DNA of 64,000 nucleotides from Arenicellales bacterium (GCA_965200765.1 OZ241380.1:2022288-2086287); one strand, 5' to 3'. Positions 1 through 64,000 are shown, counted from the stretch's first letter. Notes: generated by a model from the letters alone, not told the origin. A program made the numbers and translations.

Positions 1-1034
1 GCTGGCGTGCTCGTACCAAGTAACTCTTTTACGTCATTAACAGATATGATAGGATGCGCATAAAGATGATTCAAAACAATGTGACCGTTTCCAACAATAC
101 GGCCGAAATTCTTTGTGAGCAGCGCTTGATGTTCAATGCGTAATGTAAGAATGTCTCTTGCTGTGACAGTGGCTTGCTCACTTACTTCTGCGACACCTCG
201 GAGAAAGAAGCATAACCATTTCTCCCAAGTACTGGCTTCTCGTATAGATTGTAGTTTCTCGTAGTATTCATCACGATTTTGGTTTAGAAAATCTGAAAGG
301 TAAAGAACGGGATGAAGCAAAACTCTATGCTTACATAGCAATAAAGTAATCAGCAGTCTTCCTAACCGTCCATTGCCATCAACAAATGGATGAATCGTTT
401 CGAATTGTGCATGAATCAGGCCGATTTTAATCAAAAGCGGTAATTTGGAATCACCCTGTATAAATTGTTCCAGTTCAAGGAGCTTTTCTTCAACCAATTC
501 AGGCGGTGGTGGAACAAAATCTGCTTCAAAGAGTTTACAATCTTTTGGTCCTATCCAGTTTTGAATTGTTCGAATCTCACCAGGGTTATATTGCGAGCCT
601 CGCACCTCCCGCAACAATCGTTTGTGGATTCCTCGTATTAACTCAACTGAAATAGAAACATTTTCCAGACGTTTTATCCCATAATTCATGGCTTCTATAT
701 ATCGTATAACTTCATCAACATCTTGGCCGGAACTATGTGGTAAAAGAACTTGTGCTTCTGCGGCTAATACATCATGCAACGAACTTCGAATTCCTTCAAT
801 CCTGTTTGAAAGAACCGCTTCTTTCCGAACATACATGAATACAAAATTATTTTCGTCGGGCAAAGTGTGAATAGACCCATCCAATCGTCCCAGAGCTTGG
901 TCAGCTCTGGAAAGCAACTCCTGAAGTTCTTCAGTAAATTCAACAGGAGGAATGGGAGGTAAGGTGGCTGGAATAAACGCCTTGTATCCTTTCGGTTGGT
1001 CTGCGTAATATCCCGCACGTTGCTGGTTGCTCAT
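1..1034 (-). CDS. Fic family protein (3' end runs off the window; absent from the ORF track)
   Basis: Manual translation from ATG at 1034: MSNQQRAGYYADQPKGYKAFIPATLPP...FVFMYVRKEAVLS...HAQFETIHPFVDGNGRLGRL, the canonical Fic motif HPFxDGNGRxxR. The frame is open to base 1. Confidence 0.92.
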   Translation of the reverse strand, partial: MSNQQRAGYYADQPKGYKAFIPATLPPIPPVEFTEELQELLSRADQALGRLDGSIHTLPDENNFVFMYVRKEAVLSNRIEGIRSSLHDVLAAEAQVLLPHSSGQDVDEVIRYIEAMNYGIKRLENVSISVELIRGIHKRLLREVRGSQYNPGEIRTIQNWIGPKDCKLFEADFVPPPPELVEEKLLELEQFIQGDSKLPLLIKIGLIHAQFETIHPFVDGNGRLGRLLITLLLCKHRVLLHPVLYLSDFLNQNRDEYYEKLQSIREASTWEKWLCFFLRGVAEVSEQATVTARDILTLRIEHQALLTKNFGRIVGNGHIVLNHLYAHPIISVNDVKELLGTSTP

Positions 1035-1074
1035 TGTCAAAATTCCAATTTTAACTACAATTCAATTAAGGCTT

Positions 1075-1548
1075 TATTATGGAAGCACACCCGACCCATA
1101 GTAAAGGCTGCCTTCATCATGGAAGCACACCCGACCCATAGTAAAGGCTGCCTTCATCATGGAAGACCATCCGACCCATAGTAAAGGCTGCCTTCATCAT
1201 GGAAGACCATCCGACCCATAGTAAAGGCTGCCTTCATCATGGAAGACCATCCGCTCCATAGTAAAGGCTGCCTTTATCATGGAAGTCCATTCGCTCCATA
1301 GTAAAGGCTGCCTTTATCATGGAAGACCATCCGACCCATAGTAAAGGCTGCCTTCATCATGGCAGTTCATTCGCTCCATAGTAAAGGCTGCCTTCATCAT
1401 GGAAGTTCATCCGCTCCATAGTAAAGGCTGCCTTCATCATGGCAGTTCATCCGCTCCATAGTAAAGGCTGCCTTCATCATGGCAGTTCATCCGCTCCATA
1501 GTAAAGGCTGCCTTCATCATGGCAGTTCATCCGACCCATAGTAAAGGC
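1075..1548. repeat. Non-coding tandem repeat, 40-bp period, about 12 units: 27-bp near-invariant dyad plus 13-bp variable linker
   Basis: CCATAGTAAAGGC starts at 1096, 1136, ... 1536. Core is CCATAGTAAAGGCTGCCTTYATCATGG; linkers range from AAGCACACCCGAC to CAGTTCATCCGCT. Confidence 0.97.
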
Positions 1549-1740
1549 AGGTGTGATCACAGGAGTCCCTCAGCTCAGATACTCATCTTTGCTTGAAACA
1601 TCCTGTCCATTCGACCATCATCCCGTCCCTCCAATCTCAATCCGACACCTGAATTGGAATGATTTTTCCTGTACTCCACTCCAAATATTTTAGAATAAAA
1701 CAGTTTCTGAAATTTTTTCATCAACTGGAATCTTTGAATC

Positions 1741-2652
1741 ATGTGTGGAATTGTAGGCTTGTACATCAAAAATCCGGATTTCGAACATCGCCTGGGCGAG
1801 TTCGTGTCAGACATGCTGATTGAAATGAGTGAACGCGGTCCGGACAGTGCCGGCTTGGCAGTCTATCGTGACCCCGCACCAACCGGCGGCTCAAAGGTGT
1901 CTTTGTATAGTGTACAGGAAAACGAAAACTGGGCCCATCGCGCCGATCAAATCTCCCGGCACTTCGATGCAGAATTCTCCTTCAAGGTGTTTGCCAGCCA
2001 CGCGGTCATGGTCAGCAAAGTACCAGCCCAGCAAGCCGAACAGTGGATGCGCAATGAATGGCCCGAACTGCGGATTATGAGCGTTGGCGAATCCATTGAA
2101 ATTTTCAAGGAAAAAGGCAATCCCAATGATGTCGTGGAAAAATTCAACTTTCGAAGCTTTTCCGGACAACATGCTGTGGCCCATACAAGAATGGCAACAG
2201 AAAGTGCAGTAACAACCGAGCATTCACATCCGTTTTCAACCGGACTGGACTTGTGTCTGGTACATAATGGCTCATTGTCCAACCACAACCAGCTACGGCG
2301 CGAATTGATTCGGGAAGGCCTCAACTTCGAGACTGACAACGACAGTGAAGTGGCCGCCGGATTTTTGACATGGAGATTACGCCAGGGCGAATCTGTAGAA
2401 GAAGCCTTGAACACTTCACTGAAGCACCTCGACGGTTTCTATACATTCGCAGTGGGTTCAAAATCCGGATTTTCTGTATTGCGGGATCCGATTGCCTGCA
2501 AGCCGGCAGTACTGGCCGAAAACGATGACTGGGTCGCCATGGCCTCCGAATACCGCGCCATTGCAAAACTGCCGAATGCCAAGGAAGCGACCAGATGGGA
2601 ACCGGAACCCGAACAGATTTATAGCTGGGACCACCAATCGGAAGTACACTGA
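1741..2652 (+). CDS. glxB: Class II glutamine amidotransferase, N-methylglutamate synthase subunit A (GlxB/MgsA)
   Basis: N-terminal MCGIVG (Ntn Cys), HTRMATES, VHNGSLSN and ETDNDSEV motifs; operon with glxC/glxD. Confidence 0.9.
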   Translation: MCGIVGLYIKNPDFEHRLGEFVSDMLIEMSERGPDSAGLAVYRDPAPTGGSKVSLYSVQENENWAHRADQISRHFDAEFSFKVFASHAVMVSKVPAQQAEQWMRNEWPELRIMSVGESIEIFKEKGNPNDVVEKFNFRSFSGQHAVAHTRMATESAVTTEHSHPFSTGLDLCLVHNGSLSNHNQLRRELIREGLNFETDNDSEVAAGFLTWRLRQGESVEEALNTSLKHLDGFYTFAVGSKSGFSVLRDPIACKPAVLAENDDWVAMASEYRAIAKLPNAKEATRWEPEPEQIYSWDHQSEVH

Positions 2653-3335
2653 TGACCAACCGCCTGGACTTGGCAACGGAATCGCTTCGCCAAGTGAATT
2701 CAACACTTCACAGCCCGAGCGATTGGAAAGAATTTGAGATTATTCACCCGAAAGGTGTTCATTCCTTGGCCGCGGGTCTCAATGCCACAATTCAGGTGAA
2801 TGTTGACGGCCATGTTGGTTATTACTGTGCTGGCATGAACCAGCTCGCAAGCATCAGAATAGACGGAAATGCAGGTCCTGGTCTCGCTGAAAACATGATC
2901 TCCGGGGAAGTCGTGGTAACGGGCAATGCTTCGCAATATGCCGGTGCCTCGGGGCACGGCGGACTTCTGGTGATACATGGCAACGCGAGTTCGCGTTGCG
3001 GTATATCCATGAAAGGCATCGATATCGTCGTCGGTGGTTCCGTTGGGCATTTCAGCGCCTTCATGGCGCAAAAAGGACGATTGGTGATTTGCGGCGACGC
3101 ATCAAACGACTTGGGCGATTCAATCTACGAAGCACAACTGTTTGTGCGTGGCAAGGTAGCCCGGCTCGGTTCGGACTGCATTGAAAAGGAAATGCGGCCG
3201 GAACATCTGGAACAACTTCAAATACTGCTTGACAAAGCAAAGATGAAGTACTCAGCCAAAGAATTTCGCAGATATGGTTCTGCGCGAAAATTGTACAACT
3301 TCAATATAGACAATGCCGATGCCATCACAGGATAA
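2652..3335 (+). CDS. glxC: GXGXG-motif protein, N-methylglutamate synthase subunit B (GlxC/MgsB)
   Basis: Repeated G-x-x-G beta-helix motifs (GHVGYYCAGMN, GNAGPGLAENM, GNASSRCGISMKG); start overlaps the upstream stop. Confidence 0.9.
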   Translation: MTNRLDLATESLRQVNSTLHSPSDWKEFEIIHPKGVHSLAAGLNATIQVNVDGHVGYYCAGMNQLASIRIDGNAGPGLAENMISGEVVVTGNASQYAGASGHGGLLVIHGNASSRCGISMKGIDIVVGGSVGHFSAFMAQKGRLVICGDASNDLGDSIYEAQLFVRGKVARLGSDCIEKEMRPEHLEQLQILLDKAKMKYSAKEFRRYGSARKLYNFNIDNADAITG

Positions 3336-4653
3336 CCCACCCGAATTTGATCCGCGGTCATTGAGACCGTCTGCACTGTTTCCCGAGCACGTTCTGGCGG
3401 AGATTCATCGCGCCGCGGACCAGGGTGTTTACGAAATTCGCGGATTCGGTGCCAAGCGTTCTCTGCCTACATTTGATGATTTGGTATTTTTGGGTGCGTC
3501 CATGTCCCGATACCCCCTTGAAGGCTATCGGGAAAAATGCGATACCGACGTAGAAATCGGTACCCGTTTTGCTCAAAATCCACTGAAACTCGAAATACCG
3601 ATCACCATAGCCGGCATGAGCTTCGGCGCACTGGGTGCAAATGCCAAGGAATCAATTGGACTTGCGGCAACTGCAATGGGTACTAGTACCACTACCGGTG
3701 ATGGCGGCATGACCGACGAAGAACGCAATTCATCGAAAACTCTCATTTATCAGGTGTTGCCTTCTCGCTACGGCCTGAATCCGGACGACATGCGTCGTGC
3801 CGACGCATTGGAAGTCGTTGTCGGACAAGGTGCAAAACCGGGCGGCGGTGGCATGTTGCTGGGGCACAAGATTACCGAGCGAGTTGCAGCCATGCGCACT
3901 TTGCCGACCGGTATTGACCAGCGAAGTGCCTGCAGACATCCTGACTGGACCGGTCCAGATGATTTGGAAATCAAGATTGAAGAGCTGCGTGAAATCACCG
4001 ACTGGAAAATTCCGATTTTGATCAAAATCGGCGCCACTCGGGTTACCTTTGATGTTGCACTGGCAGTCAAAGCCGGTGCCGATGCCATTGTTCTGGACGG
4101 AATGCAAGGCGGCACGGCCGCAACCCAGGATGTTTTTATCGAGCACGTAGGCATTCCCACTCTTCCCGCTGTGCGTCAAGCTGTAGAATCCCTGGCTGAA
4201 CTGAATATGCATCGCAAGGTCCAACTGATTGTTTCCGGCGGCATTCGTACCGGTGCGGATGTAGCCAAGGCCTTGGCACTTGGAGCCGATGCTGTGTCCA
4301 TCGGCAGTGCTGCAATGGTAGCCCTCGGATGCAATCGTCCTGTCTATCCGGATGACTACGGTAAACTGGGAACCGCACCCGGCTACTGCCATCACTGCCA
4401 TACCGGACGTTGTCCTGTGGGCATTACCACGCAGGACCCGGAACTTGAACAACGGTTGAATCCAAAACAGGGTTCGCGATGGCTGAAAAATTACTTGAGT
4501 ACAATGGTACTGGAGTTGCAGACTCTTGCAAGAGCTTGCGGCAAAACACACGTGCTTCATTTGGAACCCGAAGACATGGTCGCATTGACCGTCGAAGCGG
4601 CGGCCATGGCAAAAGTACCATTGGCGGGCACAAGCTGGATTCCCGGCACTTGA
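3313..4653 (+). CDS. glxD: FMN-binding glutamate synthase family protein, N-methylglutamate synthase subunit C (GlxD/MgsC)
   Basis: AGMSFGAL, GQGAKPGGGG, DGMQGGT and CHHCHTGRCPVG Fe-S motif. Confidence 0.92.
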   Translation: MPMPSQDNPPEFDPRSLRPSALFPEHVLAEIHRAADQGVYEIRGFGAKRSLPTFDDLVFLGASMSRYPLEGYREKCDTDVEIGTRFAQNPLKLEIPITIAGMSFGALGANAKESIGLAATAMGTSTTTGDGGMTDEERNSSKTLIYQVLPSRYGLNPDDMRRADALEVVVGQGAKPGGGGMLLGHKITERVAAMRTLPTGIDQRSACRHPDWTGPDDLEIKIEELREITDWKIPILIKIGATRVTFDVALAVKAGADAIVLDGMQGGTAATQDVFIEHVGIPTLPAVRQAVESLAELNMHRKVQLIVSGGIRTGADVAKALALGADAVSIGSAAMVALGCNRPVYPDDYGKLGTAPGYCHHCHTGRCPVGITTQDPELEQRLNPKQGSRWLKNYLSTMVLELQTLARACGKTHVLHLEPEDMVALTVEAAAMAKVPLAGTSWIPGT

Positions 4654-4698
4654 CATGAACAAACAAATATTTTGTACCCGGCTACGAAGGAGGTGAAT

Positions 4699-6000
4699 AT
4701 GACTGCAGATCTCTCGAGAATCGCAACCGAAAAAGGCATTCGATATTTTTTAATCAGCTATGTTGATTTGTTTGGGGGACTACGCGCGAAGTTGGTGCCG
4801 AGTTCTGCCATTGGCGACATGCAAAAAGATGGCGCCGGTTTTGCCGGGTTTGCAACCTGGCTTGACATGACCCCGGCGCATCCTGACATGCTTGCAATTC
4901 CGGATCCGGACAGTTTGATACAACTGCCCTGGAAACCGGAAGTTGGCTGGCTGGCCGGCGATCTGTGGATGGATGGCAAAGAAGTGGAACAATGTCCGCG
5001 CATCGTTCTGAAACGACAATTGGCCCGCTACGCTGAAAGAGGCTATACACTGAAAACCGGAGTTGAATGTGAATACATGCTTCTGACTCCCGATGGACGA
5101 AGCATTTCCGACGATCGCGATGTACAGGAAAAGCCTTGTTATGACCAAACTGCCTTGATGAGACGTTATGACGTCGTCAGCAGTATCTGCGATGCAATGA
5201 TCGAACTGGGCTGGGGTCCGTATCAAAACGATCACGAAGATGCGAACGGACAATTCGAGATGAATTGGGATTACAGTGATGCTTTGATGACTGCCGACCG
5301 GCATGTATTTTTCAAGTTCATGGTGAAAAGCATCGCCGAACAGCATGGTTACCGTGCGACGTTCATGCCGAAACCATTCATGGATCTGACTGGCAACGGT
5401 TGTCATGCGCATGTCTCCGTGTGGGAGCAAGACAATAATGTTTTTCTGGATGAATCAGGAGAATTGGGCTTGTCAAAGATTGCCTATCAATTTCTTGGCG
5501 GTATTGTTTACAGTGCCCGCGCACTATGCTCGCTTTTCAGTCCGACTGTAAACAGTTACAAACGTATTAACGCACCGCGAACCCGTTCCGGTGCATCATG
5601 GTCTCCCAACTCTGTCACTTACACTGGCAACAATCGTACTCACATGATTCGAATACCGGATGCCGGCCGTTTTGAATTGAGATTAATGGATGGTTCTGCA
5701 AACCCGTATTTGATGCAGGCAGGAATCGCGCTGGCGGGAATGGACGGAATGGATAATCATCGCGACCCGGGGAAACGGCTTGACATTGACATGTATGCCA
5801 ATCCCGAGTTGGCCGGCGATGTACAGAAACTGCCGTTGAATCTGATGGATGCCATTCGGGTCACTCGTGACTGGAGTGTGATCCGGGATGCGATTGGTGG
5901 TGAAATTATTGACAGCTACTGCAACATGAAAGAAACAGAGTGGAATAACTACATGTCGCATCTGTCCGAGTGGGAGCGCAACAACACACTGGATTGCTAA
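4699..6000 (+). CDS. gmaS: Type III glutamine synthetase family / gamma-glutamylmethylamide synthetase (GlnT/GmaS)
   Basis: GAGFAGFATWLDMTPAHPD, DHEDANGQFEMN, FMPKPF..TGNGCHAH. AAGGAGG RBS precedes ATG 4699. Adjacent to glxBCD. Confidence 0.88.
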   Translation: MTADLSRIATEKGIRYFLISYVDLFGGLRAKLVPSSAIGDMQKDGAGFAGFATWLDMTPAHPDMLAIPDPDSLIQLPWKPEVGWLAGDLWMDGKEVEQCPRIVLKRQLARYAERGYTLKTGVECEYMLLTPDGRSISDDRDVQEKPCYDQTALMRRYDVVSSICDAMIELGWGPYQNDHEDANGQFEMNWDYSDALMTADRHVFFKFMVKSIAEQHGYRATFMPKPFMDLTGNGCHAHVSVWEQDNNVFLDESGELGLSKIAYQFLGGIVYSARALCSLFSPTVNSYKRINAPRTRSGASWSPNSVTYTGNNRTHMIRIPDAGRFELRLMDGSANPYLMQAGIALAGMDGMDNHRDPGKRLDIDMYANPELAGDVQKLPLNLMDAIRVTRDWSVIRDAIGGEIIDSYCNMKETEWNNYMSHLSEWERNNTLDC

Positions 6001-6169
6001 ATATCAGCAATCATTGATAAACTTGAAATAATAAATTCAGCATGCCAGTACTGGATTTCGTCCGGTACTGGTTTTTTTTCGAGAACAGGTAATTCTCTCC
6101 CAATACAACTACGGGATGCGCGCCTGTGTCGGAAGTGAATATTACACGGAAAGTTCTGGTTTCTCCTTT
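5977..6169. repeat. Left copy of diverged direct repeat: live gmaS 3' end, terminator and decayed anmK 3' end
   Basis: Aligns by eye with 8215..8410 (CGCAACAACACAYTGGATTGCTAAAT...TCTCCCAATACAACT...TTCTCCTTT). Confidence 0.9.
6045..6079 (+). terminator. Rho-independent terminator after gmaS
   Basis: Hairpin CCAGTACTGGA-TTTCG-TCCGGTACTGG followed by T8. Confidence 0.85.
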
Positions 6170-6229
6170 CCAACGGGAAACACTCTAGACCAACATTTTG
6201 CTTGACATTGATTTGAAAATGCGTAGAAT
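6167..6229 (+). promoter_or_regulatory. TTTCC-N4-GGAAA dyad plus sigma70-like promoter of unit 1
   Basis: TTTCCAACGGGAAA at 6167; TTGACA (6202) - 16 nt - TAGAAT (6224). Confidence 0.7.
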
Positions 6230-6260
6230 AATCAAAATTGAGTAACCTTCACAAACAACG

Positions 6261-6521
6261 GTGAATGCAATGAAAGTTTCCCAAGAAGACAGAATCAGAC
6301 TAGGCAATGCTCTTGCAGAAGCAAGGAAGAATGGCATTGGGTATAACAAATGGTTCGATTCTCTGTCCCCTGAAGACCAGAAGATAGAAGACTACCTGGA
6401 TGACGAGTTCTGTATGATGTCCATCAAGCAAACTATCGAGGAAAACGGTGGCGAAATGCCAGATCCTGATAAGAATCCGGAGTTGTTCTTTCCTTGGAAA
6501 CCAAAGGTAAAAAAGCAATAA
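6261..6521 (+). CDS. Small acidic protein, putative antitoxin copy A1 (family not recognised)
   Basis: 86 aa. Stop overlaps the toxin start (TAATG). Paralogs at 7271 and 7779. Confidence 0.7.
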   Translation: MNAMKVSQEDRIRLGNALAEARKNGIGYNKWFDSLSPEDQKIEDYLDDEFCMMSIKQTIEENGGEMPDPDKNPELFFPWKPKVKKQ

Positions 6522-6958
6522 TGGCGAAAAGAGCCCGTCGCAGAAGAAAAGGGAATCAATGGGAAGTCGTAGGAATGCGGAAGAACATTGATGCCATGAT
6601 TGGTAAATTGAATTTGTCTGACGAATTAAGGAACGATCTTCAAGAATTGGTGAAGTCGCTAACGAACAATCCCGACGTAGTGGACGGCAGACGCATCAAG
6701 AAATTTGGAAAGCAAAAGGGCAGGCAATACTGGCGGGCGCGATCGTACGGAGAGTCAGAAAACTATCGAGTGATGTATTATCTCAAGCCATATCGAAAAA
6801 TGATAGTCGTCACTAAGATCGATGATAGAGAAACAGTTTATCAAGGATCATTGAATGAAAAATTCCGAAGAATTCCGATTTTTCGCCAACTGCCTAGTCC
6901 TTTCTTGGCTGATCTGATGCGAATTGATCGACCAAATAGTAGCCGTAGCCTCCACTGA
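6521..6958 (+). CDS. RelE/ParE-superfamily toxin-like protein
   Basis: ATG at 6521 is coupled to A1. NP..IKK..YWRAR..YRVMYYL..IVVTKIDDRETVY resembles the RelE pattern YRxxYxI...VxxIGHRxxVY. Confidence 0.7.
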   Translation: MAKRARRRRKGNQWEVVGMRKNIDAMIGKLNLSDELRNDLQELVKSLTNNPDVVDGRRIKKFGKQKGRQYWRARSYGESENYRVMYYLKPYRKMIVVTKIDDRETVYQGSLNEKFRRIPIFRQLPSPFLADLMRIDRPNSSRSLH

Positions 6959-7178
6959 GGGAGTCAAGCACCTGCTGTACGAAGAACTGAATATTGTCGG
7001 ATCTTGAATGGGGTTAGTCTGGCATGCAAATGACAAAGTACATTAGATTGTGAATTCTTGCACAGGCCGAGTTTATAATATTTTCGAATCCCGAAAAATC
7101 GGGGAAGTAAGACTCTGAGAAGTGGCAGGCACCGGCACGTCTGAAACTCGTAAATCGCTGAAAATTTACTTTAGATTC

Positions 7179-7241
7179 TTTCCAACGAGAAACACTCTAG
7201 ACAAACATCTTGCTTGACATAAATTTGAAAATGCGTAGAAT
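7179..7241 (+). promoter_or_regulatory. Dyad plus sigma70-like promoter of unit 2
   Basis: TTTCCAACGAGAAA at 7179; TTGACA (7214) - 16 nt - TAGAAT (7236). Confidence 0.65.
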
Positions 7242-7270
7242 AATTAATATTCGAGTAACCTTCACAAACA

Positions 7271-7534
7271 ATGGTGAAAACAATGAAAGTTTCCCAAGAA
7301 GACAGAATCAGACTAGGCAATGCACTTGCAGAAGCAGAGAAGAATGGAACCGGATATGATGAATGGTTCGATTCGCTGTCCCCGGAAGACCAGAAGAAAG
7401 AAGACTACCTGGACGACGAATTCTGCATGATGCTCGTCAAGCAAACTATCGAGGAAAACGGTGGCGAAATGCCAGATCCTGATAAGAATCCGGAGTTGTT
7501 CTTTCCTTGGAAACCAAAGGTTAAAAAGAAATAA
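7271..7534 (+). CDS. Putative antitoxin copy A2 (orphan; toxin deleted)
   Basis: 87 aa, near-identical to A1. Stop is followed directly by the post-toxin segment ATGACAAAGTACATTAG. Confidence 0.7.
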   Translation: MVKTMKVSQEDRIRLGNALAEAEKNGTGYDEWFDSLSPEDQKKEDYLDDEFCMMLVKQTIEENGGEMPDPDKNPELFFPWKPKVKKK

Positions 7535-7683
7535 TGACAAAGTACATTAGATTGTGAATTCTTGCACAGGCCGAGTTTGTAATATTTTCGAATCTCGAAA
7601 AATCGGGGAAGTAAGACTCTGAGAAGTGGCAGGCACCGGCACGTCTGAAACTCGTAAATCGCTGGAAAATTGTCTTTAAATAT

Positions 7684-7746
7684 TTTCCAACGGGAAACAC
7701 TCTAGACAAACCCCTTGCTTGACATTAACTTGAAAATGCGTAGAAT
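7684..7746 (+). promoter_or_regulatory. Dyad plus sigma70-like promoter of unit 3
   Basis: TTTCCAACGGGAAA at 7684; TTGACA (7719) - 16 nt - TAGAAT (7741). Confidence 0.65.
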
Positions 7747-7778
7747 AATAACAGACTGAATAACCTTCACAAACAACG

Positions 7779-8027
7779 GTGAATGCAATGAAAGTTTCCC
7801 AAGAAGACAGAATCAGACTAGGCAATGCTCTTGCAGAAGCAAGGAAGAATGGCATTGGGTATAACAAATGGTTCGATTCGCTGTCCCCGGAAGACCAGAA
7901 GAAAGAAGACTACCTGGACGACGAATTCTGCATGATGCTCGTCAAGCAAACTATCGAGGAAAACGGTGGCGAAATGCCAGATCCTGATAAGAATCCGGAG
8001 TTGTTCTTTCCTTGGAAACCAAAGTAA
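7779..8027 (+). CDS. Putative antitoxin copy A3
   Basis: 82 aa. A 1-nt deletion relative to A1 (CCAAAGTAA versus CCAAAGGTAA) gives an earlier stop. Confidence 0.68.
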   Translation: MNAMKVSQEDRIRLGNALAEARKNGIGYNKWFDSLSPEDQKKEDYLDDEFCMMLVKQTIEENGGEMPDPDKNPELFFPWKPK

Positions 8028-8037
8028 AAAAGCAATA

Positions 8038-8118
8038 ATGGCGAAAAGAGCCCGTCGCAGAAGAAAAGGGAATCAATGGGAAGTCGTGGGAATTTTGCGG
8101 GAACTAGAATGGGATTGA
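8038..8118 (+). pseudogene. Truncated RelE-like toxin (first 18 codons, then an internal deletion)
   Basis: MAKRARRRRKGNQWEVVG is identical to the 6521 ORF start, then joins sequence homologous to about 6990-7040. Confidence 0.85.
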
Positions 8119-8214
8119 TCTGGCATGCAAGTGACAAAGTACATTAGATTGTGAATTCTTGCACAGGCCGAGTCTGTAACAATTTCGCCTTGAAATTCTT
8201 TCCAACAGGAAATA

Positions 8215-8410
8215 CGCAACAACACATTGGATTGCTAAATTTCAGCAATGATGTATATTGATGCATTCAAACACTAAATCAATATTTGCCAGTACTCGGA
8301 TTCGTCCGGTACTGGCTTTTTTCATGGATAGGTAATCTCTCCCAATACAACTTTGGAACGCGCACCTGTAACGGAAGGAATATTGCCCGGTAGGTTTTGG
8401 ATTCTCCTTT
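8215..8410. repeat. Right copy of diverged direct repeat: dead gmaS 3' end, terminator and live anmK 3' end
   Basis: CGCAACAACACATTGGATTGCTAA repeats the last gmaS codons (RNNTLDC*). Hairpin GCCAGTAC..GTACTGGC-T6 at 8288-8322. Confidence 0.9.
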
Positions 8411-9428
8411 GTGCCAGCCATGCAAATGCACATGCCTCTACCAGGTCCGGCGGAATGCCAAGTTTTGTTGTGTCATGGACCTGAACATTTGAACCTTCGC
8501 GCAGGTGTTGCATAATTGCCTGGTTCTTCGCGCCACCACCACAAACATAGATCTCATCCACTGCAGGAAGTCTTGCACCGATTTCGAACAAAATAGACTT
8601 TGCGGTAAATTTGGCAAGTGTGCTTTGAACTTCTGACTGTTTGAGTACCAGACCCAGTCTATCCAGTTGTTGTAATAGCCAGTCTATACCGAACTCACGT
8701 GTATCAAGACTTTTCGGTATTGGTCGGGAAAAGTACGGCGCACTCATCAAAATATCCAGGAGTTCTTCATTCGGTTCTGACGACAAAGCCCATTGTCCAT
8801 CAGCATCGTACCGTTGGCCCTTGTGCATGAAGGTCCAAGCATCGCATAAAACATTTCCGGGGCCAGTGTCAAACCCGATTGTGTCCTCGGATTCATTCGA
8901 AGGCAAAAAAGTAACGTTTGAAATCCCGCCGATATTGACAATTGCCCGAGCCTTGTTACGACCTCTGAATACTGCTTGGTGAAATGCAGGTGCCAGAGGC
9001 GCACCCTGCCCACCCGCCAGCATGTCTGCTTCACGAAAATTCGATACAACCGGCAACCCGGTTTGATTGGCAACAACGCTGGCATCACCCAATTGCCAAC
9101 TGAACGACGGCCGGGTTTCCGGACTGTGCAATATGGTCTGACCGTGGCAACCGACGGCATTGATTCCGAAGATTTCATTGCCAGTCATCAATTTGCGAAT
9201 GGATTGGGCATAGAGTTGACCCAGCTCGGCTTCCATTTCACGAGCAAGCTCGGATTCCCGGATGGGAGACTTCAGCAACTCTTTGAGCTTGGCCCGAGTA
9301 TTGTCTGAATAGGGGGTGTACTCGCTACCTAGTACCTGCGGCTGGTTGTTCTGATGAAATGAAACAAGGACAGAATCAATGCCATCCATGCTTGACCCGG
9401 ACATCAGGCCGATATAGCAGGACTCCAT
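8322..9428 (-). CDS. anmK: Anhydro-N-acetylmuramic acid kinase
   Basis: IGLMSGSSMDGID, GCHGQT, GGQGAPL, NIGGISN, GFDTGPGN, CGGGAKN. Confidence 0.96.
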   Translation of the reverse strand: MESCYIGLMSGSSMDGIDSVLVSFHQNNQPQVLGSEYTPYSDNTRAKLKELLKSPIRESELAREMEAELGQLYAQSIRKLMTGNEIFGINAVGCHGQTILHSPETRPSFSWQLGDASVVANQTGLPVVSNFREADMLAGGQGAPLAPAFHQAVFRGRNKARAIVNIGGISNVTFLPSNESEDTIGFDTGPGNVLCDAWTFMHKGQRYDADGQWALSSEPNEELLDILMSAPYFSRPIPKSLDTREFGIDWLLQQLDRLGLVLKQSEVQSTLAKFTAKSILFEIGARLPAVDEIYVCGGGAKNQAIMQHLREGSNVQVHDTTKLGIPPDLVEACAFAWLAQRRIQNLPGNIPSVTGARSKVVLGEITYP

Positions 9429-9451
9429 AGAGACGAATGATTCAGTTGCGG

Positions 9452-11119
9452 CTACTCGGCCGACTTCAATTTCTCCTTGACTTCGGGAGGCGTATACGCA
9501 AGTTTCGGTTGTTCAATCAGATCAAGCATTTTCGAATGATCAGCAACTTGCTGTTCAAATTGCTCTTTGTACTGTTCCGGAATTGGCTTGCCGTTGGGCA
9601 ATGGATAGTTTACCGGGTCGCGATGCTTGCCATTCACGCGGAATTCGTAGTGCAAATGCGGTCCTGTCGACACACCGGTTGATCCGACGTAACCGATGGT
9701 CTGCCCTTGCTCGACTACCTTGCCTACATGAAATTTCTTTGCAAACCGGCTCAAATGAGCATAATAGGTTTCATACTTGCTACCATGCCGGATAACAATC
9801 GTCTTGCCGAATCCGCCTTTCCAACCCATGAACGCAACAATCCCCGCTGCTGTAGAGCGGATTGGGGTTCCTGTTTTCGCTCCGTAATCCACACCTCTGT
9901 GCGGCATCCATTTCTTGTAAATCGGATGAAATCTGCTTTTGCTGAAAACCGATGTAATTCTGGCAAACTCTAGCGGTGCGCGCAAGAAATGTCCACGCAT
10001 GTTTTCGCCATGCTGGTCGTAATATATTGTTCTTCCATAGTTGTCCACATGACGATGCGCATCAAGCACTCCCTTTGCATTTTGATATCTCGCGACAATG
10101 ATGATCGGATCTCCTACACTTGTACCATCAATGTATCCCTGCTTGTAAACAACGCAAAATTCATCGTTCTTTCGTGCTTGTCTGACAAAGTCAATTCTGG
10201 ACGAGAACAGGTCAACAAATGCGAACAGCACCGGCTCCGGGATGCCCGTTTCATAGCCGCTGGTGAACAGGTTGTACTTGACGGTTCCACAAGCACTGTG
10301 GGTTTGATATTCAGGTTGAAGAGTCTTTTGACTGAAATAGTATTGTTCGTCTACACGAAATACCGAGGAGATTTCAAGCGGGCCGGTTTGCAGTTCAACC
10401 TTGGCGAATGATCCGTCCCGATAGGTAGCGATTCTGAGTTCATCCCCGACTTTTAGATTTCGAAACCATTTTTGCTTGGGTGTATTTGCAACTCTGAATG
10501 CATCGATTGCCGGCAAGCCCAGGCGTTGAAATATTCCTGTCAATGAGTCACCCGGTGTCACGTCGCTACTTTTCCAGATCAGCTGGGCTTCGTCTATTTC
10601 TGGCAATGGGTCTTGCTTGTTCTTCGGCTGTATGGAAGGATGTGTCTGTTTCAGAATTGCGCTGAGGGAACCTGCTTCTTCCGCGACAGATGATTCCAGT
10701 AGCATCATTTCGTCGTCCAGATACAAGTACATCAGTACTAGCTTGCTTCTGCGATAGTACTCCATGCCCAGCAAATCGCCGCGGGAATTTCTGGCGACAC
10801 GCAGTTCGTCATTCGGGTGTATCACCTTCAAGTACTTCTTCGCCTTCGGGAATTTGATCATCTCCTTGACCAAATCCATGTCGAGATCGATGCGCTTGAA
10901 AATTCTGCTGAGCGAGTCGCCGGAGTGAACAATTTCGAAAGTCCAGCGGACTTCAGGCAAGATACTTGCCGAGCTACGTCCGGTCAACTCTTCCTGCAAC
11001 GCGGCATCGGTAACAAGAGATGAATTTGCAATGGGCGACACGATGGGCAACACGAACGCAAGCAAAATTGCCATTCGTTTGCCAAATCGATTGATCGTCA
11101 AGTTTTTCTTCACATTCAC
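9452..11119 (-). CDS. M23 family peptidoglycan DD-endopeptidase (OapA/LysM-like N-terminal domains)
   Basis: HRGVDYGA, YYAHL and TGPHLHYEF zinc motifs; upstream of anmK. Confidence 0.92.
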   Translation of the reverse strand: MNVKKNLTINRFGKRMAILLAFVLPIVSPIANSSLVTDAALQEELTGRSSASILPEVRWTFEIVHSGDSLSRIFKRIDLDMDLVKEMIKFPKAKKYLKVIHPNDELRVARNSRGDLLGMEYYRRSKLVLMYLYLDDEMMLLESSVAEEAGSLSAILKQTHPSIQPKNKQDPLPEIDEAQLIWKSSDVTPGDSLTGIFQRLGLPAIDAFRVANTPKQKWFRNLKVGDELRIATYRDGSFAKVELQTGPLEISSVFRVDEQYYFSQKTLQPEYQTHSACGTVKYNLFTSGYETGIPEPVLFAFVDLFSSRIDFVRQARKNDEFCVVYKQGYIDGTSVGDPIIIVARYQNAKGVLDAHRHVDNYGRTIYYDQHGENMRGHFLRAPLEFARITSVFSKSRFHPIYKKWMPHRGVDYGAKTGTPIRSTAAGIVAFMGWKGGFGKTIVIRHGSKYETYYAHLSRFAKKFHVGKVVEQGQTIGYVGSTGVSTGPHLHYEFRVNGKHRDPVNYPLPNGKPIPEQYKEQFEQQVADHSKMLDLIEQPKLAYTPPEVKEKLKSAE

Positions 11120-11810
11120 AGTTGAAAATACCCTCGCCTAGCGTTGAATAAATCGTAGTCGAAAATCAATCGTCCAGTCTGTTGTGTTAGCCGTATATAC
11201 TCAATATACAAATTGAAAACCAAAAGAAAGCCAAATTATACTTGAAATCTGCCTGAATTTCCAAACTTTATCCGCTGTCTTTGAGAAAGACGCGTATTGA
11301 AACGCCATTGCCATGATGGTAGTCACCAAGATCATACTTGGTCCAATACGGCAAGGACCACCGTTCAACCAGGCATGAATTTTGCCCTCTTGTTCTCAAC
11401 TCTGCTGAACTTCTCGACGAAGAATCAACCTGGAATTCGTGTTTTGGTATACAAGAAAAATACTATTCACCTCCCCTTCATCGACTGACTTGATGTCATG
11501 AATCTGCAATGCACAGAAAATTGGCAGTGCCCACAAAGTGAAATGCACAGGATTCAGGACAGACTCTGTAACGCGATACCAGATTAGGCGCACCAACCCT
11601 TGTGCGGTTCGCTACCAAGTCAGGACTGCTCGGTCCAACAGTGCTTCTTGGCAAAAACAACACAAAAATTGGCAAATTTACCGTTTACAGGGGAAATTCA
11701 AGTCTTGTACCCTTGATATTGACAGGTTTAGGCATTGCAACCTTAAATTTGTTACTATAATGTTAAACTGATGTATTCATTTTCACTAACGAGAATTTGT
11801 ATTTTCTCTG

Positions 11811-14291
11811 ATGTACAACAATTTCTTTACACAAGCGCTGGGCGAAAGCAAAACACCGTTTGCTTACCAAGTCGCACTCGCCGAAAAAGAATGGCCTGAT
11901 GCGTTGGTTGCACCCACCGGATTTGGTAAAACCGCTGCAGTCATTCTCGGATGGGCATGGAAGAATGCATCCAGGCAGAAAGTCCCCAGACGACTGATTT
12001 ATTGTTTACCAATGCGTACACTTGTTGACCAGACAGAGCAAAACGCAAAAATTTGGATAGAGCAGCTATGTAAAGCAAATAAGAGTTGGAGATCAAACTT
12101 GCCTGACCCCGACAAAGACATACATGTACTTATGGGCGGTTCGACTGATTCAAAATGGTATGAAAGGCCAGAACGTAAAGCAATTCTCATTGGAACCCAA
12201 GACATGCTGTTGAGCCGTGCTTTGATGCGCGGCTACGCGATGAGTCGATATCGATGGCCAGTTGACTTTGCGTTGCTTCACAACGATACACAATGGGTTT
12301 TCGACGAGGTGCAACTGATGGGGTCAGGGCTTGCCACCTCAGCTCAATTGGAGGGATTTCGCAATAAATGGGGAAACTGCCTTCCTTCTGGAAGTTTGTG
12401 GATCTCGGCAACCCTGGAACCAAGTTGGCTTCACACCTTTGATTTCCAGCGAAAACCTGAAGTCTGGCAATGCCCCGAACAGTTTTCCGAAGACAAAAAG
12501 TCAGCTCGAGTTCGTAAGTTACTCAATGCCCCCAAACCATTGGAAAAATCAGAAATTGCACCTGTAAGTGCCAATAAATCTGACTTGCTTGCTTATGTGA
12601 AGGCCATAGCAAATGAAGCAATTTCGCTCCATAGAGCGAATCAGATGACTCTGGTAATAGTCAATACAGTTGAACGGGCACAAGGAGTTTACAACGAATT
12701 GGTGAAGTGCCATAAAGGTGAAGAACATCATTTGGCACTGATTCACTCTCGATTTCGCCCCGCCGATCGTAGATTGCAAATGGAAAAATTGCCACAACCG
12801 GGACAACAGAAAAATCTGATTGTGGTCTCAACGCAGGCTATTGAGGCAGGGATTGACATGTCGGCATCTGTATTGCTGACAGAAGTGGCACCAATATCAT
12901 CTTTGGTGCAACGTTTTGGACGAGTCAATCGCTACGGGGAATTGAATTCAAAAGGTGGTGGGTTGATTCGCTGGATTGATCTTGTAGGTGCCGCCGAGGA
13001 CAATATAGGGAAAGAAAAACTGTCCGCACCTTACACACTTGAAGAAGTTGAGAGAGGCGGGGAATATATTGGGTCCAAAAATGATGCGTGTCCGTCGCAA
13101 CTTCATCAACCATTATCAACCGATCATTCACATCAATCGGTGATTCGCTCCAAAGACATGCTCGACTTATTTGACACCGATCCGGATTTAACCGGCTTCG
13201 ATGTCGATGTCTCCCCGTTCATTCGTGAAAGTATGGACACTGACATTAGAGTGTTCTGGCGCGATCTGGATTCCAAAGACAAACAAGAAAACCCGGAACC
13301 ACTTCCAACCAGAGAGGAGTTGTGTACGATACCGATCGGACGAGCAAAATCTTGGCTGAACAATGTAAAAAGAAAAGACAAGGACTCTGTATTTCAATTG
13401 AATCCAAGAGCAGGGTCAGCAACCGATACATCGCCTTGGACCCGACTAACAGAAGAACCGTGGCCAGGTATGGTCCTGATGATCAAAAGTTCAGTCGGTG
13501 GATATTCCTCTACAACAGGATTTGATCCGCAACAAAATAAATCAGTCGAATCAATTGAAATCAGTGCAAAAATAAATTCAGCAGTTGATGAACTTTACCA
13601 TTCTGATTCGGATTCTAGAAAGTCTGTGTTCGTCAGCCTTGAAGATCATTTGCAACATGTTGCAAATGAGGCAGAACTTCTGTGCGACGAACTCGAAATT
13701 GTTAATGGTTTTCGCAATCAGATCATTCAGGCATCAGCTTGGCATGATCTGGGCAAGGCACACAAAGAATTTCAATCGCGAATGAAATCAACAAACGAAG
13801 CAGAACATCCGCGCCCCGATAAAATTCTTGCCAAAGCACTCGCATACGCTCCCGATAAAAACAGTAGCCAAAAATACTTCAGACACGAACTTGCATCTGC
13901 ACTGGCCTACTTGTCTCACCACAATTGGACTCGAGAGGCAGATCTCATTGCTTATTTGATAGCGGCGCATCACGGCAAAGTACGTATGAACATTCAGTCA
14001 CTGCCGTCTGAACGATCAACCCAGAGTAGAATCGCTCGCGGTGTGATTGAAGGCGATGAACTGCCTGCATTTGATCTGCCATCAGGGGAATCTTGGAAAC
14101 GGGACAAACTTACTCTGACAATCATGGAGTTGGGAGAACATCCTGAAACTGGCGCAAGTTGGACTGAGCGTACTCAAAAACTACTTGGTGACTATGGGCC
14201 CTTTCAACTCGCGTGGCTCGAAGCGTTAGTACGAATATCTGACTGGCGAGCATCAAAAAAGGAAGAGACTGGAGAATATGAAACAAAATAG
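11811..14291 (+). CDS. cas3: Type I-G (I-U) CRISPR helicase-nuclease Cas3 with C-terminal HD domain
   Basis: APTGFGKT, YCLPMRTL, DEVQ, SATL, HSRF, STQAIEAG, QRFGRVNR; C-terminal WHDLGK and AAHHG. Confidence 0.95.
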   Translation: MYNNFFTQALGESKTPFAYQVALAEKEWPDALVAPTGFGKTAAVILGWAWKNASRQKVPRRLIYCLPMRTLVDQTEQNAKIWIEQLCKANKSWRSNLPDPDKDIHVLMGGSTDSKWYERPERKAILIGTQDMLLSRALMRGYAMSRYRWPVDFALLHNDTQWVFDEVQLMGSGLATSAQLEGFRNKWGNCLPSGSLWISATLEPSWLHTFDFQRKPEVWQCPEQFSEDKKSARVRKLLNAPKPLEKSEIAPVSANKSDLLAYVKAIANEAISLHRANQMTLVIVNTVERAQGVYNELVKCHKGEEHHLALIHSRFRPADRRLQMEKLPQPGQQKNLIVVSTQAIEAGIDMSASVLLTEVAPISSLVQRFGRVNRYGELNSKGGGLIRWIDLVGAAEDNIGKEKLSAPYTLEEVERGGEYIGSKNDACPSQLHQPLSTDHSHQSVIRSKDMLDLFDTDPDLTGFDVDVSPFIRESMDTDIRVFWRDLDSKDKQENPEPLPTREELCTIPIGRAKSWLNNVKRKDKDSVFQLNPRAGSATDTSPWTRLTEEPWPGMVLMIKSSVGGYSSTTGFDPQQNKSVESIEISAKINSAVDELYHSDSDSRKSVFVSLEDHLQHVANEAELLCDELEIVNGFRNQIIQASAWHDLGKAHKEFQSRMKSTNEAEHPRPDKILAKALAYAPDKNSSQKYFRHELASALAYLSHHNWTREADLIAYLIAAHHGKVRMNIQSLPSERSTQSRIARGVIEGDELPAFDLPSGESWKRDKLTLTIMELGEHPETGASWTERTQKLLGDYGPFQLAWLEALVRISDWRASKKEETGEYETK

Positions 14292-16560
14292 TATCCGCAC
14301 GGGTTGTTCATCCAAACCCCTCTTAAGCTATTTGAAAGCCTTGGGTATCTTGCGCCTTGTTTCAAATCCAGAAAACAATGTTAACGAGGTTGCGGCTGAT
14401 AGTCACATCCGAGGTTGGTGGGTTAACCAGCAATTTCATATTAATACTAGTCTCAATAGCGAAGAATTAGTTGAATTTTTTCTCTACAACTATTCTCCAA
14501 GTGCGGTAACTACCCCGTGGAACGGAGGGAGTGGTTTCTACAAAAAAGACAATAAAGAAGCAGTCAGTTCACTCCTGGCTCCATCAATTTCCCCTCGCTT
14601 CAGAACTCTGGCAACTGCTATTGAACAGGCAAATGCTGTGGTAAAGCGACTAGGTTTAGAAGAAGCGCCCAAAAATGGAGGCAAACGTGCGCTCATTGCA
14701 GAGCTTCGCAATACTTTTCCTGATTTCGTACTCGAATGGCTAGACGCTTCACTTGTACTTTCAGGAGACACCCTAAAATTTCCTCAAATTCTCGGAACAG
14801 GAGGCAATGATGGGCGATTGGATTTTACGATTAATTTTCATCAAAGACTCTTGTCAAATGAAAATTCAAATAAATTAAAGGGGCTATTTGATGTTACTAC
14901 CGGCTTGCCGACGAGCGAGGCGAATCGTTTGTTGCGAAACAGCCTTTTCGATGACTGCACCCACGGGTTTCACTCTGTTGCAGTCGGCCAATTTGACCCA
15001 GGTGCGGTCGGTGGTCCCAATGCTATTAGTGAAAGTTTTGATGCGGCTCCCAAGGTTAACCCATGGGACTATGTGTTATCTATTGAAGGAGCAATTATGT
15101 TTGCAGGTGCAGCGACTCGTCGTCATCAAGCTTCAAAAATCTCAGGGGCTAGTTTTCCATTTACTGTACGAATGACTGGTGCTGGTAGTGGCAATGTATC
15201 AAGTTCAGATGAAATTAATGCGCGTGCAGAATTTTGGGCACCGCTTTGGAACCAACCATCTAGTTATAGTGAACTTCGAGGATTGCTTAAAGAGGGTCGT
15301 GCCGTTCTGCAGGAAAAAATTGCTAGTGACGGACTGGATTTCGCTCGCGCCGTGGCAAGTCTTGGAATTAATCGTGGAATTGAGAGTTTTCAAAGATATG
15401 GCTTTGTGATGCTATCAGGGAAAGCTTACTTGGCAACTCCGATCGGTGTTCGAAAAGTTTCATCACCTAGTGCAAATTCAGCAAGTTTAATCGACGACCT
15501 TGATACTGGAGATTGGTTAAATCGTGTGAGTAAACTTGCCAAGGGTGAAAACTCTTCATCTCGCGGAGCGGTGTCCTTTCAGCGTTTGGAAAATGCACTT
15601 TTTGCAATGTCTGAAAAAACCAATTTCTCCCCGCAACCTGTGCAACTTGCGCTTGAAGCGTTAGGTGAGTTAGTAGAATGGCTACAGTATAACAAAGAGG
15701 TTGTTGAAAATAAACAGATGCCGCCGCCGCCTCCACGCTTGTCCAGAGCTTGGCAAAGAATTTGTGACGACAACACACCTGAATTTCGAATTGCAAGTGC
15801 ACTCGCAAGCTTGGGCTGGCAAACACCCAAATCCCGGGAAGCGTCCACTGAAGGTGAACTTCCATCAACAAAGCGTTCAATTCCCATGGCTGCACATGTT
15901 GCACCAGTAGAAATAGGGTCAATTTTCAGGAGATATCGTAGTTGGGATACACAATCTCGATGCTTTCTTAACGTATGGCGTGGAAGTGACCTGGAGTCAA
16001 TTTTAATCAGTGTATTAAATCGCAGACTCGTCGAACAGTCTATAGACAAATCTGAAGTGAAACAGCTGTATGGCTTATCCAAAGTACGGTTATCTGATAT
16101 TGAAGCATTTTTCTCACCAACCTTTGATGATGCACGATGTTTACGTTTACTTGCAGGGCTCGTTTGGACTGAACCAGCAAAGATTTTCAATAAACAAAAA
16201 TTGGATTCTCACAGTAAAGTTGTACCATTTTCTTACGCAGTATTGAAATTGCTGTTCTCTCCAACCGATACTATTCAATATTGCAAGCAAGCAAATCTGC
16301 TACCACCAGATTGCGAAATTCCGATACCAGCAAAGATTATCCCTCGTTTAAGGAGTGGATATATTGATGAGACCATTGAAACAGCACTTCAAAGACTTCG
16401 TGCATCTAATGTACCTACACCATTTCACTCATCAAGAGTTAAACATATAGGTGTCACCGGAAGACGCTTGGCAGCTTCGCTACTAATTCCACTGAATAAC
16501 TTTGAGTCAAAAATATTGCTTCAAAGGGTTTGTGATGTGGAAGAGATACAGAATATTTAG
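14278..16560 (+). CDS. csx17: Type I-G large subunit Cas8g (Csx17)
   Basis: LLSYLKALG, TPWNGGSGFY, LGTGGNDGRLDF, NPWDYVLSIEGA; directly after cas3. Confidence 0.9.
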   Translation: MKQNSIRTGCSSKPLLSYLKALGILRLVSNPENNVNEVAADSHIRGWWVNQQFHINTSLNSEELVEFFLYNYSPSAVTTPWNGGSGFYKKDNKEAVSSLLAPSISPRFRTLATAIEQANAVVKRLGLEEAPKNGGKRALIAELRNTFPDFVLEWLDASLVLSGDTLKFPQILGTGGNDGRLDFTINFHQRLLSNENSNKLKGLFDVTTGLPTSEANRLLRNSLFDDCTHGFHSVAVGQFDPGAVGGPNAISESFDAAPKVNPWDYVLSIEGAIMFAGAATRRHQASKISGASFPFTVRMTGAGSGNVSSSDEINARAEFWAPLWNQPSSYSELRGLLKEGRAVLQEKIASDGLDFARAVASLGINRGIESFQRYGFVMLSGKAYLATPIGVRKVSSPSANSASLIDDLDTGDWLNRVSKLAKGENSSSRGAVSFQRLENALFAMSEKTNFSPQPVQLALEALGELVEWLQYNKEVVENKQMPPPPPRLSRAWQRICDDNTPEFRIASALASLGWQTPKSREASTEGELPSTKRSIPMAAHVAPVEIGSIFRRYRSWDTQSRCFLNVWRGSDLESILISVLNRRLVEQSIDKSEVKQLYGLSKVRLSDIEAFFSPTFDDARCLRLLAGLVWTEPAKIFNKQKLDSHSKVVPFSYAVLKLLFSPTDTIQYCKQANLLPPDCEIPIPAKIIPRLRSGYIDETIETALQRLRASNVPTPFHSSRVKHIGVTGRRLAASLLIPLNNFESKILLQRVCDVEEIQNI

Positions 16561-16589
16561 TTTAATTGTTTCCATTATCCATGGAATAA

Positions 16590-17564
<975 letters not shown>

Positions 17565-17572
17565 ATTTTGCT

Positions 17573-19228
17573 ATGTTTGCTCTGATTTTTAACTTTCACA
17601 CCAGACATTATCACGCAACAAACTGGGGGCAGCATGTCAATGAAGCACTCGTTGCTTGGCCCCCTGAACCATGGAGAATTTTGCGAGCACTCATATCAAG
17701 TTATTGGTGCAAGGGAGGATGTCAGGACTGGTCGGTCGAACAACTTGCTGATTTCGTTGATACTCTTGCAGAGAAGCCACCTCTTTTTTCTTTGCCTAGT
17801 GATCCGATTCATACATCTACACAGCATTACATGCCAGTGGACAAAAATAGAAAATCGCTTATTTTTGATGCCTTTGCTTGTCTTCCCAAAGATGCCCAAA
17901 TTGTTGTTGCGTGGCCTGATGTAAATCTTGATAGTGACACACTAGCTTTGGCAAGTAACCTGGCAACGGGAATTGGCTATCTGGGAAGAGCTGAGAGTTG
18001 GGCGACTTGCGAAGTCTCCTGCGAGTGGGATTTGAAAAATGCCAATTGCACACCAATTGAAAATACAACTCACATAGAAGATGATGAAAATATTGTAAGT
18101 GTAATTGCTCCGAGGTCGCCAAGCAGTTATGACCTTGAAAGAAAAAAATTGATTGAAAATCTCGATTCACAATTAGTACAAGAGTATGAGATGAGTGGGA
18201 AAAAGGCACCGTCAGCTACTGTATTGAATAACAAACGAAAATCTTATTTTGGAGAAACATTACCAAAACGAATAGTCCATGCACTTTCTGTTGACACATC
18301 TTCATACAAAAAGTATGGATGGAGTTATCCCCCAGCTGCACGAAAGGTTTTATACAATCGGCCAGCTTTGTCATCAGTTCCACGAAAAAGTAATATCCCT
18401 ACTTACGACATTTCGGGAAACAAGCATAACTATTCAGTGGCCAGATTTGCACTTGTAGGGCGACCACAACCAAGAATTGAGGATGCAATCAAGATTGGAG
18501 AACTGATGAGATTAGCTACTCTTTCGAAATTTGGATGGCATGAAGACTCGCAAACGAAAAAGCGATCTCCAAAAGCACCGTCTGAGATCTCAGGACGAGG
18601 CGCTGATGGTAAACCACTACAAAATGCAAGCCATACTCATGCTTTCTGGCTTTCGGAAGATTCGGATGATGACGGTTGTATTGATCATATCTCTGTGTAT
18701 GTAGCATCTGGTCTTAGTCCACTGATTCGGATGAAATTGAACCAACTAACAAGATTATGGCTACACAAGGGGGATATTGGTAGTTCGAAGGAAGAGATTG
18801 AGGATAGTGGACACCAAGAATGGCGACTAGCACTTGAAGGATTTGGAGAACCAAAAGACTTTGAAGATATATCCAATATATTTGGCTATGATCGATTCTG
18901 GATAAGTACGACACCATTCTTGGCCACAGGGCATCTGAAAAGAAATTCTGGGTATGAAAAAGAAGTTCGTCGACATCTGAAACTCCGTTCTATTGTTCCA
19001 AATAATCAAGCAGATGAAGTATCCGTAGAGATTCTGAAGTCTATTAATGTCCACGGCACTCAGCGTAATTCATTGCATTTTCATCGCTTTAGGTCCAGAG
19101 GACGAGAAAAACAGCTTGATACTCATGGTGCGTTATTACGATTAGAGTTTCCCGTACCGATACGAGGGCCATTAGCAATCGGGTATGGTTGTCACTTCGG
19201 GCTTGGACTTTTCGTACCTGACAAGTAA
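17573..19228 (+). CDS. csb2: Type I-G Cas5/Cas6 fusion (Csb2)
   Basis: WPPEPWRILRALI, YLGRAESW; C-terminal Cas6 glycine loop GPLAIGYGCHFGLGLF. Confidence 0.92.
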   Translation: MFALIFNFHTRHYHATNWGQHVNEALVAWPPEPWRILRALISSYWCKGGCQDWSVEQLADFVDTLAEKPPLFSLPSDPIHTSTQHYMPVDKNRKSLIFDAFACLPKDAQIVVAWPDVNLDSDTLALASNLATGIGYLGRAESWATCEVSCEWDLKNANCTPIENTTHIEDDENIVSVIAPRSPSSYDLERKKLIENLDSQLVQEYEMSGKKAPSATVLNNKRKSYFGETLPKRIVHALSVDTSSYKKYGWSYPPAARKVLYNRPALSSVPRKSNIPTYDISGNKHNYSVARFALVGRPQPRIEDAIKIGELMRLATLSKFGWHEDSQTKKRSPKAPSEISGRGADGKPLQNASHTHAFWLSEDSDDDGCIDHISVYVASGLSPLIRMKLNQLTRLWLHKGDIGSSKEEIEDSGHQEWRLALEGFGEPKDFEDISNIFGYDRFWISTTPFLATGHLKRNSGYEKEVRRHLKLRSIVPNNQADEVSVEILKSINVHGTQRNSLHFHRFRSRGREKQLDTHGALLRLEFPVPIRGPLAIGYGCHFGLGLFVPDK

Positions 19229-19519
19229 AGGCTATTTGTCTGAATTTAGTTTTCTGTTCAGTGTGAGCAGCGAGATTTTTGAATCGATTCGTATATGCTC
19301 AAGCACCAAGTCGACGGGTGCTCGCAACAGGTAGCTGACCTTTCCATTGCTTGCGGTTGGACAACTAGGCGATCTTATCTTTCCACTCTGCGCTTGGCAT
19401 AAGCCATCCATAATTTCACGATGCTGAGATTTGTAAATATGAAGAAAATTTAATGTTGTTGCAACATTATTTTTATAGTATTATTTTGTGATGATGAATT
19501 CACAACAACCGCGGAGCCA

Positions 19520-21973
19520 ATGAAAAATTTCACGAAACGGTGCTTGATTGCCCATGCAATTGCTTTGCTACTGCTTACGATCAGTGCTTGCGGGGGTGGC
19601 GGAGGCACCACTGTCAATCCGCCCACTACCCCGACGAATCCGCCCACTACACCGACGAATCCGCCCACTACACCAACGGATCCGCCCACTACACCAACGG
19701 ATCCGCCCACTACACCAACGGATCCGCCCACTACACCAACGGATCCGCCCACTACACCAACGGATCCACCCACTGCTCCAACAGCAATCGATATCAGACT
19801 ACGACTACAGAATCAGCCTGAGTTGGAGAAGGTAAATGCCCGTGAGGCATATGAACGGAGATTGAATGGTCAAGGGGTTAGGATTGGCATCCAGGATGAC
19901 TTTGTTGACTTCAAAAATGCCGAGTTTTCTGGAAGAATCAGTTTTGAACAGGCAAGTTTAACCTACTGGATTCCTCCGAGAACTGTGCGGCCTTCGCCCG
20001 GTGCACGAATTATTGTTGTACCAACAGTAAATGATGTTGTATCCAGAGCGCGCCAATTCATCGAAGAAGAAGGTTATCCAAGACTAAACAACTCGGTGTT
20101 CATTAGAGTTGCCAGCGAAGCTTCGTACTATGAAATCCCAGCATTCGGCCAACGAAATATGAACAATGTGATGTTGCGCACGCATGGTACACAAGTTGCA
20201 TCAGTAGCTGCTGGCCGGACGTTGGGGGTAGCACCAGGAGCAACAATTGTGCCACTTGCAACGCCATTGGATTCCGACCTTGAAAACCAACGAGTGCTAG
20301 CAGAAGATTGGCGTGGGACTATTGAAGTGATCAAAAATCCCCCTGTTGACTTCAGCCAAAGTGATATTGCTGGATTTGACCAGCGGGTAGCGGGTCAGCT
20401 CAATGAATTTTATCGCGGCTTCCATGTAATCAACCGGTCTTATGGTCCAACCCTCGGCCCAGAGGCGAGCATAAAAGTAATTTATGACCGACAAGCAAGT
20501 GAGCGAGTCTATGAAGAATGGTTACGGACGAACCTACCCCAATACTACCGGGCATTTACGCAACAATCACTGCCAGACCGAGAAAAAACTGTGATTGTGT
20601 ATGCTGCTGGCAATGATGGACTTCCAGTACCGCATGTTGTCGCCAGCCGTGCACACAGAATCCCCAGTTTGCGCGGACTTCGACTCGCTGTGGTAGGCAT
20701 CGGGTCAAATGGCGTAATTCACTCCAGGTCAAACCGTTGCGGTACTTTACCAGATGATTGGCAAAGCACACGCGATGGTCGTCACTATTGTCTTGCCGCC
20801 CCGTACAGTGTTAATACAACCCACCCTCAAACAGGGGCACGGACTACTGTAGAAGGCACATCATTCTCAGCACCTATGGTGAGCGGCGGCATTGCATTGG
20901 TTCTCCAACAATTCCGTAACCAGTTAACTCCACGCCAAGCAGCATTGCGGGTAGTCAATACTGCAGACAATACTGGAAGATATCGCGACACCAGTATATA
21001 TGGCGCCGGTTTGCTCAACCTTGCGGCGGCAACAAGCCCAATTGGCGAACTCCGCACAGGTACTAAGACAGTACAATCATCTCTTGCTGGCACAACTCTA
21101 CGAACACCCGCGGCTTGGGGAAATGTCGCAAATCGTATGAACGGAATAGAAATTACAGCCTTCGATGACTATAACGCTCCATTTTGGTTTGAACCGAAAC
21201 ATCTCATCAAATTTTCACGAATTTCCGGGCACTCCATTGTTCCGGAAACATATCACACTACCAGTTGGAAATCCGGACCGCTGAATTATCTCAATTGGAC
21301 AAGATTGGACAACACAACACTGCTTGAGTCGAATGAGATGCAATTCGCGACCGGATTCGAAAATTATGATAATGATTCACGCACTGGTATGTTGAATACT
21401 ATGGGTATTTCGATGAAGCCATTCGGAAACAGTATTCGTACTGGTTTTATTACCGAGAACAACAGCAATCATGGTGCCAAGCCTTTCGGAGCATTTGGAA
21501 AAAATGTCAAATCCAACATGGTTTGGATTGAAGGCAGTAAAAATTGGAGATTAAAAAAGAACTCTCGCTGGTCTTTAAGTGCTTCAGGTCTCATCGCACT
21601 GGGCCAACCTCGCTACGAAGCAGGATCAATGTTTGAAGCAAGTGAGTCTATTTATTCTGCCGCAAACTTAGCTTTGGAAAACAAATCTCGCAAGCACCGC
21701 AACCAATTTACAATCAGTCAATCCCTGAGAGCAGAATCTGGGCAAGGAATACTTCGCTATCCTACGGGTCGTACGCCAGAAGGTACGCGACTATACTCAG
21801 AAGGCAGATTTCCGTTGGAACCGGAAGCAAGAGAGATCAAACTTGGTTATAGACATGACAGAACATTAGGGAATGGAATGCTTGCCTTTGAAATTTCGCA
21901 TATCCAAAATGCAGGACATACTCGAGACAATGAAGACACAGCAGTAGGTGTTGCTTTTCGGCTTGTTTGGTGA
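19520..21973 (+). CDS. Secreted S8 (subtilisin-like) serine protease with lipoprotein-type signal, Pro/Thr linker and probable C-terminal beta domain
   Basis: Lipobox ISA-C; catalytic motifs IQDD (D), THGTQVA (H), AAGNDG (N), GTSFSAPMVSG (S); terminal VAFRLVW. Confidence 0.9.
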   Translation: MKNFTKRCLIAHAIALLLLTISACGGGGGTTVNPPTTPTNPPTTPTNPPTTPTDPPTTPTDPPTTPTDPPTTPTDPPTTPTDPPTAPTAIDIRLRLQNQPELEKVNAREAYERRLNGQGVRIGIQDDFVDFKNAEFSGRISFEQASLTYWIPPRTVRPSPGARIIVVPTVNDVVSRARQFIEEEGYPRLNNSVFIRVASEASYYEIPAFGQRNMNNVMLRTHGTQVASVAAGRTLGVAPGATIVPLATPLDSDLENQRVLAEDWRGTIEVIKNPPVDFSQSDIAGFDQRVAGQLNEFYRGFHVINRSYGPTLGPEASIKVIYDRQASERVYEEWLRTNLPQYYRAFTQQSLPDREKTVIVYAAGNDGLPVPHVVASRAHRIPSLRGLRLAVVGIGSNGVIHSRSNRCGTLPDDWQSTRDGRHYCLAAPYSVNTTHPQTGARTTVEGTSFSAPMVSGGIALVLQQFRNQLTPRQAALRVVNTADNTGRYRDTSIYGAGLLNLAAATSPIGELRTGTKTVQSSLAGTTLRTPAAWGNVANRMNGIEITAFDDYNAPFWFEPKHLIKFSRISGHSIVPETYHTTSWKSGPLNYLNWTRLDNTTLLESNEMQFATGFENYDNDSRTGMLNTMGISMKPFGNSIRTGFITENNSNHGAKPFGAFGKNVKSNMVWIEGSKNWRLKKNSRWSLSASGLIALGQPRYEAGSMFEASESIYSAANLALENKSRKHRNQFTISQSLRAESGQGILRYPTGRTPEGTRLYSEGRFPLEPEAREIKLGYRHDRTLGNGMLAFEISHIQNAGHTRDNEDTAVGVAFRLVW
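19616..19783 (+). repeat. In-frame 21-bp VNTR, 8 units, encoding (N/D)PPTTPT
   Basis: RATCCGCCCACTACACCRACG units at 19616, 19637, ... 19763. Confidence 0.97.
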
Positions 21974-22048
21974 AATCGATAAACTTTCTTGTGTTTGCTT
22001 CCAGACATATCGGATTGTCGTACTTATTCAGTTGTCCGCAGTAATAGA

Positions 22049-24248
22049 GGTTCAATGAGGCCGCCGCTGATTAGCGGCGGAAATCCAGCTCGGCAATTGA
22101 CGGACCCGAAACAATCGACTCACTTCAATGAGGCCGCCGCTAATTAGCAGCGGAAATCCCCAGTTTTGCTATCTACTGGCGAGCGAATACCGCTGCTTCA
22201 ATGAGGCCGCCGCTAATTAGCAGCGGAAATTTTTTAGCATCTGCAATTCTTGCCACCGGGCTTTTAAGCTTCAATGAGGCCGCCGCTAATTAGCAGCGGA
22301 AATCCCGCATGGAATCGCGCGGGGGGCGCAACGGCGGCGCTTCAATGAGGCCGCCGCTAATTAGCAGCGGAAATGACTACGTGCAGGTCAGTCGGACCGG
22401 CGACGGCTACGCTTCAATGAGGCCGCCGCTAATTAGCAGCGGAAATATTAATCGCAAGAATGTTGCGGCACTGCGCATAAGAACAGCTTCAATGAGGCCG
22501 CCGCTAATTAGCAGCGGAAATGACGCGGCCAATGACGACGGCAATCTCGTATTCAGCGTGCTTCAATGAGGCCGCCGCTAATTAGCAGCGGAAATTTGCT
22601 TGTATGGCTTTCTGCAGTTAATTTAATTGCATCGCTTCAATGAGGCCGCCGCTAATTAGCAGCGGAAATCCTTATGCTGACTGAATACAAGGCTACCGTT
22701 TTCGAGGCTTCAATGAGGCCGCCGCTAATTAGCAGCGGAAATCCTTTGTGGGTAGAAGATGATTGGGCGGATGATTTAGCTTCAATGAGGCCGCCGCTAA
22801 TTAGCAGCGGAAATCTTTTTTCTTGAACCAGTCCCAATAAGTAACAACAGTTAGCTTCAATGAGGCCGCCGCTAATTAGCAGCGGAAATTTCTGCTATAC
22901 TGGATTCTGTCGGTGGCGGCCTCATTGCTTCAATGAGGCCGCCGCTAATTAGCAGCGGAAATTTCTGCTATACTGGATTCTGTCGGTGGCGGCCTCATTG
23001 CTTCAATGAGGCCGCCGCTAATTAGCAGCGGAAATGTAGCGTTGTCCAGTTCAGTCAATTGTCATCCTCCGCGCTTCAATGAGGCCGCCGCTAATTAGCA
23101 GCGGAAATTTTGATTGCCCCTGATTTGCCGATAGCACTGCGTCTTGCTTCAATGAGGCCGCCGCTAATTAGCAGCGGAAATCAAGCCGTCGTTTTCGTCG
23201 ATGCTCATCGCGGCTTTGCTTCAATGAGGCCGCCGCTAATTAGCAGCGGAAATCTGGCGGCTCTGGCGGAGGCGGTGGACTTAGTGCATCGGCTTCAATG
23301 AGGCCGCCGCTAATTAGCAGCGGAAATTTTTTCTACCTTCCGAGTAAATCGCCTAAATATTTCTTGCTTCAATGAGGCCGCCGCTAATTAATGTCGTCAG
23401 CAGCGGAAATGTCGTCATGCTTGCCTTCCCTTTCGCCGCTGGCCCGGCTTCAATGAGGCCGCCGCTAATTAGCAGCGGAAATGTCGCTGGCCCGGCTTCA
23501 ATGAGGCCGCCGCTAATTCGCAGCGGAAATTCAATCGACTTCGGCTGGCTATCGCTTCAATGAGGCCGCCGCTAATTAGCAGCGGAAATATGTTTTCAGA
23601 AGGTTTGGATGCCATTGTATTTTTTAGCTTCAATGAGGCCGCCGCTAATTAGCAGCGGAAATTATGATCGTTTCGTGCAAGATAACCATGGATACAATGC
23701 TTCAATGAGGCCGCCGCTAATTAGCAGCGGAAATCCAAGCTGCTGCTTGAAACCAATCCTCACATGTTGCAGCTTCAATGAGGCCGCCGCTAATTAGCAG
23801 CGGAAATTCGGCGTATCCTCGCGCGGCGTAGGTTCGGTGACCGAGCAGCTTCAATGAGGCCGCCGCTAATTAGCAGCGGAAATCTGGCATATTCAGATGT
23901 AGGAAGAGATAGAACTCTAGCTTCAATGAGGCCGCCGCTAATTAGCAGCGGAAATTTCCATTGCAATCGATAGCCAAGCGTTTGAAACCTATGCTTCAAT
24001 GAGGCCGCCGCTAATTAGCAGCGGAAATCTGACTGACCTAATGCAGCACTACCTATTTCAAGTTGCTTCAATGAGGCCGCCGCTAATTAGCAGCGGAAAT
24101 AGAATTATGATCAACGCTCAAGAACCGAAAAAAATTGCGCTTCAATGAGGCCGCCGCTAATTAGCAGCGGAAATTCGTTGCAAATGATGAAACGGAAAAA
24201 ATAACAGTCAGCGCTTCAATGAGGCCGCCGCTAATTAGCAGCGGAAAT
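22049..24248 (-). CRISPR. CRISPR array, 31 repeats and 30 spacers; 36-bp repeat ATTTCCGCTGCTAATTAGCGGCGGCCTCATTGAAGC in the transcribed orientation
   Basis: Counted manually. Spacers are 35-40 nt except one of 12 and one of 23. The degenerate repeat at 22049 marks the trailer; the ATTGAAGC 3' end and the leader next to cas2 indicate minus-strand transcription. Confidence 0.98.
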
Positions 24249-24463
24249 AGTCCATATCACAAACCATTGAAACAAAAACGCTTTTTCAAAGACTTGCGAG
24301 ACGTCATCAGATTTACCCGATCAATGACCATCAAACCAAACAACTATACACAATTGTTACTCTTAAATACTTGTTTTCAAAGAACAAACCAAGTTTCGAG
24401 CACTTTCAGGCAATAGAATCACTACCAAAGCACTCGCATTTCTTTCGGCAAGCGTCAAATCCA
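24249..24463 (-). promoter_or_regulatory. CRISPR leader
   Basis: AT-rich non-coding stretch between the cas2 stop and the first perfect repeat. Confidence 0.75.
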
Positions 24464-24757
24464 TCAGACAATAACCGCTTCCCTAGTCGGCTTATTATAC
24501 TCCTTTCCGATGCTTTCAACAAATAATTCCACCTTATCCGCTAACCCCAAATCGAAAATCAATACATGATCCTCCTTTGGATCAATCAACTCTGTGAGAC
24601 GACCGACCATCTGTGCATGTCGACGAGCCGTCAATCGGCATTGAAATACCGACAATTGCACCCATTCGCCATAGCCTTTCACTGAGTTGAAAACCTTCCG
24701 CCAACGCTTCGGGTCGGAAATATCGTATGCAACAATGTACAGTCGTTCTTTAGCCAT
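24464..24757 (-). CDS. cas2: CRISPR-associated endoribonuclease Cas2
   Basis: YIVAYDISDPKRWRKV, WVQLSVFQC. Confidence 0.97.
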   Translation of the reverse strand: MAKERLYIVAYDISDPKRWRKVFNSVKGYGEWVQLSVFQCRLTARRHAQMVGRLTELIDPKEDHVLIFDLGLADKVELFVESIGKEYNKPTREAVIV

Positions 24758-24764
24758 AATTCAG

Positions 24765-26489
24765 TCAACGTGGTAGATAATGAGGATACACTGGAATTTC
24801 GTTCTGCAAGTATCGTGCCAACAATCGAACTTGCACTTCAATGAGCCGGCGCATTGAAACTCGATATCCGAACACCGGGTGCGTAGTCTCTTGTTCAAGA
24901 CGTCGCTCAAAAATTCCAATAAATGATTTTCTGCCACCAGGCTGTAATGAACACGCCGGTCCGTTGAATATAAAGTCTTTGACTTTGATCTCACCGTTGT
25001 TGATCGCTTGAATTACACAAGAATCTGCAACGATTGGACGAAACGGTTCCATCAGATCAAGAGCAAGTGCAGGACGTCCATGCCTCGTACGGTGATAGAG
25101 GCCCATACAAGGGTCCAATCCTGTCACTGAAATTGATACTGAAAATAGTCTGGTGAGCATAGAGTATGCAAGGGATAGCATTGCATTCACAGGGTCAGTC
25201 GGAGGTCTGCGATTACGAGTTTGAAACGAGAAGTTGGCAACTCTGTCGTCTTCGCTGGCTACTAGCAAATTCGGAAAACTGGCGAAGTAAACTGCCGCCG
25301 CCTCTCCTTCTATGCCAAGCAGTATTTGCTCTGAATTTGCCTGCTTTGCTTTTTTCGCCAACGATTTCAAACGAACCAAAGCATCCCTTTTGGTTTTCGA
25401 ATCAACATCACCGCGCCAATTTCGACGTAGCATGGTTCGTGAATTTTGCACCTTCGCTGACACAAGTTCTCTCGAAAATGACAATCTGCGTTTCTCATCG
25501 AATGCAACTTTGAATTGTGCTTCGCGTACAGCAATATTTCCGTTTGCTACTCCTGCTGAATGGCCCAAGTACCAACCACCGGTCGTGAACCAGGCCAAAG
25601 GTATTTCTTGCCTCATGAGTGCGTGTATTGTCGGAGTAGTTATTGAAACCGGTCCAAACAGAGCAACCTGAGAAACCGACAAAATAGGAACCTCTACCTT
25701 GTCGTCTTCGGACTCTACAACCAAGCGTTCACCATCCTTGCGTACTCTGGAACCCGGAGTTTGAACATAGAGAGGCAATGCTGGATCGTCGGAAGGATTC
25801 AAGGGTCGCGGTGGATAGTCTTTGAGAAACATATTCGTTTCGTCCGGCAAACAAATTCCTGCAAGGGAGCATTTGGGACACTTGGGACTATTTTCAAGTG
25901 GTGGGGGACGTTGATTTGACATCGCCATCGCCCGCAAACTTGAAATGGCTGTCAATGTATTGGTACGCAATTCTTCATCCAGCTTGACGGTAACTTTTTC
26001 ACGAGATGCAATATACCAAAGTGCTCCGCTTTCTACCGTAAATCCATTGTCTTCCAGGATCATTGCTTGCGTACACACTTGAACTCTTTCTGGTTCATAT
26101 GCTCCCATGGCTACATGAGGGCGCTTCCCCTTTTTGTAGTCCACAGGCATAACCACCCCTTTCTTGATTTCGATGACATCCATTTTGGCAATAACCCCCA
26201 GCTTTTCTGACGACAGAGTTACAGCCCGAGCCTTGGACATAACATTTTCCAGTTCTTCAGACGAAGGCAACTTGCCTTTACCCCGATCTACTTGAGAATG
26301 AGCAATAGAGCCTTTGACAGTATCGACACTGTCGGCCCACTCTCCTTCAACCCACTCCAGATAGGCCAATCGAGGACAATAAACCCACTCATTTACGATT
26401 CTCGCAGGAATTAAGGGTGAATCTGCTTCAATAGGCGGAGGGGGTAGTGGAAGCGATCGTTGGTGTTTGGGGTTGGCAGAATTATCCAT
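24765..26489 (-). CDS. cas4/cas1: Cas4-Cas1 fusion
   Basis: Cas4: YCPR, VDYKKG, CPKCSLAGIC. Cas1: LGIEGEAAAVYF, DPVNAMLSLAY, LALDLMEPFRP. Confidence 0.95.
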   Translation of the reverse strand: MDNSANPKHQRSLPLPPPPIEADSPLIPARIVNEWVYCPRLAYLEWVEGEWADSVDTVKGSIAHSQVDRGKGKLPSSEELENVMSKARAVTLSSEKLGVIAKMDVIEIKKGVVMPVDYKKGKRPHVAMGAYEPERVQVCTQAMILEDNGFTVESGALWYIASREKVTVKLDEELRTNTLTAISSLRAMAMSNQRPPPLENSPKCPKCSLAGICLPDETNMFLKDYPPRPLNPSDDPALPLYVQTPGSRVRKDGERLVVESEDDKVEVPILSVSQVALFGPVSITTPTIHALMRQEIPLAWFTTGGWYLGHSAGVANGNIAVREAQFKVAFDEKRRLSFSRELVSAKVQNSRTMLRRNWRGDVDSKTKRDALVRLKSLAKKAKQANSEQILLGIEGEAAAVYFASFPNLLVASEDDRVANFSFQTRNRRPPTDPVNAMLSLAYSMLTRLFSVSISVTGLDPCMGLYHRTRHGRPALALDLMEPFRPIVADSCVIQAINNGEIKVKDFIFNGPACSLQPGGRKSFIGIFERRLEQETTHPVFGYRVSMRRLIEVQVRLLARYLQNEIPVYPHYLPR

Positions 26490-26660
26490 TTGATGTCAAA
26501 CTCTAATCCACAGGTAATTGGGGCAGTCTTGAACACTAGCCCGCATCATCACTATGCAAGTCTGTTGATTAAGAATTATCAAATCTTTATTGATATCAAA
26601 GCATTATACTCCATTTGCTTACTTGTATGTACAATTTACAGTCAGTTGTTCAACAAAACT

Positions 26661-27584
26661 TCATTGCCAATTCACGAATTGAAGTCCCTCTTGCTCAGTT
26701 GTCAGTGGATGAACCGTCGGGTGCAAGGCATGCCCCAGAAGCTCGAGACTGTCGACCAAACGGGGTCCGGAACGACTAAAGTAAGCATTTCCGTCAGATA
26801 TGTAAACTTGTCCGTTGCGCACTGCCCGTAACGAATTCCACTCGGCACTGTCACGCAATAAATCAACATCCTGAATACTTCGTTCTACATCAAACCCGCA
26901 TAGCGCAATCAAAATCACATCCGGGTCGCTGGCTTGCAAATCTGCCCATTGAATCGTGGTAGACGGAACATTTGGGTCACCCAGGCAATTTACCCCGCCC
27001 GCGTAGTTCACCAGTTCCGGTGTCCAGTGACCCGCATTGAACAATGGGTACAACCACTCAAGTACAGCTACGCGAGGAAGTTCCTTTTCCGGAATTGTTG
27101 CAGACCGTGCCTGTACTGCTTCAACACGTGCACTTAACTCCAGAACACTGTCTTTTGCTTGATCAAGACAATCCGCAGCTCGACCCAGCAGGATCATCGT
27201 ATCGAATACATCACTTAAAGACGAAGGCTCCAAATTTACAATTTCCGTTGACCCGGGCAATTGGTCAACAGCCGCCTCTACCTCTGAACCGGCAACTGCA
27301 CACACATCACACAATGCCTGCGTAACGATCAAATCCGGTTGCAACTCCTCCAGCACATTCATCTTCAATGAATACAGTGCTTTTTCTGTGGCCAGTTTTT
27401 CCCGTACCAATTCGTCGATCGCCGCACTGGTGTGGCTATTGTCAATCAATGATCGTGTAACTACCGTCAATCCCTGCACCGAAGCAGGATAATCACATTC
27501 GTGCGACACACCAATCAACTGCGAACGCAGGCCAATACTGCAAATGATCTCGGTAGCACTAGGCAATAACGATACGATTTTCAC
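26661..27584 (-). CDS. Cobalamin/Fe-siderophore-type periplasmic binding protein (BtuF-like)
   Basis: KIVSLLPSATEI, GVSHECDYP, FSRSGPRLVDSLE. Confidence 0.85.
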   Translation of the reverse strand: MKIVSLLPSATEIICSIGLRSQLIGVSHECDYPASVQGLTVVTRSLIDNSHTSAAIDELVREKLATEKALYSLKMNVLEELQPDLIVTQALCDVCAVAGSEVEAAVDQLPGSTEIVNLEPSSLSDVFDTMILLGRAADCLDQAKDSVLELSARVEAVQARSATIPEKELPRVAVLEWLYPLFNAGHWTPELVNYAGGVNCLGDPNVPSTTIQWADLQASDPDVILIALCGFDVERSIQDVDLLRDSAEWNSLRAVRNGQVYISDGNAYFSRSGPRLVDSLELLGHALHPTVHPLTTEQEGLQFVNWQ

Positions 27585-27724
27585 TATTTTCTGATCCCCG
27601 GTTGTAAATCCAGTAGTGTAACTGATAGTTATAGCACCTGTCGGTGTTCAAAGTATTATGGTAACCACGTTGAGCATTTGCATAGAAAATCCTCAAGTAT
27701 CATAAGTGCATTTCTGGCTACTAT

Positions 27725-28972
27725 TTGAAACCCGACACCTCAAGGAATTTGAAATTGTCAAATCATTTGGAAGAATCACTCGACCTCATTCGACGTGGCA
27801 CCGACGAGATACTGGTCGAGTCGGAACTCGTTGAACGTTTGAATACCGGCAAAGCTTTGCGTATCAAGGCCGGTTTCGATCCAACCGCGCCTGATCTGCA
27901 TCTGGGCCATATTGTCCTGCTCGAAAAAATGCGCCAGTTTCAGGAAATTGGACATGTAGTGATTTTTTTGATCGGCGATTTTACCGGACGGATTGGCGAC
28001 CCGTCAGGCCGCAGTTCCATCCGTCCGCCCATGACAGACGAAGACATTGAAAACAATGCAACTACCTACAAAGAACAGGTTTTCAAGGTACTGGACGAAG
28101 AAAAAACCGAAATTCGATTCAATTCCGAATGGTTTGGGAAACAGTCAGCTGTGGACATGATCCGGTTGGCCGCACGTCATACTGTAGCCAGAATGCTCGA
28201 GCGGGACGACTTCAAAAAGCGCTACACCAACCAGCAACCGATTGCGATCCACGAATTTCTGTACCCCCTTGTACAGGGATATGATTCCGTGGCACTACAA
28301 TGCGATGTGGAACTCGGCGGCACCGATCAAAAATTCAATCTGCTTGTCGGCCGGGAGTTGCAAAAAGAGTATGGACAATTGCCGCAGATCATTATTACAA
28401 TGCCCTTGCTCGAAGGTTTGGATGGCGTGCAAAAAATGTCGAAGTCACTCAATAACTATATCGGTATCAACGAATCTCCGAAGGAGATTTTCGGAAAAGT
28501 CATGTCTTTGTCAGACGAGTTGATGTGGCGATATTTTGATTTGCTGAGTACGCGGCCAATTGCCCAGCTTCACCAATTGAAAGAACGGGTTCAAGCTGGA
28601 GAAAATCCGCGCGATATCAAATTTCTGCTCGCAAGTGAACTGGTGGAACGGTTCCATTCAAAAAATGATGCCGAAGAAGCTCAGTCCGGATTTATTGCGC
28701 AATTTCAACAAGGCGAAATTCCGGATGATCTGGAAAAGAAGGAAATTCATGCTTCCGGCGAGGGCATGGCACTTGCCAATGTACTGAAAGAATCAGGCTT
28801 GACTGCAAGCACCTCCGAATCCTATCGCATGGCCAAGCAAGGCGCAGTCAGGATTGATGGTGAACGCGTCAGCGATGCTTCAGTAAAACTTCCTGTTGGC
28901 GCATCGCATGTAATTCGCGTGGGCAAACGAAGGATTGCAGAAATTCAAATTGTTCAGCAAGTAGAATCATAG
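27725..28972 (+). CDS. tyrS: Tyrosine--tRNA ligase
   Basis: [23 protein letters not shown]-terminal S4 domain. Confidence 0.97.
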
Positions 28973-28973
28973 C

Positions 28974-29735
28974 TCAGTCTTTCTTTCCGAAGCTCCCAAC
29001 CCGGACTGCGGTCTCGGGATCCAGAAATGTTCGAACAGTCGCTTCTGTTTCAACTTTCAACGCACCTTCAACATCCATGTATCCGGCGCGATTAATTGCT
29101 CGCTTGAGATCTGTGACCGCAGTTCGCGGCAATGCCGCAATATCCACTGCCAACTGATTTGCAACTTCAAAAACATTCTGATTTGGGACTACTTTCCAGG
29201 CCAGTCCCATTTCAAGTGCTTCGTTTGCGGTGAATTGCGTTCCTAGCATCATCAAATCCCGCGCTTTCACCAATCCTACCATTCTGGTCAGTAACGTGGT
29301 TACACCGCCAGTCGGAAACATTCCCCACTTTGTCTCAGGGAAAAAACATTTCGTATCTTCCGCGAATACCGAAAAATCACAGTTAATCGCCCATTCCAAT
29401 CCGCCACCGACAGCCCACCCATGAATTGCACCGACAACAACCTTGTCTCCAAGCACAAGGTATCGACTGACATTCTGGATTAGTTCAATGTACGACTTTG
29501 CGACCTCTTTGTTTTTCGACTGACTTTCATACTCTTTCAGGTCATCGCCTGAACAAAATGAACTTCCTGTTCCGCGCAAAACAATTGCACCAACCTCCTT
29601 GTTTCGATTCGCCTGCTCCAGCGCGTCACACAAATCAATCAGCAATTCTTCATTCAGTGCATTCAACCGCTCTGGCCGATTCAGAGTCAGCGTGCACACC
29701 CCATCACTGATTTTCATCAAAACTGTTCCTGGCAT
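28974..29735 (-). CDS. Enoyl-CoA hydratase/isomerase family protein
   Basis: LTLNRPERLNA, FCSGDDL, GWAVGGG. Confidence 0.9.
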   Translation of the reverse strand: MPGTVLMKISDGVCTLTLNRPERLNALNEELLIDLCDALEQANRNKEVGAIVLRGTGSSFCSGDDLKEYESQSKNKEVAKSYIELIQNVSRYLVLGDKVVVGAIHGWAVGGGLEWAINCDFSVFAEDTKCFFPETKWGMFPTGGVTTLLTRMVGLVKARDLMMLGTQFTANEALEMGLAWKVVPNQNVFEVANQLAVDIAALPRTAVTDLKRAINRAGYMDVEGALKVETEATVRTFLDPETAVRVGSFGKKD

Positions 29736-29739
29736 GAAT

Positions 29740-31074
29740 TCAATCCTCCCGAATGAGTCTCTTCGTTTTCCCTTCTGTTCTGGGCATGGAACGGGAAGCC
29801 AAAAGTGTGACAGAGGCCGTAGCGCGTAAATTTGCCTTTAGATTTCTTTCAATCATTTCTCCAAGTTCTGGCGAAGCCTTGTAATCGTCAGCCAGTTCAA
29901 CCTCAACCGGTAAACGATTATAAGGACCCGGGCCTTTCAGACGAATTCGATATTCTCCGGACAATTCCTTGAAACGATTCAAAACTCCAGCCACCGCCGA
30001 GGGAAACACATTGACCCCGCGGATTACGACCATGTCGTCACTTCGCCCCAGAATTCGAAAACGCGTTGCAGTTCGACCACACTCGCAGACACCCGTACCC
30101 GTGATCAAGGCCACGTCTCCCGTTCGATAACGTACCACCGGTTGCGCATTACGAATTAAATTTGTCAACACCAATTCTCCTTTTTCACCTTCGCACCACG
30201 GCCTTGCCTGCTCGCTTATCGGATCAATTATTTCCGGGTACAACACATCCTGACCCAGAAAGTGCAGATCTGTTGTCACTTCGCACTGCGATGCAAAATT
30301 ACAGAAAACATCGGACATTCCATAGTTCGCATTACGTACCTTGAACCCCCACACTGCTTCCAGATTGTCGCGAAACGACTGATTGTCCAGTGCCGCCTCA
30401 CCACCAAACAAACCCAATCCCAATCCCAGATCCGAAGGCTTGGTTGCTGGAAATTTCTCGGCGATTGTCTGTTCAATGACAGCCGGGTACGATGGCGTAC
30501 ATTGTATTGCCGCAACATCCAGGTCAAGCAATGTTCGGACCAGGAGCTCCGTGTTCCCGATTCCAAATGGAATAACAGTTGCTCCGGCAGCTTCAAGACA
30601 AAGGTGGTCGGTGAAACCGCCCATCCACATCTGATAATTCAGGCAATGAATTACCATGTCACCAGGCTTGAGACCCGCGGCAACATGCGACCGCGCACCT
30701 ACTTGTGCCATGATTTCAGAATCCAGTTTCGTCAAACCGAAGTTGATTGACTGACCGGTTGTACCGGATGAGCGATGCAGTCGAATGACTTGGTCCGGCT
30801 CGATTGCCAGGAAGTCACCAAACGGCGGATGATTTTCCTGGGAGTCACGAAGCATCACTTTGGTGCAAAGCGGCAAGTGTGAAATGTCTTCAAGTCGCTC
30901 CGGCGGGGACTGTCCATTCCACAACCTTTGGAATAGTGCAGAATTGCGGAACACATACGTACTTTGTTTTTTCCAGAAGTGCTGACGAACTTCTGCCAAC
31001 CGCTTCGGCGGGAGAAATTCCCCGTTTGAAGGTACTATTGTTGAACCGATATGCATGTCTCCAACCATTTTCAA
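29740..31074 (-). CDS. Phenylacetate-CoA ligase family (PaaK-like) protein
   Basis: HRSSGTTG, YGMSD, RYRTGD, GRSDDM..RGVNVFP. Confidence 0.88.
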   Translation of the reverse strand: MKMVGDMHIGSTIVPSNGEFLPPKRLAEVRQHFWKKQSTYVFRNSALFQRLWNGQSPPERLEDISHLPLCTKVMLRDSQENHPPFGDFLAIEPDQVIRLHRSSGTTGQSINFGLTKLDSEIMAQVGARSHVAAGLKPGDMVIHCLNYQMWMGGFTDHLCLEAAGATVIPFGIGNTELLVRTLLDLDVAAIQCTPSYPAVIEQTIAEKFPATKPSDLGLGLGLFGGEAALDNQSFRDNLEAVWGFKVRNANYGMSDVFCNFASQCEVTTDLHFLGQDVLYPEIIDPISEQARPWCEGEKGELVLTNLIRNAQPVVRYRTGDVALITGTGVCECGRTATRFRILGRSDDMVVIRGVNVFPSAVAGVLNRFKELSGEYRIRLKGPGPYNRLPVEVELADDYKASPELGEMIERNLKANLRATASVTLLASRSMPRTEGKTKRLIRED

Positions 31075-31143
31075 TCCAGCTTCTACAAATATTCACAATA
31101 CAGAGCTGTTGAATCCTGATAATGCAACAATGCCGCGGCCAGC

Positions 31144-32394
31144 TTAACAATCCCGTAAAAATATACCGGCGCGCAACTTGGGGTCAAACCAGGTAGACTT
31201 TGGCGGCATGACTTGACCGGCATCTGCTACTCGTTTCAGTTCTTCCATTGTAGTTTGATAGCAGGCGAAACCCAATCGCCAGCCATCCTGGTGAGAGTTC
31301 AGCAAACCTTGCATGCCTGAAGCACCGGGCAAAAAACGGATGCGCTCATCAAGTCGAGCATCATGGACCCCCAGTATCGGCCCTAATATTTCATCGTGAA
31401 GAATCGAGATATCCAATGACTGCACTGGATCGTCTGAAACCATCTGTTTTGGCAAATTCAACTGATATGGTTTTTCATCCAGCAACATTGTGATTTCTCT
31501 GGCGCGAACCGGAAGCAACTGGTCATCCGTCTTCTCGCGACGTTCTGTGACTTCTATACCGCGGGACTTCAATGCAGAAATCAACTCTGATTCGCTCAAA
31601 CCGTTCAAGTCACGTACACATCTGAAATATGGCATTATCCTGAGCTGGTCTTCAGGAAACAACGCCACAAACAATTGATTGTAACTGGCTGTCAAGTCGT
31701 CGTTTCCTGATTGCGCAGAATCCAACTGGGCATATCGAATACTGGATTCGCAACGATGATGCCCGTCTGTCAAATAGGTTTCTTCAATCTGACCGAATTC
31801 TTCTTCCAGTTGACGTTCCATCTGCTCATTATTGATTCTCCAGACCGTCTGCACAACTTCATCCCATGCAGAAAACTGCAGATATGGATCTGAATCCATG
31901 ACTTCGCGCACAACCGAATTAATGCCCTCTCTCGGTTCATATCCGACACACACCGGGCTTGAAGTTACTCCGACGAATTCATGGTAACTAGTCAGCATGT
32001 TTTCTTTTTCCACTTGCGTATGCTCATGCTTTTTCAAAAGTTGTTCAACATAGTCTCTCAAGGGAATGTTTGCGATTAAACCAACCTGCTGGTGTGAACC
32101 GATTTGAAGTTCGTAAAGATAATAGCCGGGAGTCTTGGCTTTGACGAATGCCCCCTTGTCGTGCAACTGCGTCAGGGAGGACAAGTTGTGCTTCAAGATT
32201 TCATTGAGCGACGGCGGTTGCTTGTCAGTAGCAAACTCATCCAACGTTCGCATGACATTGACGTAATTGCCCGGATGCTGTTCGGCAAATGTTCGCCGCT
32301 CCTGCGGATGCATTGCATCATAGGCAGGAGTCACTACGGCCCTGGCATGTTCGGGATGCACAAGATAACCGTTGAATTTGATTAACTTGGGCAT
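31144..32394 (-). CDS. DUF1015 family protein
   Basis: KHEHT, YLTDGHHR, MPPKSTWFDPK; downstream of serC. Confidence 0.88.
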   Translation of the reverse strand: MPKLIKFNGYLVHPEHARAVVTPAYDAMHPQERRTFAEQHPGNYVNVMRTLDEFATDKQPPSLNEILKHNLSSLTQLHDKGAFVKAKTPGYYLYELQIGSHQQVGLIANIPLRDYVEQLLKKHEHTQVEKENMLTSYHEFVGVTSSPVCVGYEPREGINSVVREVMDSDPYLQFSAWDEVVQTVWRINNEQMERQLEEEFGQIEETYLTDGHHRCESSIRYAQLDSAQSGNDDLTASYNQLFVALFPEDQLRIMPYFRCVRDLNGLSESELISALKSRGIEVTERREKTDDQLLPVRAREITMLLDEKPYQLNLPKQMVSDDPVQSLDISILHDEILGPILGVHDARLDERIRFLPGASGMQGLLNSHQDGWRLGFACYQTTMEELKRVADAGQVMPPKSTWFDPKLRAGIFLRDC

Positions 32395-32430
32395 CTGTAT
32401 TTCTCTCTGAAATCAATCGTGAGCTTTGAC

Positions 32431-33516
32431 TCAGGAATGAGTTGATTGAAAATGTGCCATGAATTGCACAAGAGTTTCCACACCGGCAATTGGCATCGCA
32501 TTGTAGATACTCGCGCGAATACCGCCGACACTTCGATGACCTTCCAAATTCACCATTCCTTCTTTGGCAGCATCGGCGAAAAACTTGGACTCTAATCCTT
32601 CATTCGGCAATGTGAATACTACATTCATTTTTGACCGGCTGGCCTGGTCAACCGGACTATGGTAGAAACCATCGCTTTTTTCAATGGCCTCATAAAGAAT
32701 TCCCGTCTTTTTCTGTGCGGCTGCTTCCATGGCCGGAACACCGCCATTTGCTTTGATCCACTTCAGTATCTTGCCAGTTACATAGATTGAAAATATCGGT
32801 GGTGTATTGAACAACGAATTCCCTTCCAAATGCACGCGGTAGTCAAGATACGTCGGCAAATTATTGTCAATCGCTTCCACCACAGAAGTTCGAACGGCAA
32901 CCACTGCCATTCCTGACGGACCCAAATTCTTCTGAACACCACCGTAGGTAAGATCGATTCGATCCCACGGCACTGATTTGCTGCAATAATCCGAAGACAT
33001 GTCAACCACAAGCGGAACACCCACATCCGGCAGATCCTTGAACTGGATTCCGCCAATTGTTTCGTTTGATGTTACATGCAGATAACGGGTGTTTGGCTGC
33101 AATTTAATTTCATCATCACCGGGCATGCGGGTAAATTTTTTGTCGGAACCATCCCATGCAACATAAGTATCGCCATAAATTGAACCGTCAGCAATCGCCA
33201 GTGCCGCCCAATGCCCCGAATTGATAAATCCGGCCTTGTTTGAGTCGCTCAGCAGATTCATCGCGGTCATGGCAAACTGCAAAGTCGCACCGCCCTGGAT
33301 GAACATCACTGCAAATTCGTCCGGAATTTCCAGCAGTTCTCTCATCAAACCGATTGCTTCAGCGTGCACATCACCAAACGTCTTGCCGCGATGACTCATT
33401 TCCACCATCGACAAGCCGGACTGCTTGTAATCAACCAGTTCACGTTGTGTCTCCTCAAGAACTTCAAGTGGCAGTGTGCAGGGTCCGGGAGAAAAATTAA
33501 ATTTTCGTTGAGTCAT
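32431..33516 (-). CDS. serC: Phosphoserine aminotransferase
   Basis: NFSPGP, SNETIGG, DMSS, QKNLGP, NTPP, GHRSVGGIRASIYNA. Confidence 0.96.
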   Translation of the reverse strand: MTQRKFNFSPGPCTLPLEVLEETQRELVDYKQSGLSMVEMSHRGKTFGDVHAEAIGLMRELLEIPDEFAVMFIQGGATLQFAMTAMNLLSDSNKAGFINSGHWAALAIADGSIYGDTYVAWDGSDKKFTRMPGDDEIKLQPNTRYLHVTSNETIGGIQFKDLPDVGVPLVVDMSSDYCSKSVPWDRIDLTYGGVQKNLGPSGMAVVAVRTSVVEAIDNNLPTYLDYRVHLEGNSLFNTPPIFSIYVTGKILKWIKANGGVPAMEAAAQKKTGILYEAIEKSDGFYHSPVDQASRSKMNVVFTLPNEGLESKFFADAAKEGMVNLEGHRSVGGIRASIYNAMPIAGVETLVQFMAHFQSTHS

Positions 33517-33535
33517 AATTTTGTTCCTATGGGTG

Positions 33536-34498
33536 TCACAAATTTACACAATTAAACATTTTTCCTTCTTTCAGCGCCTCAATCAAGGTAACAACTTCTT
33601 CAGCAACCGCGTTTTGCGCTTGCGCGGTTGAAGCACCAATATGATGGGTACCATAAACGTTCGGATGTTGCGCCAATCGGGAAACAAATTCATCTTTGGA
33701 TGCTGCCGGCTCATTTGCATAGACATCCAGCCCGGCGCGTATCCCTTTCGTATCCAATGCATCCAATAACGCATCTTCGTCCACTACCTCTCCTCGCGAT
33801 GTGTTCAACAGAATCGCACCTTCTTTCATTTGCGCCAGAAATTCCTTGTTCACCAAATTCCGGGTGCTGGCGGCACCGGGTACATGAAATGAAACAATAT
33901 CACACTTGCTCGCCATTTCAAGCAAATCGACAACCGCCGTAACACCGAGTGATTCCAGTATTAGTTTTTGTACATCTGATCGCCCGGGCTTTTCAATCAT
34001 GTACAACTGCAGTCCAAAAGCATGGGCACGCTCGGCAACTGCCATGCCAACCACCCCCATACCGACAATTCCCATGCGTTGTCCATATAGACCACGTGAA
34101 TTCGCGTACCTCCCCTTGTTCCAGCGACCACTTCTCAACTCTGCCACGTTGTCGGGTATTTTCCGGTCAATTGCAATCAGCAAACCCATTGTAAGTTCGG
34201 CGACGGCGATGGCATTCTTGCCCGGAATATTGCAAACCGGAATCTCCTTTTCAGCTGCACACGCTTTGTCAATGGTATTGGTGCCGCTACCGGCACGAAT
34301 GATTAATTTCAACTGATCCGCTGCTTCAATGGTTGCTGCTTCTACGCGCGTGCTTCGTACCACCAGAACATCATTACCAGAAATTCTCTCAGACAAGCTA
34401 TCGCTACTCAGATCAGGGGCGTATTCGCATGTATGCCCGAGCCCCTGCAACTGCTCCAATTGTTCAGCCGGAAATTTGTCCGCCATCAAAATATTCAA
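33536..34498 (-). CDS. serA: D-3-phosphoglycerate dehydrogenase-like D-2-hydroxyacid dehydrogenase
   Basis: RAGSGTNTID, GIVGMGVVG, NTSRG, HHIGAST; short form without an ACT domain. Confidence 0.8.
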   Translation of the reverse strand: MNILMADKFPAEQLEQLQGLGHTCEYAPDLSSDSLSERISGNDVLVVRSTRVEAATIEAADQLKLIIRAGSGTNTIDKACAAEKEIPVCNIPGKNAIAVAELTMGLLIAIDRKIPDNVAELRSGRWNKGRYANSRGLYGQRMGIVGMGVVGMAVAERAHAFGLQLYMIEKPGRSDVQKLILESLGVTAVVDLLEMASKCDIVSFHVPGAASTRNLVNKEFLAQMKEGAILLNTSRGEVVDEDALLDALDTKGIRAGLDVYANEPAASKDEFVSRLAQHPNVYGTHHIGASTAQAQNAVAEEVVTLIEALKEGKMFNCVNL

Positions 34499-34538
34499 TA
34501 TCTCTCCTGTCTCGGTACTCTGGTTAGGTCATCAGAAT

Positions 34539-34568
34539 AAAAAAAGAGAGCCGTCGGAGCGGCCCTCC
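34539..34568 (-). terminator. Rho-independent terminator after the methyltransferase gene
   Basis: Minus strand GAGGGCCG-CTCCGA-CGGCTCTC followed by T7. Confidence 0.7.
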
Positions 34569-34628
34569 TGCAAATCTCATATCAATATTAAACGAAATCA
34601 GAAATTTAATCAAAAACAATTTGTGAAT

Positions 34629-35393
34629 TTACGGTTTGACACCGTAAAAATGCGTCGGCCGAAGTTCGCCGGCATCAACTACCTTGAGCTTTGCGGAGGA
34701 GCTTTCAAATCTTTGCCGGGCCCGTTCTTCGCCAACAATTTCAACGAACGCTTCTCTGTTCTTGCCTGTAACCATGTCAATCTCGTCCCTGACTGCCTGC
34801 TGATACCATTTGTTGCGATCTCTCGTTGAGACACTTGCGAACCCTGCGTTTTCCAGCATTTGTCTTAAGTCGGATGCGGAGATGAAGGTGAAATCCAAAT
34901 TGTTAATCTTCAGCCAGTGTTCCATCAGTTTCGACTGCTTTTTCCTTTCATGGCCTAGCCAGTCACTACCGGCCACTGCGCCACCACTTTTCAATACCCG
35001 ATAGATTTCGTTGAATATGAACTGCTTGTCCTTGATATGAATAATTGAATCCTTTGAAAATACAATATCGAATGACTGGTCATCAAACTCCAGAACGTCC
35101 CTGTCAACCAGTTTATAGTCAATGCACTCTCCCAAATTTTCGACTTCTGCGTCGCTCCGCGCCCTTTCCAGCAAATGCGATTCCACATCAATTCCTGTTA
35201 CATGTGCGGCACCATGCTTTTTGACTAGCAAGCGATCAATCCCGCCAATGCCACACCCGATATCAAGAACCCGTTTGTTGTTCAAGCTTGTGGGTTCAAG
35301 GATCAATGCAACTTCCGCTGGTCCGCCGGGCGACAGAAACCCCTTTCCCCAAAGCCATTCCAGTCCGGTTACAAATTGATTGTTGTAGGCCAT
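34629..35393 (-). CDS. SAM-dependent methyltransferase, phosphoethanolamine/sarcosine N-methyltransferase-like
   Basis: VLDIGCGIGG motif I; N-terminal WLWGKGFLSPGG; FSKDSIIH. Confidence 0.8.
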   Translation of the reverse strand: MAYNNQFVTGLEWLWGKGFLSPGGPAEVALILEPTSLNNKRVLDIGCGIGGIDRLLVKKHGAAHVTGIDVESHLLERARSDAEVENLGECIDYKLVDRDVLEFDDQSFDIVFSKDSIIHIKDKQFIFNEIYRVLKSGGAVAGSDWLGHERKKQSKLMEHWLKINNLDFTFISASDLRQMLENAGFASVSTRDRNKWYQQAVRDEIDMVTGKNREAFVEIVGEERARQRFESSSAKLKVVDAGELRPTHFYGVKP

Positions 35394-35624
35394 GAATCAA
35401 TACGGTGCAAGTCGGGAAATCTTGAGTACATATCTTGTGGTATCAAAGTATCGATTTTATCACTGAGATACGAGTGATTCCGGCCAGAACTGCCATTTCT
35501 CAATTGAACGGGAAATGAACAGAACTTTCCCATGATTGTTGCCCATATTGAAATATTTTTACAATTCTATGCCACTCTCATTTAATATAGAAGGAGTACA
35601 TGTGATAAAGGATTTGAACAAATC

Positions 35625-36083
35625 ATGAACCAAAGGGAATTTGAAAAAAAATACAGTGACGAGGACTTTTGCCTGAAAACTCTGGAAGCGGTTCACTGGC
35701 CGGATGGGCCAATATGCCCGAGATGCGGCGCTGTGGACCGAGCAGGACGCATTGCGACCCGTCCGCGTGTGCTTAACTGTCTGGAATGTCACGGACAGTT
35801 CTCGGTCACAGTGGGTACTTTGATGCAAAGAAGCCACCTGTCTTTGCGCGTCTGGTTCTTGGCCACCTATATGATGATGACTTTGCCCCGGCAAATTACT
35901 ATCAATGAATTCAAAGAACCACTTGGTATTCCGTACAAAACGACTTGGCACTTGCTCAGGCGGTTGCGCATTATGCTCAATGACAAAAGTAGCATATTGT
36001 CGAAATTTGTCAAATATGCAAATATACCGAGACTGAAGAATCCGCCAATGCTGAATGTAACGGAAAGGAAATGGCAACGCTAG
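35625..36083 (+). mobile_element. IS1595-family transposase N-terminal fragment (zinc ribbon plus HTH, no DDE domain)
   Basis: WPDGPICPRCG...CLECHGQFSVTVGT...SHLSLRVWF...YKTTW. Confidence 0.8.
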
Positions 36084-36152
36084 TGCCGATACGATCTGGC
36101 GACGCGGTTTCCCTTCCTTCTTTTTTGTTTCTTCATTAACTGCGCAACTCTA

Positions 36153-37043
36153 TTGAACTCAAGACTACAGCACCAGATTGACTCTGGAAATTTTGTTATT
36201 ACTTGTGAACTGACACCGCCAAAGGGCACTGACCTTTCACGGCTGTTCGCAACCGCGGAGTCCCTCAAGGACTATGTTCACGCATTCAACCTGACGGATT
36301 CTCATGCTGCCCGAATGGCGATTGATCCAACTGCAGTTGCACATCTGCTCCTGGATCGCGGTATTGAACCCATTGTTCAGATGACGTCCCGCGACAAAAA
36401 TCGAATCGCTCTGCAGTCCGGCATGCTTGGCGCGGCCGCACTCGGTGTTCCGAACCTTGTTTTCATGGGCGGTGATCCACCCAAGAACGGCGATCATCCG
36501 GATGCCAAGCCAGTATTCGACTTGTTTGCCTCGCAACTGCTTGACGCGGCCAATGCGTTGCGGTCAGGCACCGATCTAACTGGCAACAATTTGAACGGTA
36601 CACCAAATTTCTGTATTGGTGCAGTCGTCAATCCCGGTGCAACCAACCTGGAAGGCGAAATCGAAAACATGCACCGAAAAATTGAATCAGGCGCAGCGTT
36701 TCTTCAAACTCAGGCGGTTTATGATGCCGAAGCGTTCACCCACTTCCTGAGCAAGGCAGGTGATGTATCAGTCCCCATTCTGGCCGGTATCATTCCAATC
36801 AAATCCACAAAAATGGCGAAATACATGAATGAGCGTGTCCCGGGAATTACGGTTCCGGAAAATTTGATTCAGCAGATTGCCGACGCAGAGGGGGATTCTG
36901 AACGAGTGAAAGAGACTAGTATTTCCATTGCGGCCAACACCATTCGGGACGTTCACTCAGCGAGTGGCGGATTGCACATTATGGCAATTGGCTGGGAAGA
37001 CAAAATTCCCGCAATTCTGGAGCAGGCTGAAGTTCGGATTTAG
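36153..37043 (+). CDS. metF: Methylenetetrahydrofolate reductase family protein
   Basis: ELTPPKG, SRDKNRIALQS, GGDPP, KIESGA.FLQTQ. Confidence 0.82.
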   Translation: MNSRLQHQIDSGNFVITCELTPPKGTDLSRLFATAESLKDYVHAFNLTDSHAARMAIDPTAVAHLLLDRGIEPIVQMTSRDKNRIALQSGMLGAAALGVPNLVFMGGDPPKNGDHPDAKPVFDLFASQLLDAANALRSGTDLTGNNLNGTPNFCIGAVVNPGATNLEGEIENMHRKIESGAAFLQTQAVYDAEAFTHFLSKAGDVSVPILAGIIPIKSTKMAKYMNERVPGITVPENLIQQIADAEGDSERVKETSISIAANTIRDVHSASGGLHIMAIGWEDKIPAILEQAEVRI

Positions 37044-37154
37044 CTTCGCTTGTATGACTGCTCAGGACGGTTCGCCTGTGTAGTCAGGAAAATGATTCCC
37101 GTTCAGAACTCGGTTCAAACCCGTCCGTGGACAAAACGGTTGGCGAATTTCCGA

Positions 37155-37766
37155 TTAGTTGCCAAGATCCTTGGAAAACGTTGCCTCATTGCTGGCCGCA
37201 ACCAACCACTGCCACAGATAATCCGCAAAACTGCGTCTGACGAAAACATCAAACTCGGTTTGTTCATCACTGCGGTTGAGAACGGTGACACCAACTCTTG
37301 CAAGTACGGTTTGAACGCAATCACCCGGCTTGAAGTTTCTTGGATGAAGGTCGAACACAATTCCACGGTTCAGAAGTGCAATCGTATTTGACCCGATAAA
37401 ACGCAACGCAGTCAATCCGCTGGATTGCTCGGTCCAAGTTGCAAACTTTCCGCGAAATAAATCGTTCAATGTTCGCTCAGTGCGACCCGTATCTGGTTCC
37501 TCGACAATGAGCAACCACTCATCAGGCCCAAGCCAGGCGCAAGTCGCTTGATCTGACGAAGTGAATGTGTTCGCAGTGTTGGGCAGTTGAAGTTGAAACT
37601 CGTCAAGAAACCCTTGACGAATGTTTGTTTCATCCGGCGGGATTCGCAAGTTGAAATAGCCGTTGAACATCTGCTCGGTTATCGTCAGATCACGTACCTG
37701 AATTTCAGGTGCGCCCGTAGCTTCATTTCCGTTAAGGGGGGTATGTCGAATCACCTGTTCAGACAT
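37155..37766 (-). CDS. soxG: Heterotetrameric sarcosine oxidase / N-methylglutamate dehydrogenase gamma subunit
   Basis: WLGPDEWL, FDLHP, RRSFADYL; ATG 37766 overlaps the soxA stop. Confidence 0.9.
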   Translation of the reverse strand: MSEQVIRHTPLNGNEATGAPEIQVRDLTITEQMFNGYFNLRIPPDETNIRQGFLDEFQLQLPNTANTFTSSDQATCAWLGPDEWLLIVEEPDTGRTERTLNDLFRGKFATWTEQSSGLTALRFIGSNTIALLNRGIVFDLHPRNFKPGDCVQTVLARVGVTVLNRSDEQTEFDVFVRRSFADYLWQWLVAASNEATFSKDLGN

Positions 37767-40761
37767 TTTGCCGTTCTCCCTCCGGGTCATAGAAAATCGG
37801 ACTTCTAATGGTTGCAGGAACAGTTTCCCCGGAAATGAGTCTGGAAAAAATCCTTGTACCCATACGTGACCGACCACCTTTCACAACCGCCAGTGCAATG
37901 GATCTTTGCAAGTTTTCGCTCCAGTAGCTCGAAGTTACATGACCAATCATCGGTATCGGGAAACTGCTGGCACTTTCATCCTCAATCAACTGAGCACCTT
38001 CGGGCAGTACAAATTTCGGGTCTTCGGTTTCAAGCCCTACGAGTTGTTTTCGGTTATTCCGAATACAGTCCGAACGAAACAGTGACCGTTTGCCCAGAAA
38101 ATCCTTCTTCTTGGACACAATCCAGTTCATGCCAAGATCGACGGGTGTTACGGAGCCATCCGTATCCTGTCCTACAATAATGAATCCTTTTTCTGCACGT
38201 AGCACATGCATCGTTTCGGTGCCGTACGGCGTGATTCCGAATTGTTGCCCGCAACGATACACTTCTTCCCATACATGCAGTGCGTAGTTTGCCGGAACAT
38301 TGATTTCGTAGGAAAGCTCGCCGGCAAAACTGACACGGAATATTCGGACCGCGACTCCTGCACACTGTGCTTCGCGAAACGACATGAACGAAAAGTCAGA
38401 ATTGGAAGTATCCAGACCGGAGGTGCATTGATTCAACAATTCTCTGGCTTTTGGTCCGGCAATGGAAATGACCGCCCATTGATCGGTAACTGACGTAAAA
38501 TACACCTTCATTTCCGGCCACTCGGTTTGTCGCCATTGTTCCATCCATGCAAGGACGTGCGCAGCACCGCCGGTAGTCGTTGTCATATAGTAATGATTGT
38601 CAGCCAGCTTGGCCGACACACCGTCGTCCATTACCATTCCATCCTCGCCAAGCATCAGTCCGTATCGACAAGCACCGACTTGTAACGTATTCCAGGCATT
38701 TGTATAAATTCGATTCAGAAATTCTGTCGCATCCGGGCCGTACACTTCAATTTTCCCGAGTGTTGAAGCATCCAGAATGCCAACCTGTTTTCGAACTGCC
38801 ACGCACTCCCGATTCACCGCTTGCTGCATTGACTCGCCTGATTTTGGATAGAACCAGGGACGTTTCCATTGACCGACATTTTCAAATTCTGCGCCTTGGC
38901 TTACATGCCACTCGTGCATCGCAGTTTTTCGAATCGGATCGTAGAGTTGCGGACCCAGTTCCATACCCGCCAATGCACCGAAGGGTACCGGTGTATACAT
39001 GGGTCGAAAGGTTGTTGTTCCCGTATCGGCCGGACTTTGATTCAGGGTTTGCGCCAGTATCGCCATGCCGTTGATATTGCCCAACTTGCCTTGGTCGGTA
39101 CCAAAGCCAAGCGCGGTGTATCTCTTGACATGTTCAATTGACTGATACCCTTCCCTCGCCGCCAGCAATATGTCATCCGCGCTGGTGTCATTTTGAAAAT
39201 CGACAAATCGTTTTGCCGCCGTACGCTTTCTGTCTTTGGATACCTGCCAAAGTGGATAAATCGTCTCCAGCGTATCAGAGTTTTCGGGCAACCCTTTCGG
39301 TTCGGAAAATTCAGGCGGAGCCATTCCAGCTTTCGACACCGCGAACGCACCTGCTTCGTATCCGTCCCGAATTGCATTTGTCAAGTTGAAAACCGAGTTT
39401 GCGGCACCGGCGGAACGCTCGTCTTGAACTGCCATTCCGGGTACAAGGCTGGCGATTGTGTCGTTGTATTTGGCCTTTCCGCCAGACTGCCCGTGGAGGT
39501 GAATAGCTGGACTGAATCCGCCGGACATAATCAGCAAGTTGCACCTTACCAACTTGCTTGTTCCGGGAATTCTTACCCCATCTTTCAACTGTGCGATCTG
39601 GACACCGCGGACTCTCTTGGGGCCCGTGACATCAACCACTACACTTTCTGAATATACGTTGATCCCGTTGTCTTTCAGGAAGTCAGGCCAGCGACCGCCT
39701 GGTGCAGGGCGCGGGTCAACCAAAGCTTCAACTTTACCGCCGGCTTCCAGAAATTCCTCAACCACTGGATATGCCAAATCGTTGTTTGTGAATACAACTG
39801 CCCGATTGCCCGGCATCACCGCGTAGCGATTGATATAAGTGGATACCGCGGACGATAGCATTACACCCGGTATATCGTTGTTGCCAAAAACCAGTGGTCG
39901 TTCAATCGCGCCCGTTGCCAGCACTACCTGCTTGGCACGAACTCGCCAAACTCTTTGGCGAACCTGATTTTTAGGAGACTCTTTCAAGTGATCGGTTACC
40001 CGCTCATTCATCACCAGAAAATTTTGGTCATAGTAGCCGGCAACAGTGCAACGCGGCAACAAGGTGACTTCCGGGTGTTTTACCAATTCAGCAAGACTGT
40101 CAGTCAACCACTGCTGAGTTTCTTTATCCTTTGATTTCAGTAATCCGCCACCCAATTCCGCCTGTTCATCTGCCAATATGACTCGTGCACCAGACTGCGC
40201 CGCAACCAGTGCCGCGGAAATTCCGGCGGGTCCGCCCCCGGCAATCAAAACATCACACCAAGCATTGATTTTCTCGTAGCGATCAGGATCTGGTTTCGTA
40301 TTTACCACACCAAATCCGGCCGCCTTTCTGATCCAGCGCTCATAAAACGACCAGAATCTTTGGGGGTGCATAAATGTCTTGTAATAGAAACCCGCCGGAA
40401 AAAATGCAGAAAACAAGCCAAGTACAGACAGCATGTCAAACGATGGACTCGGCCAGCAATTTACGCTGTATACTTTCAGGCCTTCATGGATTTCTACCTG
40501 TGTAGCGCGCAAATTCGGTGTGGAATACGCACCATCGCCAACTTGCAACAATGCGTTCGGTTCTTCTGCACCAGCACCCACTATGCCGCGCGGACGGTGA
40601 TACTTGAAACTTCTTGCAACCAAATGAACATCGTTGGCCAACAACCCTGATGCAACAGTGTCGCCCTCATATCCCTGACAGGATTTTCCATTGAAATAAA
40701 AGGTGACTACTTTTCGTCGATCAATTCTTCCGCCGACTGGCAACCGGTTTTTCTGACTCAT
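37759..40761 (-). CDS. soxA: Sarcosine oxidase / NMG dehydrogenase alpha subunit
   Basis: RSFKYHRPRG, GGGPAG, KRYTALGFGTDQGK, GcvT-like C-terminal half. Confidence 0.95.
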   Translation of the reverse strand: MSQKNRLPVGGRIDRRKVVTFYFNGKSCQGYEGDTVASGLLANDVHLVARSFKYHRPRGIVGAGAEEPNALLQVGDGAYSTPNLRATQVEIHEGLKVYSVNCWPSPSFDMLSVLGLFSAFFPAGFYYKTFMHPQRFWSFYERWIRKAAGFGVVNTKPDPDRYEKINAWCDVLIAGGGPAGISAALVAAQSGARVILADEQAELGGGLLKSKDKETQQWLTDSLAELVKHPEVTLLPRCTVAGYYDQNFLVMNERVTDHLKESPKNQVRQRVWRVRAKQVVLATGAIERPLVFGNNDIPGVMLSSAVSTYINRYAVMPGNRAVVFTNNDLAYPVVEEFLEAGGKVEALVDPRPAPGGRWPDFLKDNGINVYSESVVVDVTGPKRVRGVQIAQLKDGVRIPGTSKLVRCNLLIMSGGFSPAIHLHGQSGGKAKYNDTIASLVPGMAVQDERSAGAANSVFNLTNAIRDGYEAGAFAVSKAGMAPPEFSEPKGLPENSDTLETIYPLWQVSKDRKRTAAKRFVDFQNDTSADDILLAAREGYQSIEHVKRYTALGFGTDQGKLGNINGMAILAQTLNQSPADTGTTTFRPMYTPVPFGALAGMELGPQLYDPIRKTAMHEWHVSQGAEFENVGQWKRPWFYPKSGESMQQAVNRECVAVRKQVGILDASTLGKIEVYGPDATEFLNRIYTNAWNTLQVGACRYGLMLGEDGMVMDDGVSAKLADNHYYMTTTTGGAAHVLAWMEQWRQTEWPEMKVYFTSVTDQWAVISIAGPKARELLNQCTSGLDTSNSDFSFMSFREAQCAGVAVRIFRVSFAGELSYEINVPANYALHVWEEVYRCGQQFGITPYGTETMHVLRAEKGFIIVGQDTDGSVTPVDLGMNWIVSKKKDFLGKRSLFRSDCIRNNRKQLVGLETEDPKFVLPEGAQLIEDESASSFPIPMIGHVTSSYWSENLQRSIALAVVKGGRSRMGTRIFSRLISGETVPATIRSPIFYDPEGERQNV

Positions 40762-41039
40762 TCCGACTCTCCGGGTTTCGGGTCAGCTGGCTTGTAGAAA
40801 TTGTTGAACTTGTACGACACAGTATCGCGTTCGGCATTGAACCATTGGCGGCACCCCGCGGTATGGCACCACTGTTCGCGATACTTGCCCTTGGTATTCT
40901 TGCGCATGAACAAATAGTCGGCCCACTCGGCATCCGTCATCTCTTCAGAATTTGTTGGTCGAGTGATGTGGGCTTCGCCGCCGTAGGAAAATTCAGTTTG
41001 ATCGCGGTACCCGCACCAGGGACATTTAATGAGCAACAT
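40758..41039 (-). CDS. soxD: Sarcosine oxidase / NMG dehydrogenase delta subunit
   Basis: CPWCG..EF.YGGEAH, WCHTAGCRQWF. Confidence 0.95.
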   Translation of the reverse strand: MLLIKCPWCGYRDQTEFSYGGEAHITRPTNSEEMTDAEWADYLFMRKNTKGKYREQWCHTAGCRQWFNAERDTVSYKFNNFYKPADPKPGESE

Positions 41040-41050
41040 GTCACCAACCT

Positions 41051-42301
41051 CTAGTGCGCAACACCGGCCGCACCGTGCTCGTCAATCAATGCACCAGTGG
41101 TGAAGCGTTCCAATCCGAAAGGTGCGTTTAATTCATGCGGCTCATCGCGTGCAATGGTATGAGCAAAAACCCAGCCGGAACCGGGGGTTGCTTTGAATCC
41201 GCCAGTACCCCAGCCGCAATTGAAATACAGTCCTTTCACGGGCATCTTGCCGATAATCGGACACGCATCCGGGCAAACATCCACAATACCACCCCACTGT
41301 CGCAACATGCGAACGCGGCTAAATGCTGGGAAAAGCTCAACAATTGCTGCTATATTGCCTTCTATTGTCGAGAAACTTCCTCTTTGTCCATATCCCGCGT
41401 AAGAATCAATACCGGCACCAATGACCAGTTCACCTTTATCAGACTGGCTAATGTATCCGTGAACCGCGTTTGACATCACTACGGTATGCAACACTGGCTT
41501 GACCGGTTCAGAAACAAGTGCCTGCAGTGGATGACTTTCAATCGGCAAGCGCATATCTGCCAGATCGGCAATCACACTGGAATGACCGGCCGCAACCACG
41601 CCGATTTTCGGTGCTGCCATGTAACCACGGGTGGTCTCGACACCTTGTACTGCACCGTTTTTTCTGCGGAATCCGATGACTTCGCAATTTTGTATGATGT
41701 CCACACCTTTGGAATCCGCCGCCCGTGCAAACCCCCACGCAACTGCATCGTGCCGCGCTACCCCGCCGCGAGGTTGAAATGAAGCACCCAGTACCGGATG
41801 GCGCGCATCTGAAGAAGTATTCATCAGGGGTACGATTTTGCGAATTTGCTCAGGCGTAAGTACTTCACTGTCAATGCCGTTGAGTTGATTCGCGTTGGAA
41901 CGCCGGTAGATGTCCCGCATGTCTTGCAAGGTGTGCCCTAGATTCATGACACCTCGCTGACTAAACATTACGTTGTAGTTCAGTTCCTGTGAAAGTCCTT
42001 CCCAAAGCTTCATGGACTTTTCATACAGATGGGCGGCTTCATCCCACAAGTAGTTCGAGCGAACTATAGTTGTATTACGACCAGTATTGCCGCCGCCAAT
42101 CCAGCCTTTTTCCAGGACTGCCACATTGGTGATTTGGTGCTCGGCAGCAAGATAGTAGGCGGTCGCCAGACCATGCCCTCCCCCGCCGACAATAATGGCG
42201 TCGTAGGCAGCTTTCGGTTCCGGATCGCGCCATGCCCGCGGCCACTTGGCGTGACCGCTCATCGCATGCCGTACGAGGCTAAAGATTGAGTACTTGGTCA
42301 T
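41051..42301 (-). CDS. soxB: Sarcosine oxidase / NMG dehydrogenase beta subunit
   Basis: [33 protein letters not shown]. Confidence 0.95.
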
Positions 42302-42339
42302 GTTTCGGCCAGTCGTTGTTCAAGGGACTAGCCGAAGCA

Positions 42340-43590
42340 TTAGCGATAGACCGGGAAGCGAGCACACAACTCCTTGACTCTGCCCTTGACTTCTTCGATT
42401 TTGGATTTGTTTTCGATATCGTCAAGAATATCGCACATCCAACCCACCAATTCTGCCATTTCTGCTTCCTTGAAACCTCGCGTTGTCGATGCCGGAGAAC
42501 CGATTCGCAACCCGCTGGTAACGAACGGAGACTTGGGATCGTTTGGCACAGTGTTCTTGTTGACGGTAATGTATGCGTCTCCCAACGCCGTAGCCGCATC
42601 TTTGCCAGTAATGCCTTTATCAACTAGATCCAGCAAGAACAGATGGCTATCGGTACCGCCCGAAACCACCTTGTAGCCCCGCTTCAGGAATGCGTCTGCC
42701 ATAGCTCTCGCATTGTCCAGAACCTGTTGCTGGTAGACTTTGAAATCGGGTTCCAATGCCTCTTTGAAAGCGACCGCCTTGCCCGCGATCACATGCATCA
42801 TCGGGCCGCCTTGTCCACCGGGAAATACAGAAGAGTTCAGTTTCTTTTCAACTACTTCGTTCGCACGCGCCAGTATCATGCCGCCGCGAGGACCTCGCAA
42901 GGTCTTGTGCGTGGTGGTGGTTGTCACATCTGCGATGGGCACGGGGTTCGGGTAAAGTCCGGCTGCCACAATACCAGCGATGTGCGCCATATCCACGAAA
43001 AGATAGGCACCGTGCTTGTCGCTGATTTCCCGAAACCGCTCCCAATCCATCACGCGGGAGTATGCAGAAAACCCGGCAACAATCATCTTGGGCTTGTGCT
43101 GCGCCGCCAGTTCTTCCAGCTGGTCATAGTCCAAAATTCCGTCATCATCCACACCGTACTGGACAGAGTTGTAAATTTTGCCGGAAAAATTGACTTTGGA
43201 ACCATGCGTCAGATGTCCGCCGTGGTCCAAACTCATACCCAAAATGGTATCGTGCGGTTCAAGCAATGCCATGTAAACTGCCGAATTTGCTTGAGACCCA
43301 GAATGCGGCTGAACATTGACAAAGGCGGCATCAAACAATTTCTTTGCGCGTTCTATGGCCAGCGTTTCAGCAACATCCACAAACTCGCATCCGCCATAGT
43401 AACGTTTTCCGGGGTACCCTTCCGCGTATTTGTTTGTAAGGACAGACCCTTGGGCTTCCAGTACTCTGGGACTGGTATAGTTTTCGGAAGCAATCAGTTC
43501 TACATGCTCTTCCTGGCGTATTTGTTCATTGCGAACTGCTTCCCACAACTGCTCGTCATAGCCAGCGATGGTATCAGACTGTGTAAACAT
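42340..43590 (-). CDS. glyA: Serine hydroxymethyltransferase
   Basis: [36 protein letters not shown]. Confidence 0.98.
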
Positions 43591-43815
43591 TTCGAGACTC
43601 CTTTGTCAAGTTAATTTCAAGCGATTTGCTTGCTACGATTATCAATCAAATGCCTTGAAAAATTTTACTCTACTGGCGAGTGTATCGTCAGTAAAATAAC
43701 GGGTTACAAGGTTTCAAATTTTCAAGACAACCATTTTGTCGCTTCAAGTTGGCATCAAACTTGTGTGAACCGCATATAATCCTATGAATTGCAAAACACC
43801 GGAAATACGAATCCA

Positions 43816-44139
43816 ATGACTGTTCAATCCCAAATCGAGAACACTTTGAACAACTCTCTAGACCCTCACTTTCTCAATGTGGTCAATGAAAGCGGTATGC
43901 ACAATGTGCCGCCAAACTCGGAGACACATTTCAAAGTGGTGGCTGTATCTGAAGAATTCAATGGCAAAACCCTTGTCGCTCGCCATCGACTTGTCAATCA
44001 ACTCCTGGCAGAACAAATCGCCGGGCCGGTTCACGCATTGTCACTGCATACTTTGACACCGGATGAATGGAAAAATCACCCCGATTCAGTACCGGATTCA
44101 CCGCTGTGTCTCGGCGGTTCCAAGAAGGAGTCCAAATAG
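43816..44139 (+). CDS. bolA: BolA family protein
   Basis: NESGMH, HFKVV.VS..F.GK..VARHR, HAL.LHT.TP. Confidence 0.92.
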   Translation: MTVQSQIENTLNNSLDPHFLNVVNESGMHNVPPNSETHFKVVAVSEEFNGKTLVARHRLVNQLLAEQIAGPVHALSLHTLTPDEWKNHPDSVPDSPLCLGGSKKESK

Positions 44140-44190
44140 CGGTTCCTCCTGGACCATTCAGCGACCATCAACGTCGGAGTGCATAAAGTA

Positions 44191-45180
44191 TCACTGGTAA
44201 AAATTGATTACAGCAGATCCATTAATCCTGCCAACCCTGAGGTCTTCGATCGCTGTGTTGGCCTGTTCCAACTCATACAAGTGAACTTCACTACGAACCG
44301 GTATAGCCGCCGCGACCCTTAGAAATTCCTCGCCGTCGCGGCGAGTTAGATTCGCGACAGAAACAACCTTCCGTTCACCCCACAGCAACTCATAGGGAAA
44401 TGCCGGGATTTCGCTCATGTGTATGCCAGCACAAACCACAACTCCACCTTTGCGGACCATTCGGAGCGCAATCGGTACCAGACTACCAACCGGTGCGAAA
44501 ATGATTGCAGCATCCAGCATTTGCGGCGGTGTTTGACTTGAACTTCCTGCCCACTTTGCACCAAGTTGACGAGCAAACTCCTGTCCCTTAGAGTCGTCTT
44601 CTCGCGTAAACGCGAATACATCGCGATTTTCATATACCGCGACTTGAACCAGCAAATGTGCCGCTGCCCCAAAACCGAAAAAGCCGATGGACTTGACGTT
44701 GCCAACCATTCTGTACGAGCGGTAGCCAATCAGACCTGCACACAGAAGCGGTGCGGCTTGCACAGCAGAAAACTGACCCGGCAAAGGAAAGCAAAACTGC
44801 TCGTCCACAGTGCAATACTCGGCAAACCCGCCATTTCTGTGATATCCGGTAAATTCTGCTGAATCACACAAATTTTCCTGGTCATTCAAACAGTAGCCGC
44901 AAGTTCCACAAGTTTGACCCAACCATGGAATTCCGACTCTTTGCCCGACGGTGAATGAACTGTTGTTATTTGTACAGCTAGCGACTTCGCCGACTATTTG
45001 ATGTCCGGGAATTAACGGCAATTCTGTTTCAGGTAAGTCACCATCAATAATATGAAGGTCCGTTCGACAGATACCACATGTGAAAACCTTTACCAGAAGC
45101 TCTCCTGCCTTCGGTACTGGCTTGGAAACTTCTACGATATCCAAGGGTTGTCTGATTTTCCTGAGTAATGCGGCGCGCAT
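44191..45180 (-). CDS. Zinc-dependent alcohol dehydrogenase family protein
   Basis: CGICRTDLH, PGHQIVG, CGTCGYC...C, CAGLIGYR. Confidence 0.92.
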   Translation of the reverse strand: MRAALLRKIRQPLDIVEVSKPVPKAGELLVKVFTCGICRTDLHIIDGDLPETELPLIPGHQIVGEVASCTNNNSSFTVGQRVGIPWLGQTCGTCGYCLNDQENLCDSAEFTGYHRNGGFAEYCTVDEQFCFPLPGQFSAVQAAPLLCAGLIGYRSYRMVGNVKSIGFFGFGAAAHLLVQVAVYENRDVFAFTREDDSKGQEFARQLGAKWAGSSSQTPPQMLDAAIIFAPVGSLVPIALRMVRKGGVVVCAGIHMSEIPAFPYELLWGERKVVSVANLTRRDGEEFLRVAAAIPVRSEVHLYELEQANTAIEDLRVGRINGSAVINFYQ

Positions 45181-45232
45181 GGCAAGAACTACATGGTGCA
45201 GATGTTGCCCAACAAGTTCAATAGAATTTCAC

Positions 45233-45679
45233 CTACTCCATCGGCCTTCTGCGAATAATTTGATGAACAAGAACAGTCATTACTTTTTCAGACCTTTGGT
45301 TGACCATTGCACAAAACACATCCACATACCCACGGTCGGTTCTTGAACTCGACTCGCGTACACCGACCACTTCTGCTTCAACATGCAAGGTATCTCCAGG
45401 TCGCACCGGCAACAACCAGCGAAGTTCATCCATGCCCGGCGAACCCATGCCCTGCTTGAGGTAGCCGTCTTGAATATACATACGAAAAGCAAGCGCCATT
45501 GTTTGAAAGCCACTTGCGATCAATCCTTTGTACTGACTTTTTTCTGATGCCTCAACATCAATGTGGAATGGTTGCGGGTCATACTGCAACGCAAACCTGA
45601 CAATCTCGCTTTCAGTAAAGGTTACACCGGAAGTCACAAACTTGTCACCCTCTTTGAATTCTTCAAAATACATGTTCAA
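45233..45679 (-). CDS. MaoC family dehydratase
   Basis: FALQYDPQPFHID, LIASGFQT, PVRPGDTL. Confidence 0.9.
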   Translation of the reverse strand: MNMYFEEFKEGDKFVTSGVTFTESEIVRFALQYDPQPFHIDVEASEKSQYKGLIASGFQTMALAFRMYIQDGYLKQGMGSPGMDELRWLLPVRPGDTLHVEAEVVGVRESSSRTDRGYVDVFCAMVNQRSEKVMTVLVHQIIRRRPME

Positions 45680-45918
45680 TTCCCTTGATTACTGGTTTGG
45701 ATTGGATGTAGCACCTCGAAGGCACCTGTGAACGGTTGTTGTAAAATCATACTCGACATTCCACGCACGACTGTGTATACTACTCATTTGTTTCATTTGG
45801 ACACCTCCTGAGTGAATTTTTATGAATACGATATTGTACAATCCCTAGGAAGATGTCCCTTCTTGCACCCTAAGCATTGATTTTTAACACCTTAAGCGGG
45901 AATCAAGGAGTATACACA

Positions 45919-46131
45919 ATGAAAAGAAAACCTGTAGTTTCAAGAAATATCCGGACCATAGGCTATGAAGAGTCAACTCAAACACTGGAAATCGAGTTCT
46001 TGAATAGTTTTATTTTCCAATACTATAATGTTCCACAGATCATTTACAGTGAAATGATGAAAGCCGAATCCAAGGGTAAATTCTTACATTTCTACATAGA
46101 AAATGCTTACCCGTATTCACGGGTTGGATAA
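45919..46131 (+). CDS. KTSC domain protein 1
   Basis: V.SRNIRTIGY....TLEIEF....QYYNVP...Y..MM.A.SKGKF; AAGGAG RBS. Confidence 0.92.
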   Translation: MKRKPVVSRNIRTIGYEESTQTLEIEFLNSFIFQYYNVPQIIYSEMMKAESKGKFLHFYIENAYPYSRVG

Positions 46132-46183
46132 ACGCCTATTTTCCTGATTCATTTTATCACAGACCACTGTGAACTGGATAATT

Positions 46184-47739
46184 GGTCGGCCCTGAAAAAC
46201 CCTGTTTCAGGGAGTTTTCAGGCAGATTGGCAATATCTCTGGAAAGCGAGAAACGACATTGTTTTTTCCAGCCCGAAGCAAGAAAATAGTCGCCGCAAAA
46301 AATCGGCACAAATAATCCTGATTTTCTTCAGGATTATGCGCATGTTGTGCCCCGCACAACTCAGCATCGCATTCATCTGGTCGCCTTCGGTGCCTTTCAG
46401 GTAATTCCGCCCCATCAGTCCGTCGTTCTTGAGGTGCCCGATCACCGGCTCAATCGCTTGCCGTCGCTTGAGCAGACGCTTCAGCTGTGCATTCACGCCG
46501 CGCTTTTGACCGGAAATGAAAACCTGTGAATCCGTCACGCCGTGACCGCGATAGCCACGGTCCACGAACACTTGTTCCGGCTTGGTTCCAGTAATACGCT
46601 CAACCTGGTCAAGCTGGGCCGACAGCGTATGACCATCATACGGATTGCCCGGAAACGCCCGACCGCCCAGCACGAAATTGCTTCGATTGGTCACCGCAAT
46701 CCCCACTTTCACACCGAATTCGTAGCGCTTGTGAACCTTGCCCTTGCTGATGCACTCCACCTCCGGTGCATGTGCACTGTACACCTTGTTCTTGCTGGTT
46801 CTCTCTTGTGTCATCACACGTTTGGCCAGCTCCAGCTCCGACTCCAGATGCGATTCCGCCAACTGCTGAACACAAGGATTCGCAATCTGGTCGATCTTTC
46901 TCTCCACATCACGCGCCACACGACCCAAAATCGTGCGCAATTTCTTCACCTCCCCCTTCATCCGCTTCATTTGACGCGCATGCGCATAGCGATTCACCTT
47001 GAAAAGTCGCTTCGGACCCACTCGCACATAGCTTTGGCGAAGTTTCAAACCCGCGGCACGTGCTTTCTTCACCAAACGCTCGCGTACCCGATTCAGCAAT
47101 TTCGCATCGGTCGGATACGTCACCGCCTTTTCCTGCACCGTGGTATCCACCGTCACACGCTTCAAGTCGCTTTTCTTCAACGCACCGGTCGCCATTCCAG
47201 CGGTCACCGTCGACTTCAAGATCAGCTCGCATCCCGATTCGCCGATCCGGTGGCGAAACCGGGACAGACTGCTCGTATCCAGCTGCGACTCCTGCTGAAA
47301 ATGCGTTTCACCGCAAAAATACTGCGCATACGGACTGTCCAGCCACCATTCAACAATTTCTTCATCCGACAAGCCGCGGGTATGCTTGAGCAGCAGCAGA
47401 CCCACCATCATTCGTATCGGAAGACCGGGACGACCATTGTCCGGGCAATACAGTTCTCCGAAATGATTCTCGAACATTTCCCAAGGAATCTGCTCGGCCA
47501 GCTTTACCAGCGGATGGTCAGGCCGACAGGCGTAGTCCAGGGCAATGCGAAACATTTCACTTTGATGCAGCGACTTGGGCTTGTGCGGGGTCATTTTTTC
47601 TCCTGGATATTGCAAGAAATCAAGCAGTGATTATACAATTCCTTGCAATTTCATGCTTGCTTTTTCGCACTTTCTTGAATTGATTCTTCAATCAAATCAA
47701 ATCGTTGTACAACCCAAAATGGGTTTTTCATGGCCGACT
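46184..47739 (-). mobile_element. IS5-family insertion sequence (transposase ORF 46218..47615)
   Basis: VDTTVQEKAV, CISKGK, FVDRGYRG, RQAIEPVIGHLK. Terminal IRs GTCGGCC(C/A)TGAAAAACCC at 46185-46202 and 47721-47738 (17/18 match). TAATTG on both flanks (AATT-core target duplication). Confidence 0.96.
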
Positions 47740-48200
47740 AATTGGGGGCTTGTTTATTTCTTGGCTTTGTAAGTCTAAATCTTTAAGTATTTGATTCTAT
47801 TACAGTTCACTTAGAAAGCAAGGCTCCGCGAACATGATTGTCAGTCGTCTCCAGACAATCCAGTATCCACTTGCCAAGTTTTTCACCAGAGTTAACGAAA
47901 CTTTGCACGGCACCTTCATACCATTGGACCGGCAGACGGTTGTCGGATTCTTCACGCAGTCGTACAACATCTCACAAGCTGCTCCTGCGAACCATTCAAT
48001 CAGCGTTCACACTGCTGGCGAAAGATTTTGATGACAACAGAACTGATCCGAAGGCAAAAGCTGTACCTCAGCACACCAGAGAACCATTCCAAACTATACA
48101 GGTTACCAAGTGTATTGCCAGACTACAGCCTCGAACTCCCCAATTTCCCACTGCCCTAGTAGTCTATGTCTCAATGCATCATTCAGAGAAAAACAACAGA

Positions 48201-48575
48201 CCTGTCTACCGTACGAATATTAGCGTTTTCGCGATTCGGTTAACCAATCCAGTTGACCGCGAGAGAATCAAAGGAACATTTCCGGACGGGCTTTTAACCT
48301 TGCTAGACGCCTTGCCAATTCTTCGCACAGGCGAAGTTATTGTTATGGGAGAAGCTTCCAAGTTACCCATGCGCTACCGAGTAACATTGCCACCAACGCT
48401 TCTTCAACCAAAAAGTCTTGACCCTGATGTATCCAAAAATTGGGCTCTTGACCGTAAACCCGAAGAAGGTTATGATAGAGTGATAGCTTCGTGGCATGCA
48501 CAGGATTCACGTACTGTTGCGAAGGAAACCATAATTGAACAAAAAACTACAACCAACAAATATGAAAATGAATAG
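48201..48575 (+). pseudogene. C-terminal remnant of a HerA/DUF87-type ATPase
   Basis: VFAIRLTNPVDRERIKGTFPD...LPILRTGEVIVMGEA.KLP...DPDVSK.W. The Walker A-containing N-terminus is absent and the upstream part of the ORF is not homologous. Confidence 0.7.
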
Positions 48576-48584
48576 GTGTACATT

Positions 48585-48797
48585 ATGCAAAACACCCCTC
48601 TATCTGAATCACGACTTCGTTCATTTGGCTATGATCAGCCAAACCGGACTCTAGAACTTGTGTTTTTGAATGGTAAAATTTACCAGTACTACGCTGTTCC
48701 AGAGAACTTGTACAATGATATGGAAAAAGCTGAATGCACAAGTAAGTTCTTCCATTTATACATAAAAAATGTCTACGCTTTTGCACGAGTAAAATAA
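48585..48797 (+). CDS. KTSC domain protein 2
   Basis: SRLRSFGYD....TLELVF.NG.IYQYY.VPE.LY; starts 9 nt after the HerA remnant stop. Confidence 0.88.
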   Translation: MQNTPLSESRLRSFGYDQPNRTLELVFLNGKIYQYYAVPENLYNDMEKAECTSKFFHLYIKNVYAFARVK

Positions 48798-49634
48798 ACA
48801 TTTTTTTGGTTCCTTGTTTTGCAGAACACTGCGAATTGGATTGTATCGCACTCGCAAACATCCCGACTTGGTCAATCCAAGTATATAACCCCTTTCAATT
48901 GAGCGGTGACACCTGTTCGAATCGAACATGCAACATGGCCCATTAACAAACAACCCGTACTTGTTCAAACGAATCAGTTCTGTGTTTACAGGTGTTCTGC
49001 GTTGCAACAACCATACGATATCCCACAGATCTCTAGCTTTGATTCTTTTTCGATGAGGGACAGCAACAAGCTTGTCTGTGAGTATTTCTGTTTCCGATGA
49101 ACTCTTGTAAAGCATAGTGTTGTAACCGTCTGGCAGAACACCGTAATGTGCCTGGACCAGCCTATACTCAACATCGTAAGTTGGAAATTTGGCTACATCT
49201 ATATGAATTCGCTGAGAATCAGTCCTGCCTCGCCCTCCATGAGTGTAAACAATAATTTTCCAAGTAAGTGCCACGTGACCAGAAAACGTTGAATCTCCAT
49301 CGAATTGCTTTGGACTTCTCGTTTCGACCTCCAAACCATAACGCTTTCCTATGTATCGCTCGGCTTCAATAAGTAGTTTGTCGAACCTTTTGTTGTCAAA
49401 ATTGGCACCGACATGAAAATCCAAATCTTCGCTATACCGGGTTGAACCGTGGCAATATCTCAAGCATGAGCCCCCGATAAATGTATGGTCAGGAGTCAAC
49501 AACCGCTTGTTTTGAAACAGAAACAGAAGGTCGTAGTGAATAAGTTCATTCTCAATCACTCGTCGAACTCTGGCCAATTCAGGTCTTTGGCTGACTACGA
49601 TGTTTGCCAGTTCAGACAGGCTACTTGGTTTCAT
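48756..49634 (-). CDS. abiEii: AbiEii-type nucleotidyltransferase toxin (C-terminus probably truncated or replaced)
   Basis: FIGGSCLRYCHGSTRYSEDLDF, TDKLVA..HR..IKARDLWD. Confidence 0.85.
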   Translation of the reverse strand: MKPSSLSELANIVVSQRPELARVRRVIENELIHYDLLFLFQNKRLLTPDHTFIGGSCLRYCHGSTRYSEDLDFHVGANFDNKRFDKLLIEAERYIGKRYGLEVETRSPKQFDGDSTFSGHVALTWKIIVYTHGGRGRTDSQRIHIDVAKFPTYDVEYRLVQAHYGVLPDGYNTMLYKSSSETEILTDKLVAVPHRKRIKARDLWDIVWLLQRRTPVNTELIRLNKYGLFVNGPCCMFDSNRCHRSIERGYILGLTKSGCLRVRYNPIRSVLQNKEPKKCLFYSCKSVDIFYV

Positions 49635-50175
49635 TGATGACCTCCTCGTAGTTTTCCATGTTTACTAGCCCTAAGTTACGCCTTACGCGTCTCAGGTCGG
49701 ACAAAGCCAATTGTGGTGTGGCGACTCGCAGTGGGCGCTCATGCTCAAAATAAGTACCGAGCAAAATCTCAGACTCACTTCGATTCGTATGGGTAAACTC
49801 AATCGCTCCATCTTCCATACGGTAGATTTGGCTTCGTCCAGTGGTCATTACAGTAAGGTAGGTTAGCGTTTGCTGGCTAATAATGCTGTATTGCGACAAT
49901 GCAGTTTCCAGACTGACGTAAGAAAGATGACCGATTCTTAAAGCAACTGCAATTGCTTCATGCCTGAAAACGCATCGTCGGAATTCACGACGATACACAT
50001 AAACACCTCGGCAAACCCGCTGGAGCACATTGTTCTTTACCGCACGCTCAATGGTCTTCTTGAGTGTATTCTCCGATTCTTCTGGAAAATATGCTCTAAG
50101 CATACCGATTGAAAATGCCGATATCCCGTGTGTACCCAACAGGTCAAGCCGTTCTGCAAACTCGTTGTATTTCAT
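49621..50175 (-). CDS. abiEi: AbiEi-type type IV antitoxin / transcriptional regulator
   Basis: wHTH LQRVCRGVY, SYVSLETALSQYSIISQ, ATPQLALSD; overlaps the abiEii start. Confidence 0.85.
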   Translation of the reverse strand: MKYNEFAERLDLLGTHGISAFSIGMLRAYFPEESENTLKKTIERAVKNNVLQRVCRGVYVYRREFRRCVFRHEAIAVALRIGHLSYVSLETALSQYSIISQQTLTYLTVMTTGRSQIYRMEDGAIEFTHTNRSESEILLGTYFEHERPLRVATPQLALSDLRRVRRNLGLVNMENYEEVINETK

Positions 50176-50989
50176 GGTTTGTATTGTCCAATGGTCCCAC
50201 TTTCAATCTTTGGGTTGGTTCACCTCAGTTCAAGTCGAAATATATACAGAAAGTATATATAATATTATCTGAATTGTAAAGCAAATTCATGCCGTGTGTA
50301 CTATCCCACTGACAAAATGGTTCTCTTGATTCTTCAATTTCCTCTGTCTTGTCAATGTAGTTCACAGGATTTACAACGCGATTGTGGCTCAAATTCCAAG
50401 TGATTGCAGTATCCACCCGGTGAAAGCAGCTGCCGTGTAGGCAGGATAACAGGACACACCGGCAAACTGCATTCCATGCTGTCCATTTACTTCGAGAAAG
50501 GTGCCAGATTCTGAAGTACTGGTACCCGTCGGAGGAATTGAGACTGTGACGCACACAGTGTTCGGTTGTTGGTTCCATCGTAGAATTACTGTCCAAACGG
50601 GGTCAATATACATTCAACAGAAAGGACTCATTCCTAAACGCACGCAAAAAGAGAATGTCTTCTAGTGTATCATTTTCAATATTCGTTCAGCCATGAACTC
50701 GGTTGTCAAGCACTCAGTTGATGCCTTTTCATTGCCAAAATTTATGAGCACATGCGGTCGTAATAAGGAAGAGTTTATTAAAATTTTCAAATTAACAGAA
50801 TATTAATCAGAACGTTTGGCGAGTCTAAATGACGAGTTGAAACTTCCAACCATAACGACAAGTTCTCTGAATGTGGCATTACAAAGTGAATTTCATTTGT
50901 AGAAGGAACTATACGGGTTGTCAACTGGGCAAAAAAACAACCATAGAATTTACTTATTGAATTAAAGGCACATTTGATCACAGACTAGC

Positions 50990-51287
50990 GGGAAGATGGT
51001 CTTGTCAACCAAATTAATACAAGAAGCATTGTGTTAAGAATGCGCGAAGAAAAGCAACGCGGGCAGTTTATCTTTTCAACTCAAAATTTTCACATTTTTC
51101 AGTTTTATGAGATGCTGATTTAACATGCGAACTTAGCACACCTGTCAGAATCGAGTACAATGGGGAACAAAATCGAGAAGAGCATCTGGATTCACTTGAC
51201 GATGTAGCAGTATTTGTACTGGTTGAGCAGATTCTGGAAGTTGACAAGGATGCGTTTGAGTGGAGGCGCAAAAAATACGGATTCTAA
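50990..51287 (+). pseudogene. Frameshifted C-terminal remnant of a TrlF-like / ABC-type AAA ATPase (absent from the ORF track)
   Basis: Manual translation: EDGLVNQINTRSIVLRMREEKQRGQFIFSTQN (fs) DADL...SLDDVAVFVLVEQILEVDKDAFEWRRKKYGF*, resembling EDDLDN...REEK.RRQFIF.THN...GDAE...LEGG..AF..R..KYGF. Confidence 0.6.
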
Positions 51288-51289
51288 TT

Positions 51290-52594
51290 ATGAACTTACA
51301 AAATCGAACTGAAGTCACCGAGTTGATTGTCAATGGTGAAAACTCTTACGTTGAATTCGAGCGAGACGATTTGCAACAAGAAAGACTGTGCATGGAGTTT
51401 GCAGCGCTTATGAATATGAACGGAGGTTATATTCTGCTTGGCGTTGAGCACGATGGAGCAGTTTCAGGTTTAACTCGCAACCCTGGTAAAGCTGAGGAAT
51501 GGGTTATGGAAGTAGCCCGAACGGGCGTAAATCCGGCAATTTCCCCAAAATGGCATTCGCTTGAATGGGAACCAGGGAAATTTATAGGAATAATTTCATT
51601 GCCCTCGAATGCCCCCAACAAGCCATACCAAGCAAAATGTGATTCTGTCTGGATCTCACCAGTTCGTGTTGGCACAAAAACTCGTCAAGCAACCCGTGAA
51701 GAATCATTAAGACTATATGTGCAAGGAGGTCTAATTGAGTACGAACGCATGCTTGCACATAACGCAGGCTTGGAAGATTTGGATAGGAAACGACTTGTAA
51801 ACTATTATCGAAATGTAAAGCAGCAAGAAATATTTGCTGAGGACGAAATTGAGCAGTGGGAGAACTTATTACGAAATTCCGGGTTTATCTGCGAAAACGA
51901 TGGAAATTTGGTTCCGAGTGCTGCGGGAATGCTACTTTTCGGTAAAAATCCAAAACGCTATTTTCCTCAAACCGGGATAACTGCTGTTGCCTATGTAGGA
52001 ACTGAAAAAGACTATGATGCAAGAGGCAGCGCTTACATCAGCGGTCCGCTCGTTTCATTGTTTCAGTCCACGGAACCACTATCAATGCAAAACCACCCCT
52101 CAATTCAGCGACAGTTTTCAGATCCACTCTCAATTGTCGAAACGGGAATAATTGACAATGCGGTCAATTTCGTGCATCGGTCAATAAATGTTAATACCTT
52201 TATCGACAGTGAAGGACGATGCAAAGAAAAATGGGACTATCCTTTTCAAGCCGTGCGTGAGGCGATCATAAACGCAGTAACTCATCGCGAATATGCATTC
52301 CAAGGCACTGATATCGAATTATCTATCTATTCTGATCGAATAGAAATCATTTCTCCGGGGCATTTGCCGAATGCAGTAACTGTGGAAAAAATAAGACGCG
52401 GTTATCGGTCTGTGCGAAACAAAATCATTAAGGAAGTGTTGCGAGACTATCGATATATCGAAGCAAAAGGCATGGGTGTGCCTCAAAAAATTATCAAGGA
52501 AATGCGTGAACACAATGGAACTGAGGTTGATCTGATTAATAAGGACGACAGATTTACAGTTCGATTGTGGAGGCTACCGAATGGGGCGAAGTAG
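51290..52594 (+). CDS. AlbA_2 (Schlafen-like) domain plus HATPase_c_4/RecG-C domain protein
   Basis: GENSYVEF, AALMNMNGGYILLGVEHDG, REAIINAVTHREY, EIISPG.LP, RN..I..VL, EAKGMG. Confidence 0.88.
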   Translation: MNLQNRTEVTELIVNGENSYVEFERDDLQQERLCMEFAALMNMNGGYILLGVEHDGAVSGLTRNPGKAEEWVMEVARTGVNPAISPKWHSLEWEPGKFIGIISLPSNAPNKPYQAKCDSVWISPVRVGTKTRQATREESLRLYVQGGLIEYERMLAHNAGLEDLDRKRLVNYYRNVKQQEIFAEDEIEQWENLLRNSGFICENDGNLVPSAAGMLLFGKNPKRYFPQTGITAVAYVGTEKDYDARGSAYISGPLVSLFQSTEPLSMQNHPSIQRQFSDPLSIVETGIIDNAVNFVHRSINVNTFIDSEGRCKEKWDYPFQAVREAIINAVTHREYAFQGTDIELSIYSDRIEIISPGHLPNAVTVEKIRRGYRSVRNKIIKEVLRDYRYIEAKGMGVPQKIIKEMREHNGTEVDLINKDDRFTVRLWRLPNGAK

Positions 52595-52669
52595 GTTTAA
52601 TAGCATGGGAGTTCGATTGAATTTCTTTTCCTTTGCCTTGGGTACCTGCCGACTTCTCAGCAATCACCC

Positions 52670-52915
52670 CGGCCTTGTTTCGACCACACCCTCCACCTAT
52701 ATCAGCGACTTCGACAACCTATGACCATAGTACAGATTACCCAGCTCCGATTGGTTACCGCGATCCCCCACCATCACACCGAGTCGCAACGCTTGCGCAC
52801 CTTGCCCTTGCTAATGCACCCAGTTTCCGACACATGCATACTTATAAAACTTGTTCTTGTCGGTTTTCTTCTGCGAATGCACACGCTTGCACCAGTACCA
52901 ACTCAAGTTTGAGCT
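52670..52915 (-). pseudogene. Decayed IS5 transposase fragment homologous to the 46184 element
   Basis: Minus-strand frames give KRVHSQKKTDKNKFY..CISKGKVRKR..GIAVTNRS..GNLYYGHRLS versus intact KRVMTQERTSKNKVY..CISKGKVHKR..GIAVTNRS..GNPYDGHTLS. Confidence 0.85.
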
Positions 52916-52982
52916 CAAAGTCAAGAATCATCCTCAGCTTCTTCACTTGGGTGTTCATCCGCGTCAACTTTGGAGCGGAGAA

Positions 52983-53201
52983 TTATCTGACTCGCGAAAA
53001 TGAATAGACGTACCTGATATGCTCGCGAAAATAATTTTCTTTTACACCTGATTGCATTAACTGCTCGTACAGTTCTTCAGGGACATTGTAAAACTGATAT
53101 GCAGCTTCATTCGAGAACACGACTTCAAGTGTTTGCGACTTCGCACTGTATCCAATAGCAGAAATTATGGAGGCGGCACGTGAGGAATTGTTCATATTCA
53201 A
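52983..53201 (-). CDS. KTSC domain protein 3
   Basis: SIISAIGY....TLEVVF....YQFYNVPEELY..LM. Confidence 0.88.
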   Translation of the reverse strand: MNMNNSSRAASIISAIGYSAKSQTLEVVFSNEAAYQFYNVPEELYEQLMQSGVKENYFREHIRYVYSFSRVR

Positions 53202-53248
53202 TTAATCTTGCTTGTAAGTGTCCACTATTAGTTGAAGTACACCCGAAG

Positions 53249-53461
53249 CTATCCAACACGGGTATACGAATAGCCGTATCTAATGTAAACGTGGAAGAAC
53301 TTCCCTTTAGAACCTGCATTCATCAGGTGGTCAAAGATGTTACCAGGTACATTGTAGTACTGATACACACCACCTCCACGAAATTCAATTTCCAGAGTTT
53401 CAGTTTTGGGTTCATATCCGACAGAATAGAGGTTTGATGAACTTACAAATTGTCGTTTCAT
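53249..53461 (-). CDS. KTSC domain protein 4
   Basis: VSSSNLYSVGY....TLEIEF.GG.VYQYYNVP...LMNA.SKGKFF; GGAG RBS. Confidence 0.93.
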   Translation of the reverse strand: MKRQFVSSSNLYSVGYEPKTETLEIEFRGGGVYQYYNVPGNIFDHLMNAGSKGKFFHVYIRYGYSYTRVG

Positions 53462-53677
53462 ACTCGATTCTCCATGTATGTGTTTTCAAATTATTGTTTT
53501 AGATGGAACTCTGCCACTCAGTACGAAATCCAATTTTTCAGACAGTACTCTGCTATACTCTTGGTTTCTGCTAAATGTTTTCTACAGCATTCTAACAGAT
53601 TCCCGGATACTTTCTCGTACACAATTGCAAGTGTAAGCTTTGGAAATGACACCATTAATTTATCAATTTGTACAACT

Positions 53678-54559
53678 ATGAAAATCTTGAATATAGGACA
53701 TCGCGGTGCAAGAGGCTTGCTCCCGGAAAACACCATTCCGGCATTTTCAAAAGCAATGGAATTGGGAGTGGACTACATTGAACTTGACGTCGGCGTGACA
53801 AAAGATACGATTGTAGTGATTCATCACGACTACCAACTCAATCCCGACACTACCCGAAATGAGCGTGGACAATACCTGACAGGCGATCTGCCAGCAATCC
53901 GAGATTTGACCGTTTCTGAATTGCAACGCTATGACGTTGGACGCATTAATCCTTCTTCAGATTATTTCCAGGAAATTCGTTCTCAACAGCCGATGGACGG
54001 ATGCCGAATACCCACTTTAACTGATGTTGCCCAACTCCTCAATGAGTCAGAGTCCAGCACAAAACTGCTGATTGAAGTAAAGTCCGCACGGAACAATCCG
54101 GGATTGACATATGATTCTGTTGAGTTGGCAGTCAGAGTCGCTGATGAAATCAAGGCTCTCAAACTTGCATCGCGCGTCGTCATTCAATCCTTTGACTGGC
54201 AAGTATTGCGAACTGTCAAAGAGTGTATAAAAAAGATCAAAGTCTGGCACCTAACCTGTGAACGCCCGGACTACAACACGGTGGACGACTCAAAAAGGGG
54301 GTTGTGGACAGGAACTGCAATGAGTGCTTGCCAAAACTCGGTTCCAAAAATGGTGAAAGCAAATGGTGGAACACATTGGGGATGCAATATTGCCGCGCTG
54401 TCACTCGACCGAATTGAAGAAGCCCGGGAACTGGGCTTAAAGGTGTGCGCGTGGACCGCAAATGAACCAGAAGAATTTGAGTTTCTGGTAAAAGCCGGTG
54501 TATTTGGAATCGTTACAGACTATCCGGACCGCCTTGCGGAATTTCTCGCACAGTTTTGA
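53678..54559 (+). CDS. Glycerophosphodiester phosphodiesterase
   Basis: GHRGARGLLPENT, ELDV, HHD, IEVK, QSFD, WTAN, GIVTDYP. Confidence 0.93.
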   Translation: MKILNIGHRGARGLLPENTIPAFSKAMELGVDYIELDVGVTKDTIVVIHHDYQLNPDTTRNERGQYLTGDLPAIRDLTVSELQRYDVGRINPSSDYFQEIRSQQPMDGCRIPTLTDVAQLLNESESSTKLLIEVKSARNNPGLTYDSVELAVRVADEIKALKLASRVVIQSFDWQVLRTVKECIKKIKVWHLTCERPDYNTVDDSKRGLWTGTAMSACQNSVPKMVKANGGTHWGCNIAALSLDRIEEARELGLKVCAWTANEPEEFEFLVKAGVFGIVTDYPDRLAEFLAQF

Positions 54560-55085
54560 CAAGTCGGCCTTGCTCCTTGCTGGTGACAATAAAATCGGCG
54601 ATGGATTCAGGGGAATTGATATCCAACTTGACAATATCAAGTTCAATTGACTCCGGCGCATCGGTGGCAACGGCAATGACATGCTTGTCCTTCACGGCCA
54701 GCAACGGACGTTTCAAGCCGCCGCGATGCACTTCAATTTTTGGAAATGGTTCGTGCTTCAATCCTTCCACAATTACCAGATCAAGACTGCGATTTATGTA
54801 GTAGCCCAACAGTTCGTCAAGGTCGGGTTCTTCTTCACCCCCTCGTTCCAGCACCAGTGCAATTCGTTGTTTGGAACCAATCAGCACTTGCTCGGCCCCG
54901 GCCTGTCTCAATTCGTAACTGTCCTTGCCTGGAGTGTCGACATTGAAACTGTGATGCGCATGCTTGATGACACCGATTCTGAATCCCTTGCGATTCAGGT
55001 TTGCTATGACCTGGGCAGCCAGCGTCGTTTTTCCTGTACCGCTGAATGCAGCGAAGCCAACAACATCAAGCTCGATTGTTTTCAT
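54513..55085 (-). CDS. mobB: Molybdopterin-guanine dinucleotide biosynthesis protein B
   Basis: SGTGKTTL, IKHAHH, GKDS, VEGLK. Confidence 0.93.
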   Translation of the reverse strand: MKTIELDVVGFAAFSGTGKTTLAAQVIANLNRKGFRIGVIKHAHHSFNVDTPGKDSYELRQAGAEQVLIGSKQRIALVLERGGEEEPDLDELLGYYINRSLDLVIVEGLKHEPFPKIEVHRGGLKRPLLAVKDKHVIAVATDAPESIELDIVKLDINSPESIADFIVTSKEQGRLVKTVREIPQGGPDSL

Positions 55086-55692
55086 TCGATTTCATGCGAC
55101 TTTCGGCCGCATCTCGCTCCTCAGGCGTGTTTACATTGACAAAGTTGTCCGACAATTCAGAACAATCCGCCATGACATACGCATGACGAATAAACCAAAG
55201 ATCGATTTTTCGCCCTCCCGACTCCAGAAATGAAGTCAGATCGCTTCGCAACTTGCTCTGTACCGCCATAAATGTAGGTTGAGATCGGTCGCCATCGTGT
55301 GCCACAACAATTTCAACTCCGTCAGTGGCAGCCTTTGCCATAGTCTCTACATAGCGGGAGCTCAGAAACGGGCAATCGCACGGAACTGTAATGACCCACG
55401 GCAAACTGGTTTTCTTCATGGCGCTTGCCAGCCCGGCCAACGGGCCAAGAAAACCCTCCATTTCATCTTTGACAATCTCGCAACCCAGCGATTCGTACGA
55501 TTGGTAATTTCGATTTGCACTGATCAAAACTTCGGCAACTTGCGGTCGAAGCAGATCTACAGTGATTCCGCACATCGTGCGGCCATGTATTTCGATCAAA
55601 CCCTTGTCCACACCGCCCATACGACGCGCCAATCCCCCGGCAAGCACCAAACCGGCTACATCTTTATATTTTCCTGTACTGTCTCGCTTCAT
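55066..55692 (-). CDS. mobA: Molybdenum cofactor guanylyltransferase
   Basis: LAGGLARRMGG.DKG, GPLAG, VPCDCPF, NVNTP. Confidence 0.95.
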   Translation of the reverse strand: MKRDSTGKYKDVAGLVLAGGLARRMGGVDKGLIEIHGRTMCGITVDLLRPQVAEVLISANRNYQSYESLGCEIVKDEMEGFLGPLAGLASAMKKTSLPWVITVPCDCPFLSSRYVETMAKAATDGVEIVVAHDGDRSQPTFMAVQSKLRSDLTSFLESGGRKIDLWFIRHAYVMADCSELSDNFVNVNTPEERDAAESRMKSNENNRA

Positions 55693-56363
55693 TGCACACC
55701 TGCATCAATGCTGGAAATTCGACCCTTGTCAATTTCAATCACCCGATCGCAATTCGACAAATTTTCCAATTCATGGCTTGCAATATACACAGCAATTCCT
55801 TCTAGTCTCAGTTTATCAATCAACTGATAGGTTTGATCCCGGGCCGCACGGTCCATGTTGGCAGTCGGTTCATCCAGTAGCAAAGCCTGTGGCTTCAGGA
55901 TTCTGGCGCGAGTCAACGCAACTCGTTGCTTTTCACCACCAGACAACTCACGTGCATTCCTGTCGACCAGATGACTCAGTCCAGCCCATTGCAATGCATC
56001 TGTCACTGCCGTTTGCGTTTCACTTCTTGAGGTTCCGCCAACCCGTAGTCCATAGGCTACATTTTCAAATACGCTTCGATCAAACAAATACGGGGACTGG
56101 TGCAGATAAACAGTTTGCCTGCGCAAGTCACTGCCGGCCTGACGCAACGGTACCTCCACACCTTTGATAATCACCTGTCCGACATCAGGAACGAGCAAAC
56201 CGGCAATGACTTTCAGCAACGTGCTTTTTCCGGCACCATTTTTACCGCGCAACAAAATGAATTTCCCTTGTTCGATTGCGAAGTGGTCAATGTCCAGTAT
56301 GGTACGGTCGCCATTGTGAAACTTGACTCCCCGAATTTCAATCAGTGATTGCGACGAATTCAT
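55689..56363 (-). CDS. tupC: Tungstate ABC transporter ATP-binding protein
   Basis: GKNGAGKST, LSGGEKQR, LLLDEPT. Confidence 0.8.
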   Translation of the reverse strand: MNSSQSLIEIRGVKFHNGDRTILDIDHFAIEQGKFILLRGKNGAGKSTLLKVIAGLLVPDVGQVIIKGVEVPLRQAGSDLRRQTVYLHQSPYLFDRSVFENVAYGLRVGGTSRSETQTAVTDALQWAGLSHLVDRNARELSGGEKQRVALTRARILKPQALLLDEPTANMDRAARDQTYQLIDKLRLEGIAVYIASHELENLSNCDRVIEIDKGRISSIDAGVQ

Positions 56364-56380
56364 GTTTTGGTTTGCCTCGC

Positions 56381-57085
56381 TCAGTAGCTGGCCCGATCGC
56401 GTCCGCGAAAAGCTGAAACAGTAAAATTCAGAAGCAATGCCAGAAAAATCAGTACCGCGCCCAAGGCAATGCCCTGTTCAAAGTCCCCTTTGGAAGTTTC
56501 CAGCGCGATGGCAGTCGGAATGTTCCGAGTATGGTGCAAGATGTTTCCGCCAACCATGATCGAACATCCTACTTCGGATACCACCCGACCAAAGCCGGTT
56601 ACGATTGCAGCGATCAATCCAAAACGAACTTCCCGGATGATTGTGAACATTGCACGGGCGGTGTTTGCACCCAAGGTTCGAGCCGTTTCCCAAGCAACCA
56701 GATCAATGCTGCGCAAGGACACATGAATCATGGCAACCAGAATGGGAAATGCCAGAATCATTTGTCCGATAATCATGGCAGTCTGTGTGAAAAGCAATCG
56801 CCAACCGCCGAACGGGCCAGCATTGTACAGCATGATGTACAGGAGCAAGCCAACAACGACCGCCGGCAACGCTACCATGGAATTGACGATTGTAATCAGC
56901 ATTCGTCGTCCCGGAAAGTTGCCGTAAGCAAGCGCAAACGCGACAATCACGGCGAACGGTGTGATGAACAAAATGGCGCGAAATGAAACCAGAAAGGAAA
57001 TACCAATAATTTCCCACAATTCGCGGTCGCCGGAAAACAGCAGCTTGAAGGCGTTGATACTCGCCTGAATCAGACTGTCTTCCAA
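56381..57085 (-). CDS. tupB: Tungstate ABC transporter permease
   Basis: LPAVVVGL, GRVVSEVG..MVGGNI...TR...TAIALETSKG. Confidence 0.85.
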   Translation of the reverse strand: MEDSLIQASINAFKLLFSGDRELWEIIGISFLVSFRAILFITPFAVIVAFALAYGNFPGRRMLITIVNSMVALPAVVVGLLLYIMLYNAGPFGGWRLLFTQTAMIIGQMILAFPILVAMIHVSLRSIDLVAWETARTLGANTARAMFTIIREVRFGLIAAIVTGFGRVVSEVGCSIMVGGNILHHTRNIPTAIALETSKGDFEQGIALGAVLIFLALLLNFTVSAFRGRDRASY

Positions 57086-57145
57086 TGAACACCTTTAATT
57101 TTGACAATTGAATGTTGCATTGTTGCAAACCAACCTGCGCAACGA

Positions 57146-57988
57146 CTATTGCTCGCTACTGGCGACCGGATAGAACAACGTTTCACCACCAATCTTGTAA
57201 TTGGCAATCAATTCCCTGGCCTGTGGAGACTGTAGCCACTCTACCAGCAAGCCCGCACTTTCATAATTCACATTCGAGTGCTTTTCCGGACTGACTGCGA
57301 TCGCTGAATACACATTCCGGCCATCGCTTGCACCTTCCAGCAACAGTTTCAGTGACAACAACCGATTTTTGGTAAACAACCAGGTGCCTTTGTCGGACAT
57401 TGTGTATGCACCGAGTTGATCGGCGATTTGCAACGCTTTGCCCATTCCCTGCCCCACTTCGCGGTACCAAGTGCCATCCGGAACAATGCCTGCATCTTCC
57501 CACAACGACAACTCTTTTTTGTGTGTACCGGAATCATCGCCGCGCGAAATGAACAAGGCACCGGCCGCGGAAACTTTCGTCAACGCGCCACCCAGCCCAT
57601 CGCCGGACTCAATACCTGCCGAATTGTCACCAGGGCCGACAATCACGAATTCGTTATACATCACTTCATTTCTGGAAACCCCGAATCCTTCCTCGATCAA
57701 CTTCAACTCGGCCTCCCTCGCATGCACCAGTATTACATCCACATCGCCGCTTCTTGCATGGTTCAGCGCCCGGCCTGTTCCGCCAACAATCGTATGCACA
57801 GCAATTCCGTAGATCTGCTCGAACACCGGCAACAGTTGCCGAAGCAGTCCGGAATTGTCCGTGCTCGTCGTAGTGGCCAGGCGTATTACATTATCCTGTG
57901 CAACCGCAGTCCACGCAGTCGCATTGAGAGCAAGGAATATGCCAGCAAGCAAGATTGATTTGCGTTTCAAATTCAAATTTCGTGTCAA
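57146..57988 (-). CDS. tupA: Tungstate ABC transporter substrate-binding protein
   Basis: TupA signature ATTTSTDNSGLL; SRGDDSGTH.KE. Confidence 0.88.
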   Translation of the reverse strand: MTRNLNLKRKSILLAGIFLALNATAWTAVAQDNVIRLATTTSTDNSGLLRQLLPVFEQIYGIAVHTIVGGTGRALNHARSGDVDVILVHAREAELKLIEEGFGVSRNEVMYNEFVIVGPGDNSAGIESGDGLGGALTKVSAAGALFISRGDDSGTHKKELSLWEDAGIVPDGTWYREVGQGMGKALQIADQLGAYTMSDKGTWLFTKNRLLSLKLLLEGASDGRNVYSAIAVSPEKHSNVNYESAGLLVEWLQSPQARELIANYKIGGETLFYPVASSEQ

Positions 57989-58289
57989 TCCGGTATTTTC
58001 GAATGAATGATGCTACCTGTGCCAGCGCCGGTATTTGCTTTCTGAATGTTGCTGTCGTTCGTCTCGGATGCACAGAAAATTCAGTTTTCACGCACAAATG
58101 CACAACGGTATGTACAATGATAATATTGGGGTATGCAAACTGATGATCGAATTTTCACAGGTACAGATTCCCAATATAATCGGCTATTAGTGTATATTAT
58201 TAGATTCCGCCTTCAATGAAGTTTGGCAATTTTGTCATTTCATTGCTGTAAAACAGGTTATTATGAACTGGAACGGTATCTGGTAGAAA

Positions 58290-58664
58290 ATGCTTACATT
58301 GGCTCACAGCGTCAACGGACCGACGCGTATTCTGATTACGCAGTCCATTGTAGTGGTTGCGTGTACAGCTTTTGCATCCGTCTTCGGGATGACGCACATG
58401 TACTCTGCAATTCTGGGTGGAGTTGCCTGCATCGTTCCGAATGCTTATGCGATCTGGCGAGCATTTGCCAGCGGTCGAAGCAGTTCGGATTCGGGTGTGG
58501 TTGGATTGATGTTGCGCGCAGAAGTGGCAAAGTTTGTCCTCACCGGATTGTTGTTCGCCCTGATTTTTGCAACCATTCCCGAGGTGGAGCCAGTGACTTT
58601 GCTGCTGGTATTCACAGTCGCAATGTTTGCTGGCTGGATTGAAGCCGGATTACGCTTAAACTGA
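58290..58664 (+). CDS. atpI: ATP synthase protein I
   Basis: Four hydrophobic segments, AEVAKF; first gene of the atp operon. Confidence 0.8.
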   Translation: MLTLAHSVNGPTRILITQSIVVVACTAFASVFGMTHMYSAILGGVACIVPNAYAIWRAFASGRSSSDSGVVGLMLRAEVAKFVLTGLLFALIFATIPEVEPVTLLLVFTVAMFAGWIEAGLRLN

Positions 58665-58683
58665 ACCATAGAGACGATATTGA

Positions 58684-59529
<846 letters not shown>

Positions 59530-59579
59530 ACTATTAACCAATGTTCATTACACTCGAAAGCTAGTTCGGAGAAGATATT

Positions 59580-59810
59580 ATGGAAGCAGCGGTGTTATTC
59601 GTCGCAGGAGCAGTATTGCTAGGTCTGGGAGCTGTGGGAGCGGCAGTAGGTATCGGTATTCTGGCGGCCCGGTTTATCGAGGCAATTGCTCGTCAACCGG
59701 AGCTGTTGCCGATGCTGCGCGTTCAATTCTTTATTATGATGGGGCTTGTCGATGCAGTTCCAATGATCGGTGTCGGTATTGCTTTCTATATATTGTTCGC
59801 GGTCGCGTGA
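59580..59810 (+). CDS. atpE: ATP synthase F0 subunit c
   Basis: ARQPE loop; VDAVP with the proton-binding Asp. Confidence 0.95.
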
Positions 59811-59863
59811 CAAGTCAGCAATTGTTTATCGACTTGTCCAGGATCTGTGTGAGGTAACGACTC

Positions 59864-60334
59864 ATGAATATTAATGCAACCCTTATTGGTCAGACGATTA
59901 CTTTCATAATTTTCGTCTGGTTCTGTATGAAATTCATCTGGCCGCCGATTATGAATGCGCTGGAAGAACGGCGCAAGACCATCGCAGATGGGCTTGCGGC
60001 CGCCGAAGAAGGACAACGCAATCGGGAAAAGAGCGAGCAAGATGCGGCAGAAATCATCGAGCAAGCCAAGGCGCAAGCTCAGGAAATCATCAATCGGGCT
60101 GAGAATCGTGGCAAGGAAATGGTGGAAGAGTCCAAAAATGACGCCAAGGTTGAAGGCGAGCGAATGCTGGCCACCGCGCAGGCCGATATTGAACTCGAAA
60201 GCAATCGCGCTCGCGAAGCACTTCGGCAACAGCTGGCACAACTGGCGGTCGAAGGTGCGCGGCAAATTCTTGGCAAAGAAGTTGATCCGCAAGTACATGA
60301 CAAAATGTTGTCCGATCTGGCAAAGAACCTGTAA
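59864..60334 (+). CDS. atpF: ATP synthase F0 subunit b
   Basis: [24 protein letters not shown]. Confidence 0.97.
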
Positions 60335-60339
60335 CCGGA

Positions 60340-60885
60340 TTGCTGAAAGTGGCTGACCTGTCCAACATTGCCCGTCCTTATGCTCAAGCCATCTTTGCAT
60401 TGGCATACGAAGCCGGCGAACTGGAGCATTGGTCCAAATCTCTGAATTTGCTGCAAGAAATTGTTGGCAACCCCGATATGGAAAAGGTTGTCAACGACCC
60501 GCGCATTACCCGAGTGCAAGTCCGGGACCTGGTACTGGAACTCGGCGGCGATGCCTTTTCGGAACCAGTGAAAAATCTGATTCGACTGGTGGCACAGAAT
60601 CGACGCTGGAACGTAGTACCGTCCATCACCCGACTGTATGAACAGTTGCGTGCTGAATCCGAAGGCATTGTCGAAGCAGAACTGGAAACCGCATTCCCGG
60701 TAAGCCCGGAACAATCCGAGTTGGTTTCAAATGCTCTGGAGAATGCATTGGGACAGAAAATTCGATTGCACAGCCGCGTCAATCAGGATCTGATCGGCGG
60801 CGCCGTGATTCGGGCCGGGGACTGGGTAATTGACGGATCGATTCAAGCACGGTTGGCAAAGTTGGCCACCACACTCGGCGTATAA
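60340..60885 (+). CDS. atpH: ATP synthase F1 subunit delta
   Basis: IARPYAQA, LIGG..IRAGD.VIDGS. Confidence 0.96.
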   Translation: MLKVADLSNIARPYAQAIFALAYEAGELEHWSKSLNLLQEIVGNPDMEKVVNDPRITRVQVRDLVLELGGDAFSEPVKNLIRLVAQNRRWNVVPSITRLYEQLRAESEGIVEAELETAFPVSPEQSELVSNALENALGQKIRLHSRVNQDLIGGAVIRAGDWVIDGSIQARLAKLATTLGV

Positions 60886-60943
60886 GCCTGTTTTAACTAA
60901 TGTACCATAGAACTGCCATTCTTAAACCAAGAGGAAATACCCA

Positions 60944-62491
60944 ATGGCAATGCAATTAAACCCGTCTGAAATTAGTGAACTGATCAAAGCCAAACTTGTT
61001 GATTTCGATGCGACGGCGCAAGCGCGTAGCGAAGGCACAGTCGTACTGCTGACGGACGGTATCGTTCGAGTTCATGGACTGGCAGATGCCCTGCAAGGTG
61101 AAATGCTGGAATTTCCCGGCGATACCTTCGGGCTGGCATTGAATCTGGAACAGGATTCAGTCGGCGCCGTGATTCTCGGCGACTACGAACATATTACTGA
61201 AGGAGATACGGTTCGTTGTACCGGACGAATTCTTGAAGTGCCCACCGGGGCTGGTCTTTTGGGTCGTGTCGTTGACTCCTTGGGGCGACCGATTGACGGC
61301 AAGGGTCCTGTTGACTTCGCGGCCAGCGCACCCATAGAAAAAGTAGCGCCGGGAGTGATTACCCGACAATCGGTATCGGAACCCGTGCAAACCGGCCTGA
61401 AATCAATCGACTCGATGGTGCCAATCGGGCGTGGACAACGGGAATTGATTATTGGAGACCGTCAAACCGGCAAGACGGCACTGGCAATCGATACTATCAT
61501 CAATCAAAAGGGTACCGGCATCAAGTGCATCTATGTCGCTATCGGCCAAAAGATTTCAAGTATCGCCAATGTCGTCAGAAAACTTGAAGAACATGGTGCA
61601 CTGGAGCACACCATTATTGTTTCTGCTTCGGCCGCAGAAAGTGCCGCCATGCAGTATATTGCTCCCTATTCGGGTTGCACGATGGGCGAGTATTTTCGCG
61701 ACCGCGGCGAAGATGCACTGGTCATTTATGACGATTTGACCAAGCAGGCGTGGGCCTATCGCCAAATATCCCTGCTACTGCGACGCCCGCCGGGTCGGGA
61801 AGCCTATCCCGGCGATGTTTTCTATTTGCATTCAAGACTGCTGGAACGCGCCGCACGGATCAATGCTGAATATGTTGAATCCCTGACCAACGGTGAAGTC
61901 AAGGGCCAAACCGGTTCGCTGACTGCACTGCCCGTAATTGAAACTCAGGCCGGAGACGTGTCAGCATTCGTGCCTACTAACGTAATTTCAATTACCGACG
62001 GTCAGATTTATCTGGAAAGCGATTTGTTCAACGCCAACATTCGACCGGCGATCAATGCAGGCTTGTCCGTATCCCGGGTAGGCGGAGCGGCTCAAACGCC
62101 AATCATCAAGAAAATCGGCGGCGGTATTCGACTGGCACTTGCACAGTATCGCGAACTTGCGGCGTTTTCACAATTTGCCTCGGATCTGGATGAGGCGACC
62201 AGAAAGCAACTGGAACGAGGCGAGCGGGTAACCGAAGTGATGAAGCAAGCCCAATATGAACCCATGTCAGTTGCAGCGATGGCATTTTCCCTGTTTGCTG
62301 TGAACGAAGGCTATCTGGACGATGTTGATATCAAAAAAGTTGTTCCTTTCGAGCAATCCATGCAGGCTCATTTGCGCTCCAGCCATGGAAAATTGCTGGA
62401 TGAAATCAATAAAAACCCGGATTACAACGACGAAGTTGTTGCCAAGATGAAAGCGGCAATGGACGATTTTGTCAAAAACGGTTCCTGGTAG
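60944..62491 (+). CDS. atpA: ATP synthase F1 subunit alpha
   Basis: [29 protein letters not shown]. Confidence 0.99.
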
Positions 62492-62533
62492 AAAGCAGAA
62501 TAACATCATTACTTCAAGCATCACGAACTAGCA

Positions 62534-63397
62534 ATGTCAGTTGCAAAAGAAATTCGCACCAAAATTCGGAGTATTGAAAATACTCAGAAAATCACTTCGG
62601 CCATGGAAATGGTTGCAGCCAGCAAAATGCGCCGCGCACAGGATCGCATGCATGCGGCACGCCCGTACGCAGAAATCATCACTACGGTGGTCTCGCACAT
62701 GAAGCATGGAACGCTGGAATACAAGCATCCGTTTGTGGTGGACCGCGAACCTTCTGTAGTCGGCTACATCGTGATCAGCACCGACAGAGGTCTGTGCGGC
62801 GGTTTGAACATCAATCTGTTTCGCTCTGTTGTAGATGCAATTGCTGACTGGGACAGCAAGGGAATAAAACTTGAAGTTGGTGCGATCGGCAAGAAAGCAT
62901 TGGGGTTTTTCAGAGGATTTGGTGCCAACGTGGTCTGCGAAACCTCGCAACTGGGTGACGCACCAACAATCACTGACTTGATAGGTGCTGTAAAAGTCAT
63001 GCTGGATGCCTACTATGACAACCGAATTGACCGGTTGTACTTGGCAAGCAATCGATTCGTCAACACCATGACCCAGCAACCGGTCATCGAACAATTGATT
63101 CCGATTCATATACCGAAACCGATTGAAGTGCTCGCACACCATTGGGACTACATATACGAACCGGAATCCACAGGAGTCGTCAATGCGCTCATGGAGCGCT
63201 ATGTAGAGTCAGTCGTATATCGCGGGGTTATTGAAAACAACGCCTGCGAACAGTCGGCAAGAATGGTGGCCATGAAAGCTGCAACCGACAATGCCGGCAA
63301 CTTGATTGACGAACTGAACCTGATTTACAACAAGGCGCGGCAGGCCGCGATCACCCAGGAGATTTCTGAAATCGTTGGTGGTGCAGATGCAGTCTGA
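62534..63397 (+). CDS. atpG: ATP synthase F1 subunit gamma
   Basis: [31 protein letters not shown]. Confidence 0.98.
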
Positions 63398-63429
63398 TGC
63401 ACTGAAACAAATGAACATCAATTCCATGA

Positions 63430-64000
<571 letters not shown>

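What the first reader, a model, noticed from the sequence alone, without database searches (positions are those of the whole stretch)
45919..53461. Four intact KTSC genes bracket a decayed defence-type island
Seen: KTSC1(+) and KTSC2(+) lie on the left, KTSC3(-) and KTSC4(-) on the right. The outer pair is canonical (SKGKF); the inner pair has diverged at that motif (CTSKFF, VKENYF). All four end R-V-[G/K/R] and are full-length. Their neighbours are remnants or mobile genes (HerA, TrlF-like, IS5 remnant, AbiEii tail). Established: KTSC is a roughly 60-aa predicted nucleic-acid-binding domain of largely unknown function. Inference: selective retention of divergent paralogs suggests a dedicated role, for example a defence accessory, sensor or inhibitor, with specialised variants.
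Basis: partly seen in the sequence, partly recalled or inferred. Interest (0 to 1): 0.65.

Follow-up and report, generated by a model that had tools for sequence, protein, structure and literature searches.

The report
KTSC bookends of gutted SIR2-HerA cassettes
The four small KTSC genes are the surviving end-pieces of two mirror-image copies of a known anti-phage system (SIR2-HerA) whose working genes were recently deleted, so they are leftovers of a known machine, with only a hint that such leftovers can stay useful.

Summary
There are four intact 70-aa KTSC ORFs (PF13619, E 1e-17 to 6e-24), with the orientation and motifs described.

KTSC is defence-linked, but as the detached C-terminal 'arm' domain of HerA in Paenibacillus-type SIR2-HerA systems. 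It is fused in the solved HerA (8WIV, residues 628-696). It is a separate gene directly behind herA in 78/80 genome loci and 67/80 metagenome loci.

Each KTSC pair brackets a gutted KTSC-SIR2-HerA-KTSC cassette:
- **Left (K1...K2):** a 3.27-kb deletion plus a young IS.
- **Right (K4-K3):** a clean 3.37-kb deletion that leaves the last 8 HerA codons.

Close relatives carry each cassette intact at this locus, and a third intact cassette lies 1.58 Mb away.

Recent selective retention is not shown:
- The dead HerA fragment has the same dN/dS (0.40) as the KTSCs (0.33-0.46).
- K3 is frameshifted in one strain.
- K1 is missing in others.

The upstream KTSC of the intact cassette follows a strongly decayed older HerA tail yet is itself pristine.

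The parts
45919..46131 (+). K1: upstream, canonical-type KTSC of the left cassette (SKGKF...YPYSRVG). It has a strong AAGGAG Shine-Dalgarno sequence.
   Evidence: PF13619, 70.2 bits. 86% aa identity to KA of the intact paralogous cassette. One aa difference from K1 of the intact left cassette in L204. RBS seen.
46181..47747 (-). Complete IS5/IS1182-family insertion sequence (transposase 46218-47615, 465 aa) inserted between K1 and the spacer. The target TAATTG(G) is duplicated.
   Evidence: DUF772 plus DDE_Tnp_1. At least 6 copies at 97-99.9% identity elsewhere in the genome. Absent from the otherwise identical haplotypes L111/L112. Ends read.
47748..48219 (+). First 472 bp of the roughly 1-kb non-coding spacer that separates the upstream KTSC from SIR2 in the intact cassette.
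   Evidence: 95.6% identical to L007 9179-8708 and 94.6% to L204. No codon periodicity. No Rfam hit.
48220..48225 (.). Junction of the 3.27-kb deletion that removed the rest of the spacer, all of SIR2 and HerA residues 1 to about 495.
   Evidence: L007 8708 joins 5437 and L204 (flipped) 11428 joins 14691, versus window 48219/48221 joining 48226.
48226..48575 (+). Dead HerA C-terminal fragment (residues 496-622 of 622). It is still an open frame, fused to junk upstream.
   Evidence: PADLOC HerA PDLC04105, 7e-23. tblastn 87% identity to L204 HerA. dN/dS 0.40 versus L007.
48585..48797 (+). K2: downstream, HerA-coupled KTSC of the left cassette, of the divergent type (ECTSKFF...YAFARVK).
   Evidence: PF13619, 64.9 bits. 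Sits where 78/80 related loci have their KTSC. AF2 model pLDDT 88. Foldseek TM 0.93 to 7x8c and 0.85-0.87 to the HerA C-terminal domain of 8wld/8wiv/8wof.
48966..49634 (-). AbiEii toxin gene truncated at its 3' end (residues 1-223 of 300). The ORF runs on as junk to 48756.
   Evidence: PADLOC AbiEii, 1.9e-63, covering profile positions 3-210 of 282. A 523-bp deletion relative to L111/L112/L095. tblastn.
49621..50175 (-). AbiEi antitoxin/regulator, intact.
   Evidence: PADLOC AbiEi PDLC02232, 1.1e-56, full length.
50657..51284 (+). Frameshifted 3' remnant (residues about 676-895) of a TrlF-family AAA-like ATPase. About 2.35 kb of the gene is deleted.
   Evidence: L113 has the intact 895-aa gene (NF045780, 519 bits, cut-off 350). 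Window 50705 to 50827 corresponds to L113 2687 to 5038. tblastn gives three pieces.
51260..52594 (+). AlbA_2 (Schlafen-like) plus HATPase_c_4 gene, intact. It is the partner of TrlF in strain L113.
   Evidence: Pfam PF04326 and PF13749. Gene order in L113.
52744..52904 (.). Short IS5-like remnant.
   Evidence: 72-74% identity to an internal part of the IS copies.
52983..53195 (-). K3: downstream, HerA-coupled KTSC of the right cassette, the most divergent copy (GVKENYF...YSFSRVR).
   Evidence: PF13619, 63.4 bits. 96% aa identity to the KTSC directly behind HerA in L095. Longest branch in the tree.
53196..53248 (-). Scar of the 3.37-kb deletion of SIR2 plus HerA. It holds the last 8 HerA codons (IVDTYKQD*), the junction at about 53227-53229, and 20 nt that follow K4.
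   Evidence: L095 1620-2059 equals window 53666-53227, and L095 5425-9702 equals window 53229-48964. Junction sequences.
53249..53461 (-). K4: upstream, canonical-type KTSC of the right cassette.
   Evidence: PF13619, 84 bits. 93% aa identity to the KTSC upstream of SIR2 in L094/L095.

Best explanation
**What the four genes are.** The four KTSC genes are the end genes ('bookends') of two inverted copies of a four-gene unit: KTSC(up) - spacer - SIR2 - HerA - KTSC(down). These units sat at the two ends of a roughly 16-kb defence island. The island lies in a variable hot spot between maoC and gdpd/mobBA.

**What happened in this genome.**
- Both units were gutted by illegitimate internal deletions of 3.27 kb (left) and 3.37 kb (right).
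- These deletions removed the SIR2 NADase and the HerA motor.
- Further deletions truncated AbiEii and removed most of a TrlF ATPase gene.
- An active IS landed behind K1.

**What KTSC does.** KTSC is the distal part of the C-terminal 'arm' domain of HerA in Paenibacillus-type SIR2-HerA systems. In that family it is either fused to HerA or, much more often, encoded as a separate 70-aa gene right behind herA.
- Inferred from the fusion and the cryo-EM description: it docks on the HerA hexamer as part of the arm that wraps the neighbouring subunit.
- Shown: it is a constant third part of the machine.

**The two kinds of copy here.**
- The inner copies (K2, K3) are the HerA-coupled ones. They have diverged strongly.
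- The outer copies (K1, K4) look like ordinary HerA-partner KTSCs. At least in the K1/KA lineage they are relics of a still older cassette.

**Current status (inferred).** In this window the four genes have no local HerA to bind. They are intact mainly because the deletions are young and internal, not because selection has been shown to keep them.
For: **1. Paralogous intact cassette in the same genome (L007).** The order is KA - 1 kb - SIR2 (PDLC04094, 1.7e-156) - HerA (PDLC04105, 7e-158) - KB. The window aligns to it as K1, spacer, then HerA tail plus K2, with 3.27 kb missing.

**2. Orthologous intact states at this very locus in close relatives.**
- Right cassette K4-SIR2-HerA-K3 in L094/L095.
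- Left cassette K1-SIR2-HerA-K2 in L204/L205/L208, found through the flanking MaoC protein and therefore not through KTSC.
- The window keeps the last 8 HerA codons in front of K3, so this was a deletion, not an insertion.

**3. KTSC is a split HerA domain.**
- K4 matches residues 628-696 of the Paenibacillus sp. 453MF HerA (8wiv) at 8.6e-15.
- L007 HerA matches residues 10-607 of the same chain at 9e-168.
- The K2 model superposes on that domain with TM 0.85-0.87.
- The paper describes aa 576-696 as an arm domain that wraps the neighbouring subunit (PMC11472057).

**4. Linkage.**
- 78/80 genome loci have SIR2-HerA-KTSC. The two exceptions are cut by a contig end or truncated.
- 67/80 metagenome loci retrieved with a KTSC alignment have HerA directly upstream.

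**5. Youth of the events.**
- The IS is 99.9% identical to other copies.
- The HerA remnant is still open and 61.6% median identity to other HerAs, like live tails.
- Strains sharing the deletions differ by 0-3 substitutions per KTSC.

**6. No sign of selection specific to the KTSCs.** dN/dS is 0.33-0.46 for the KTSCs versus 0.40 for the dead HerA piece.

**7. Empty site in a same-genus genome.** In G001, maoC is followed by 1.3 kb and then gdpd.
Against: - **The deletions spare the KTSCs more neatly than chance suggests.** Three independent core deletions (window left, window right, and L118 at the second locus) all stop short of both KTSC genes. A naive random-placement model gives 0.009 x 0.14 x 0.074, about 1e-4. 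However, these loci were found through KTSC, and deletions running outward would hit maoC, gdpd or the AbiE genes. So this is not a fair test.
- **An older relic argues that an orphaned KTSC can be kept by selection.** KA is 59% identical to canonical KTSCs. The HerA tail immediately in front of it has decayed to 28-42% identity and carries a stop codon. Between L007 and L115, the upstream KTSC is 89% identical with no gaps, while the flanking non-coding DNA is 78-80% identical with many gaps.
- **All four ORFs are unbroken.** Two of them (K1, K4) have good ribosome-binding sites.
Confidence: 0.85

Rival explanations
1. The KTSC paralogs are kept by selection because each has a role of its own, such as accessory, sensor or inhibitor of defence. 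That role would not depend on a neighbouring SIR2-HerA.
For: - A pristine upstream KTSC sits next to a strongly decayed HerA tail in the KA lineage.
- The upstream KTSC is more conserved than the flanking non-coding DNA.
- All intact cassettes of this genus (three locus types) carry an upstream KTSC, while 0 of 160 loci elsewhere do.
- Three independent deletions spare both KTSCs.
- Other lineages also show a KTSC surviving behind HerA stumps: G001, L155, L156 and L191.
Against: - dN/dS of the KTSC pairs equals that of the dead HerA fragment.
- K3 is frameshifted in L097, and K1 is lost in L094/L095/L209.
- There is no power in post-deletion comparisons.
- The loci were ascertained through KTSC.
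- The upstream KTSC may be conserved only because it serves the adjacent intact cassette.
Confidence: 0.2
2. The orphan KTSCs act in trans on the one intact SIR2-HerA cassette of the genome (at about 0.48 Mb). They would serve as spare or alternative arm subunits, or as competitors that tune its activation.
For: - K1 is 86% identical to KA, and K2 is 73% identical to KB, of the intact cassette.
- In this family KTSC is a separate, diffusible polypeptide.
- The genome holds six KTSC genes for one HerA.
Against: - There is no binding, expression or phenotype data.
- K3 and K4 come from a cassette only 66% identical in DNA to the intact one.
- K3 is only 37% identical to KB.
Confidence: 0.15
3. 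The tandem K4-K3 pair and the K1...K2 pair are ancestral. SIR2-HerA was inserted between them in the relatives, so what looks like cassette loss would really be cassette gain.
For: Presence/absence polymorphism alone does not give a direction.
Against: - The window keeps the last 8 codons of HerA in front of K3, and 127 codons of HerA in front of K2.
- SIR2-HerA-KTSC is the conserved order in 78/80 distant loci.
Confidence: 0.02

Closest known systems
SIR2-HerA anti-phage system of Paenibacillus sp. 453MF (cryo-EM 8W9L, 8WIV, 8WLD, 8WOF; Nucleic Acids Res 2024, PMC11472057)
   Same: - The intact cassettes behind this window's relics have a SIR2 matching 8w9l (8e-66) with the N163/D165/H212 equivalents kept.
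- Their HerA matches 8wiv residues 10-607 (9e-168).
- Their KTSC equals HerA residues 628-696 of 8wiv in sequence and fold.
   Different: - Here KTSC is a separate gene, not fused to HerA.
- This genus adds a second, upstream KTSC.
- In the window itself, SIR2 and the HerA motor are deleted, so nothing functional of the enzyme core remains.
- The paper calls the region an 'arm domain' and never names it KTSC.
HerA + KTSC + endoDNase / sirtuin neighbourhoods noted by the Aravind group (Viruses 2022, PMC9503650, as unpublished observations)
   Same: That paper links a HerA-like ATPase with a KTSC protein in predicted restriction-type conflict systems.
   Different: - They describe KTSC with an endoDNase in place of the sirtuin. 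Here KTSC goes with the sirtuin form.
- They call KTSC DNA-binding. The fusion and the structure point to a HerA-docking module instead.
Stand-alone KTSC proteins (PF13619; crystal structures 7X8C from Methanolobus vulcani and 4RGI, YPO2434, from Yersinia pestis)
   Same: Same 70-aa fold (three beta strands, two helices, one beta strand). The K2 model gives TM 0.93 to 7X8C and 0.90 to 4RGI.
   Different: - Those proteins have no assigned partner.
- In an unbiased class sample, only 2 of 12 other KTSC loci are HerA-linked. The rest are fused to unknown domains or stand alone.
Solo relics of decayed defence systems in defence islands (general pattern of rapid gain and loss)
   Same: - The island sits in a hot spot that holds different cargo in related genomes.
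- Enzymatic or toxic genes (SIR2, HerA, AbiEii, TrlF) are lost, while small non-enzymatic genes survive.
   Different: Here the ancestral states of both cassettes are directly observed in co-occurring strains. The survivors are one specific domain family, in pairs.

Membership tests
KTSC domain family (Pfam PF13619) | Profile match above the gathering score over the whole 58-position model | tested here: met
   K1 70.2, K2 64.9, K3 63.4 and K4 84 bits against a cut-off of 25. Profile positions 1-3 to 58 are covered.
KTSC domain family (Pfam PF13619) | KTSC fold as in solved structures | tested here: met
   K2 AF2 model with pLDDT 88.4. Foldseek to 7x8c gives TM 0.93 and rmsd 1.0 A; to 4rgi it gives TM 0.90. 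The other three copies were not folded.
Paenibacillus-type SIR2-HerA(-KTSC) anti-phage system | SIR2 NADase gene with catalytic Asn/Asp/His | tested here: not met
   No SIR2 sequence is left in the window (tblastn with L204 and L095 SIR2 gives no hit). The feature is met in the paralogous cassette L007 (TNYD and HG motifs aligned to N163, D165 and H212) and in the orthologous cassettes of relatives.
Paenibacillus-type SIR2-HerA(-KTSC) anti-phage system | Full-length HerA ATPase (beta-barrel, RecA-like core with Walker A/B, helical bundle) | tested here: not met
   On the left, only residues 496-622 of 622 remain. On the right, only 8 codons remain. The feature is met in L007, where GSTGSGKST and VMEEAH are present.
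Paenibacillus-type SIR2-HerA(-KTSC) anti-phage system | KTSC module at, or directly behind, the HerA C-terminus | tested here: met
   K2 starts 10 nt after the stop of the HerA remnant. K3 follows the last 8 HerA codons. The same position is seen in 78/80 and 67/80 related loci.
Paenibacillus-type SIR2-HerA(-KTSC) anti-phage system | Protection against phage, NAD+ depletion | not testable with these tools
With SIR2 and the HerA motor deleted, the window's cassettes cannot carry out this function.
AbiE type IV toxin-antitoxin / abortive infection | Intact AbiEi antitoxin plus an intact AbiEii nucleotidyltransferase | tested here: not met
   AbiEi is full length (1.1e-56). AbiEii stops matching at profile position 210 of 282 and has residues 1-223 of 300 relative to strains L111/L095.
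IS5/IS1182-family insertion sequence | DDE transposase with DUF772 N-terminal domain, terminal inverted repeats, target duplication, multiple copies | tested here: met
   DUF772 plus DDE_Tnp_1 plus DDE_Tnp_1_6. At least 6 copies at 97-99.9% identity. Ends (G)TCGGCC...GGCCGA(C) flanked by TAATTG(G) on both sides. The precise family (IS5 versus IS1182) was not resolved.

The most novel reading that the evidence does not exclude
Free KTSC proteins may be trans-acting modulators of KTSC-dependent HerA rings. They are 70-aa modules that can plug into, or compete for, the arm-docking site of a SIR2-HerA hexamer.

On this reading:
- The canonical upstream copy has become the working subunit in this genus.
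- The downstream copies are diverging towards a new role, such as a gate or inhibitor.
- The four orphans still tune the one intact cassette.
- The free KTSC genes carried by 131 phage genomes would be decoys that disarm such systems.

An orphaned KTSC that persists beside a decayed HerA tail would then be the footprint of that independent function.
Probability: 0.12. Interest if true: 0.7.

Novelty: new variant of a known kind. Interest (0 to 1): 0.4.

Why it matters
- **It settles the four small genes.** They belong to a known, structurally solved anti-phage machine. This removes most of the apparent mystery.
- **It exposes a gap in system definitions.** The published definition and the PADLOC models of SIR2-HerA list two genes. 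In this large subfamily a third 70-aa gene is constant. It is the detached arm domain of HerA, so reconstitutions that omit it may fail.
- **It gives a clean population snapshot of defence-system turnover.** Intact and gutted states of two cassettes coexist at one locus, and a still older relic is present. All enzymatic or toxic genes are lost while small binding modules survive.
- **It raises a testable question.** If the surviving KTSC modules prove to be kept by selection, one can ask whether small detached domains of defence machines have lives of their own.

Tried and rejected
- **Structured RNA in the conserved spacer.** I looked for a structured RNA in the 472-bp / 1-kb spacer. Rfam gave no hit at E <= 1 in the window region or in L007. 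There is no codon periodicity either, so it is plain non-coding DNA. Its high identity to L007 (95.6%) fits a mosaic or gene-conversion history, because the orthologous L007-L115 comparison shows only 80%.
- **Recombination between the flanking KTSC genes as the cause of the deletions.** Rejected. The KTSCs of a pair share only 68-71% DNA identity. The junctions lie outside them and show no repeat.
- **dN/dS as a test of retention.** It is uninformative, because the dead HerA control gives the same value. Post-deletion comparisons have too few changes.
- **KTSC tree to decide whether upstream and downstream copies each have one origin.** Unresolved: 70 columns and long branches.
- **Promoter and terminator scan.** Hits are not above the shuffled expectation (18 versus 13.9 +/- 3.6).
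- **PADLOC hit of K1 to a '1TM effector'.** E = 0.004; treated as noise.
- **The single-KTSC impression on the right side of L111-L113.** This was a gene-calling gap. K3 is present there.


Full report
**Observation**

Listing ORFs and scanning Pfam confirm four 70-aa KTSC (PF13619) genes at the stated places:
- K1, 45919-46131 (+)
- K2, 48585-48797 (+)
- K3, 52983-53195 (-)
- K4, 53249-53461 (-)

Their scores are 63-84 bits against a cut-off of 25.

KTSC is rare. It occurs in 4 of 41 close relatives and in 14 of 400 genomes of the class, almost always once. This genome has six copies. The cluster is therefore real and not chance.

**Neighbours**

PADLOC, Pfam and NCBIfam give the following:
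- A complete IS5/IS1182-type IS at 46181-47747, with at least 6 near-identical copies in the genome.
- A HerA C-terminal fragment at 48226-48575.
- AbiEii lacking its last 77 residues.
- An intact AbiEi.
- A frameshifted 3' remnant of a TrlF-family ATPase at 50657-51284.
- An intact AlbA_2/HATPase_c_4 gene.
- A 160-bp IS remnant.

**The key to the layout**

The two other KTSC genes of the genome lie 1.58 Mb away (locus L007). They flank an intact SIR2-HerA system on one strand:

KA - about 1 kb of non-coding DNA - SIR2 (428 aa, PDLC04094, 1.7e-156) - HerA (623 aa, PDLC04105, 7e-158) - KB

blastn shows that the window's left half is a copy of this unit:
- K1 is about 88% identical to the KA region.
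- The first 472 bp of the spacer is 95.6% identical.
- The HerA tail plus K2 is 82% identical.
- 3.27 kb (the rest of the spacer, SIR2, and HerA residues 1 to about 495) is missing.
- The IS has been added.

**Orthologous proof from close relatives**

An exact-protein look-up of a K4 relative found metagenome contigs with the same flanking genes. There the right side reads gdpd | K4 | SIR2 | HerA | K3 | AlbA_2 (L094/L095).

The window differs by one clean 3365-bp deletion. Its junction lies 20 nt after K4 and leaves the last eight HerA codons (IVDTYKQD*) in front of K3. This shows loss rather than gain.

A look-up anchored on the flanking MaoC protein does not depend on KTSC. It found strains with the left cassette intact at this very site (L204/L205/L208: K1 - 1 kb - SIR2 424 aa - HerA 622 aa - K2). 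It also found strains gutted like the window but without the IS, and one strain with K2 only.

A same-genus genome has the empty site (maoC - 1.3 kb - gdpd). Other family members carry different cargo there.

Restored, the island would be about 16 kb:

[K1-SIR2-HerA-K2] > < [AbiEii-AbiEi] [TrlF-AlbA_2] > < [K3-HerA-SIR2-K4]

**What KTSC is in this system**

- With the L007 HerA as query, all 80 related loci from reference genomes have SIR2 upstream. These loci are 56-71% identical and span many phyla.
- 78 of them have exactly one KTSC ORF directly behind herA. The other two are cut off. In four loci one open frame spans both genes.
- A metagenome scan seeded with a KTSC alignment found HerA directly upstream in 67 of 80 loci.
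- Against the PDB, K4 matches residues 628-696 of the Paenibacillus sp. 453MF HerA (8wiv). The L007 HerA matches residues 10-607 of the same chain.
- The AlphaFold model of K2 (pLDDT 88) superposes on that domain in 8wld, 8wiv and 8wof (TM 0.85-0.87) and on free KTSC crystal structures (TM 0.90-0.93).
- The structure paper calls aa 576-696 a 'C-terminal arm domain' that wraps the neighbouring subunit and stabilises a split-spiral hexamer. It never names it KTSC (PMC11472057).
- The Aravind group mentions HerA-KTSC neighbourhoods only as unpublished observations (PMC9503650).

So the downstream KTSC is a detached piece of HerA and a constant third part of this subfamily. Earlier notes of this scan reached the same view on other genomes. 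I reached it independently before reading them.

**What is special here**

No locus outside this genus has a second KTSC upstream of SIR2 (0 of 160). Every intact cassette of this genus does (L007, L115, L094/L095, L204/L205/L208).

- The upstream copies (K1, KA, K4) look like ordinary HerA-partner KTSCs. They are 53-59% identical to the 78 distant ones, which average 63% among themselves.
- The downstream copies (K2, KB, K3) are only 41-43% identical to those 78 and sit on long branches.

Directly in front of KA and its orthologues lies a strongly decayed HerA C-terminal tail. tblastn gives E from 1e-6 to 3e-11 and 28-42% identity, and the L007 copy has a stop codon. Live HerA tails, and the window's young stump, are 61-64% identical to the other HerAs. 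So the upstream KTSC is itself the relic of an older cassette, and it has stayed intact while its HerA rotted.

Between L007 and L115:

| Region | Identity | Gap columns |
|---|---|---|
| Upstream KTSC | 89% | 0 |
| HerA-tail fossil | 78% | 16 |
| Spacer | 80% | 112 |

Similar stumps followed by an intact KTSC occur in a same-genus genome and in unrelated metagenome contigs.

**Is retention selective?**

For the window's own, recent events this cannot be shown:
- dN/dS between paralogous or orthologous KTSC pairs is 0.26-0.53. The undoubtedly dead HerA fragment gives 0.40.
- Strains sharing the deletions differ by 0-3 substitutions per KTSC.
- K3 is frameshifted in L097.
- K1 is absent in L094/L095/L209.

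Three independent deletions (window left, window right, and L118 at the second locus) all spare both KTSCs. A naive placement model puts this at about 1e-4. However, most loci were found through KTSC, and outward deletions would hit other genes, so I do not count this as a fair test.

The old relic in front of the intact cassette is the best evidence that an orphaned KTSC can be kept. It may be kept simply because it now serves the neighbouring cassette.

**Mechanism, with status**

Shown:
- The gene order.
- The deletions, their direction and their youth.
- The homology of KTSC to the HerA arm.
- The near-constant linkage of KTSC to herA.

Inferred:
- Free KTSC docks on the HerA ring, as the fused domain does.
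- The four copies in the window are currently idle relics.

Open:
- Whether they act in trans on the intact cassette.
- Whether the divergent downstream copies have a new role.
- Whether the 131 phage genomes that carry free KTSC genes use them against such systems.

**Verdict**

This is a real feature, correctly seen. It is explained mostly by a known system, SIR2-HerA with a split KTSC arm, in a decayed state. The genus-specific second KTSC and the serial-relic pattern make it a modest new variant.

Noticed in passing
L007 (own genome C1:478000-492000), about 9449-9750 on the minus strand; also L115 about 3440-3740 and L118 about 2080-2377: A strongly decayed HerA C-terminal tail (28-42% identity, with a stop codon in L007) lies directly in front of the upstream KTSC of the intact cassette. 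The upstream KTSC is therefore a relic of an older SIR2-HerA-KTSC cassette.
   Followed up: yes
window 50657-52594; L113 2816-6741: In strain L113 a TrlF-family AAA-like ATPase (895 aa, NF045780, 519 bits) sits 3 nt upstream of the AlbA_2/HATPase_c_4 gene. This may be a two-gene defence unit. In the window TrlF is reduced to a frameshifted stump, while its partner is intact.
   Followed up: partly
window 48756-50175: The AbiEii toxin gene lost its last 77 codons through a 523-bp deletion specific to this genome, while the AbiEi antitoxin gene is intact. Across the island, every enzymatic or toxic gene is broken and every small binding or regulatory gene is whole.
   Followed up: partly
window 48226-48797 versus L204 4975-5751 and L007 4741-5437: K2 and the HerA tail exist as two sharply different alleles in strains whose flanks are 97-99% identical. 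The window type and the KB type share about 70-73% aa identity in K2. This points to recombination between cassettes.
   Followed up: partly
window 47748-48219; L007 8206-9235: About 1 kb of non-coding spacer lies between the upstream KTSC and SIR2. It is conserved among left-type cassettes (80-95%), has no codon periodicity and no Rfam match. It presumably holds the SIR2-HerA promoter. The right-type cassette has an unrelated 328-bp spacer.
   Followed up: partly
L099 (G180:C135:1-4653): An unrelated genome of the class has SIR2-HerA-KTSC followed by a 391-aa protein. Its first 64 residues are a second KTSC domain, and the rest has no Pfam match.
   Followed up: no
phage collection, e.g. ON453904.1 13903-14088: 131 of 50,697 phage records encode free KTSC proteins. 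One lies next to a Lar-like restriction-alleviation gene, and many lie in the early region of temperate streptococcal phages. They could be decoys for KTSC-dependent HerA systems.
   Followed up: no
L007 829-4500 and own genome C1:476213-477740: The second KTSC locus is itself a defence island. It holds a KAP NTPase (PDC-S20, 5.5e-108) and a PDDEXK_4 protein (PDC-S26). Another copy of the same IS lies just outside it, and phage-tail-like genes lie further on.
   Followed up: no
L121 (G008) 5202-14399 and L122 (G006) 4045-10349: The maoC-mobB interval holds 9.2 kb and 6.3 kb of different, KTSC-free cargo in two related genomes. It is a recurrent integration hot spot in this family.
   Followed up: no
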